A model generated the notes under the pieces. That model was not told the DNA's origin. It saw only the letters and a program-made list of their open reading frames with translations, and searched no databases. The position numbers and the translations under genes are program-made. This document shows positions 1 to 34,211 of a stretch of DNA of 34,211 nt, piece by piece. This DNA is from Pseudomonadota bacterium. GTDB lineage: Bacteria; Pseudomonadota; Alphaproteobacteria; UBA8366; GCA-2717185. The stretch is taken from positions 1-34,211 of the forward strand of contig JAQCHR010000002.1 in the NCBI GenBank assembly GCA_027619655.1, in the 5' to 3' direction. Positions within the stretch are counted from its first letter, which is position 1. Every line of letters starts with the position of its first letter.

Positions 1-636
1 CGCAAACAGAGCCGATGCCGGCCCGCCAACGGATTCGACTTCCGCTATATCCTTGCGGTCAAGCGCTGCCCGCAAGCGCTGCGCCACGGCCGGTTCAAGC
101 CCCAGCGCATCGCATAGCGACGGCACCAGGGTTGGCAGGTTGATATCAACGGATACGTCGCGAACGCCGACGGCCTGGAGGGCCGCAGCGGCGAGGCTGA
201 TGGTTTCCGCATCCGCGCTGGGTTCGGCGGACCCGATCAGTTCCGCGCCCGCCTGAAGGAATTCCCGCTCCGGACGAAGCTGGCTGCCCCGCACCCGCAG
301 CACCTGCCCGGAATAAGCCAGCCGCAGCGGCCGCGGCGCGCGCGTCAGGCGGGTCGTGGCAATCCGGGCGACCTGTTGCGTCATATCGGCGCGAACGCCC
401 ATCATGCGCTGGCTGACGGGATCCATCAGGCGGAAAGTCGCGTTCGCAATGCGCTGCGCCGCGCCGCCGAGCAGCGTATCCTCGAACTCGACCAATGGCG
501 GCGATACGCGCATATATCCATAGCGCGTAAACACCTCGACCAGGCGGTTCGCGATATCCGCTTCATGCGCTGCATCCGGCGGTAATCCGTCCCGCAATCC
601 GTCGGGCAGCAAGGCGTCTCTGCCTGCTTCGATCAT
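1..636 (-). CDS. hisZ: ATP phosphoribosyltransferase regulatory subunit HisZ (first ~212 codons; 3' end lies beyond the left edge)
   Basis: The minus-strand frame is open from the ATG at 636 to the window edge. It is absent from the ORF track because no stop lies in the window. My translation starts MIEAGRDALLPDGLRDGLPPDAAHEADIANRLVEVFTRYGYMRVSPPLVEFEDTLL and later contains RPEREFLQAGAELIG, which is the class-II aaRS-like HisS/HisZ fold. The LPxGxRDxLP start favours HisZ over HisS. Confidence 0.7.
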   Translation of the reverse strand, partial: MIEAGRDALLPDGLRDGLPPDAAHEADIANRLVEVFTRYGYMRVSPPLVEFEDTLLGGAAQRIANATFRLMDPVSQRMMGVRADMTQQVARIATTRLTRAPRPLRLAYSGQVLRVRGSQLRPEREFLQAGAELIGSAEPSADAETISLAAAALQAVGVRDVSVDINLPTLVPSLCDALGLEPAVAQRLRAALDRKDIAEVESVGGPASALFA

Positions 637-742
637 GGCGTCCGATGTCCGAAATTCATTCCTGTCTGGCGGGTGCTTACCTAGCGGTTTTGGTCTCCCG
701 GGGCAAGCGATGACTGGCGCAAAACACCGATGACGGCCGGTG

Positions 743-1747
743 CTAACGCCGGATAACGGTAACCGCGCCGTTGGCGAGACCATAAACGATCTCCGGCACG
801 CCGTTGCCATCAATATCCGCCATGACGATCGAGGTTGAAATCGGGCTGTCATGGGCAATCGACTGCACTTCGCGCGCCTTGCCACCGGCAAAGGAAATAG
901 CCACCAGCCTGAGCCGGTCGAGCGACGGAACAATGATATCCGCGATGCCGTCACCATCGACATCCGCCATGGCACTCATGCCGAGAACCTTGGAGCCGAT
1001 GAAATGGTTGGCATATCCGGACACGGATGCAACCGGTTCCAGGATACGCCCGAACTGCCGGAACAGGGTCAGCGTTCCGGACAGGTGCGGCGTCACGACC
1101 GAAGCGATTTCGGTTTTCCCATCGCCATCGAAATCGGCCGCGCCGACCGGGTTCTGCCATCGATTCGTCTGCCCGATGGGCCGCGACTCGGCAAGCGGCT
1201 GGATGGCGCTCCCGGCAACACCATAGAACGCCAATGCGGCACCGGCGTGGGGATATGTGTGGACCACGAGGACACCTTCCAGGCCATCGACAGTGACCAC
1301 CCGCGGTTCCGGGTCCTCGAATACGGAATTATCCTCAAGGCTGTATGTCGCCTCGCGACCGTTCGCGAACGCGACCTGCAGGGCGGTCGCCTCAATCCGG
1401 TCGCCGAGAACGCCATGCCGGTAGCGGTCCGTTGGCCCGGTCAGCCAGGCCTTTGCTACCGCGCCATCCCCTGATGCGACCCGGCCCTGCGGAATAATGG
1501 AAGCAGGAATGATCTCTTGCGATGTCTTCAGCGGCGACAGCAGGAACAGCCCGCGCGGCAGCGAGAGCCTGAAACGCCGGTCACCGGTGTGCAGGATGAC
1601 GCGGTCCTTGCCGGCGGACAGCGTGACATCCCTCAGATCGTCAATATGGGTCGCCGTTTCCGCCTTCCAGGCCGCGTCCTGCGCCGTTGCCGTACACGCA
1701 ATCAGGGCAAGCAGCAGGACCGCCGGAAGGACAGATCTAGAACGCAA
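743..1747 (-). CDS. FG-GAP/VCBS-repeat protein, probable lipoprotein
   Basis: This is track ORF 743..1843. It has repeated Ca-binding FG-GAP-type motifs DFDGDGKTEIASV, DVDGDGIADIIVPS and DIDGNGVPEIVYG. The first 32 codons of the long ORF overlap serA, so I place the start at the in-frame TTG at 1747. That gives MRSRSVLPAVLLLALIAC, a signal peptide with lipobox LIAC. The start is uncertain. Confidence 0.6.
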   Translation of the reverse strand: MRSRSVLPAVLLLALIACTATAQDAAWKAETATHIDDLRDVTLSAGKDRVILHTGDRRFRLSLPRGLFLLSPLKTSQEIIPASIIPQGRVASGDGAVAKAWLTGPTDRYRHGVLGDRIEATALQVAFANGREATYSLEDNSVFEDPEPRVVTVDGLEGVLVVHTYPHAGAALAFYGVAGSAIQPLAESRPIGQTNRWQNPVGAADFDGDGKTEIASVVTPHLSGTLTLFRQFGRILEPVASVSGYANHFIGSKVLGMSAMADVDGDGIADIIVPSLDRLRLVAISFAGGKAREVQSIAHDSPISTSIVMADIDGNGVPEIVYGLANGAVTVIRR

Positions 1748-3314
1748 GCTGCTTGACCTGGAAGATATTCGGCAGCTTGCACACGGCGTCCACGACCGAC
1801 GCGTCAAGCGGCTGATCGATTTGCAACAGCGCGATGGCGTCATTGCCCTGCCCGGCGCGGCCGAGATGGAAGGTCGCGATATTCACCCCGGCATCGCCCA
1901 GTGTCCGGCCCAGATTGCCGATAACGCCGGGTGTGTCCTTGTTGGTGATGTACAGCATGTATGGCGACATTTCGGCTTCGATATCGATGCCCTTGATGTT
2001 GACGATGCGTGCCCGCGTACCGCCGAACAGGGTGCCAGTGACGCTGCGTTCCTGCCGTTCGGTGGTAACGGTGATGCGGATCATGGTCTCGTAATCGCCC
2101 GCCTGCTCGTCCTTGGACTCGGTGACACGGATATTGCGTTCTCGGGCGATCGACGGCGCACTGACCATATTGACCGCATCCAGCATCGGCCGCAGCAGCC
2201 CGGTCAACGCCGCCGCCATGAGGGGGCGGGTATTGAGGGTTGCCACATGGCCCTGGAACTCGACCGTTACCGCCGATATGCCGGTTTCGGTAAGCTGGCC
2301 GGCAAAGCTGCCGAGGTGCTCCGCCAGCGCCATGTAGGGGCGCAGCCGCGGCGCTTCATCCGCGGTCACAGAGGGCATGTTGATGGCATTGGTCACGGCG
2401 CCGGTCAGCAGGAAGTCGGACATCTGCTCCGCCACCTGGACGGCGACGTTCTCCTGCGCCTCGTTGGTTGCGGCGCCAAGATGCGGCGTGCAGACCACAT
2501 TGTCGCGACCGAACAGGATGTTTTCCTTGGCTGGTTCCTTGACGAACACGTCAAAGCCGGCGCCGGCGACATGGCCGGAATCAAGCGCTGCCGCCAGGTC
2601 CTCCTCGACCACCAGTCCGCCACGGGCGCAGTTGATGATGTAGACGCCCTGCCTGGTCTTGGCGAGCGCCCCAGCGTCGATGATGCCGCGGGTGCTGTCG
2701 GTCAACGGTGCATGCAGCGTGATGAAATCGGCCCTGGCGAGCAGATCGTCCAGTTCGAGCTTTTCAATCCCCAGGTCGATGGCCCGTTCCGGCGACAGAT
2801 AGGGATCATAGGCGACAACCCGCATGTGCAGCCCATGCGCCCGGTCGGCGACAATGGACCCTATATTGCCGCAGCCGATCAGGCCCAGCGTCTTGCCCGT
2901 CAATTCGACGCCCATGAAGCGGGATTTTTCCCACTTCCCCGCCTGGGTCGATGCATTCGCTGCGGTAATCTGGCGCGCCAGGGCGAACATCATGCCGACG
3001 GCGTGTTCGGCCGTTGTCGTCGCGTTGCCGAAGGGCGTGTTCATGACAACGACGCCTCTCTGCGTAGCCAGCGGGACATCGATATTGTCGACACCGATAC
3101 CGGCCCTGCCGACGATTTTCAGCTTCGCGGCGGCATCCAGAACGGCTGCTGTTACTTTCGTCGCCGACCTGACGGCGAGCCCGTCATAATCGCCGATGCA
3201 GGCAATCAGTTCGTCCGGCGACATGCCGACCTTCACATCGACCTCTATTCCATTCTGTCTGAATACCGCCTCGGCGTTGGCGCTAAGCTCATCCGCAATC
3301 AATACTCTGGTCAT
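1737..3314 (-). CDS. serA: D-3-phosphoglycerate dehydrogenase (long form with C-terminal ACT domain)
   Basis: 525 aa. It has the D-isomer 2-hydroxyacid dehydrogenase fold with the NAD motif GLIGCGNIGS and catalytic-region VVCTPHLGAAT. The ~150-aa C-terminal extension is typical of the regulatory (ACT) region. It lies 16 nt downstream of serC. Confidence 0.9.
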   Translation of the reverse strand: MTRVLIADELSANAEAVFRQNGIEVDVKVGMSPDELIACIGDYDGLAVRSATKVTAAVLDAAAKLKIVGRAGIGVDNIDVPLATQRGVVVMNTPFGNATTTAEHAVGMMFALARQITAANASTQAGKWEKSRFMGVELTGKTLGLIGCGNIGSIVADRAHGLHMRVVAYDPYLSPERAIDLGIEKLELDDLLARADFITLHAPLTDSTRGIIDAGALAKTRQGVYIINCARGGLVVEEDLAAALDSGHVAGAGFDVFVKEPAKENILFGRDNVVCTPHLGAATNEAQENVAVQVAEQMSDFLLTGAVTNAINMPSVTADEAPRLRPYMALAEHLGSFAGQLTETGISAVTVEFQGHVATLNTRPLMAAALTGLLRPMLDAVNMVSAPSIARERNIRVTESKDEQAGDYETMIRITVTTERQERSVTGTLFGGTRARIVNIKGIDIEAEMSPYMLYITNKDTPGVIGNLGRTLGDAGVNIATFHLGRAGQGNDAIALLQIDQPLDASVVDAVCKLPNIFQVKQLAF

Positions 3315-3330
3315 TTTTTTCTTCTTTCCG

Positions 3331-4488
3331 TCAGTCTGCGGCGGCAGTCTCGAAAATTTCCGCGTAGGCCCAGTCGAGCCATGGCGTCAGCGCCGCCATA
3401 TCGGCGCTCTCCACGGTCGCCCCGCCCCATATCCGCAATCCCGGCGGCGCGTCCCGGTATGCACCGATATCGTAAGCCACGCCGACGTCATCAAGCCGTT
3501 GCGCGATGCGCTTCGGCGCCGCGGCCAGGGCGGCGGCATCCAGCGGCACGTCATCCGACAGCGCCAGGCAGATTGACGTGCAGGACCGTGTGACCGGGTC
3601 CTTGGCCAGGAAATCGACCCAGTCGCGCGCCGCGACCCACTGGTCGATCACCTTGAAATTTGCGTTGCAGCGCGCAATCAGGGCGTCGAGGCCGCCAATC
3701 GATTCCGCCCATTTCAGCGCATCGATGCAATCCTCTACCGCCAGCATCGACGGGGTATTTATGGTCAGACCCTTGAAGGGGCCCTCTTCCAGCTTGCCGC
3801 CCTTGGTCAGGCGGAAGATTTTCGGCAGGGGCCGGGGCGGCACGAAGGATTCAAGCCGTTCAACCGCGCGCGGCGACAGAACGAGCATCCCATGCGCCGC
3901 TTCGCCACCCAGCACTTTTTGCCAGGACCAGGTCGCAATATCGAGCTTCTCCCATGGCAGTTCCATGGCAAAAACAGCCGAAGTCGCATCACAGAACGTC
4001 AGCCCCTTGCGGTCCGCGGGGATCCAGTCGCCGTTCGGGACCCGCACGCCGCTGGTTGTGCCGTTCCATGTAAAAACCACGTCGCGGTCGAAATCGACCT
4101 GGCCGAGGTCCGGCAGCAGCCCGTATTCGGCCTTGAGCGCCCGGACATCCTGCAGCTTGAGCTGGTTCGTCACATCGCTGACCCAGCCAGCGCCGAATGA
4201 CTCCCAGGCCAGCATGTCAACGCCGCGCGCGCCCAGCATCGTCCACATGGCCATTTCCATGGCGCCGGTGTCGGACGCCGGCACAATCGCCAGCCGGTAA
4301 TCGTCCGGCAGACGCAACAGCGTCCGATGGCGGTCGATTACTTCCGCCAGCCGGGCCTTGCCTTCGGTGGAGCGATGCGACCGTCCCAGAAACGCCCCAG
4401 CCAAAGCAGATGGCGTCCAGCCCGGACGTTTGGCGCAGGGCCCTGAGGAAAAATTAGGATTCCCCGGTCGGGTGTGCGGCATCGACAT
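3331..4488 (-). CDS. serC: Phosphoserine aminotransferase (approx. 385-aa alphaproteobacterial/actinobacterial type)
   Basis: 385 aa. The N-terminus [15 protein letters not shown] and the PLP-lysine region [15 protein letters not shown] match this type. It sits in the canonical serC-serA tandem. Confidence 0.85.
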
Positions 4489-4703
4489 TGTCGTTTCCTT
4501 TCGCGAGAACTGCGATACGAATTTTCAGGGTTTACGGTAAGCCGAGAGCGGCTGGGAGATTAGGCGTCACTTTCCAGACGGTCAACGGCACGGATGTTGC
4601 GCCGCAATATTCTGCGGACCCGGCCGGGTTTCAACCTTTATGTGCGTTCTGCGACATTCCGTCATAGGTTAGGGGCAGCAGGAATCAGCAAGGCACAAAT
4701 TCC

Positions 4704-6479
4704 GTGACAGCAGCACAAATTTACATTCTGACTGTATTAACCATAACGATGGGGCTCTTCGTCTGGGGCCGCTGGCGATACGATATCGTGGCCCTGATGG
4801 CGTTGCTCGCGGTCGTGATTGGCGGCCTCGTCCCCGCGGCGGACGCGTTTGCCGGGTTCGGTCACCCTGCGGTCATTACGGTCGCCGCCGTGCTGGCGAT
4901 TTCCCGGGCCATCCATAATTCCGGGCTGATCGGCTGGCTGGCGCGCGGCCTGGAACGCAGCGGCAAGGAACCGACGACGCAAACCGGGGCTGTCGTAGCC
5001 CTCGTCGCTGCGCTTTCGGCCTTCATGAACAATGTCGGCGCGCTCGCGCTGCTGCTGCCGGTTCTAATCCGCGCGACGCGCAATGCCGGCCGCCAGCCCG
5101 CAGCGCTGCTGATGCCGCTCTCTTTCGGATCCCTGCTGGGTGGGCTCATCACACTGATTGGCACGCCACCGAATATCATCATTGCCACCTATCGCGCGCA
5201 ATCCGCCGGCGAACCCCTCGGCATGTTCGACTTTGCCCCCGTCGGGATCATCATTGCCATTGTCGGCGCCATTTTCATCGCCGTAGTCGGCTGGCGCCTG
5301 ATTCCCGCACGGCAAACCGGCGGCAGCGAAAGCGACATGTTCCAGATTGCCGACTACATCACCGAAGTGGTGGTGACCGAAGACTCGAAAGTCGCAGGCG
5401 CGACAATATCGGCTCTGCTGGAGCCTGCCGGCCAGGGGGAAATAATCGTCGTCGCTCTTCAGCGTGGCGACAATCGCCGATCGCGCCCAAGCCGGTTCGA
5501 GCTATTACAGGCTGATGATCACCTGTTGCTGGAAGGCAGCGCAGAAGCGATTGAAACCGTCATCCATGAAGCCCGGTTGAAACTGGAGGGAACGGCGACC
5601 CTCAATCCCGAGGAACTAGAATCCGAGGATGTCTCACTGGTGGAAGCCGTCATCACACCGGCATCGCAACTCGCGAGACGCACCGTGGCGCAGGCCATGC
5701 TGGACCGGCGCTATGGCGTCAACCTTCTGGCGCTTGCCCGGCAAGGGCGACCCGTGCGGGAGAACCTGCGCCGTGTGCGACTTCTGGCCGGCGATGTCCT
5801 GTTGCTGCAGGGCAATGCGGACGCCATGCCGGAATCCCTGTCCGCCATGGGCTGCCTGCCGCTCGCCGAACGGGATCTCGGGCTGCACCGCACGCCCAGC
5901 CCCCTGCCCCTCATCATATTTGCCGTTGCCATCGCGCTGGGCGTCTTCGGACTGCTGTCCATACCGGTCGCGTTTACCGGCGCGGTCGTGGCCCTGGTCC
6001 TGACCCGTTCCCTGACATTGCGCGACCTTTATGCCAGCGTTGACCGGCCGGTCATTGTGCTGCTGGCGGCCATGGTCCCGGTCGGCATGGCGGTGGAGGC
6101 CTCCGGCGCAACCGACCTGATCGTCGGCGGTATTGCCCGCCTGTCGGATATCCTGCCGGCCTGGTCCATCGTCGTGGTCGTCCTGGTCGCGGCAATGATC
6201 CTGTCGGACATCATGAACAACGCTGCAACGGCCGTTCTGATGGCGCCGCTGGCAATTGGCGTCGCGGAGCATATCCATGTCAGCGCCGATCCGCTGCTGA
6301 TGGCCGTCGCGATCGGCAGTTCCTGCGCGTTTCTGACGCCAATCGGCCATCAGTCGAACGTTCTGGTCATGGGGCCGGCGGGATACCGGTTCGGCGACTA
6401 CTGGCGGATGGGACTGCCGCTGGAGATCCTAATCGTCGTCGTTGCGGTCCCTGCAATCCTCTGGTTCTGGCCGCTATAG
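4704..6479 (+). CDS. SLC13/DASS-type (YfbS-like, IT superfamily) anion permease with two central TrkA-C (RCK_C) domains
   Basis: 591 aa with a GTG start. Hydrophobic N- and C-terminal halves flank two soluble repeats: ITEVVVTEDSKVAGATISALL...LQADDHLLLEGSAEAIETV and LVEAVITPASQLARRTVAQAML...LLAGDVLLLQGNADAM. Both have the TrkA-C pattern. The C-terminal LTPIGHQSNVLVMGPAGYRFGDY is typical of this permease family. Confidence 0.8.
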   Translation: MTAAQIYILTVLTITMGLFVWGRWRYDIVALMALLAVVIGGLVPAADAFAGFGHPAVITVAAVLAISRAIHNSGLIGWLARGLERSGKEPTTQTGAVVALVAALSAFMNNVGALALLLPVLIRATRNAGRQPAALLMPLSFGSLLGGLITLIGTPPNIIIATYRAQSAGEPLGMFDFAPVGIIIAIVGAIFIAVVGWRLIPARQTGGSESDMFQIADYITEVVVTEDSKVAGATISALLEPAGQGEIIVVALQRGDNRRSRPSRFELLQADDHLLLEGSAEAIETVIHEARLKLEGTATLNPEELESEDVSLVEAVITPASQLARRTVAQAMLDRRYGVNLLALARQGRPVRENLRRVRLLAGDVLLLQGNADAMPESLSAMGCLPLAERDLGLHRTPSPLPLIIFAVAIALGVFGLLSIPVAFTGAVVALVLTRSLTLRDLYASVDRPVIVLLAAMVPVGMAVEASGATDLIVGGIARLSDILPAWSIVVVVLVAAMILSDIMNNAATAVLMAPLAIGVAEHIHVSADPLLMAVAIGSSCAFLTPIGHQSNVLVMGPAGYRFGDYWRMGLPLEILIVVVAVPAILWFWPL

Positions 6480-6491
6480 GGTAAAGCCCGC

Positions 6492-8324
6492 CTACAGCGA
6501 ATAGAACCAGGGCGCGAACAGGCTGAACACGATCCACAGCAGCCCGACGAGAGGCAAGCCGACCTTTACGAAATCGATGAACCGGTACCCGGCCGGCCCC
6601 ATGACCAGCAGGTTGGTCTGGTAACCCACCGGCGAGGCGAAGGAGCAGTTCGCCGCGAACACGACGGCAACGGCAAACGGCTCGACCGGCGCGCCAATTG
6701 CCTTGGCGACACCGACCGCAATTGGTGTGAACAGGACCGCCGTCGCCTTGGTGCTGAGCACATTGGAGAGCAGCGCCACCAGCAGGAAGAATACGGACAG
6801 GACAATCGGTACCGAAGAGTGCCCGACGACGGCCAGCATTGTCTCCGCCATGAAATCGGCGCCGCCGGTTTCCTGCATGGCCGCGCCGAGGGCCAGGGCT
6901 GACGCGATCAGCATGACAAGCTGCCGGTCCAGCGCGCGCATGGCATCACGAACCCGCAATACGCCGGTTGCGACCATCGCGACCGCCCCCTTCAATGCGC
7001 CGACGGAAATCGGTATCAATCCGGTCGCCGCGGATGCCACGACGGCCAGAAAGATCAGCCCCGCCGGCACAGCATGATGGATTGCCGGAATTTCCTCCGC
7101 TGACCATTCCAGCAGCAGCGTATCGTGATCTCCGCGCAACTTGCGGATATCGCGCAACTGGCCCTGAACAAGGAGCGTATCGCCTGCTTCGATACGAATT
7201 TCGGTCAGCCGCTGCCGCAGCAGGCGGCCCCGGCGCTGGATCCCGACGACAATACAGTGATGGCGGTAGCGGAAGCCGAATTCCTCCAGCGTGCGACCGG
7301 TCATGGCCGATCCCGGCGGCACCATGACATCGGCAACCACCTGCCCACCGATCAGCCAGCGTTCCGGCGATTCGACCTGGTCTTCGAGCCGCGGATGCAT
7401 TGCCGCCGGGTCGGCTTTCATGGCCTCGACCAGGGAATCGCGGGTCGCCGCGACGACAATGACGTCTTCATCCTGCAACTGGACCTGCCGGAACGGGGAC
7501 ACGAAGGCGTGCTCACCCCGCTGCACCATCAGAACCCGCATTTCCGACAGGCTGTCCAACTTGCCTTCGGTAAATTCCGCCCCGACAAGGGCGGATTTCG
7601 GCGTAATCGTAATCTGCGCAATAAACTGCCGGTTATCCTACGCCAGACCTTCGGCAATGTCCTCGTTTTCGGGCAACAGGCGGGGTGCCACGAACAGAAG
7701 ATACAGCAAGCCGGCAATGGCGAGAACGATGCCCGGTATCGAGAAATCGAAGAATCCGAACGGCGCCTCGCCAAGCTGCACCAGGGCACTGGATACCAGA
7801 AGGTTCGTGGAAGACCCGATCAGCGTGGTCATGCCGCCCAGCATGGCCGCGAAACTGAGCGGCATCAGCAGGTGGCTGGGGCGTTTGCCCAGGCGTTTGG
7901 CAATCGCCTGCATGATAGGTATGAAAATGACGACGACGGGAATGTTGTTCATCAGCGCGCTAACGGCCAGGACCGTGGTCAACGCCATTGTTACCGTCAG
8001 CCAGGGGCTGCCCCGCCCGGCCGCGAGAACCATGGCGGCCCCCTTGTCGAGTGCGCCGGTCCGTTCCAGCCCATCGCCGATGACCAGCAGTCCCAGCACG
8101 GCAAACAGGGCCGGATTTGCGAACCCGGAGAGCAGCCGCACCGCATCCAGCCGGTTGTCGCCGTCAATCCCAGGTACAGGCATCAGGTGAAACAGGATCA
8201 TCAGGGCGCAAAGGACCCCGAGCGAGGTCACCTCCAGCGGCAGCTTTTCAGTCGCATAAAGAACCAGCGAGCTCACGATCAGGGTGAACACCGCCAGCAT
8301 CTGAATAGTTGCGATTTCCATCAT
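6492..8324 (-). pseudogene. Paralogous SLC13/DASS-type permease with TrkA-C domains, interrupted by one in-frame TAG (7638-7640)
   Basis: Track ORFs 7638..8324 (228 aa, membrane N-half) and 6492..7559 (355 aa, two TrkA-C repeats plus membrane C-half) are in the same reading frame. Reading through the TAG gives ...IAEGLA*DNRQFIAQITITPKSALVGAEFTEGKLDSLSEMRV..., which is colinear with the neighbouring paralogue (...SDMFQIADYITEVVVTEDSKVAG...). The total is 611 codons. AGGAAG lies immediately upstream of the ATG at 8324. Confidence 0.75.
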
Positions 8325-8369
8325 CTTCCTGTCAGGGAAAGTATATGAAAAAATATTTAATAAGCACGC

Positions 8370-9356
8370 TTATTGAATTTTTGGATTTTTGTCACCGCTC
8401 TCATAGGCGATAGACGGCCGTTTCTTCAGCTTGCTTTCCCGATAAGCAATATAGGTTGCACTGATAAAAATCATACCGCCGCCCAAGAGAGTCATCGCGT
8501 CGGGGGATTCCGCAAACAGGAAAAACCCGAACGCCGTCGCCCAGATCAGCTTGAAGAAATCGATCGGCATGACAACGGCGGTTGCACCGAGCCGCAACGC
8601 CTGGGTGACCGTGAGCTGTGTTACCGTTCCAAAAGCGGCTATCAACAGCAGCCAAAGGTATTGATGCGGTTCCGGCCAGATCCAGACCGTGGTCGCAGGC
8701 ACGAACGACAACACGGTCAACACCAGCGCAAGATACAGCGTTATCGTATGGCTGGATTCGGTGCGCCCCAGTATTCGTGTCACGATGATCGCCGCTCCCC
8801 AGGTTCCCGCCGAAAACAGTGTCAGCACCGATCCGAGATCGAATTCGATAATCCCCGGCCGCAGGATCACCAGCGTTCCGGCAAAACCGACGATAATGGC
8901 CGCCCAGCGCCGGATGCGCACGACCTCGCCCAGGAAGAATATCGCCAGGATCGTGGCGAAAAGCGGCGCGGTGAAGGACAGCGCCGTTACCTGCGCCAGC
9001 GGCGTGATGCTGAGAGCGGTAAAAAACGACAGCATCGAGCCGGTTGTCAGCGTGCCCCGCAGCAGGTGCAGCCAGGGATGGCTCGTACGCAGCGGCGCAA
9101 TCCCGAGGCGGATCAACGGGATCACCAGGAATACAAGGGCAAACGAATTCCGGAAGAATGCCAGCTCGAACGGTTCCAGTGCGGCACTCATAAACCGGAC
9201 CGTCGCATGCATGCAGACGCCCGTGATCGTGCCGACGAACATGAATATCATCCCGCGCAACCCGGCGGGCAAATTGGCAAACAGCGTGCGCGTGGCGTTT
9301 ACCAAAGGCAGATCCGCGCAGGCCGGACCGTCAACCGATAGCTGCCACGATGGCAT
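8370..9356 (-). CDS. EamA/DMT-family permease
   Basis: Track ORF 8370..9476. It shows the characteristic EamA-domain pattern LSITPLAQVTALSFTAPLFATILAIFFLGEVVRIRRWAAIIVGFAGTLVILRPG, and a second similar half. The first 40 codons of the long ORF are Arg-rich and overlap the upstream dehydrogenase gene. I therefore place the start at the ATG at 9356, which still overlaps by 26 nt. Confidence 0.75.
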   Translation of the reverse strand: MPSWQLSVDGPACADLPLVNATRTLFANLPAGLRGMIFMFVGTITGVCMHATVRFMSAALEPFELAFFRNSFALVFLVIPLIRLGIAPLRTSHPWLHLLRGTLTTGSMLSFFTALSITPLAQVTALSFTAPLFATILAIFFLGEVVRIRRWAAIIVGFAGTLVILRPGIIEFDLGSVLTLFSAGTWGAAIIVTRILGRTESSHTITLYLALVLTVLSFVPATTVWIWPEPHQYLWLLLIAAFGTVTQLTVTQALRLGATAVVMPIDFFKLIWATAFGFFLFAESPDAMTLLGGGMIFISATYIAYRESKLKKRPSIAYESGDKNPKIQ

Positions 9357-10395
9357 CGCCCAGTTCAGATGTCGTCGCCTTGCCGCCCATATCCCGTGTC
9401 TTGGGTGCCGTCGGGTCGGACAACACCGCTTCGATGGCATTGTATATCGCCGCGCCGGCCTTCGGCGCGCCGACATGTTCCAGCATCAGCGCCGCTGACC
9501 AGATCTGGCCGATCGGATTGGCGATGCCCTTGCCCGCGATATCGGGCGCGGAGCCGTGCACCGGCTCGAACATGGACGGAAACTCCCGCTCCGGGTTGAT
9601 ATTGGCGGACGGCGCCACGGCGATCGTCCCGGTAACGCCCGGTCCCAGGTCGGACAGGATATCGCCGAACAGGTTGCTGCCGACGACGACATCGAACCAG
9701 TCAGGATGCTGCACGAAATGGGCGCACAGGATGTCGATATGATACTGGTCTGTCTTGACCTCCGGATAGTCGGAGGACAGCAGCTTAAACCGTTCGTCCC
9801 AATAGGGCATCGTGTGCATGATGCCGTTGGATTTGGTCGCCGAGGTCAGGTGCTTCTTCTTGCGGCTGGCGGCCAGATCGAAGGCATAGCGCATGATCCG
9901 GTCAACGCCCTTGCGGGTGAAGATATTTTCCTGAAGCACGAATTCCTGCGGCGTTCCCTCATACATGCGACCGCCGATTTCCGAATATTCGCCCTCATTA
10001 TTTTCACGTACAACGAAGAAATCGATATCGCCGGGCTTGTAGCCGTGCACCGGCGGCGTAATGCCGGGCAGCAGGCGAACCGGTCGCAAGTTCACATATT
10101 GCTGGAACTCCCGCCGGATCGGTATCAGCAGCCCCCAGAGCGAAATATGGTCGGGCACGCCGGGGAACCCGACGGCGCCAAGGAAAATGGCATCATGATC
10201 GCGAAGCTGGTCGAGGCCGTCTTCCGGCATCATCCTGCCGGTCTTGGCATAGGTCTCGCAGCTCCAGTCATAATGGTCGAACGCCAGCTCAAAACCACAT
10301 TTCCGGCTCGCCGCTTCCAGCGCCTTAATACCCTCGGGTACCGTTTCGTTGCCGATGCCGTCTCCTGGGATCACAGCGATCCTGAATCGTGCCAT
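9331..10395 (-). CDS. Tartrate dehydrogenase/decarboxylase or D-malate dehydrogenase (decarboxylating), DmlA/TtuC type, of the isocitrate/isopropylmalate dehydrogenase family
   Basis: 354 aa. Near-colinear motifs match what I recall of DmlA/TtuC: RIAVIPGDGIGNETVPEGI, VPDHISLWGLLIPIRREFQQYVNLRPVR, VVRENNEGEYS, SATKSNGIMHTMPYWDE, SNLFGDILSDLGP and EPVHGSAPDIAGKGIANP. Confidence 0.85.
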   Translation of the reverse strand: MARFRIAVIPGDGIGNETVPEGIKALEAASRKCGFELAFDHYDWSCETYAKTGRMMPEDGLDQLRDHDAIFLGAVGFPGVPDHISLWGLLIPIRREFQQYVNLRPVRLLPGITPPVHGYKPGDIDFFVVRENNEGEYSEIGGRMYEGTPQEFVLQENIFTRKGVDRIMRYAFDLAASRKKKHLTSATKSNGIMHTMPYWDERFKLLSSDYPEVKTDQYHIDILCAHFVQHPDWFDVVVGSNLFGDILSDLGPGVTGTIAVAPSANINPEREFPSMFEPVHGSAPDIAGKGIANPIGQIWSAALMLEHVGAPKAGAAIYNAIEAVLSDPTAPKTRDMGGKATTSELGDAIVAAIG

Positions 10396-10553
10396 GTCAG
10401 ACCTCCCGATTTTAAAAACTGGCGGACACTAACCACAAGTACGGAAAGAAGAAAGCCCCAACTTGCGCCATTAAAAAGTCACCAACCTTCTTTACAGCCC
10501 GGCCGAAAGCGCTATGGTCCCACCGTCTCCAAATCCAAGCCAAGGAAGCTGTC

Positions 10554-10784
10554 GTGAAACGATCAGAACTCCTCAGTGTCGAAAAATACCTGCGCCGCAA
10601 GTTCGGCAATACCGCCATAACGCTGAAGGAACAGAAAGACGGCTCGTGCGAAGTCCTTATCGATGACGAGTTCATCGGCGTCCTCTTCCGTGACGACGAG
10701 GATGGCGAAGTCTCCTATGCCTTCAACATGGCGATCCTCGATATCGACCTCGAAGACGGGACGGATATCCCGGTTCCCAACTAG
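10554..10784 (+). CDS. DUF3126-family small protein
   Basis: 76 aa with a GTG start. VEKYLRRKFGNTAITLKEQKDGSCEVLIDDEFIGVLFRDDEDGEVSY matches the conserved alphaproteobacterial DUF3126 pattern. Confidence 0.7.
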   Translation: MKRSELLSVEKYLRRKFGNTAITLKEQKDGSCEVLIDDEFIGVLFRDDEDGEVSYAFNMAILDIDLEDGTDIPVPN

Positions 10785-10804
10785 GGCGCTTCCGCGGCCC
10801 GATC

Positions 10805-11752
10805 ATGGCGAGCATACTCCCCCTGACGCCGGCGAATATCACCGAAGCTGCAAAGGCGCTGAAGGCCGGAGAACTTGTCGCATTCCCGACCGAAACCGTG
10901 TACGGGCTCGGCGCCGACGCCACCAATGACCGGGCCGTCGCGGCAATCTATGCCGCCAAGGGCCGGCCGCAGTTCAATCCCCTGATCGTCCATGTGCCGG
11001 ATACCGAAGCAGCACGCCACCTTGTGGACCTGCAACCGGTTACAGAACGCCTCGCCGGGCGGTTCTGGCCCGGCGCATTAAGCCTAGTGGCGCCGCGTCG
11101 AACGGGGTCAGGCCTTTCGCTTCTGGTCAGCGCGGGGCTTGATACCGTCGCAATCCGTGTTCCGGCTCCCGAAGGCGCACGATCCCTGCTGCGCGCGGCA
11201 GGTATCCCCGTTGCCGCGCCCAGCGCCAATGTCTCCGGCAGGATCAGTCCGACGACGGCGCAGCACGTGGCTATCGAGCTCGGCGACCATGTCGCCATCA
11301 TTCTTGATGGCGGCCCCTGCGCCATCGGACTGGAATCGACCGTGGTCGATTCCACCAGCGTGCCCCCGACCCTTCTGCGCGGCGGCGGAGTGACAACGGA
11401 AGAAATCGAATTGTTTCTGGGCCTGTCCCTCATGATCGCCGGCAATGACGACGATGCGCCGAAATCGCCCGGCATGCTCACAAGCCATTATGCACCTGAC
11501 CGCCTTCTGCGCATGAACGTGGTCAAAGCGTCCCCCGGCGAAGCGCTGCTGGGGTTTGGACCGGCGCCGGACGCCACGATCAACCTCAGCGTCACCGGCA
11601 ACCTGAACGAAGCGGCGGCGAACCTTTTCGCCAGCCTGCGCCTGCTGGATGCGCTGCCCTGGACGGGAATCGCCGTCATGCCGATTCCGGAAACCGGGCT
11701 GGGCCGGGCCATCAATGACCGGCTGCGGCGGGCAGCGGCGCCGCGCGGCTGA
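10805..11752 (+). CDS. tsaC: L-threonylcarbamoyladenylate synthase (Sua5/YwlC long form: YrdC domain plus Sua5 C-terminal domain)
   Basis: 315 aa. The YrdC-domain signature is ELVAFPTETVYGLGADATNDRAVAAIYAAKGRPQFNPLIVHV, followed by APSANVSGRISPT. The ~110-aa C-terminal extension is as in Sua5. Confidence 0.85.
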   Translation: MASILPLTPANITEAAKALKAGELVAFPTETVYGLGADATNDRAVAAIYAAKGRPQFNPLIVHVPDTEAARHLVDLQPVTERLAGRFWPGALSLVAPRRTGSGLSLLVSAGLDTVAIRVPAPEGARSLLRAAGIPVAAPSANVSGRISPTTAQHVAIELGDHVAIILDGGPCAIGLESTVVDSTSVPPTLLRGGGVTTEEIELFLGLSLMIAGNDDDAPKSPGMLTSHYAPDRLLRMNVVKASPGEALLGFGPAPDATINLSVTGNLNEAAANLFASLRLLDALPWTGIAVMPIPETGLGRAINDRLRRAAAPRG

Positions 11753-11826
11753 ACCGACCATAGACGCCGCTTCTTGCGGCATCCGAGGCGATGCAATACA
11801 TCCTGCTGGGCAGGAAGGAGCCAACC

Positions 11827-13260
11827 ATGTCCCCTGAGGACGCTTTATCGCCGCGCGCGGCCGCTTTGGCCCGGATCAGGCAGATCGTCGGCCCGAAAGG
11901 CTGGTACGACACACCGGCGGATATTGCGCCCTATCTCGCCGAACAGCGCGGCATGTTCCAGGGCGACTGCAAGCTTGTCGTACGCCCGGATACTGCGGCA
12001 GACGTGGCCGCTGTGGTGTCGGCCTGCGCCTCGGCTGGCATTGCTATTGTGCCGCAGGGCGGCAATACGGGCCTGGTCGGTGCGGGCATCCCTATGCAAG
12101 CAGATGCCGCCATCATTCTCAGCCTGGGTCGCATGAACCGGATTCGCGATATCGATCCGCTGAATGCCACGATCACCGTGGAGGCGGGCTGCATTCTCGC
12201 CAATATCCAGGCGGCCGCGGCGGCCGAAGACCGCCTGTTCCCATTGAGTCTCAGCGCCGAAGGCAGTTGCCAGATCGGCGGTAATCTTTCCACCAATGCA
12301 GGCGGCGTCAACGTGCTGCGTTACGGCAACGCCCGCGATCTGGTGCTGGGCCTCGAAGTCGTACTTCCGGACGGACGTATCTGGAACGGATTGAAACGGC
12401 TGCGCAAGGACAATACTGGCTATGACCTGAAACAAATGTATATCGGCGGCGAAGGGACCCTGGGCATCATCACGGCGGCTGTCTGCAAGCTGTACCCGCG
12501 CCCGAAGGATGTGCAGACCGCTTTTGTCGGGCTGCGCAACCTGGAGGCCTCGCTGGACCTGCTGGCGCGGGCACGGTCCGCCAGCGGCGACCGGGTGACC
12601 AGTTTCGAATTGATCTGCCATCGGTCCTTTGCCGCCGCCGTGGCGCATATTCCCGGCATCCGCGACCCGCTGACCCGGAAGTTCGACGATTACGCCCTGT
12701 TCGAACTGTCCGGCGCCAATGCGGATGGCGACATGGCCGAAGCCATGGAAACCCTGCTGTCCGAAGCACTGGCGGCCGGCGAAATCGACGATGCCGCCAT
12801 TGCCCAGTCCGACAGCCAGCGGGCGGATTTCTGGCGAATCCGCGACGCGGTGGTCGAATCCCAAAAATTTCTGGGCGGCAGCATCAAGCACGATATCTCG
12901 ATCGGGGTCAGCCGCGTACCGGCCTTCATCCGCCGCGCCAATGCCGCCGTGCTGGCACTGCTGCCGGGCGCTCGTCCGGTGCCGTTCGGGCATTGCGGCG
13001 ACGGCAATATCCATTACAATATCTCGCAACCGGTGGACATGGACCTGGAAACATTTCTGTCACACCGGGAAGCGGTCACGCGGAACGTATATGACATCGT
13101 GGTCGATATGGGCGGCTCCTTCAGCGCCGAACACGGCGTCGGACAGCTCAAGCTGCGCGAAATGGCGCGCTACAAGCAGCCGCTGGAACTCGCCATGATG
13201 CACCGGGTAAAATCGGCGCTCGACCCCGAGGGGATCATGAATCCGGGCAAGATGCTGTAG
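11827..13260 (+). CDS. FAD-linked oxidase (GlcD / D-2-hydroxyacid dehydrogenase-like)
   Basis: Track ORF 11791..13260. I moved the start to the ATG at 11827, which is preceded by GGAAGGAG. The PCMH-type FAD-binding region is VVRPDTAADVAAVVSACASAGIAIVPQGGNTGLVGAG. The C-terminal FAD-oxidase end is GSFSAEHGVGQLK...LDPEGIMNPGKML. Confidence 0.8.
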   Translation: MSPEDALSPRAAALARIRQIVGPKGWYDTPADIAPYLAEQRGMFQGDCKLVVRPDTAADVAAVVSACASAGIAIVPQGGNTGLVGAGIPMQADAAIILSLGRMNRIRDIDPLNATITVEAGCILANIQAAAAAEDRLFPLSLSAEGSCQIGGNLSTNAGGVNVLRYGNARDLVLGLEVVLPDGRIWNGLKRLRKDNTGYDLKQMYIGGEGTLGIITAAVCKLYPRPKDVQTAFVGLRNLEASLDLLARARSASGDRVTSFELICHRSFAAAVAHIPGIRDPLTRKFDDYALFELSGANADGDMAEAMETLLSEALAAGEIDDAAIAQSDSQRADFWRIRDAVVESQKFLGGSIKHDISIGVSRVPAFIRRANAAVLALLPGARPVPFGHCGDGNIHYNISQPVDMDLETFLSHREAVTRNVYDIVVDMGGSFSAEHGVGQLKLREMARYKQPLELAMMHRVKSALDPEGIMNPGKML

Positions 13261-13288
13261 TCCGGGATTTTAAGGCAACGGAAGGTTC

Positions 13289-15073
13289 ATGAGTTCTTAC
13301 AACGCGCCAATCCGGGACATGAAGTTCCTGTTTCACGACCTGGGCCTGTTGAAAGCGGTACAGGATCTGCCGGGCTGCGAGGACGCCAGCGCGGACATGG
13401 TGGATGCGATCCTTGAGGAATCCGGCAAACTGGCCGGCAATATCCTGGCGCCGCTGAATACGGTCGGTGATGCGCAAGGCGCCGTGCTGGAGAACGGCAT
13501 GGTGCGCACCGCGGAAGGGTTTTCCGAAGCCTACCGGACCTTCATCGATGGCGGCTGGAACAGCCTGCCCTTCGACCCCGCCAATGGCGGCCAGGGACTG
13601 CCCTGGTTGGTCGGGATGGCGGCGGAGGAAATGTGGTTTTCCGCCAATACCGCCTGGGCGCTGTGCCCGCTGCTGACATGGGGCGCCGTCGATCTGCTGG
13701 AAGCCCATGCCAGCCCGGACCAGAAAGCACGCTACCTGACGAAAATCACGTCCGGCGAATGGACCGGGACGATGAACCTTACCGAGCCGCAGGCCGGGTC
13801 CGACGTCGGCGCCTTGCGCTGCCAGGCAACGCCCGAAGGCGACCATTACCGCATTCGTGGCCAGAAGATTTTCATCAGCTGGGGCGAACACGACATGACG
13901 GACAATATCGTCCATCTTGTACTGGCCCGCACCCCCGATGCCCCACCGGGGACGAAGGGAATATCACTCTTCATCGTACCGAAGTTTATCGTCAACGACG
14001 ACGGAACGCTTGGCGCGCGCAATGACCTGCGAGTCGTGTCGCTGGAGCACAAGCTCGGGATCAAGGCATCGCCGACCTGCGTCATGTCCTATGGGGATAG
14101 TGAAGGCGCCATCGGCTATCTGGTCGGCACGGAAAATCGCGGCCTGAACTGCATGTTCACGATGATGAACAATGCGCGCATCAATGTCGGCCTGTCCGGG
14201 CTGGCGATTGCCGAACGGGCCTATCAGCAGGCAACGGCATTTGCCCGTGAGCGGGTGCAGGGCAGCGCCCCGGATGGGTCGCCGCAAACGATTATCTGCT
14301 ATCCCGATGTCCGGCGCATGCTGCTGACCATGAAAGCCAGCACTGAAGCGATGCGCGCCGTGACCCTGGACACGGTGGCCTGCCTGGACCGGTCGCGCCG
14401 GGCAAGCGATCCGGCGGATCGCGCCAGGGCGCAGACCCGGCTGGAACTGATGACCCCCGTCGTGAAAGCCTGGTGTACCGATCTGGGTGTGGAGGTCGCG
14501 TCGCTGGGCGTTCAGGTGCATGGCGGCATGGGCTATATGGAGGAAACCGGCGCGGTGCAGCATTTGCGCGATGCCCGCATTGCGCCGATTTACGAAGGCA
14601 CCAACGGTATCCAGGCCATTGATCTGCTGACCCGCAAGGTGCTGCGCGACGGCGGCGATGCCGTCAGAGCCTATATCGGTGAAATCGACACTTTGCTGGC
14701 ATTGCTGGACGCGGAACCCGACCCCGCCTTCAAGGCGATCTGCAGCCAGCTTGCCCGCGCGCTGCAGGCGCTGGGTACGGCAACCGACTGGCTGCTGGAA
14801 CAGGGCCGCGACGGCGCCGACCGGGCGCTGGCCGGGGCGACGCCGTATCTGCGCCTGTTCGGCACCGTCGCCGGCGGCGTGATGATGGCGCGCAGCGCGC
14901 TTGCCGCGCAGGCGGCGCTGGAAGGCGGCGCCGGGGATACGGATTTTCTCAAGGGGAAAATGGTGACTGCCCGGTTCTATGCGGAAAATATCCTCCCCCA
15001 GGCCGAGGCGCTGGTTACCCCGATCTGCGACGGGCACAGCGCCGTCCTCGCCCTGCCCGAGGATCAGTTCTGA
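13289..15073 (+). CDS. Long-form acyl-CoA dehydrogenase (approx. 590-aa DmdC/FadE-like class with N- and C-terminal extensions)
   Basis: 594 aa. The ACAD core motifs are GTMNLTEPQAGSDVGAL, IFISWGEHD and VHGGMGYMEETGAVQHLRDARIAPIYEGTNGIQAIDL. The substrate cannot be assigned. Confidence 0.8.
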   Translation: MSSYNAPIRDMKFLFHDLGLLKAVQDLPGCEDASADMVDAILEESGKLAGNILAPLNTVGDAQGAVLENGMVRTAEGFSEAYRTFIDGGWNSLPFDPANGGQGLPWLVGMAAEEMWFSANTAWALCPLLTWGAVDLLEAHASPDQKARYLTKITSGEWTGTMNLTEPQAGSDVGALRCQATPEGDHYRIRGQKIFISWGEHDMTDNIVHLVLARTPDAPPGTKGISLFIVPKFIVNDDGTLGARNDLRVVSLEHKLGIKASPTCVMSYGDSEGAIGYLVGTENRGLNCMFTMMNNARINVGLSGLAIAERAYQQATAFARERVQGSAPDGSPQTIICYPDVRRMLLTMKASTEAMRAVTLDTVACLDRSRRASDPADRARAQTRLELMTPVVKAWCTDLGVEVASLGVQVHGGMGYMEETGAVQHLRDARIAPIYEGTNGIQAIDLLTRKVLRDGGDAVRAYIGEIDTLLALLDAEPDPAFKAICSQLARALQALGTATDWLLEQGRDGADRALAGATPYLRLFGTVAGGVMMARSALAAQAALEGGAGDTDFLKGKMVTARFYAENILPQAEALVTPICDGHSAVLALPEDQF

Positions 15074-15561
15074 CCGCTTCCGGCAAACAACCGGACATCC
15101 GCATCGGGCGGCAGTGCCGCCAGCATTTCCGCCACGCTTGCCTCCGTTTCCGGGTGGCGTAACTGCGCCGCGATATCGTTGAGCGGCTGCAATACGAAGC
15201 GCCGTTCCGCGATTCGGGGATGGGGCACGGCAAGACTCGGCAGATCGATCACGTCATCGCCAAAGAACAGGATATCCAGATCAATTGCCCGTGGCCCGAA
15301 ACGCTGCCCCGGCATCCGGCCGAGCGCCTTTTCGATGGATTGCGTGGCCGCCAGCAGCGCCAGCGGCGCAAGGCCGGTCCGGGCCAGGACGACCATGTTC
15401 AGGAAGGCGGGCTGGTCGGTCACGTATTTTGGCGCGGTTTCATAAACCGGCGAACGCTTTTCGATGGTTGCGACTGCCGACAACCGCTCCAGCGCCGCCG
15501 CGATTTGCGCCGCCCGGTCGCCCAGATTGCTGCCCAGCGCGATGAAAACCGGCACGCTCAT
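15064..15561 (-). CDS. folK: 2-amino-4-hydroxy-6-hydroxymethyldihydropteridine diphosphokinase
   Basis: 165 aa. Motifs are VFIALGSNLGDR, GPRAIDLDILFFG and VPHPRIAERRFVLQPL. Its ATG overlaps the folP stop (ATGA at 15558-15561). Confidence 0.9.
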   Translation of the reverse strand: MSVPVFIALGSNLGDRAAQIAAALERLSAVATIEKRSPVYETAPKYVTDQPAFLNMVVLARTGLAPLALLAATQSIEKALGRMPGQRFGPRAIDLDILFFGDDVIDLPSLAVPHPRIAERRFVLQPLNDIAAQLRHPETEASVAEMLAALPPDADVRLFAGSGQN

Positions 15562-16418
15562 GCCAGCGGCGCCCGCAGCATCGCGTCGGTCATCCGGGCA
15601 ACCTGTGCCATTTCCGCGACATCATGTACCCGCACGATATCCGCGCCGCGCACAATAGCCAGCGCAACCGTCGCAGCGGTGCCGAACAACCGTTCGTCAA
15701 CCGGCGCATCCAGCACCTTCCCGATGAAAGATTTCCGGCTTGGCCCGGCAAGCAGCGGATAACCGAGCGTCCTGAAATGACCCAGGTGGTTGATCAGCGC
15801 CAGGTTCTGCCCGACGGTCTTGCCGAATCCCAGTCCGGGGTCGAGGACAATCTGATCCGGTTCAATCCCGCCATCGCGCGCCTGTTGCGCCAATGCGGCG
15901 AGTTCGCCGCCAACTTCCGCCAGCAGGTCTCGGTAATCGGGCGGAATGTATTGCCCGCCGAGCCGGGCGTCGATTTCCGCATGTCCCGGTCGGCTGCGGT
16001 TATGCATCAGGATCACCGGTACCCCCCGCGCCGCCGCCAGCGGCGCCATTTCCGGATCCGCCCGCAGGCCCCAGACATCGTTGATGATATCCGCCCCGGC
16101 ATCGAGCGCGACTTCCGCGACCTTTGCCCGGTAGGTATCGATGGAAATGACCGCGTCCGGCAGCGCATCGCGAACCGCCGAAATGATCGGCAATACACGG
16201 CCCGCTTCGGCAACTGCGCCGACTGCCTGAGCCCCTGGACGGGTGCTTTCGCCGCCGATGTCGATGATATCTGCGCCGGAGGCGGCAAACCCCCGGGCCT
16301 GCGCCACTGCTGCCACCGTCGTCGCCACGCCGTCGCCGGAAAAGGAATCGGGTGTCACATTCAGAATGCCCATGACATGGGTTTTTGCACCCCAGATAAA
16401 CCGGTCCTTAAGCCGCAT
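15558..16418 (-). CDS. folP: Dihydropteroate synthase
   Basis: Track ORF 15558..16481. I moved the start to the ATG at 16418, which is preceded by AAGGAGA. Motifs are GILNVTPDSFSGDG, IIDIGGESTRPGA and VLDPGLGFGKT. Confidence 0.9.
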   Translation of the reverse strand: MRLKDRFIWGAKTHVMGILNVTPDSFSGDGVATTVAAVAQARGFAASGADIIDIGGESTRPGAQAVGAVAEAGRVLPIISAVRDALPDAVISIDTYRAKVAEVALDAGADIINDVWGLRADPEMAPLAAARGVPVILMHNRSRPGHAEIDARLGGQYIPPDYRDLLAEVGGELAALAQQARDGGIEPDQIVLDPGLGFGKTVGQNLALINHLGHFRTLGYPLLAGPSRKSFIGKVLDAPVDERLFGTAATVALAIVRGADIVRVHDVAEMAQVARMTDAMLRAPLA

Positions 16419-16519
16419 GCGGCAATTCTCCTTTATGACAGACGGGCGTTGGCGGTTGCCGACCCGCATGTCCGGCATCATAATGTGTTGAAATCACCTT
16501 CCCCCGGAGGATATCCCCT

Positions 16520-16981
16520 TTGACGACCGCAGGCACGCCTCTTGCCCCGGCGAAACCCGTCGATGCCGCGGCGGCGCAATCCGCCGCGCCGACCTACCGG
16601 ATATTCGTCCGCGACCTCGTAATTCCCTGGGAAATCGGAATTTACGACCATGAGCACGACGCGCCGCAACGGGTCCGCATCAATATTGATCTGATTGTGC
16701 GCGAAGCCGACAAATTCGACGCGGACCGTTACCGGCAGGTGGTTTGTTACGCTGCAGTGGTCAAGAGCGTTCAACGGCTGGCCCGCGAAGGGCACATCAA
16801 CCTGGTAGAGACCCTGGCAAGTCGCGTCGCGGATCTGTGCCTGTCGGATGAACGGGTCGAACGGGTCACGGTTCGCGCTGAGAAACTGGACGCCATCGCG
16901 GAAGTGTCCAGCGTCGGCATCGAAATAGAGCGCAGCCGCGCGACGCCACGGGAAGGTCCGGTCAGGATCGTACGTGATTAG
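16520..16981 (+). CDS. folB: Dihydroneopterin aldolase (with an Ala/Pro-rich N-terminal extension)
   Basis: 153 aa with a TTG start preceded by GGAGGA. The core YRIFVRDLVIPWEIGIYDHEHDAPQRVRINIDL fits the FolB beta-alpha pattern. It is divergent from folP-folK. Confidence 0.7.
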   Translation: MTTAGTPLAPAKPVDAAAAQSAAPTYRIFVRDLVIPWEIGIYDHEHDAPQRVRINIDLIVREADKFDADRYRQVVCYAAVVKSVQRLAREGHINLVETLASRVADLCLSDERVERVTVRAEKLDAIAEVSSVGIEIERSRATPREGPVRIVRD

Positions 16982-17036
16982 CGCCGGTTCGCGGTTGCGC
17001 TGACCGGGACCCGCCACTTTGTGTTATAATGTCGGC

Positions 17037-17618
17037 ATGCGTTATCTTGCTTTATTCGCCCTGGCAATATGTCTGACCGCCTGCGCTGGCGAGCCGAAGG
17101 TCTATGCGGTCATTCAGGAACGCGCCTATACCCCTTCGGAATTCCGCTTCGCGTCGCAGCACAAGGTGATCCCGACCATTATTTCCGGCAACCCGTTTCC
17201 GATGCCCGACCGGCAGGTACATGGCGACATTCTGGCCGCCATGCAGCCCGCGAACTGGTGGTTCAGCCAGGCCTTTACGCCCCGCACCCGGTTTTCGGAT
17301 GCGCCGGCCGACCGGGATACTTCGGTGTATCGCGTCTATATATCAATCGACGACTCCGAAACAGCGGACCCGGAAACCTACTGCATGCCCTCTACCGGGA
17401 CGTCGCCGGAGAAGACACCCGGAAACCGCATAACGGCGCGAATGGCGTTCTGCCGCGACAGGATGCTCCTGTCGACCAGCCACGGCACCGTCGACGATAT
17501 CGATGGCTCGACTCACCCCCGCTTTCAGGCAATGATGACACGCATGACCATGGCCCTGTTTCCGCAACGCAAGGACGATGGCGATTGCAGGCCGCTGACA
17601 CGCCGGCAGTCCTGCTGA
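17037..17618 (+). CDS. Hypothetical lipoprotein
   Basis: Track ORF 17019..17618. The internal ATG at 17037 gives MRYLALFALAICLTACAGEP, a signal peptide with lipobox LTAC. I recognise no family. Confidence 0.55.
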   Translation: MRYLALFALAICLTACAGEPKVYAVIQERAYTPSEFRFASQHKVIPTIISGNPFPMPDRQVHGDILAAMQPANWWFSQAFTPRTRFSDAPADRDTSVYRVYISIDDSETADPETYCMPSTGTSPEKTPGNRITARMAFCRDRMLLSTSHGTVDDIDGSTHPRFQAMMTRMTMALFPQRKDDGDCRPLTRRQSC

Positions 17619-17624
17619 ACGATC

Positions 17625-18470
17625 ATGGACATCAATCGCGGCATATACTGGATCCAGGGCCTAAGCGAAGGCGAGTGGCGGAACCTGCAACGATGCGCCG
17701 ACCACGCCGATGCCACATCCAAAATGGGACCGCTGACCAACGACCGGCGCTACCGGGAATTGCGGCTCGTTCTGGCGCAGGCACAGCAGGGAAGCATCGA
17801 GTACACGACGCTCGTGACGGTTCGCGACGGCAAAGTCATGTCCAATTCATCGCTGCTGGAAACGCTCCTGCCGGCGGCGCCAGCGCCGGTTTCGACCCCG
17901 GCGCCGAAGGTAAATCACCGGCGCTGGCGCGTTGCCGCCCTGTCAGTGGTTTTGATAGGTGCCATTGCAGCCGGCGTTGCCATCGCCGCCAAATTCCCGC
18001 ACATGGCGCTTTCGCTATATGCGTCGCTCGGCTGGCACGCGGAGCCTGCCGCCCCGGTTGTGTTTGCCTCTCGAAACAAACCCGCGGCGACCGGCACCCT
18101 GGAAGAGCGTCTTTTCGACGCCGTGGACGCCAATGACAGTGCGGCGATCCGCGGCTTGATGGCGACGCGGCCGGGGGATCTGCGCCTCGACGAACTCTTC
18201 GTTTTCGTTGATGACGGATGGGGAACAGGGCCCCGCCAGATCACGGACTACGCCCTGCTGGGCGGCTATATGGCTGCGGCCGACGCCCTGCTTGCAATCG
18301 GCGCCACACCGAGCGAATGGCTGCTGACCCTTGCACAACGGCGTGGCGAGGAGGAGCGCCTGAAAGCAGCCGTCAGCCTGCTGAACGAATTCGGCCTTGC
18401 CCGGCCGGTATCATTCAATTCGGCCATCAGCGAAACCGCCCGTGAATTCGAAGGCGAAGTCGCAAACTAG
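17625..18470 (+). CDS. Hypothetical single-pass membrane protein
   Basis: 281 aa, starting 6 nt after the lipoprotein gene. It has a ~90-aa soluble N-domain, a Pro/Ala linker (LPAAPAPVSTPAP), one hydrophobic span (WRVAALSVVLIGAIAAGVAIAA) and a ~150-aa C-domain with a weak ankyrin-like stretch (LFDAVDANDSAAIRGLMA...ALLAIGATP). Confidence 0.5.
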   Translation: MDINRGIYWIQGLSEGEWRNLQRCADHADATSKMGPLTNDRRYRELRLVLAQAQQGSIEYTTLVTVRDGKVMSNSSLLETLLPAAPAPVSTPAPKVNHRRWRVAALSVVLIGAIAAGVAIAAKFPHMALSLYASLGWHAEPAAPVVFASRNKPAATGTLEERLFDAVDANDSAAIRGLMATRPGDLRLDELFVFVDDGWGTGPRQITDYALLGGYMAAADALLAIGATPSEWLLTLAQRRGEEERLKAAVSLLNEFGLARPVSFNSAISETAREFEGEVAN

Positions 18471-18471
18471 G

Positions 18472-18513
18472 TCAGATTTAAAGGGAACCTGTTGCGGTTC
18501 GCTTGAAATCTGA
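18472..18513 (+). terminator. Long imperfect inverted repeat (18-bp stem with 16 pairs, 6-nt loop): putative terminator or regulatory hairpin
   Basis: TCAGATTTAAAGGGAACC-TGTTGC-GGTTCGCTTGAAATCTGA starts 2 nt after the stop codon at 18468-18470. I checked the pairing base by base; the mismatches are at 18480/18505 and 18484/18501. No clean U-tract follows. Confidence 0.4.
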
Positions 18514-18592
18514 TGTGCTATAGGTTTGTGCCCCAGCCCGACAATGACTATGCTGCGGCCAGTTTCCGACACCAGATAGCGAAGGTAGCATC

Positions 18593-19528
18593 ATGGCGAA
18601 TTCCGAACGTTTTTCCGGCGTCATCGCGCCGGCGCTGACCCCGTTCAAGGCCGACTTTTCGCCGGATACGGCGCGTTTCGTGAAGCATTGCAACTGGTTG
18701 CTGGAGCAGGGTTGCGCCGGACTGGCGGTATTCGGCACGACCAGCGAAGCGAATTCGCAATCGGGCGCGGAGCGCAGGGCGCTGCTTGAAGCGCTCGTCA
18801 AATCAGGTATCGACCCCAAGGTCCTGATGCCGGGAACCGGCGCGACCTCAATCACCGAAGCCATCGAACTGACCAAGCACGCGGTCGATCTGGGCTGCAG
18901 CGGGGTCCTGATACTGCCGCCATACTACTACAAGAATGTCGATGACGACGGCATCTTCCGCTTCTTCGACGCGGTGATCCAGCGCATCGCCGATGATCGG
19001 CTGCAGTGCTATCTGTATCATATACCGCCGCAGACCGTATTCGGCTTCTCGCTGGACCTGATCGGCCGGCTGATCGATGCCTATCCGAAAACCGTTGTCG
19101 GCCTGAAAGACAGTTCCGGCGACTGGAACAACATGGCGGCGATCCTGAAAAATTTCCCCGGGTTCAACATGTTTCCTGGCGCCGAGAACCACATGCTGGC
19201 AGGCCTTCGGAACGGCGCCGCCGGCTGCATCACGGCCACGGCGAACGCCAACCCGGCAAAGCTGCGCGAACTGTTTGACAAGTGGCAAACGCCGGAAGCC
19301 GACGACCTGCAGGCGTCGATCACGGCGCTGCGCAAGACCATCCAGAGCTTCCCGATGGTCCCGGCGCTGAAGGAGATCATTGCCCATTTCACCGGCGACA
19401 GCGACTGGAAGATCAATCGCCCGCCCTTCACGCAGATGGGCGCGGAAGAGGTCCGGAACCTGTTCGTTGAACTTGAAAAACACAATTTCACGCTGGAACA
19501 GCCCAAACTGGCCATGGCAGGCAACTGA
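18593..19528 (+). CDS. Dihydrodipicolinate synthase (DHDPS/NAL) family class-I pyruvate aldolase or dehydratase, specificity unknown
   Basis: 311 aa. Motifs are GVIAPALTPF, AVFGTTSEANSQS (GTTGE-like), ILPPYYYK and the Schiff-base lysine context VVGLKDSSGD. Confidence 0.8.
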   Translation: MANSERFSGVIAPALTPFKADFSPDTARFVKHCNWLLEQGCAGLAVFGTTSEANSQSGAERRALLEALVKSGIDPKVLMPGTGATSITEAIELTKHAVDLGCSGVLILPPYYYKNVDDDGIFRFFDAVIQRIADDRLQCYLYHIPPQTVFGFSLDLIGRLIDAYPKTVVGLKDSSGDWNNMAAILKNFPGFNMFPGAENHMLAGLRNGAAGCITATANANPAKLRELFDKWQTPEADDLQASITALRKTIQSFPMVPALKEIIAHFTGDSDWKINRPPFTQMGAEEVRNLFVELEKHNFTLEQPKLAMAGN

Positions 19529-19545
19529 GGCCGTCTCCGGCCGGT

Positions 19546-20562
19546 TTAATCGCCGCGCTTTTTGTCGATTGCGTCCAGCGCGGCCTGCACCCGATCGACA
19601 TAGGCCTTGTCCAGTCCCAGCGACGTCACCAACGCCGGCTGTTCCTGCAGCATCTTCCGGCGCATCGCTTTTCGATCGTCAGTAGACGGCGCGGCGAAGG
19701 TTACGCCCTTCTGCGCCGCTGCCTCGCGGGCGGTGGCCTGATGCCGGGCGGCAAAGCCGCGCATGTCCTCCACTGCCGCTTCCCAGCCTTTCGACAGCAG
19801 CGTGCGCTCTCCATCGGAGAATGAGTCCCAGCGCCGACGGTTCATGATCGGCGTGTACTGGTAAAATACCTGATCGTCGATAAACGCGTATTTTACACCG
19901 GCGCCCCAAAGTGCTTCGTCGCGCACAAAGGAATGGGTCGTCAGGAGCCCGCCGATCAGTCCTTCCTGCATTGCGCTCTTCAGATTGGCGAGGGGCACCC
20001 GCCGCGGCGTCGCACCGAAAACCAGATAGCGGGCCAGATCATCGCTGCCGCCAGGCACCCGGATATTCAATCCCTCCAGATCCGTATAGGATTCCGCTTT
20101 CCGGGCCGACAGGTAAATCTGCCCCAGCCCAAGGTTGATGCGCCGCCCGAGCACCCGTACGTTCAGCGCCTGCTCCAGCGCGCCGTCCAGTTCGCGGCCC
20201 AGCGGTCCGTCGAAGATCGCGATGGCGTCGTCCGCGCTGCGCCCGTAAAATGCCGGCAACGCCGAAACACGGAAATTGGGTACAATACGCGCCACGTGCC
20301 ACCAGCCGGGCACCGCCATGTCGAAAACGCCTTCGGCAACCGCATTGAGGACATTGGCCCCATCGAAGCGGATTTCGTCATGACGCAGTTTAACGACAAG
20401 ACGGTTGCTTGATTCCGCCGCGACCCTGGCGGCCCAGCGCTCCAGCGCCTGATTGCGGATATGCTCTTTTGCGGTGGGCAACGCCACTTCAATGACGGTT
20501 TGCGCGGCCACGGACTGAATCCCGGCGAAAACCAGCGCCACGGCAAAAAATATTGTTTTCAT
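19546..20562 (-). CDS. TRAP-type (DctP-like) periplasmic solute-binding protein, orphan
   Basis: Track ORF 19546..20592 has a GTG start. The ATG at 20562 gives MKTIFFAVALVFAGIQSVAAQ, a signal peptide. Its length and pattern (NIRVPGGS..., C-terminal helical region) are DctP-like. No DctQ/DctM membrane genes are in the window. Confidence 0.55.
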   Translation of the reverse strand: MKTIFFAVALVFAGIQSVAAQTVIEVALPTAKEHIRNQALERWAARVAAESSNRLVVKLRHDEIRFDGANVLNAVAEGVFDMAVPGWWHVARIVPNFRVSALPAFYGRSADDAIAIFDGPLGRELDGALEQALNVRVLGRRINLGLGQIYLSARKAESYTDLEGLNIRVPGGSDDLARYLVFGATPRRVPLANLKSAMQEGLIGGLLTTHSFVRDEALWGAGVKYAFIDDQVFYQYTPIMNRRRWDSFSDGERTLLSKGWEAAVEDMRGFAARHQATAREAAAQKGVTFAAPSTDDRKAMRRKMLQEQPALVTSLGLDKAYVDRVQAALDAIDKKRGD

Positions 20563-20592
20563 TGCAGGGGTTTGCCAGTTTTTCCGCGCCAC

Positions 20593-20693
20593 GAACAGTT
20601 CATTTATCGAGCGGACACTAGGTTTTGCGGTGCAAACTTGTCAATCTGTGTGCCGCCATTGATAAATGCGACAACAAGAGGAAAGAAAACCAA
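20593..20693. promoter_or_regulatory. Divergent intergenic region with AT-rich inverted-repeat elements
   Basis: This ~100 bp lies between the TRAP-SBP gene and the 7-gene operon. ATTGATAAATG (20658-20668) has its reverse complement upstream as CATTTATC (20601-20608, 8/8). It also pairs with TTGTCAAT (20638-20645, 7/8 with ATTGATAA, spacer 12). Confidence 0.3.
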
Positions 20694-22043
20694 ATGGCAT
20701 CGACCGCTTTTGATTCCGAAATTTTCAAGGACCTGTTCGGCACCGAGGCGATGCGGCAGGTATTTTCCGACGAAGCACTACTGCAGAAATACCTGGATGT
20801 AGAAGCGGCCCTGGCCAAGGTGCAGGCGCGCCTGGGGATCATCCCGCAGAATGCCGCCGACGAAATCATCGCCAAGGCAAAATACGAAAACCTGGACATG
20901 GATCGCTACCGTGAGCGCGTAAGTCAGGTGTTCTACCCGATCCTGCCGCTGGTCGAGGGCCTTGTCGCGGCCTGTGACGACGGGTTGGGCGAATACTGCC
21001 ATTGGGGCACGACGACTCAGGATATCATGGACAGTGCCTATTCGATGCAGGTGCGCGAGGCGCTGGAAATCATCGACGCGGACCTCGCTGCGATCGCCGG
21101 ACTGCTGGCGAAACTGGCCCGGGAACACCGTGACACGGTAATGGCCGGACGCAGCCATCTGCAGCAGGCCCTGCCGGTGACGTTTGGCTACAAGGTGGCC
21201 GGATGGCTGTCGGGGATCGAGCGAAGCCGCCAGCGCCTGGCGGAACTGCGGCCTCGCGCGACCATGGCGCAGTTCAGCGGCGCAGCGGGAACGCTCGCGT
21301 CGCTCGGCAAGGATGGATTTGCCATACAGGACGGGGTCGCGGACGAACTGGGCCTGGAGCGGCCGGAGATCGCCTGGCACACCATGCGGGACACCGTGGC
21401 CGAGGTGATCACTTTCCTTGGCCTCCTGACCGGCACGCTCGGCAAGATCGGCACCGATGTCCTGATGCTGATGCAGACCGAGGTCGGTGAGGTCTTCGAG
21501 CCGTTCACTCCCGGCCGCGGCGCCAGCAGCACGATGCCGCAAAAGCGCAACCCCATTTCCTGTGAGTTGATGACCGTCGCCGCACGGGGAGTCCGGCAAT
21601 ACGTCGCAATGGTCCTCGACGGCATGCTGCAGGACCACGAGCGCGCCTCCGGCGGCTGGCATGTGGAATGGATGTCGATCCCGCAAGCCTTCATCCTGAC
21701 CGCCGGGTCGCTGCGCCAGGCGCGCGACATGCTGGACGGGCTGATCGTCGACAAGGACCGGATGCTGCGCAATCTTGAACTCACCAACGGTCTGATCGTG
21801 TCGGAAGCCGTGATGATGGGGCTGGCGCCGCATATCGGGCGGCAGGTGGCCCATGACCTGGTCTACGACGCCTGCCGGGACGCCGTGACGTCGAACCGGC
21901 AATTGTACGACGTGCTTGTGGAGATGCCGATAATAACGGAAAAACTGTCGCGGGACGATATCGCCGCGCTGTGCGATCCTGCAAACTATACCGGCTTGGC
22001 TGGTGAGATGGTTGACCGGCTGCTGGCCAGAACAGGACACTGA
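20694..22043 (+). CDS. Class-II fumarase/aspartase-superfamily lyase (3-carboxy-cis,cis-muconate cycloisomerase / adenylosuccinate lyase-like)
   Basis: Track ORF 20625..22043. I moved the start to the ATG at 20694, which is preceded by AGGAAAG. The superfamily signature GASSTMPQKRNP (GSSxMPxKxN) is present. The N-terminus FDSEIFKDLFGTEAMRQVFSDEALLQKYLDVEAALA is PcaB-like. Confidence 0.75.
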   Translation: MASTAFDSEIFKDLFGTEAMRQVFSDEALLQKYLDVEAALAKVQARLGIIPQNAADEIIAKAKYENLDMDRYRERVSQVFYPILPLVEGLVAACDDGLGEYCHWGTTTQDIMDSAYSMQVREALEIIDADLAAIAGLLAKLAREHRDTVMAGRSHLQQALPVTFGYKVAGWLSGIERSRQRLAELRPRATMAQFSGAAGTLASLGKDGFAIQDGVADELGLERPEIAWHTMRDTVAEVITFLGLLTGTLGKIGTDVLMLMQTEVGEVFEPFTPGRGASSTMPQKRNPISCELMTVAARGVRQYVAMVLDGMLQDHERASGGWHVEWMSIPQAFILTAGSLRQARDMLDGLIVDKDRMLRNLELTNGLIVSEAVMMGLAPHIGRQVAHDLVYDACRDAVTSNRQLYDVLVEMPIITEKLSRDDIAALCDPANYTGLAGEMVDRLLARTGH

Positions 22044-22057
22044 TGGGAGTAACCGCT

Positions 22058-22948
22058 ATGAAACTGGGCTTTGTCGGAACCGGCGCAATGGGGGCGCCGA
22101 TGTCGCAGCACCTGATCGAGCAGGGCCACGAACTCGTGGTCTACGACATCAATGCCGCCTCGATGCAGCCGATCCTGGATGCCGGGGCAACCGCGGCGCA
22201 ATCCCCGAAGGATGCGGCCGACCAGGCGGAGATTGTGTTCGTCAGCGTGCCGAACAACAACGCGGTTCGCACAGCCGTCCTGGGCGCTGACGGCGTTATC
22301 GCCGGCAGCAGGATCCGGCTCTATGTCAGCCTGTGCACCACCGGTTCGCCACTCGCGAAGGAAATCACGACCGCATTGGCGGCGAAATCGATCGTGACCG
22401 TGGAATCGCCGATCAGTGGCGGTCCGCCGGGCGCAGTCGCCGGCACGCTCTCTGTCATGGCCTCCGGCCCGGAAGACGCCTTCCGGGAAGTGGAGCCGAT
22501 GCTGCGCGCGTGGGGCAAGATCACCTATGCGGGGGGCGCACCCGGCGCGGCGCAGGTGCTGAAACTGGCCAACAATATCCTGTCGGCAACGGCGCTGGCC
22601 GCCACCGCCGAGGCCATCGTCATGGGCGTCAAGGGCGGCCTTGATCCCGCCGTCATGCTGCAGGCGATCAATGCCGGCAGCGGCCGCAACAGCGCCACAC
22701 TGGACAAGTTTCCGCGCGATGTCCTGACCCGCAATTTCCAGTATGGCGCGGCAATGGATATCCTGATGAAAGACACGGACCTGGCACTGGCGGAGGGTGA
22801 GGCGCTGGGCGTGGACATGAAGGTCTGCGATCAGGTCCGGAAAATGTTCCGCGCCGCCATCGACGCCGGCATGGGGAAACAGGATATCACCAGCATTGTG
22901 AAGTGCATCGAGCGGCAGGCCGGTGTCGAGATTCCGAAAGTTCGTTAG
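22058..22948 (+). CDS. NAD(P)-dependent oxidoreductase of the 3-hydroxyisobutyrate dehydrogenase (HIBADH) family
   Basis: Track ORF 22043..22948. The ATG at 22058 gives MKLGFVGTGAMGAPMSQHL (Rossmann GxGxxG). The catalytic-lysine region is GAAQVLKLANNIL. Confidence 0.8.
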   Translation: MKLGFVGTGAMGAPMSQHLIEQGHELVVYDINAASMQPILDAGATAAQSPKDAADQAEIVFVSVPNNNAVRTAVLGADGVIAGSRIRLYVSLCTTGSPLAKEITTALAAKSIVTVESPISGGPPGAVAGTLSVMASGPEDAFREVEPMLRAWGKITYAGGAPGAAQVLKLANNILSATALAATAEAIVMGVKGGLDPAVMLQAINAGSGRNSATLDKFPRDVLTRNFQYGAAMDILMKDTDLALAEGEALGVDMKVCDQVRKMFRAAIDAGMGKQDITSIVKCIERQAGVEIPKVR

Positions 22949-22958
22949 GCGTACGACG

Positions 22959-24332
22959 ATGGTTGCGGTTTCCGAACAGAACTTGAAACGCCTTGTCGAC
23001 AGCGAAAGCGGCACGATCAGCCGCGAAATCTTTGTCGATCAGGCGATTTTCGATCAGGAAATGGAACGCATATTCTCCCGCGCATGGCTGTTCGTCGGGC
23101 ATGAAGGCCTGATCCCCAACCCGGAGGATTTCTTCGCATCCCGGATGGGCCGGGATCCGGTGATCCTGACCCGCAACAAACAGGGCGAAATCCTTGTCTT
23201 TTTGAACAGCTGCACCCATCGCGGCATGAAGCTGTGCCGCTACGATCACGGCAACGCCCGCGCCTTCACCTGCCCCTATCATGGCTGGAGTTTTTCCACC
23301 AACCGCGACATCGTCGAGGAACCGGGCGAACTGGTCGGCGTGCCCCATTTCGATGCCGGTTACGGCGACAGGCTGGACCGCAAGCGCTGGGGGCTGGTGC
23401 GCTGCCCGAATGTCGTCGTTTACAAGGGCACGATCTGGGCCAATTGGGATACCGGCGCGCCGCCCTTCCTCGACTGGCTGGGCGACATGCGGCGCTACCT
23501 GGACTTTGCACTGGACCATCGCGACGGCCGCCCCGGCGGATCGGAGGTCATCGGCGGCGTGCAGAAATGGCGCGTGAAGACCAACTGGAAATTCGTCGCG
23601 GAAAATTTCGCCGGCGACATGTACCACGATATCAGCCACCGTTCGGTCGATACCGTGGGAATCGGCCCCGGCGGCAAGGGACGGCGTGACGCGCAGCGGC
23701 CCCGCCTCGCCATCGGCTTCAGCGATCTGGGGCATGGCGTGCTGGGCGAACTGCCGCATACGGTGGAACCGGCATATTCACCGACCTTCGCCAGCGATCC
23801 GGAGGTCGAGGCCTATTACCGCCGGATCTACGACGACAGGGTCCGCCATCTCGGCGACAGGCCGCGCGTCACCAATTCGGTTGGCACGATCTTTCCCAAT
23901 ATGTCCTTCCACAGCCGGCAACCGCGCACCATCCTGATCACCCATCCGATCAGCCCGACGGAAGTCGAACTCTGGCGGCTGTACCTGGTGGATGCGGATG
24001 CGCCGCAACCGGTCAAGGACGCGGCACGTCACTACTACCTGCGCTATTCCGGCCCCGGCGGCATGACCGAGGCCGACGACATGGAAAACTGGACCTATGC
24101 GAGCGAATCCAGCATCGGCAGCGTCGCCCGGCAACAGGATTTCAACTACCAGCTGGCACTCGGCCATGCCAGACCCGCGCCAGGACTGCGCGGCGCGGTG
24201 CAGAGCGGGACCTATTCGGAGGAAAACCAGCGGATTTTTTATCGCCGCTGGGCGCAATTCATGGCCGGCAAGGACTGGTCCGAACTGATGCCGGAAAGCG
24301 ATCCGGCGGAAGTGATCGCCAATGCAGGCTGA
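22959..24332 (+). CDS. Rieske non-haem-iron ring-hydroxylating oxygenase, alpha subunit
   Basis: Track ORF 22923..24332; I moved the start to the ATG at 22959. The Rieske [2Fe-2S] motif is CTHRGMKLCRYDHGNARAFTCPYHGWSF. The mononuclear-iron region is NWKFVAENFAGDMYHDISH. Confidence 0.85.
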   Translation: MVAVSEQNLKRLVDSESGTISREIFVDQAIFDQEMERIFSRAWLFVGHEGLIPNPEDFFASRMGRDPVILTRNKQGEILVFLNSCTHRGMKLCRYDHGNARAFTCPYHGWSFSTNRDIVEEPGELVGVPHFDAGYGDRLDRKRWGLVRCPNVVVYKGTIWANWDTGAPPFLDWLGDMRRYLDFALDHRDGRPGGSEVIGGVQKWRVKTNWKFVAENFAGDMYHDISHRSVDTVGIGPGGKGRRDAQRPRLAIGFSDLGHGVLGELPHTVEPAYSPTFASDPEVEAYYRRIYDDRVRHLGDRPRVTNSVGTIFPNMSFHSRQPRTILITHPISPTEVELWRLYLVDADAPQPVKDAARHYYLRYSGPGGMTEADDMENWTYASESSIGSVARQQDFNYQLALGHARPAPGLRGAVQSGTYSEENQRIFYRRWAQFMAGKDWSELMPESDPAEVIANAG

Positions 24333-24864
24333 TCAACTGGCGGCGCTGGAACGACTGCTGCTGCACCGGGACATCGAGGATGTCATGCATGCGGAAGCCG
24401 AACTGCTGGATGCCCGCCGCTTCGACGAATGGCTGACGATGCTCGCCCCCGATATCCGCTACTGGATGCCGATGATGCGGAACGTGCATTCCGCCCACGG
24501 AGCAGACGAGTTCACGCATGAACAGGCCGATGCCAACTGGATGGATGAGGGGCTGAAAACCCTGACCCAGCGGGTCCGGCAGCTTGCCACCGGCATTCAC
24601 TGGGCGGAGGAGCCGGTTTCCCGGACCACCCATATGGTCAGCAACGTCCGGTTGCTGGCTGTGCGGGCCGGCACGCCCCGCGAAGTAGACACATCCTGTC
24701 GCTTTCTGATCTACCGGAACCGGCAGCAGGACGAAGCCGATACGTTCATCGGCAAACGGCTTGATACGCTACGCCAGACAGATACCGGCTGGAAGATCGC
24801 CCGGCGTGAAATCCGGCTGGACCAGAACGTGCTGCTGGCAAAAAATCTGACAACATTTTTCTAG
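24322..24864 (+). CDS. Ring-hydroxylating oxygenase beta subunit (NTF2/SnoaL-like fold)
   Basis: 180 aa, overlapping the alpha gene by 11 nt. LLHRDIEDVMHAEAELLDARRFDEWLTMLAPDIRYWMP is the typical beta-subunit N-terminal pattern. Confidence 0.8.
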   Translation: MQADQLAALERLLLHRDIEDVMHAEAELLDARRFDEWLTMLAPDIRYWMPMMRNVHSAHGADEFTHEQADANWMDEGLKTLTQRVRQLATGIHWAEEPVSRTTHMVSNVRLLAVRAGTPREVDTSCRFLIYRNRQQDEADTFIGKRLDTLRQTDTGWKIARREIRLDQNVLLAKNLTTFF

Positions 24865-24876
24865 AAAGAGATTTCG

Positions 24877-25383
24877 ATGGTTTATGAAAGCAAGGAAATC
24901 GCCCCGCAACGCTATCGCGAGGAAATCGGTCGATACTACGAGGACTTCACCGTTGGCGATGTTTACGAACACCGCCCGGGTCGGACGATCACCGAGGCGG
25001 ATAACAGCTGGTTCACCCTGTTGACGATGAATACCCACCCGTTGCATTTCGATGCGGAATACGCGGCCAAAAGCGAGTTCGGCAAGCCGCTGGTCAACAG
25101 CGCCCTGACCCTGGCGATTGTCGCCGGAATGAGCGTCAGCGACACCAGCCAGAAGGCCATTGCCAATCTGGGTTGGAACGACATCAAACTGACTGCTCCG
25201 GTGTTCAACGGCGACACCATCTACGCCGAAAGCGAGGTGCTGGAGAAACGCGAATCCTCCTCCCGCCCGACGCAGGGTATTGTCACGATCAAGACAATCG
25301 GTAAGAAGGCCGACGGCACGGTCTTCATGTCCTACGTACGGACCATGCTGATCCCGAAGCGCGGCCACGGCATCGACATCTAG
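24877..25383 (+). CDS. MaoC-like (hotdog-fold) acyl-CoA hydratase/dehydratase
   Basis: 168 aa. FTVGDVYEHRPGRTITEADNSWFTLLTMNTHPLHFDAEYA is the MaoC dehydratase pattern, as in mesaconyl-/itaconyl-CoA hydratase-type enzymes. Confidence 0.75.
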   Translation: MVYESKEIAPQRYREEIGRYYEDFTVGDVYEHRPGRTITEADNSWFTLLTMNTHPLHFDAEYAAKSEFGKPLVNSALTLAIVAGMSVSDTSQKAIANLGWNDIKLTAPVFNGDTIYAESEVLEKRESSSRPTQGIVTIKTIGKKADGTVFMSYVRTMLIPKRGHGIDI

Positions 25384-25414
25384 CCAGACCCGAAGAAGAA
25401 ACGGAGCACAAGCC

Positions 25415-26575
25415 ATGCCGGATCCGGCAAAGAGCAACGACGACGAACGGATGATCCTCGATAGCGTCGAACAGTTCCTCGAACGCGACGTCAAACCCTA
25501 CGCCATGCATCTGGAGCATGAGGATATCTGGCCGGAAGACATCGTCGGCAAGATGGCCGAACTCGGTCTGTTCGGGTCGATCATCCATGAGGAGTATGGC
25601 GGGCTCGGCCTGTCCTGCAGTACCTATGCGAAGATCGTTGAAGTGGTCAGCCGCGAATGGATGTCCCTGTCGGGTATCTTCAATTCGCATCTCATCATGG
25701 CCTCCTGTGTGCAGCGCAACGGCACCGATGCGCAGAAACGCAAATGGCTGCCGAAATTCGCATCGGGCGAAATCCGCGGTGGGCTGGCGCTTACCGAACC
25801 CAATTGCGGCACCGACCTGCAGGCGATCCGCACCCGCGCCGACCGCGACGGCGACGGTTACCGCATCAATGGTACGAAAACCTGGATTTCCAACGGTATC
25901 CACGGTCATTGCTTTGCGGTCATGGTGAAGACAGACCTGAACGCCGAACCGCGCCACAAGGGCGTCAGTGTCTTCCTGGTCGAAAAGGGCGAAGGCTTCC
26001 GACCGTCCCGCAAGCTGGAGAAACTCGGCTACAAGGGCATCGATTCCGCCGAACTGCTGTTCGAGAACTGCCATGTGCCGGCGGAAAACCTGATCGGTGG
26101 CGTCGAGGGACAGGGCTTCCGGCACATCATGGGCGGGCTGGAACTGGGCCGGATCAATGTCGCGGCGCGCGGTGTCGGCGTCTCGCAGGCCGCGCTGGAC
26201 GAATCCGTGAAATATTCCCAGCAGCGCGAAACCTTCGGTAAGCCCATCGCCGAGCATCAGGCGATCCAGCTCATGCTCGCCGATATGGTGACAAGGACCG
26301 AGGCCGCCCGGCTGCTGGTCTACCGGGCCGCCGACGCCTTCGACCGGGGCGAGCGCTGCGACATGGAGGCCGGGATGGCGAAGCTGTTCGCCACCGAAGC
26401 CGCCGTCACCAATTCGATGGACGCGCTGCGGGTCCATGGCGGCTACGGCTATTCCAAGGAATTCCCCGTCGAACGTTACTACCGGGACGCCCCGCTTCTG
26501 ACCATCGGCGAGGGCACCAACGAATTGCAGCGTATCATCATCGCGCGGCAGCTCATCGCCCGTAACCCCATCTAG
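25415..26575 (+). CDS. Acyl-CoA dehydrogenase (standard approx. 385-aa form)
   Basis: 386 aa. Motifs are GGLALTEPNCGTDLQAI, KTWISNG, RVHGGYGYSKEFPVERYYRDAPLLTIGEGTNELQR. Confidence 0.85.
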   Translation: MPDPAKSNDDERMILDSVEQFLERDVKPYAMHLEHEDIWPEDIVGKMAELGLFGSIIHEEYGGLGLSCSTYAKIVEVVSREWMSLSGIFNSHLIMASCVQRNGTDAQKRKWLPKFASGEIRGGLALTEPNCGTDLQAIRTRADRDGDGYRINGTKTWISNGIHGHCFAVMVKTDLNAEPRHKGVSVFLVEKGEGFRPSRKLEKLGYKGIDSAELLFENCHVPAENLIGGVEGQGFRHIMGGLELGRINVAARGVGVSQAALDESVKYSQQRETFGKPIAEHQAIQLMLADMVTRTEAARLLVYRAADAFDRGERCDMEAGMAKLFATEAAVTNSMDALRVHGGYGYSKEFPVERYYRDAPLLTIGEGTNELQRIIIARQLIARNPI

Positions 26576-26586
26576 GAGGCCGAGGA

Positions 26587-27783
26587 ATGTTACCGCTGGC
26601 AGGCGTGCGGGTGCTCGCCGTTGAACAATATGGCGCGGGCCCCTGGGGCACGCAGTACATGGCCGACATGGGTGCCGAGGTCATCAAGATCGAGAACCCG
26701 AAGGATGGCGGCGACATGAGCCGCAGTGTGGGGCCGTTCTTCATCGATAATGGCGAAAGCAGTTCCGGCAGCCTGTTCTTCCAGAGCATCAACCGCAACA
26801 AGCGCAGCCTGACGCTGGACCTCGGCACGCCGGAAGGGCAAGCGGTGCTGCACGACCTCGTGCCGACCGCTGATGTGCTGGCCTGCAACCTGCGCGGCGA
26901 CGTACCGGAAAAGCTGGGGCTCACCTATGAGACACTGGGTAAGCTCAACCCGCAGATCGTCTGCGCCTTTCTCACGGCCTATGGCCGCGAGGGGCCGCGC
27001 CAGAAATGGCCGGGCTATGACTACCTGATGCAGGCGGAGGCGGGCTATTTCTCGCTGACCGGCGAACCGGAAGGCAACCCGACACGCATGGGCCTGTCCA
27101 TCGTCGACCTGATGACCGGCCTGGGCATGGCCTATACCGCCATATCCGCTGTCCTCGCCGCGCGTGCGACGGGGTTGGGGCGCAATGTCGATGTGAACCT
27201 GTTCGACCTGGCGATGACAAACCTGTCCTATCCCGGCACCTGGTACCTGAACACCGGCCATAACCAGGGACGCGAGCCACGGTCCGGCCACCCGGCCCTG
27301 ACGCCCTGCGCGCAATACAAGACGAAGGACGGCTGGGTTTTCCTGATGTGCAACAAGGAGAAATTCTGGCCGGCCCTGTGCAACGCCATCGGGCGGCCCG
27401 AATGGGGAAGCGACCCGCGCTACCTGACCTTCAAGGACCGGCTGGAGCGCCGCCCGGGAATCCAGGACATGCTGGACGAACAGCTTTCAACGAAGACGAC
27501 CGGGGAATGGCTCAAAATCTTCGCCGGGACGGTCCCCGCAGCGCCGATTCTCGACGTGGCCCAGGCGCTGGAAAACCCGTATGTCACCGGCAATGGCAAG
27601 ATCCAGACGTTGCAGCACCAGAGCGGCCGTGAATTCCGGATGCTCGATGCACCATTCCACGCAGGCGAAGCGACCCCGAACCGGCCGGGCCCGGAACTGG
27701 GCCAGGATACAGATGCGCTGCTGGGAGAACTGGACTACGACGCGCAGAAAATCGCGAAACTGAAGGACGCCAAAATCGTCTGA
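26587..27783 (+). CDS. Family-III (CaiB/BaiF) CoA-transferase
   Basis: 398 aa with AGGAGG upstream. The N-terminus is LAGVRVLAVEQYGAGPWGTQYMADMGAEVIKIENP. The catalytic-Asp context is GLSIVDLMTG. Confidence 0.85.
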   Translation: MLPLAGVRVLAVEQYGAGPWGTQYMADMGAEVIKIENPKDGGDMSRSVGPFFIDNGESSSGSLFFQSINRNKRSLTLDLGTPEGQAVLHDLVPTADVLACNLRGDVPEKLGLTYETLGKLNPQIVCAFLTAYGREGPRQKWPGYDYLMQAEAGYFSLTGEPEGNPTRMGLSIVDLMTGLGMAYTAISAVLAARATGLGRNVDVNLFDLAMTNLSYPGTWYLNTGHNQGREPRSGHPALTPCAQYKTKDGWVFLMCNKEKFWPALCNAIGRPEWGSDPRYLTFKDRLERRPGIQDMLDEQLSTKTTGEWLKIFAGTVPAAPILDVAQALENPYVTGNGKIQTLQHQSGREFRMLDAPFHAGEATPNRPGPELGQDTDALLGELDYDAQKIAKLKDAKIV

Positions 27784-27795
27784 TCGGCGACTCGA

Positions 27796-28584
27796 TTACA
27801 AGGTGGCAAGAAACGCCCACACTTCGGCATTCACGGCACCGGGAAACTCCCAGAACGGAAAACCGCCGCCATCTTTGATCGTCATACGGCGGCAGTCGGG
27901 CAACAGTGCCGAAATCTCGTCAGCGGCCTGAAGGAAATCTGGCAGGTCGTACGCCCCGTTCATGATCAGCACCGGTTTCCGGAACTGGCGCAGGTCATCG
28001 TCCGGCGGCGTTATGGGACCGATAAGCCCGGCGTCCAGCCACGGTGCGCCCTCAAATTCCTCTATGATCTGACGCTGCGCGGCGGCGCGACATTCCTCCG
28101 GCCGATCCCGCATTACGGCGAACCAGCCGCCCTCCTCCCACCAGCGTTTCCGGGCCGCCGCCATGCCCTCATTCCGGGCTGTATCGGCAACCCGGGCCAG
28201 AACATCCGACACTCCCGGCATGGATCGTCCCGGAAAAACCGGTCCTTCGAGAACAAGCGCGGAGAACCGGTCCGGATCATGGACGGCCAGCAACAATCCC
28301 GCCGCCGCGCCGAGATGCGTTCCCCAGAAGACGGCATCCCCGGCACCGGCATCCCGCATCGCGCCGGCGATGCTTTCGGCATATTCCGCGACGCCATAAG
28401 GGCCCGGCATGGCGGACGACAGGCCGTGGCCCGGCAGGTCGATCAACATTAGTCGGTGCGTCGCGCCAAAAACCGGAATCTGCGCTGAAAACGCGCGCCG
28501 GTTCTGTGAAACGCCGTGCACGATGACGAGCCAAGGCGCCTTCGGACCCGCCGTGTCAATGATTTCGAACGCCGCCGCTGGCAT
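27796..28584 (-). CDS. Alpha/beta-hydrolase-fold protein with a non-canonical catalytic triad
   Basis: 262 aa. The fold pattern is WLVIVHGVSQN...LIDLPGHGLS...AVFWGTHLGAAAGLLLAVHDPDRFSALVLEGP. The nucleophile elbow reads G-T-H-L-G (28309-28323) instead of G-x-S-x-G. The start is 6 nt after the ppd stop. Confidence 0.7.
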   Translation of the reverse strand: MPAAAFEIIDTAGPKAPWLVIVHGVSQNRRAFSAQIPVFGATHRLMLIDLPGHGLSSAMPGPYGVAEYAESIAGAMRDAGAGDAVFWGTHLGAAAGLLLAVHDPDRFSALVLEGPVFPGRSMPGVSDVLARVADTARNEGMAAARKRWWEEGGWFAVMRDRPEECRAAAQRQIIEEFEGAPWLDAGLIGPITPPDDDLRQFRKPVLIMNGAYDLPDFLQAADEISALLPDCRRMTIKDGGGFPFWEFPGAVNAEVWAFLATL

Positions 28585-28590
28585 GCCGCG

Positions 28591-29733
28591 TCAGGCTGTC
28601 GAAGCAAGGAAAGCCTTGAAGCGCCGCGCCACCGCATCGGGTGACACGGTCGGACGGCCCAGCTTTTCGAGGCTGCCCGGCTGGATGCGGATATGCACCA
28701 TATGCGGGCCATCGCTCGCGCAGGCCGCCTTCAGGGCCTTTTCGAAGCCACCCAGATCGTCTGCGGAAGCCGCGCTGGCATAGCCGCAGGCCAGCGCGAT
28801 CCTGGCAAAGTCCACGCCGCCGGATACGGTCGCCTGCCCGCCCGTGGAATCATGCACCCCGTTATCGACCAGCACGTGGATCAGGTTCCGGGGCTCCTGC
28901 GCGCCGATGGTCGCCATGTTGCCCATCTTCATCAGGGCGGCGCCATCACCGTCGATCACGACGATGGGCCGGTCCACATTGACGGCGATCCCAAGGCCCA
29001 TTGCGCTGGCGCTGCCCATGGAACCGACCTGGTAGATATGCTGTTTGCGGTCATCGATGGTGAACAGTTCGCGCCCGCTCTTGCCGGTGGTGCAGACGAT
29101 TCCCGCGTTGTCCGGCGTCACCTTGAGCAACCGCTCCAGCGTGTCGCAACGGGTCGGGCGATCGCCGCCTGTCGTATAGTCGTTCAGGTTGTCGCCCGGC
29201 GTCGCCAGCGCCGGCGTTTCCTCCAGCCCCTCCGGCGCCACCGACCCGTTCGCCATGATGAAGGCGTAGGGCAGTTCCGCTGAATCCATATGCGCAAATG
29301 CCCGGTCCAGCGCCGGCGCGATATCCGCGTCCTCGCTGGGGAACGGTTCGTTGGGCACGCCGATATCGTTCAGCAGGACATCGGTAATCTGCCCCATCAG
29401 CACATGCTGCGGTTCGTCCTTCAGCCCCGGCTGACCGCGCCAGGTGACGATCATCAGGGTCGGGATCCTGAACGGATGATTCAGCGAGGTGAGCGGGTTG
29501 ATAGCGTTGCCGAGCCCCGAATTCTGGCAGATCAGCACCGTCTTGCGTCCCGCCAGCCAGGCGCCGGCGGCGATTGCCGTCGCCTCGCCCTCGCTTGCCG
29601 CCGGGACATAGCGGATATCCTTGCGGGTGATGACGCGGTTAATGACCGGCGTCAGGAACGAGCACGGCACGCCCGTATAGAAATCGTACCCGGCGGCCAG
29701 TGCCTGGTCGAGAAACGCATCGGCCTTGATCAT
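28591..29733 (-). CDS. ppd: Phosphonopyruvate decarboxylase (fused ThDP enzyme, sulfopyruvate/phosphonopyruvate decarboxylase family)
   Basis: Track ORF 28591..29784. I place the start at the ATG at 29733, which overlaps the upstream stop (ATGA). The N-terminus is [29 protein letters not shown]. The ThDP-binding motif is [39 protein letters not shown]. It lies immediately downstream of pepM. Confidence 0.85.
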
Positions 29734-31391
29734 ACGATGTTCCTCGCCCGGGCGAGGTCCAGCGCGTCGTCGATATCCAGCCACTGGCCGGTGATGTACT
29801 GCACCCGGATAGCATGTCCCGCCGTAACCAGCCTGTTCAGCAGGACCGGCACGTCGCCCTTTTCAAGGCTGCCATCGGCTTCCATCGCCGCCAGTTCGGC
29901 AGCGACGGCTTTGGCGCCTGCCTCGCTCAGCTTCAGCAGCCCGACCCATTCACCGGTCGCCGCGTCAGCGCCGACATCGCGACCCGCGGCCACAAGGCTG
30001 ACCGGCGCATCGTCCAGGTAGTCGGTGGAAAACGCGCGGTCGCCGACCACGAGATCGCGGACAAGCCCTGCTTCGGACTGTTCGCGATCCTGCCACAACG
30101 CATCGGCGACGATGACGATGTCGCCTTCCGCCTTGAGCAGCGCATCGAGCATGTAGTCGCGGAACAGGATGTCGCCATAGGATACCAGCGTCGGCTGGTT
30201 CAGCGCCTTGCGCGCGCAATTCAGCGAGTAGAGCTCGCCCGTTTCCGCGTAGCGGTCATTGTCGACGGTCGCGACGGAGACAAGGTCGATGGCTTCCTTC
30301 TTATAGCCGCGCACGATCGTGACATCGCGGATGCCGGCGCCGTTCAGCATGGACAGCTGGCGGCGCAGCACGGGCTGCCCCCTTACATCGACCATGCATT
30401 TCGGGCGATCGTCAGTCAGGGCGCCCAATCGTTTGCCGCGCGATGCCGCCAGCACAACCGCGCCGTAACCCGCGCCCCGCTTTGGCAAATAGCGCGCCTC
30501 GGCCGCCGCCAGTTCGTCATTGCCGGTGATCTTGAAGACCTCACCCACCGTCGGGATGGTATCTTCCACATCGGCGAGGGTTTCGGTGTGGAAGATCGTT
30601 TCGCTGATATGCCGCATCGCCTGCATTGCGGCGCGCATGTTGTGATTGGCCCAGATGACCAGCGAAATATCGTGGTCGCGGAATTGCTGGGTCGGCGTCG
30701 CGTAATACATGGTCGGCACGATCACGACCGGGCAGCGGTTGCCCCACTCCTTGCAGAAGGCAAAGATTTCATCCGGTTCCGCGATCTTGGAATGAATCAG
30801 GACGGCATCGGCGCCGGCGGCATGATACGCCTCGCCGCGGCGCAGCGCCTCATCCACGCCCCAGCCGGCGATCAGTGCCTCGATCCGGGCGATGACGCAG
30901 AAATCATCGTCAAGCTGGCTGTCCTTTCCGGCCTTGATCTTGCCGCAGAACTCGTCGATATCCGCCAGCGGCTGCGCCCGGCCGATAAAGCTGTTTGTCT
31001 TGGGGAACAGCTTGTCCTCGATACAGACGGCGGCGATGCCGCGCTGCGACAACTTGGTCACCAGCCGGCGCATGTTATTGAAATTGCCGTATCCCGTATC
31101 GCCATCGACCAGGATGGGGATCGACGTCGAATCGGACATGAACTCCAGCACTTCCAGGACCTGGGTCCAGGATGCTTCATTATTGTCGCGAACACCCAGC
31201 GCGGCGGAAATACTGAGCCCCGAAGCCCAGACTCCCTTGAAGCCGACCTCCTCCACGATCCGCGCGGACAGGCCGTTATGGGCCTCCATGATAAAGGCCA
31301 TTTCCGGGTCGGTGAGAAGCTGGCGGAAGCGGCTGGTTTTGGATTGCGGCGGCTGCGCGGGTGGCACGATTCGAACAGTATTTGCAGTCAT
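29730..31391 (-). CDS. pepM: Bifunctional phosphoenolpyruvate mutase (N-terminal ~300 aa) / LicC-PntC-type nucleotidyltransferase (C-terminal ~240 aa)
   Basis: 553 aa. The PepM hallmarks are [21 protein letters not shown] and [12 protein letters not shown] (EDK-X5-NS). The C-terminal domain has [23 protein letters not shown] (a G-x-G-x-R-L-like NTP loop) and ends [15 protein letters not shown], as in LicC-like cytidylyltransferases. Confidence 0.9.
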
Positions 31392-31501
31392 GGTCTAATA
31401 TCTGCTTTCCTAGAGTACCGGGAGGACGTCTCATCGAGATAATCACGCCCGGCAGTGTTAGATCTTGTGACAATAAATACGCGATCCCGGAGAAAATAAA
31501 A
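31392..31501. promoter_or_regulatory. Divergent promoter region between the pepM operon and the second CoA-transferase gene
   Basis: This 110-bp, comparatively AT-rich spacer lies between two divergent start codons. GGAG sits 11 nt upstream of the ATG at 31502. I recognise no specific operator. Confidence 0.3.
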
Positions 31502-32653
31502 ATGGCGCTTTCACATCTCAAGGTTCTCGACCTCACCTCGAATCTGTCCGGGCCGTATTGCGCCATGATCCTGGCGGATCAGGGCGCCGACGTCATCAAG
31601 ATCGAGCGCCCCGAGGTCGGCGATGACATGCGGCTGACGCCACCCTTTATCGGCGGCGAAAGTGCCCCGTTCATGCTGGCGAACCGGAACAAGCGCAGCG
31701 TCATCATCGACCTGAAAACCGCGGCCGGCGTGGCCGATTTCAAGCGGCTTGCGGCCAACGCCGATATCATGATCGAGAATTTCAAGCCCGGCACCGCGGA
31801 ACGCATTGGCATTGGTTACGAAACCATGCATGCCCTGAACCCGCGCCTGATCTACTGCTCGATCTCCGGCTTCGGGCAGACCGGCCCCTATGCGAAACGC
31901 GGCGGTTTCGACCTCATCAGCCAGGCGATGACCGGCCTTGCGGCAATCTGCGGCGACGAGGATGGTCCGCCGCACCGGTTGCCGATTCCCATTACCGACC
32001 TGTGTGCCGGCATGAATGGCGCAATCGGCATACTGACCGCCCTGGCCGCGCGGGAAAAAACCGGCAAAGGGCAACAGGTCGATATCTCGCTATTCGAATC
32101 GGGAATCTCACTTGGTTTCTATGAGGCCGCGTCATATTTCGCCACCGGCCAGGCGCCGGAGAAGCTGGGCCAGCGCCATCGCGGCAGCGCGCCTTACCAG
32201 ATATTCCCCACCGCCGATGGTCATATCGCCATCGGTGCGGCGGCGCAGCGGTTCTGGAGCCTGACCTGCGAGGTCCTGGATTGCGCGGAACTGATCGATG
32301 ACCCTCGCTTCGTCACCAAGGCGGACCGGGTGGCGAACAACAAGGCGCTGGTCGCCATTCTGGCAGAAAGGCTGGTCACGAAAACGACCATGGAATGGTT
32401 CCGATTGCTTGACGCCAGGGGAATTCCCGCCGGCCCCGTCATGAACCATGCGGAACTGTTTGCCGACCCGCAGACGGAAGCGCGCAACATGGTTGTCGAT
32501 ATCGATCACCCGGCGGCGGGCGCAACCCGCGTTTTGGGCACGCCCATCAAACTGTCGGGTACGCCGGGCGGGGTCAAACGGCCTGCGCCGCGGCATGGCG
32601 AACATACGAGCGAAATTCTGGGGGATTCGCCGTCAACAGCGGCAGCGGATTAA
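31502..32653 (+). CDS. Family-III (CaiB/BaiF) CoA-transferase, second copy (distant paralogue)
   Basis: Track ORF 31361..32653; I moved the start to the ATG at 31502. The N-terminus is LKVLDLTSNLSGPYCAMILADQGADVIKIERP. The catalytic-Asp context is PIPITDLCAG. Confidence 0.85.
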   Translation: MALSHLKVLDLTSNLSGPYCAMILADQGADVIKIERPEVGDDMRLTPPFIGGESAPFMLANRNKRSVIIDLKTAAGVADFKRLAANADIMIENFKPGTAERIGIGYETMHALNPRLIYCSISGFGQTGPYAKRGGFDLISQAMTGLAAICGDEDGPPHRLPIPITDLCAGMNGAIGILTALAAREKTGKGQQVDISLFESGISLGFYEAASYFATGQAPEKLGQRHRGSAPYQIFPTADGHIAIGAAAQRFWSLTCEVLDCAELIDDPRFVTKADRVANNKALVAILAERLVTKTTMEWFRLLDARGIPAGPVMNHAELFADPQTEARNMVVDIDHPAAGATRVLGTPIKLSGTPGGVKRPAPRHGEHTSEILGDSPSTAAAD

Positions 32654-33028
32654 CAGGCCTTTTCGCCTTCAAGCGCCTCGCGTAGTTCGGCAATCCTGTA
32701 GGGCTTTTCCAGGAACCCTATCTCCAGCCCCTTGGCGACCCCAAGCGTTTCGGCCATTTTGGCGTAGCGCTTGTTGTAACCGGATGCCACAAGGATATGG
32801 GCGTCGCACCCCCTTGTCCACCAGCCAGGCGACAAGCTCAATGCCGTCAATATCCGGCATGACAATATCAAGGACGATGGCCGTTGGATTGAAGTCATCG
32901 AAAACCGCCATGAATTCCTCGGCATGCGTCGTCACCTTCACGTCATACCCAAGGCCTGCAGCAGTACGGCGAACAATTTCGCCAAGCGCCGGCTGATCGT
33001 CGACAATAAGCAAACGCTTATCGGACAT
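32650..33028 (-). pseudogene. CheY-like single-domain response regulator, frameshifted in a C5 (G5 on the coding strand) run at 32809-32813
   Basis: Track ORFs 32669..33043 and 32650..32925 carry the two halves. They are MSDKRLLIVDDQPALGEIVRR...AIVLDIVMPDIDGIELVAWLVDKG, then (+1 shift) CDAHILVASGYNKRYAKMAETLGVAKGLEIGFLEKPYRIAELREALEG. The span is 379 nt, and deleting one G restores a 125-aa receiver. GAGG lies upstream of the ATG at 33028. Confidence 0.75.
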
Positions 33029-33453
33029 TTTCGTACCTCTCACACTGGGTCAACTACAATCAACCCTGTATTCTCAACAAGAACGTGCATCGATTGCCTG
33101 CGTGTATTCTGAGACACAAGTGTACTATTATTTACTACAATTTACGATAGGTTCGTTGAATCGACCTGCGCCCCTCGACAATCGTCGGAAATTATTAATA
33201 TTTCTAGACCGAATTCGAAAAAATATCGGAAAGCTTCCGGACGGTTTTTTACTGGTAATGCAGTTGGCATTACTTTGATACCGTCCAGACATTAGGCAAA
33301 AATCTTTTACTGACCACCACCTTTTGCGATGGTCGTCAATATCCAAAGGCCCACGTAAGATCACCGTGCCGGCATATTCGATGGACCGGGAGAGCCATCC
33401 GCTTCGTCGCGCAGTGGTCCCGTGCAACAAATTCCAGGGAAAGCGTCCCAGAA

Positions 33454-33561
33454 TTATTGCCGCTTCCTTTTTGCGGTGCTCGACCCATAAGCCAGAGCAA
33501 CGATAAAAGCCAGCGCCGCCCCGCAAACCAGCGCCAGATACATTACTTCACCATCCGTCAT
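33454..33561 (-). CDS. Possible 35-codon single-pass membrane peptide (speculative)
   Basis: It is below the ORF-track size cut-off. GAGGGAG lies 8 nt upstream of the ATG at 33561. The translation is MTDGEVMYLALVCGAALAFIVALAYGSSTAKRKRQ: one hydrophobic helix plus a basic tail. Its GC-rich codons contrast with the AT-rich DNA downstream. Confidence 0.3.
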   Translation of the reverse strand: MTDGEVMYLALVCGAALAFIVALAYGSSTAKRKRQ

Positions 33562-33653
33562 CGCAACATCTCCCTCGTTAGGTGAAAAATGTGCAATCGA
33601 GGTGGCGTGCCCGCTTTGATCTAAATCAAATACATCTCGCGCAACGGCGCAAA

Positions 33654-34211
33654 TCAGACCGAACGCAGGTTAGGCCCGGACCCGTCACTTTTATCCTGGC
33701 TGTCCTCAGCCTGGAACTCGCCGTCGTCGCCCGGTTGATCCGAAACCGTGGGAAGCATGCTCTCGGCTTCGCGCTTCAGGCGCATGTAGGAGCGAACGGA
33801 GAACGGAAATGTCGAGAGATAAACCACAGCCACCCCGGTCAGAACGATCCAGGGAAACGCGGCAAGCCCGGCCAGGGTCAACCCGACGGTAACGAGGAAT
33901 GGCAGGACATAGCGCTGCGGCACCCGGATCCGTTTGAACGAATAGGACGGCATCCGGCTGACCATCAGCGCCGCCATGATCGCTACCCAGGTTCCTGTTA
34001 CAACCGGATGCATGGTCCATGCCGCATCGAAGCCAAGCGCGATGACAAGCGGCAGCAATGACATCAGTGCCCCCGCGGGCGCCGGGACGCCGGTAAAATA
34101 GTTGAATGCATAGGGCGGCATCTTGTCATGCATGCTGTTGAAGCGGGCAAGCCGCAGGGCGCAACACACGATGAAGAAAAGGACAATAGCCCAGCCGACC
34201 CCCCCCGCGCT
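33654..34211 (-). CDS. pssA: CDP-diacylglycerol--serine O-phosphatidyltransferase, C-terminal part (5' end beyond the right edge)
   Basis: The frame is open to the window edge. CCALRLARFNSMHDKMPPYAFNYFTGVPAPAGALMSLLPL, followed by several hydrophobic spans, matches the C-terminal half of alphaproteobacterial PssA (CDP-alcohol phosphatidyltransferase family). Confidence 0.7.
   Translation of the reverse strand, partial: SAGGVGWAIVLFFIVCCALRLARFNSMHDKMPPYAFNYFTGVPAPAGALMSLLPLVIALGFDAAWTMHPVVTGTWVAIMAALMVSRMPSYSFKRIRVPQRYVLPFLVTVGLTLAGLAAFPWIVLTGVAVVYLSTFPFSVRSYMRLKREAESMLPTVSDQPGDDGEFQAEDSQDKSDGSGPNLRSV

Follow-up and report, generated by a model that had tools for sequence, protein, structure and literature searches.

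A predicted composite operon joining a Tad1-clade lyase, a Rieske/HIBADH cassette, and an Ict-Mcd-Ich-type CoA module in an alphaproteobacterial genome

The window analysed here, a 34,211-nucleotide stretch of an alphaproteobacterial contig, contains a block of seven plus-strand genes. These encode, in order, a class II (aspartase/fumarase superfamily) lyase of the Tad1/3C8T clade (20694..22043; Pfam Lyase_1 and ADSL_C, PDB search, and synteny), a HIBADH-type beta-hydroxyacid dehydrogenase (22058..22948; NAD_binding_2 and NAD_binding_11), an HcaE/BphA-like Rieske oxygenase alpha subunit of an uncharacterised subfamily (22959..24332; Rieske and Ring_hydroxyl_A), the corresponding beta subunit (24322..24864; Ring_hydroxyl_B; NF007479, 187.8 against a cut-off of 145), an Ich-like (itaconyl-/mesaconyl-C4-CoA hydratase type) MaoC hot-dog hydratase (24877..25383; MaoC/MC_hydratase and NF038241), an Mcd-like (methylsuccinyl-C4-CoA dehydrogenase type) acyl-CoA dehydrogenase (ACAD; 25415..26575; three ACAD Pfam domains), and an Ict-like family III CoA-transferase (26587..27783; CoA_transf_3, 366 bits). 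Intergenic spacings are 14, 10, -11, 12, 31, and 11 nt, the beta gene overlapping the alpha gene by 11 nt. All seven genes begin with ATG, and a purine-rich SD-like stretch lies upstream of six of the seven, that of the Rieske alpha gene being weak. The original prediction had described this packing, these spacings, and an SD of their own for most genes, and the ORF coordinates bear it out. The motifs on which it had based its family calls were all located (GASSTMPQKRNP at residue 276, GFVGTGAMG at 4, KLANN at 169, CTHRG at 85, CPYHGW at 105, and GEGTNELQ at 365), and Pfam and NCBIfam profile searches upheld those calls for all seven proteins. It had also stated that no regulator is encoded between 18.5 and 32.6 kb and that the operon lacks a thiolase, a CitE/HpcH-type lyase, and a ring-cleavage dioxygenase; none of the four was found among the ORFs of that interval.

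The 3' boundary of the block is marked by a convergent alpha/beta-hydrolase-fold gene (27796..28584, minus strand; Pfam Abhydrolase_1), which ends 12 nt from the stop codon of the CoA-transferase gene. RNA-library contigs map to all seven genes and not to this neighbour, which is weak evidence of expression; none was placed across 27463-28416, though a DNA run covers that interval. Within the block, no promoter-like or terminator-like site exceeded shuffle expectation. Farther downstream, a second family III CoA-transferase gene (31361..32653, plus strand; Pfam domain at residues 50-416), whose true start is probably near 31502, has counterparts of 72-90% identity downstream of the CoA module in G002, G004, G005, G006, G008, G013, G014, G015, and G016; it is a family-wide syntenic partner of that module, with a ppd-pepM cassette in between. 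An independent 18.5-kb contig from a 2025 estuary metagenome shows the same arrangement across 18400-30957 with 157 differences, and a binning or assembly chimera as the origin of the block was therefore rejected.

Divergent from the operon lies a gene for a DctP-family TRAP solute-binding protein (19546..20562, minus strand; Pfam DctP; NCBIfam TRAP_S1, 71.6 against a cut-off of 50). The 131-bp spacer between them holds a conserved operator/promoter-like element (20613..20649), which reads GGACACTAGGTTT..N..AAACTTGTCAATCTGT (alignment A2) and is kept in the same-genus genomes G002 and G004; its cores, ACTA.GTTT and TTGTCAAT, are also retained in genus g2. With the lyase missing from G004, the element there immediately precedes the HIBADH gene. 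The dctP gene adjoins the lyase gene in G002, G005, G007, G011, G013, G014, and G015, and this pairing is retained across the family.

Comparison with related genomes reveals a mosaic. The complete seven-gene order was found only in the window's own genus, where G002 retains it at 89% DNA identity and with near-identical spacings, as read from rough ORF calls; in G004 and G001, of the same genus, the lyase was not found and the other six genes are retained. All other genera retain the lyase and the module and do not have the Rieske/HIBADH cassette. In G005 and G007 the lyase gene is followed directly by maoC, and in six further genomes 1.3-6.5 kb of unrelated genes separate the two (LysR and DAO; PhyH and crotonase; crotonase; esterase and luciferase-like; amidohydrolase; GGT; EamA), in several cases on the opposite strand. 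Conservation of the gene order, which the original prediction had proposed to check, thus holds for G002 and fails in the sister genera, G004, and G001. The cassette is an insertion between the lyase and the CoA module, and we consider it on balance probable that the block as a whole is a genus-specific composite of three evolutionary units (the CoA module, the TRAP-paired lyase, and the Rieske/HIBADH insert in a hypervariable slot at 22058-24864) behind one conserved, predicted divergent promoter.

Alternatively, all seven genes could form one dedicated and undescribed pathway for a single substrate (e.g. an arylsuccinate or an aromatic/alkyl-substituted dicarboxylate), with Rieske oxygenation and dehydrogenation followed by the lyase step and then by CoA activation, desaturation, and hydration. 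While the tight spacing with one overlapping pair, the lack of internal promoter or terminator signals, the single element ahead of the block, the RNA-library contigs on all seven genes, and the retention of order and spacing in G002 would all be expected of such a pathway, we regard it as unlikely given that the lyase is not found in two genomes that keep the other six genes, the cassette is missing from genera that have both lyase and module, none of the Rieske protein's relatives is linked to the CoA module, the module itself shares 57-71% identity with a canonical small-C5-acid cluster, and no ferredoxin, reductase, or ring-cleavage gene occurs among the window ORFs. The original prediction had treated the genes as a coherent pathway that it did not recognise. 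No published cluster matches the whole set, and on this point the prediction was right; the notion of coherence was not supported, as the full order is confined to one genus, the lyase was not found in two genomes of that genus, and the slot is variable.

The composite reading is anchored by the CoA module (24877-27783), which by homology and synteny is an Ict-Mcd-Ich-type lower module with a predicted chemistry to match. Its MaoC, ACAD, and CoA-transferase proteins are 69, 71, and 57% identical to their counterparts in the cluster of Azospirillum sp. TSH58, which is ordered CoA-ester-lyase | MaoC-MmgE/PrpD-ACAD-CoA-T-GntR and also includes TRAP genes. This corresponds to the characterised five-family ich-mcd-mmgE-ict-ccl architecture for itaconate and methylsuccinate (Gonner et al. 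2025, PMC12290011). The MaoC protein, the only strong Ich-like gene product of the genome, scores 238 bits with NF038241 (RipB_Ich), below the cut-off of 340, and shares 59.7% identity with a PGAP-named RipB/Ich whose gene lies in a ripC-ripB-ripA-like cluster. The ACAD gene sits between the MaoC and CoA-transferase genes, and its product shares 70.9% identity with the ACAD encoded after MmgE/PrpD in Azospirillum sp. TSH58 and 78-97% with counterparts throughout the order. For the CoA-transferase, the best PDB matches include SUGCT and the nearest NCBIfam equivalogs all lie far below cut-off; all three proteins fall under NCBIfam equivalog cut-offs, and NCBIfam offers a model for neither Mcd nor Ict. 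Throughout the order the module is conserved, at 68-98% identity over three genera and three other families, and in G038 a RipC/Ccl-like gene is immediately beside it. In the window, neither a citramalyl-CoA lyase of the CitE/HpcH type nor an MmgE/PrpD methylsuccinate isomerase was found; elsewhere the genome carries a Ccl-like gene and twelve HpcH/CitE genes, the best RipC-like one (contig C30) scoring 210 bits, under the cut-off of 375, as well as sixteen MmgE/PrpD genes. The substituted-succinate logic proposed for the trio in the original prediction is consistent with these results. The prediction had named a high-identity match to a published catabolic cluster as evidence against its reading; at 57-71% identity to the Azospirillum cluster, such a match exists for three of the seven genes, and the set as a whole remains unmatched.

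Classification of the lyase was more intricate. A PDB search returned Tad1 (469.5 bits) and 3c8t (468.5) ahead of P. putida CMLE (370), Tad1 being the trans-aconitate decarboxylase of Ustilago maydis (PDB 9H4E; PMC4720413, PMC11880804). The alignment with Tad1 runs without gaps over 438 residues at an offset of 43, and identities make up about half of it (by hand count, 53 in the first 102 columns). Of the Tad1 residues Arg360 (catalytic), Thr362, Trp365, and Trp369 (PMC11880804), the lyase has equivalents of the arginine and both tryptophans (Arg317, Trp322, and Trp326) and Ser319 at the threonine position. The SS loop of the aspartase/fumarase fold (GASSTMPQKRNP, residue 276) is present. A Tad1 S320A mutant is inactive (PMC11880804), and the Ser320 position is occupied by Ala277 in the window lyase, by alanine in nine of nine family homologues, and by glycine, alanine, or serine across the wider clade. 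Tad1 agrees with 8 of 14 clade-signature residues exactly and with 3 conservatively. Synteny separates the groups as well: pcaHG/C/D genes adjoin 10 of 13 loci of homologues at 43-48% identity, none of the 10 loci at 55-62% identity, and none of the nine family loci. No PrpF-type aconitate isomerase (the Adi1/PrpF partner) is present near the lyase, and outside its own family the clade has no linkage to the CoA module. Judged by its sequence, the lyase is grouped with fungal Tad1 in a clade apart from pca-linked PcaB; the class II assignment of the original prediction stands, and PDB scores, signature residues, and synteny add the affinity to Tad1 that it had missed. That the lyase decarboxylates trans-aconitate to itaconate is a more tentative proposal, to which we give well under an even chance.

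It is important to note that the lyase is also the only protein of the genome to exceed the TIGR02426 (pcaB) cut-off (371.9 against 355.75), and the genome carries pcaHG in a quiC-pcaH-pcaG-aroE cluster on contig C33, together with PcaC and PcaD candidates near their cut-offs (132.5/155.7 and 252.8/255.85). It could accordingly be the PcaB (3-carboxy-cis,cis-muconate cycloisomerase) of a protocatechuate/beta-ketoadipate pathway whose genes are scattered, and would then head the operon only incidentally. However, scores with the full-length CMLE equivalog NF006554 (516 against 595) and with NF004631 (240 against 371) lie below cut-off, genuine pca-linked homologues of the same class are just 43-48% identical to it, and they differ from it at the 14 signature positions, where Tad1 agrees with the lyase clade. 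In addition, the assemblies of G004 and G009, which are 84% and 92% complete, contain pcaH and lack a lyase of this kind, another, universal lyase paralogue occurs in 17 of 17 family genomes, and the conserved neighbour of the lyase is the TRAP binding protein rather than pca genes. A PcaB role thus appears improbable, and we retain the grouping with Tad1.

The third unit, the Rieske/HIBADH cassette, begins with the HIBADH gene, whose product scores below cut-off with every NCBIfam equivalog and matches best, among PDB entries, 2-(hydroxymethyl)glutarate dehydrogenase (3cky, 167 bits) and tartronate semialdehyde reductase (162 bits). The Rieske alpha subunit has its CxH...CxxH motifs at residues 85 and 105, and Cys85/His87/Cys105/His108 as well as Asp220/His223/His227 are invariant among 15 homologues; both the catalytic domain and a beta subunit are present. 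Its top PDB match is HcaE (309 bits), and it falls short of the HcaE equivalog (342 against 830). No dedicated ferredoxin or reductase for the pair was found among the window ORFs; candidate partners elsewhere in the genome are a reductase on contig C268 (40% identity) and a Fer2 protein on contig C134 (41%). The closest Rieske relatives adjoin Fer2, reductase, TctC, and IlvD/Edd-type genes, and none of 80 relatives at 49-68% identity lies next to the CoA module.

One reading of the cassette is that of a recruited upper pathway which supplies the substrate of the module, for example by hydroxylation of the methyl branch of a C5/C6 acid and subsequent beta-hydroxyacid oxidation, making it a functional analogue of the Ustilago oxygenase that acts on itaconate. 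The corresponding slot in relatives is rich in oxygenases and hydratases (PhyH twice, luciferase-like twice, DAO, crotonase three times), as would suit upper pathways that can be exchanged; among solved structures, the nearest relative of the HIBADH protein has a hydroxymethyl-branched dicarboxylate, 2-(hydroxymethyl)glutarate, as its substrate; and translational packing links the cassette to the module. Nevertheless, the 167-bit HIBADH similarity is weak, the alpha subunit belongs to the aromatic HcaE/BphA type, an aldehyde dehydrogenase is lacking, the genes that fill the slot in related genomes often lie on the opposite strand, and a literature search gave no experimental precedent, all of which makes such recruitment doubtful.

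Taken together, the composite operon most likely serves, judging from gene content, in the uptake and catabolism of branched C5/C6 di- or tricarboxylates, possibly along a putative route from trans-aconitate via itaconate to citramalyl-CoA, for which the genome would supply the cleaving lyase from another locus. The TRAP system would import trans-aconitate and the Tad1-clade lyase would decarboxylate it to itaconate, which, as we propose, would thereby feed the Ict-Mcd-Ich module. There, the family III CoA-transferase would activate a branched C5 dicarboxylate (for example itaconate or methylsuccinate) with succinyl-CoA as donor, and the MaoC hydratase would convert itaconyl- or mesaconyl-C4-CoA to citramalyl-CoA. 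Since the operon has no citramalyl-CoA lyase, cleavage would have to be carried out by the product of one of the twelve HpcH/CitE genes outside it. The Rieske pair would need a ferredoxin and reductase encoded elsewhere, and the Rieske/HIBADH unit might either oxidise a further substrate or be merely co-transcribed cargo. The 10-14 nt gaps around the cassette point to present co-expression, and it may thus be functionally integrated rather than cargo. If, in this genus, Rieske oxygenase and HIBADH-type dehydrogenase were wired between a bacterial Tad1-type enzyme and Ich-Mcd-Ict, all of them together would constitute a new aerobic route in which a tri- or dicarboxylate imported by the TRAP system, trans-aconitate for instance, is decarboxylated to itaconate, and itaconate or a related branched acid is also oxygenated before, or instead of, CoA-dependent breakdown. 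This is the most novel of the readings given here and an improbable one; if true, bacteria would have their own version of the fungal itaconate-oxidation branch, and a non-aromatic C5/C6 acid would be the substrate of a Rieske oxygenase.

Among known systems, the itaconate/methylsuccinate cluster (P. aeruginosa PA0878-PA0883 and C. necator; Sasikaran 2014; Gonner et al. 2025) has three families in common with the window, MaoC hydratase, ACAD, and family III CoA-transferase, whose relative order also agrees, and the Azospirillum cluster likewise has a TRAP binding protein nearby. The window locus differs in having neither MmgE/PrpD isomerase nor Ccl lyase, whereas published clusters have neither the Tad1-clade lyase nor the Rieske/HIBADH cassette that precede the window module. 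Tad1 yields itaconate, the type of substrate on which the adjacent module would act; the window lyase, in contrast, has a bacterial host and a catabolic setting, Ala in place of Ser320, and no Adi1/PrpF partner. With PcaB/CMLE (P. putida 1RE5) the lyase shares superfamily, length, a passing TIGR02426 score, and a genome with pcaHG, but it shares no more than 43-48% identity with the pca-linked homologues of its class, belongs to a clade never linked to pca genes, and scores below the cut-off of NF006554. The Rieske pair resembles three-component dioxygenases of the HcaEF/BphA type in its alpha and beta subunits, intact Rieske motif, and catalytic domain, with HcaE and BphA as closest structures (about 300 bits), yet it has no adjacent ferredoxin, reductase, SDR-type cis-diol dehydrogenase, or ring-cleavage enzyme, is partnered with a HIBADH-type dehydrogenase, and is a member of a large uncharacterised subfamily. 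Finally, the benzylsuccinate beta-oxidation (bbs) operon, which encodes a crotonase-type hydratase, an SDR, and a thiolase, is alike in combining a family III CoA-transferase, an ACAD, and a hydratase that act on a substituted succinate; the present operon has no crotonase-type hydratase, SDR, or thiolase, and its sequence affinity is instead to the C5-acid module.

The seven plus-strand open reading frames lie where the original prediction had placed them, with ATG starts throughout and spacings of 14, 10, -11, 12, 31 and 11 nt, and its family calls were upheld by Pfam and NCBIfam profile searches, every quoted motif being found in the proteins. In order, the block encodes a class II lyase (20694-22043; Lyase_1 and ADSL_C), a HIBADH-type dehydrogenase (22058-22948), the alpha and beta subunits of a Rieske oxygenase (22959-24332 and 24322-24864), a MaoC hydratase (24877-25383; top model RipB/Ich, 238 bits against a cut-off of 340), an acyl-CoA dehydrogenase (ACAD; 25415-26575), and a family III CoA-transferase (26587-27783). 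The claim that most genes have their own Shine-Dalgarno sequence holds, SD-like purine runs preceding six of the seven, and no promoter- or terminator-like sites above shuffle expectation were found inside the block. Upstream lie a divergent DctP TRAP binding-protein gene (dctP; 19546-20562, minus strand) and then a DHDPS-family gene; downstream, a hydrolase-fold gene in convergent orientation is followed by ppd, pepM and another CoA-transferase gene (coaT2; 31361-32653, plus strand). Genes for a regulator, a thiolase, a CitE/HpcH lyase or a ring-cleavage enzyme were not found from 18.5 to 32.6 kb, as had been stated. The arrangement is no assembly artefact, since an independent 18.5-kb estuary metagenome contig spans 18400-30957 with 157 differences, and 12 metagenome studies, of aquatic, estuary and marine samples, contain the stretch or parts of it (a sediment run, X20, with a small share was left out as habitat evidence). 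Within 27796-31391, the placing of the ppd-pepM phosphonate pair between the two CoA-transferase genes is shared with the sister genus (loci L091, L092 and L096); in comparison with the same loci, the hydrolase-fold gene is confined to the window's genus.

Conservation was surveyed by a DNA search of 40 relatives and by protein mapping on fetched loci. The full seven-gene order occurs in the window's genus, where G002 carries it at 89% DNA and 82-98% protein identity, and was seen nowhere outside that genus. A second congener, G004, retains the HIBADH, Rieske, MaoC, ACAD and CoA-transferase genes without the lyase, dctP and the HIBADH gene being 130 nt apart; a model search across the family found no Tad1-like lyase (named for the trans-aconitate decarboxylase of Ustilago maydis) in G004 or in a third congener, G001, assemblies that are 84-85% complete. 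Loss of the lyase is possible while the rest of the block stays. Two sister genera share a backbone of dctP, lyase, a variable slot, maoC, acad, coaT, (ppd, pepM) and coaT2. The slot measures only ~100 nt in G005 and G007, and elsewhere holds 1.3-6.5 kb of unrelated genes, several on the opposite strand: LysR and a DAO flavoprotein; two PhyH dioxygenases and a crotonase; a crotonase alone; an esterase and a luciferase-like monooxygenase; a crotonase and an amidohydrolase; or a luciferase-like monooxygenase, amidohydrolase, GGT, EamA and esterase. The maoC-acad-coaT trio, at 68-88% identity and without the lyase, also occurs in three more families of the order, where it adjoins an HMG-CoA-lyase-like gene and two additional ACADs (L099, G038:C2:1958000-1977900, ~7560-14730; also L098), and in G038 a RipC/Ccl-like CitE gene lies directly beside the trio. 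With synteny anchored on the Rieske alpha subunit, the module formed by this trio was absent from all 80 loci with alpha relatives at 49-68% identity. Given these Rieske loci and the varying slot content, the HIBADH-Rieske cassette (22058-24864) is a genus-specific occupant of a hypervariable slot. The original prediction had recognised no textbook pathway in the combination, a reading supported only in part: the block splits into three units, one of which, the CoA module (24877-27783), is of a known kind. The block is a lineage-specific mosaic, a variant built round a known kind of pathway.

The 131-bp spacer between dctP and the operon contains an operator/promoter-like element, GGACACTAGGTTT-N-AAACTTGTCAATCTGT (20613-20649), with a TTGTCA / GATAAA pair 17 nt apart and no regulator gene near. 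It is conserved in G002 and G004 and partly in the sister genus. Because it directly precedes the HIBADH gene in the lyase-less G004, a single promoter/operator region appears to serve whichever gene stands first. Contigs from metatranscriptome libraries of one estuary study fall on all seven genes and not on the convergent hydrolase gene, which was covered by a DNA run of the same comparison; these are assembled Logan contigs, from which strand, ends and a single transcript are not readable, and such libraries can contain DNA, so that they lend weak support to expression of the seven genes. One of them, X19 (18974-19785), bridges the convergent stop-to-stop junction of the DHDPS and dctP genes (19528/19546), a sign of RNA, whether read-through or antisense, or else of DNA carried over into the library. 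Bridging by RNA contigs is therefore uninformative.

The Rieske alpha subunit has its Rieske motif and conserved iron-ligand columns, and matches HcaE and BphA at roughly 300 bits, about as near as any solved structure. It falls in a large unnamed and uncharacterised subfamily from Alpha- and Betaproteobacteria and Actinobacteria, and across the 80 loci alpha/beta pairing alone is conserved. In 23 of the loci at ~50% identity the neighbours include a HIBADH-like gene, distantly related at 26-34% identity; it is found at none of the 13 closest, where genes for TctC receptors, a [2Fe-2S] ferredoxin, a ferredoxin reductase and IlvD/Edd-type dehydratases are present instead. The closest relatives from cultured organisms, in Achromobacter (L009 and L007, 10001-14600), have their own reductase and Fer2 genes, with TctC and IlvD/Edd-type dehydratase genes near, and represent an uncharacterised three-component oxygenase family. 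Sister-genus homologues (64-68% identity) have neither shared neighbours nor a HIBADH gene, and thus a 'home' context of the cassette was not found. The window holds no ferredoxin or reductase for the Rieske pair; candidate partners lie elsewhere in the genome, a ferredoxin on contig C134 and a reductase on C268. For the HIBADH protein, the nearest solved relative is 2-(hydroxymethyl)glutarate dehydrogenase, at 167 bits only. Gaps of 10-14 nt and the 11-nt overlap imply that the cassette is co-expressed with the rest of the block in this genus, so that it may be a recruited upper pathway; the literature searched yielded nothing linking a Rieske oxygenase with itaconate. Two further Rieske pairs were observed: one in the same genome (contig C256, L159, 145-5230; HcaE-like, 346 bits), between a TauD-family dioxygenase and a PLP aminotransferase and likewise without ferredoxin and reductase, and a paralogue in a congener (G003:C471:2-3069), immediately upstream of pcaH-pcaG.

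The solved structures closest to the lyase are Ustilago Tad1 (469.5 bits) and the uncharacterised 3C8T (468.5 bits), against 370 bits for P. putida CMLE and 290 for CreD in the same PDB search. From a sample of 300 genomes across the class, 24 homologues were recovered, and flanks were then fetched: pcaH/G/C/D adjoin 10 of 13 loci at 43-48% identity, and pca linkage is absent from all 10 loci at 55-62% identity and all nine of family members. The unpublished genome G279, which came up in this sample, was left out of the evidence. Fourteen alignment positions set the window's clade apart from the pca-linked proteins, and Tad1, read at these positions from a pairwise alignment, has 8 exact matches to the window clade, 3 conservative, 1 PcaB-like and 2 unique. 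From these residues and linkage counts, the lyase is assigned to a non-PcaB clade, with which Tad1 groups. That it is PcaB nonetheless seems unlikely: it clears the threshold of the short pcaB model TIGR02426 (371.9 vs 355.75), in a genome with a quiC-pcaHG-aroE cluster and with PcaC and PcaD candidates that score near their cut-offs, but falls under the full-length CMLE equivalog cut-off (516 < 595), G004 and G009 carry pcaH and lack this lyase, and another lyase paralogue is common to all 17 family genomes. Within the clade of the window lyase, the 55-62% homologues have no conserved neighbours and so lack a functional clue, and linkage to the CoA module was not found outside the window's family. 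The gapless 438-residue alignment with Tad1 retains Arg360, Trp365 and Trp369, with Thr362 replaced by Ser; Tad1 Ser320, whose alanine mutant is without activity (PMC11880804), is Ala277 in the window lyase and alanine in every family homologue. Decarboxylation of trans-aconitate to feed the module is put forward tentatively, as a role the lyase may have but on balance probably does not; no bacterial trans-aconitate-to-itaconate route was found in the literature searched. Elsewhere in the genome, contig C33 (L157, 740-4018) carries a quinate-to-carboxymuconate cluster of quiC-like dehydroshikimate dehydratase, pcaH, pcaG and shikimate/quinate dehydrogenase genes with no pcaB adjoining, PcaC and PcaD candidates being on other contigs.

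Itaconate, an immune metabolite and a platform chemical, is also produced by fungi; a bacterial module for its degradation is known, and trans-aconitate is an abundant plant acid. The locus, like the entire uncultured aquatic alphaproteobacterial family to which it belongs, joins a TRAP binding protein and a lyase of the Tad1 clade to an itaconate-type module, a linkage that makes the enzymology direct and cheap to do. It is also a clean natural case of a variable slot in which oxygenase/hydrolase cassettes are swapped ahead of a conserved lower pathway, and it offers a Rieske subfamily that is uncharacterised but whose genomic partner is defined. Should the lyase prove to be a standard PcaB and the cassette no more than cargo, there would be nothing unusual about the locus.

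The window MaoC is the sole strong Ich-like gene of the genome and is 59.7% identical to the PGAP-named RipB/Ich of a Burkholderia ripC-ripB-ripA-like cluster. The C-C lyase missing from the locus can be supplied in trans: 12 HpcH/CitE genes lie elsewhere in the genome, and the best RipC-like one (210 bits) is on contig C30, where no related neighbours surround it. The genome, a 3.7-Mb, 88%-complete metagenome-assembled one, shows a large paralogue expansion, with 16 MmgE/PrpD-family genes in addition to those 12, which suggests that its chemistry of di- and tricarboxylates is broad. When annotated plasmids were searched by tblastn, a replicon of Azospirillum sp. TSH58 was found to carry a CoA ester lyase gene beside MaoC dehydratase, MmgE/PrpD, ACAD, CoA transferase and GntR genes, in that order, flanked by DctP and TRAP permeases. 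Taken with the RipB/Ich identity and a lyase in trans, likeness to this cluster points to 24877-27783 as an Ich-Mcd-Ict-type lower module (hydratase, dehydrogenase and CoA-transferase), homologous to known ones and probably acting on branched C5 dicarboxylates. Relative to the Azospirillum cluster, which has the same five gene families as the characterised itaconate/methylsuccinate cluster (Gonner et al. 2025; PMC12290011), the window MaoC, ACAD and CoA-transferase are 69%, 71% and 57% identical, respectively.

Follow-up and report, generated by a model that had tools for sequence, protein, structure and literature searches.

A predicted pepM-nucleotidyltransferase and ppd gene pair with a lineage-specific alpha/beta-fold neighbour in an environmental alphaproteobacterium

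Genes and domains of the locus

Three genes lie head to tail on the minus strand at positions 27796-31391 of the window, i.e., the whole 34,211-nt stretch of DNA that was analysed (Table 1). The tight packing described in the original prediction is confirmed by the ORF coordinates: the pepM stop overlaps the ppd start in an ATGA (29733-29730), and the ppd TGA is separated from the start codon (ATG) of the third gene by only six nucleotides (CGCGGC). Profile searches agree with the identities first given to the three genes, and the motifs quoted for genes 1 and 2 are all found in their translations. No terminator-like site was detected on the minus strand inside the cassette. The sigma-70-like match upstream of pepM is a consensus match only, and the number of such matches equals the shuffle expectation. 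A mobile-element or riboswitch setting was rejected, as neither tRNA genes nor Rfam matches were found in the window, and the promoter and terminator scans remained at chance level.

Table 1. Coordinates of the genes, domains, and flanking features in the window
Feature	Position	Strand	Details
Gene 1, pepM-NT fusion	29730-31391	-	ORF, 553 aa
PepM domain	about 30516-31328	-	part of gene 1
NT domain	about 29733-30461	-	LicC/PntC-like part of gene 1
Gene 2, ppd	28591-29733	-	ORF, 380 aa counted from ATG
Gene 3, alpha/beta-fold protein (ABH)	27796-28584	-	ORF, 262 aa
Intergenic region, pepM / CoA-transferase, divergent	31392-31521	.	one sigma-70-like match, minus strand, 31521-31493
Family III CoA-transferase, divergent from pepM	31502-32653	+	PF02515 3.7e-135; start about 31502, 383 aa
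Family III CoA-transferase, convergent	26587-27783	+	last gene of the catabolic operon
Convergent catabolic operon	20625-27783	+	lyase, HIBADH-like, Rieske alpha/beta, MaoC hydratase, acyl-CoA dehydrogenase, CoA-transferase
HIBADH-like beta-hydroxyacid dehydrogenase	22043-22948	opposite to pepM	related to sulfolactaldehyde / tartronate-semialdehyde reductases
pssA, housekeeping phosphatidylserine synthase	33654-34211	-	PF08009; cut by the window end, psd beyond

Gene 1 passes the equivalog model TIGR02320 for PEP mutase (384.7 bits, cut-off 319.55), and its second-best model, phosphonopyruvate hydrolase, stays below threshold (242 bits vs a cut-off of 374). Pfam returns E-values of 7e-63 for PF13714 and 8e-14 for PF12804 (NTP_transf_3), the latter with 52.5 bits (gathering cut-off 27) over residues 311-429. 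Both quoted motifs, of 11 and 12 residues, are present in the translation, with the ten-residue catalytic motif EDK-x5-NS at residues 125-134 (nt 30990-31019). [quoted passage not shown] When compared with solved structures, the nucleotidyltransferase (NT) domain is closest to LicC (1JYK, 1.4e-13), and it also matches Tde-PntC (6PD1, 5.5e-7). Its signature reads LAASRGKRL, the canonical form being (L)AAGxGxR(L). As nine clade members, at identities down to 38%, all share LAAS(R/Q)G, this reading constitutes a conserved variant rather than decay; the longer motif LAASRGxxLGxLTxxxPK is likewise kept across the clade. By family membership, gene 1 is assigned as a PEP mutase fused to a LicC/PntC-like nucleotidyltransferase.

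Gene 2 was described as a fused ThDP decarboxylase, a description upheld by its score against the phosphonopyruvate decarboxylase model TIGR03297 (433.4 bits, cut-off 312.5), and by the presence of both the TPP_enzyme_N (PF02776) and TPP_enzyme_C (PF02775) domains. Its translation contains GVPCSFLTP, together with a stretch of 11 residues and, further on, one of 12 residues; the GDG...N ThDP motif spans the 11-residue stretch and a later VDNG. The protein is, therefore, classified by family membership as a ThDP-dependent phosphonopyruvate decarboxylase. An 18-aa insertion apparent in the ppd of a second assembly (L001) is an N-run scaffold artefact. The dN/dS ratios amount to 0.06-0.12 for pepM and 0.04-0.17 for ppd; because values of 0.04-0.17 are obtained at dS above 1, both genes are considered functional, and a relic or pseudogene cassette was rejected on the dN/dS values.

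Gene 3 encodes an alpha/beta-fold protein (ABH), recognized by PF00561 (Abhydrolase_1; 63.3 bits, 3.6e-17), for which the NCBIfam search reached no specific or curated model. Measured against canonical serine hydrolases, ABH has neither the Ser/Cys/Asp expected in G-x-Nu-x-G nor the triad His: the nucleophile elbow, WGTHLG, carries His90 (codon 28315-28317), while Phe stands in place of the triad His, in GGFPFWE (GGF instead of GH). The triad was first read as degenerate, which the family alignment contradicts. The elbow (G/A)(T/S)HxG, with His at the nucleophile position, is found in 116/120 homologs, and the cap carries invariant Arg, Trp, and Cys residues, so that the active site is a conserved, non-canonical variant. 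ABH evolves at a dN/dS of 0.08-0.18, across dS 0.75-2.6, and belongs to an unnamed family with more than 260 close homologs.

The AF2 model of ABH (pLDDT 92.8) has generic small esterases, an enol-lactonase, MenH, and RutD as fold neighbours in the PDB, and PDB sequence and fold searches yielded only such generic folds, with no functional lead. ABH shares fold and cap architecture with PcaD / MenH / RutD / BioH-type hydrolases (TM 0.80-0.84 for the predicted model), as well as the HG oxyanion motif and a DLPGHG motif; unlike these enzymes, its family has His for the nucleophile Ser and Phe for the triad His. A literature search for a His-elbow alpha/beta hydrolase returned nothing usable. The many conserved Arg and Trp residues of the cap make a small anionic molecule a plausible guess for the substrate.

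Recurrence of the gene pair across related loci

The comparison set comprises the 86 loci carrying relatives of the pepM-NT fusion. Among those with enough sequence, ppd usually comes directly after pepM-NT. ABH, on the other hand, directly follows ppd in only 4/86 loci (L001, L082, L084, and L085), which are fully syntenic, have PepM at 87% identity or more, and represent a single lineage; in these four ABH-bearing lineages, ABH is 6-14 nt away from ppd. In L087 (PepM 78%), the flanks are the same as in the window and ABH is absent from the site, where the convergent CoA-transferase gene abuts ppd directly. In L094 (PepM 75%), the pepM-ppd pair adjoins the other CoA-transferase ortholog, which indicates that the two genes move as a unit. 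The recurrent unit is thus the two-gene pair of pepM-NT and ppd and not the three-gene cassette that was put forward initially, and ABH is a recent, lineage-specific neighbour of this pair. Some close relatives (L088, L092/L093) have no ppd nearby, which suggests that the pathways of the clade may vary more than assumed.

Relatives of ABH were also searched for in other contexts. None was found beside pepM or ppd in 30 GTDB genomes and two further contigs (62-63% identity), and these relatives have no conserved neighbours in common. The Pfam census of their neighbours, which revealed no theme, is weak, as the GC3-based ORF picker could choose the antisense strand; its result nevertheless agrees with neighbour clustering and with the gene calls on the two further contigs. 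ABH is, on balance, best described as a member of a widespread stand-alone family and not as a general part of phosphonate synthesis.

The CoA-transferase divergent from pepM lies outside the phosphonate module; in L094, it is placed differently with respect to pepM-ppd.

Aminotransferase, reductase, and transferase genes

A validated PhnW sequence, identical to PDB 1M32, was used as tblastn query for PhnW-type aminotransferases (AEPT). It gave no match at E<1e-3 in the window, and none in the four ABH-bearing loci or L087. The sole class V-like gene in the window is the housekeeping serC, which passes TIGR01365. Iron-dependent alcohol dehydrogenases (Fe-ADH, PF00465) were absent from the scanned window ORFs and from the gene calls of the same five loci, and LicD was absent from the scanned window ORFs. 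The sole CDP-alcohol transferase in view is pssA, which adjoins psd. It was considered as the missing transferase and rejected, since its full-length ortholog in L082 passes the pssA equivalog (TIGR00473, 111.2 vs a cut-off of 107) and sits with psd (356.9 vs 315). The statement that the window has no amination, reduction, or transfer genes, therefore, holds for AEPT, Fe-ADH, and a dedicated transferase, but not for CDP-alcohol phosphatidyltransferases as a whole, given pssA. The missing genes might also have been placed just outside the window; in L001, the 10 kb past the window end contain no PhnW-type aminotransferase, Fe-ADH, or dedicated transferase, so this objection does not apply.

The same PhnW query detects AEPT in 24/86 loci, mostly immediately after ppd, which is the slot held by ABH in the window. 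An apparent absence of Aminotran_5 near all pepM-NT relatives in the Pfam census is an antisense artefact, 'cluster 10' being the reverse strand of AEPT. Among full-flank loci, AEPT is linked in 5/7 at 57-70% identity, in 5/12 at 50-57%, and in 0/6 of the window's subclade. In a neighbour-joining (NJ) tree, the AEPT-less clade is placed among AEPT-linked clades, so that the window's clade has lost the linkage. Two groups of genes of the CDP-OH_P_transf family (assigned by scanning representative ORFs, from L125 and L139) also occur beside pepM: cluster 69 in L124, L125, L158, and L169, and cluster 71 in L135, L139, L148, and L154. AEPT is present as well in 6/8 of these loci, with none found on the L125 and L135 contigs.

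The arrangement was presented as unusual, a view that does not stand: 15/25 full-flank loci are without a linked PhnW-type AEPT, and published frequencies of fusions and neighbourhoods point the same way. PF12804 is fused to Ppm more often than any other domain (about 33% of Ppm proteins; Rice et al. 2019, PMC6697681), and none of the known branch-point enzymes is encoded in about 13% of the ppm neighbourhoods (Li & Horsman 2022, PMC8942020).

Proposed pathway, known systems, and alternatives

The preferred reading, to which a probability of roughly 0.6 is assigned, is that of a two-gene starter module that would make phosphonoacetaldehyde, with unlinked genes finishing 2-AEP and attaching it. 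The PepM domain of gene 1 would convert PEP to phosphonopyruvate, and Ppd, translationally coupled through the ATGA, would decarboxylate this product to phosphonoacetaldehyde, pulling the unfavourable equilibrium forward; both predicted conversions follow from tested family membership. A transaminase encoded elsewhere in the genome may then yield 2-aminoethylphosphonate, as expected from the PhnW-type AEPT that follows ppd in sister clades. The LicC/PntC-like C-terminal domain of gene 1 would combine 2-AEP and CTP into CMP-AEP, AEP being extrapolated as the putative substrate by analogy. Finally, an unlinked transferase may put the CMP-AEP product on a lipid or glycan, in keeping with the CDP-alcohol-phosphatidyltransferase-family proteins encoded beside pepM in sister clades. 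As for ABH, its gene would have entered the space that separates ppd from the convergent CoA-transferase gene, in a single narrow lineage, where it is probably co-transcribed with pepM-ppd and kept by selection. Between the two options offered by the original prediction, namely unlinked genes or a route not yet described, the former is better supported and the latter ranks lower. Promiscuous enzymes encoded elsewhere have been proposed for other phosphonate clusters (PMC8942020).

Several known systems resemble this module. The Pnt pathway (PMC6697681) has the same domain architecture (PEP_mutase and NTP_transf_3), an adjacent ppd, and the same expected logic, from PnAA to AEP, CMP-AEP, and a cell-surface lipid or glycan. 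Nevertheless, the window has no linked AEPT or transferase, and its fused NT signature is LAASRG rather than LAAGxGxRL; in addition, the characterized Pnt enzymes are the stand-alone Ari-PntC and the AEPT-fused Tde-PntC, whereas the window NT is fused to Ppm. In canonical pepM-ppd-aepT 2-AEP clusters (e.g., L116, L144, and L150), the first two enzymes are orthologous (PepM 52-66%) and in the same order, but the third gene encodes a PhnW-type class V aminotransferase, in a slot taken by ABH in the window and empty in L087. The module most likely matches the published 'post-Ppd other', unclassified neighbourhoods (PMC8942020), which also have Ppm and Ppd without the seven known branch-point enzymes, although no gene cluster family named in the main text of that work matches the window flanks or includes the ABH family. 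Overall, the module is real but fairly ordinary; on the preferred reading, it adds one more environmental alphaproteobacterial case in which the most common PepM architecture has no linkage to its downstream genes.

An unlikely alternative makes ABH a true pathway enzyme, acting on phosphonoacetaldehyde or on a CMP-activated phosphonate in a route without AEPT; one possibility is a covalent phosphono-histidine intermediate at His90, from which the phosphonyl group would be transferred or released. [quoted passage not shown] Yet pepM-ppd is retained under selection in L087 and L094, which have neither ABH nor AEPT, the neighbourhoods of more than 30 further family members are unrelated, not conserved, and free of pepM and ppd, the fold search yields generic esterase-like neighbours only, and no precedent was found for the proposed chemistry. 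It is quite unlikely that the G-T-H-x-G protein replaced the aminotransferase after Ppd as a new kind of enzyme, so that the three genes make an undescribed product; the elbow His might, for example, act as nucleophile on the phosphorus of a CMP-activated phosphonate, or ABH might perform novel phosphonoacetaldehyde chemistry.

A 2-HEP route is also improbable. Here, HEP would arise from phosphonoacetaldehyde through an unlinked or generic reductase, and the fused NT would make CMP-HEP. The absence of a linked AEPT in the window's clade fits this scheme, as does the HIBADH-like reductase located 5 kb away, which is one candidate; this gene, however, belongs to a different operon on the opposite strand, and a DAO-family gene takes its place in L087. 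Marine sequence data are believed to under-count HEP (PMC8942020), and Fom1 of the fosfomycin pathway provides a precedent for a PepM-fused cytidylyltransferase acting on HEP (PMC6697681). Like gene 1, Fom1 combines PepM with a nucleotidyltransferase for the activation of a phosphonate formed later in the pathway. Unlike gene 1, Fom1 has the reversed domain order (N-terminal CyTase), a nucleotidyltransferase of a different family (PF01467), a HEP substrate, and many further cluster enzymes. The assayed PntC enzymes of the PF12804 family prefer AEP (PMC6697681), and AEPT linkage is ancestral in the wider clade. A literature search for endogenous PnAA reduction in heterologous hosts found nothing usable.

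It is very improbable that the phosphonate genes act with the flanking CoA-transferase, acyl-CoA dehydrogenase, and MaoC-hydratase genes, e.g., on a phosphonate-bearing acyl-CoA: pepM-NT does adjoin family III CoA-transferases and MaoC-like hydratases in the window lineage, and on the same strand in L088, the source of this idea, but the functional link was rejected, as the CoA-transferase of L088 shares only 28% identity with each of the window copies and is not an ortholog. Moreover, in the window, the flanking genes and pepM lie on opposite strands, L094 shows flanks that have rearranged independently of pepM-ppd, and the remaining 70-odd loci contain no genes of this kind.

If the starter-module reading is true, counts of linked genes would under-estimate complete AEP pathways in MAGs. 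A whole clade has lost the linked aminotransferase and still keeps pepM-ppd under strong purifying selection. From a complete genome of the window's clade, it could be learned to what extent phosphonate producers depend on genes that are scattered or shared, possibly a catabolic phnW. Regardless of any phosphonate link, the active site of the ABH family (Ser to His, triad His to Phe) represents an unexplored solution. A functional partner would also be expected to show the placement seen for ABH, which, in four lineages, occupies the AEPT slot at a distance of 6-14 nt from ppd and evolves under purifying selection.

Identity and conservation of the phosphonate genes

The original prediction described three minus-strand genes as a minimal phosphonate cassette; the genes themselves were confirmed by open reading frames (ORFs) and profile searches, and all the motifs it quoted are present in the translations. 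Gene 1 (pepM-NT), a fusion of PEP mutase with a LicC/PntC-like nucleotidyltransferase (NT), scores 384.7 bits against the PEP-mutase equivalog TIGR02320 (cut-off 319.55), and its residues 311-429 form a PF12804 NTP_transf_3 domain. Gene 2 (ppd) reaches 433.4 bits against the phosphonopyruvate decarboxylase model TIGR03297 (cut-off 312.5). Gene 3, encoding an alpha/beta-fold protein (ABH), matches Abhydrolase_1 and reached no specific curated model in the profile search. The stop codon of pepM-NT overlaps the start of ppd in an ATGA (29733-29730), which suggests translational coupling of the two, and a 6-nt spacer (CGCGGC) lies between the TGA of ppd and the ATG that follows.

Features of the window discussed in the text
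Feature	Position	Strand	Remarks
Gene 1, pepM-NT	29730-31391	-	553 aa; TIGR02320 + PF12804
NT domain of gene 1	29733-30461	-	
Gene 2, ppd	28591-29733	-	380 aa from ATG; TIGR03297
Gene 3, ABH	27796-28584	-	262 aa; Abhydrolase_1
Catabolic operon, convergent on gene 3	20625-27783	+	window ORF scan
CDP-alcohol phosphatidyltransferase (pssA)	33654-34211	-	cut by window end
Apparently split CitMHS/TrkA_C transporter	6492-7559 and 7638-8324	-	ORFs of 355 and 228 aa
Intact paralog of this transporter	4704-6479	+	591 aa

In L001, a second assembly of the locus, ppd is called at only 365 aa because an N-run and junk sequence lie inside its 3' end (L001:12700-12800); the window version is clean and agrees with the related locus L082 (contig JBBDQU010000074.1, GCA_040905865.1).

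Among solved relatives, the C-terminal domain of the gene 1 product comes closest to LicC of S. pneumoniae (1JYK, 1.4e-13), and it also matches the T. denticola fusion of PntC with a PhnW-type class V aminotransferase (AEPT) (6PD1, 5.5e-7). Its nucleotide-binding signature is [10 protein letters not shown], versus the usual LAAGxGxRL. As this LAAS(R/Q)G form is invariant in nine Ppm-fused clade members, with identities down to 38%, it represents a conserved variant and not decay. EDKxxxxxNS and D(G/A)DTGYG are kept in 86/86 pepM-NT fusions. Pairwise Nei-Gojobori estimates between syntenic loci (dS 0.4 to above 2) put dN/dS at 0.06-0.12 in pepM-NT, at 0.04-0.17 in ppd, and at 0.08-0.18 in ABH; purifying selection acts on each of the three, though it is somewhat more relaxed in ABH.

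Recurrence of the genes and the alpha/beta-fold family

The full gene order (psd-pssA, response regulator, CoA-transferase, pepM-NT, ppd, ABH, CoA-transferase, ACAD, MaoC) is kept in L082, L084, and L085, with PepM identities of 95, 91, and 87%. The same flanks are found in L087 (PepM 78%), where ppd abuts the convergent CoA-transferase gene, without ABH, and in L094 (75%) pepM-ppd adjoins an ortholog of the other CoA-transferase. Scanning metagenomes brought in 80 more loci (52-76% identity), for 86 in all, among which tblastn located ABH after ppd in L001, L082, L084, and L085 only. The ABH family is also present in about 30 GTDB species-representative genomes (43-61% identity), none of them with pepM or ppd near ABH, and ORF clustering of these loci revealed no conserved neighbor; two further homologs (62-63%) lie beside translation genes or transposases. 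Since ABH follows ppd in only 4/86 loci, all of one narrow lineage, and occurs elsewhere without pepM or ppd, the recurrent unit is pepM-NT plus ppd, and ABH is an insertion in this lineage. Adjacent ppd is absent from 16 of the 86 loci having at least 1.5 kb downstream. On a 4.6-Mb contig (L088:4077-9662), a PepM-NT fusion (72% identity) comes last in an apparent operon, after phaC, a mesaconyl-CoA-isomerase-like CoA-transferase, and a hydratase, with no ppd within 8 kb.

The ABH family counts at least 264 homologs (E < 1e-10), found widely in Alphaproteobacteria, in some Beta- and Gammaproteobacteria, and in SAR324 MAGs; in most cases the gene stands alone. In a 20-sequence alignment (mean column identity 65%), His occupies the nucleophile position of a conserved elbow, WGTHxG, in which T89, H90, and G92 do not vary and G88 is kept in at least 90%. 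GGFP(L/F)WE stands at the usual place of the triad His, and several cap residues (Arg, Trp, and Cys) are invariant. HMM alignment with MenH and other solved relatives places His where the canonical Ser would be and Phe where the canonical His would be, and (G/A)(T/S)HxG is present in 116 of the best 120 homologs. Because the His elbow and the Phe are conserved, the site is non-canonical but not degenerate. Foldseek, run with the AlphaFold model (pLDDT 92.8), returned only generic small esterases, an enol-lactonase, MenH, and RutD (TM ~0.8, 20-24% identity).

In L002:1-3269, the closest ABH among the GTDB representatives (59% identity) follows, on the same strand, genes for a PrpB-like lyase of the isocitrate-lyase superfamily and for LeuC/LeuD-like hydratase subunits, a second, independent adjacency of the family to a PEP-mutase-superfamily gene. 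These neighbors (a single case) and the Arg-rich cap hint that ABH may act on small anionic acids.

Linked genes of sister clades and the proposed pathway

A tblastn search with PhnW (query identical in sequence to PDB 1M32) gave no match in the window; of the 86 loci, 24 have AEPT by this search, usually ~1.2 kb past the pepM end, directly after ppd. Flanks of 10 kb at most were examined. Among loci with full flanks (at least 4 kb upstream and at least 5 kb downstream), AEPT is linked in 5 of 7 at 57-70% PepM identity, in 5 of 12 at 50-57%, and in none of the 6 at 70% or more, the window's subclade. In a rough, approximate NJ tree of the fusion proteins, drawn without support values, this subclade and L096/L097 form one AEPT-less group nested among AEPT-linked branches; the linkage was therefore lost, rather than never present. 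These counts cover PhnW-type enzymes only, and other aminotransferases may matter, since a class III aminotransferase gene directly follows pepM-NT, in place of ppd, in two loci (L092:2409-5396 and L093:3080-6067; PepM-NT 75% identical to the window's). These two loci may represent a phosphonoalanine-type or otherwise different branch.

Genes of the CDP-alcohol-phosphatidyltransferase family (ORF clusters 69 and 71, identified by scanning representatives from L125 and L139) adjoin pepM in L124, L125, L158, and L169 (cluster 69) and in L135, L139, L148, and L154 (cluster 71). AEPT is linked in 6 of these 8 loci; the L125 and L135 contigs yielded none. Other sister loci carry LPG_synthase_TM, MMPL, and epimerase genes. 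In these sister loci, the logic that one would expect of a phosphonolipid or surface-tailoring pathway is complete; the window holds only its first half.

PF12804 is the commonest Ppm-fused domain (~33% of Ppm enzymes), and a nucleotidyltransferase is found in about two-thirds of clusters (PMC6697681). Li and Horsman, in their RefSeq inventory, report ppd in 83% and AEPT in 56% of ppm neighborhoods, while ~13% have none of seven known branch-point enzymes and are mostly 'post-Ppd other' (PMC8942020). The window, likewise with Ppm and Ppd and no linked branch-point enzyme, belongs to this recognized class. The literature yielded no account of this particular flank composition, nor one of the GTHxG family.

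The preferred reading, with a probability of about 0.6, is a five-step pathway relying on an unlinked aminotransferase and an unlinked transferase. From family membership, the PepM domain would convert PEP to phosphonopyruvate, and Ppd would convert this to phosphonoacetaldehyde. From the sister clades and the work on PntC (PMC6697681), an unlinked PhnW-type enzyme would then transaminate the product to 2-aminoethylphosphonate, the fused NT domain would carry out CMP activation, and an unlinked transferase would act last, onto a lipid or glycan. The original prediction, which had opposed unlinked genes to an undescribed route, is partly supported: the gene identities and the lack of linked AEPT, Fe-ADH, or dedicated transferase stand, while the three-gene cassette and the degenerate triad are to be abandoned. 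Alternatively, ABH, which lies where AEPT usually does and is under purifying selection, could genuinely belong to the pathway as the enzyme that fills the AEPT slot; this is unlikely, and that it is a true new phosphonate enzyme is slightly less likely still.

Flanking genes

The scan of the window covered every long ORF with coding-like GC3. These ORFs include housekeeping genes (serA, serC, folK, folP, an isopropylmalate-dehydrogenase-like gene, and a Sua5-like gene) and transporters. The operon convergent on ABH encodes a PurB/PcaB-like lyase, a HIBADH-like reductase, Rieske oxygenase alpha and beta subunits, a mesaconyl-CoA-hydratase-like MaoC protein, an acyl-CoA dehydrogenase, and a family III CoA-transferase, and looks like an uncharacterized organic-acid catabolic pathway. 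In L087, a DAO-family oxidoreductase replaces the Rieske and HIBADH genes. Neither Fe-ADH nor LicD was found among the scanned window ORFs. A route to 2-hydroxyethylphosphonate through an unlinked or flanking reductase, the HIBADH-like protein being one candidate, is as doubtful as a role of ABH in the AEPT slot. Coupling of the phosphonate genes to the flanking CoA genes, which include a second CoA-transferase gene divergent from pepM, is highly improbable.

The window had been said to contain no transferase for a CMP-activated phosphonate; none dedicated to phosphonates was found, but a CDP-alcohol phosphatidyltransferase gene, the only one in view, had been missed. L001 extends 10 kb beyond the window end and places psd directly past this gene. 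All syntenic relatives conserve the psd-pssA pair (L001:6127-7738), which stands 2.3 kb upstream of pepM. As the full-length L082 ortholog passes the pssA equivalog cut-off, its neighbor passes that of psd, and psd is adjacent, the window gene is assigned to the housekeeping phosphatidylserine pathway, and the pair probably has nothing to do with the phosphonate genes. No phosphonate-related genes occur in the extra 10 kb of L001, and promoter and terminator scans gave chance-level results. Elsewhere in the window, a CitMHS/TrkA_C transporter gene appears split into two ORFs beside an intact paralog; possible explanations are pseudogene formation, a frameshift, or misassembly.
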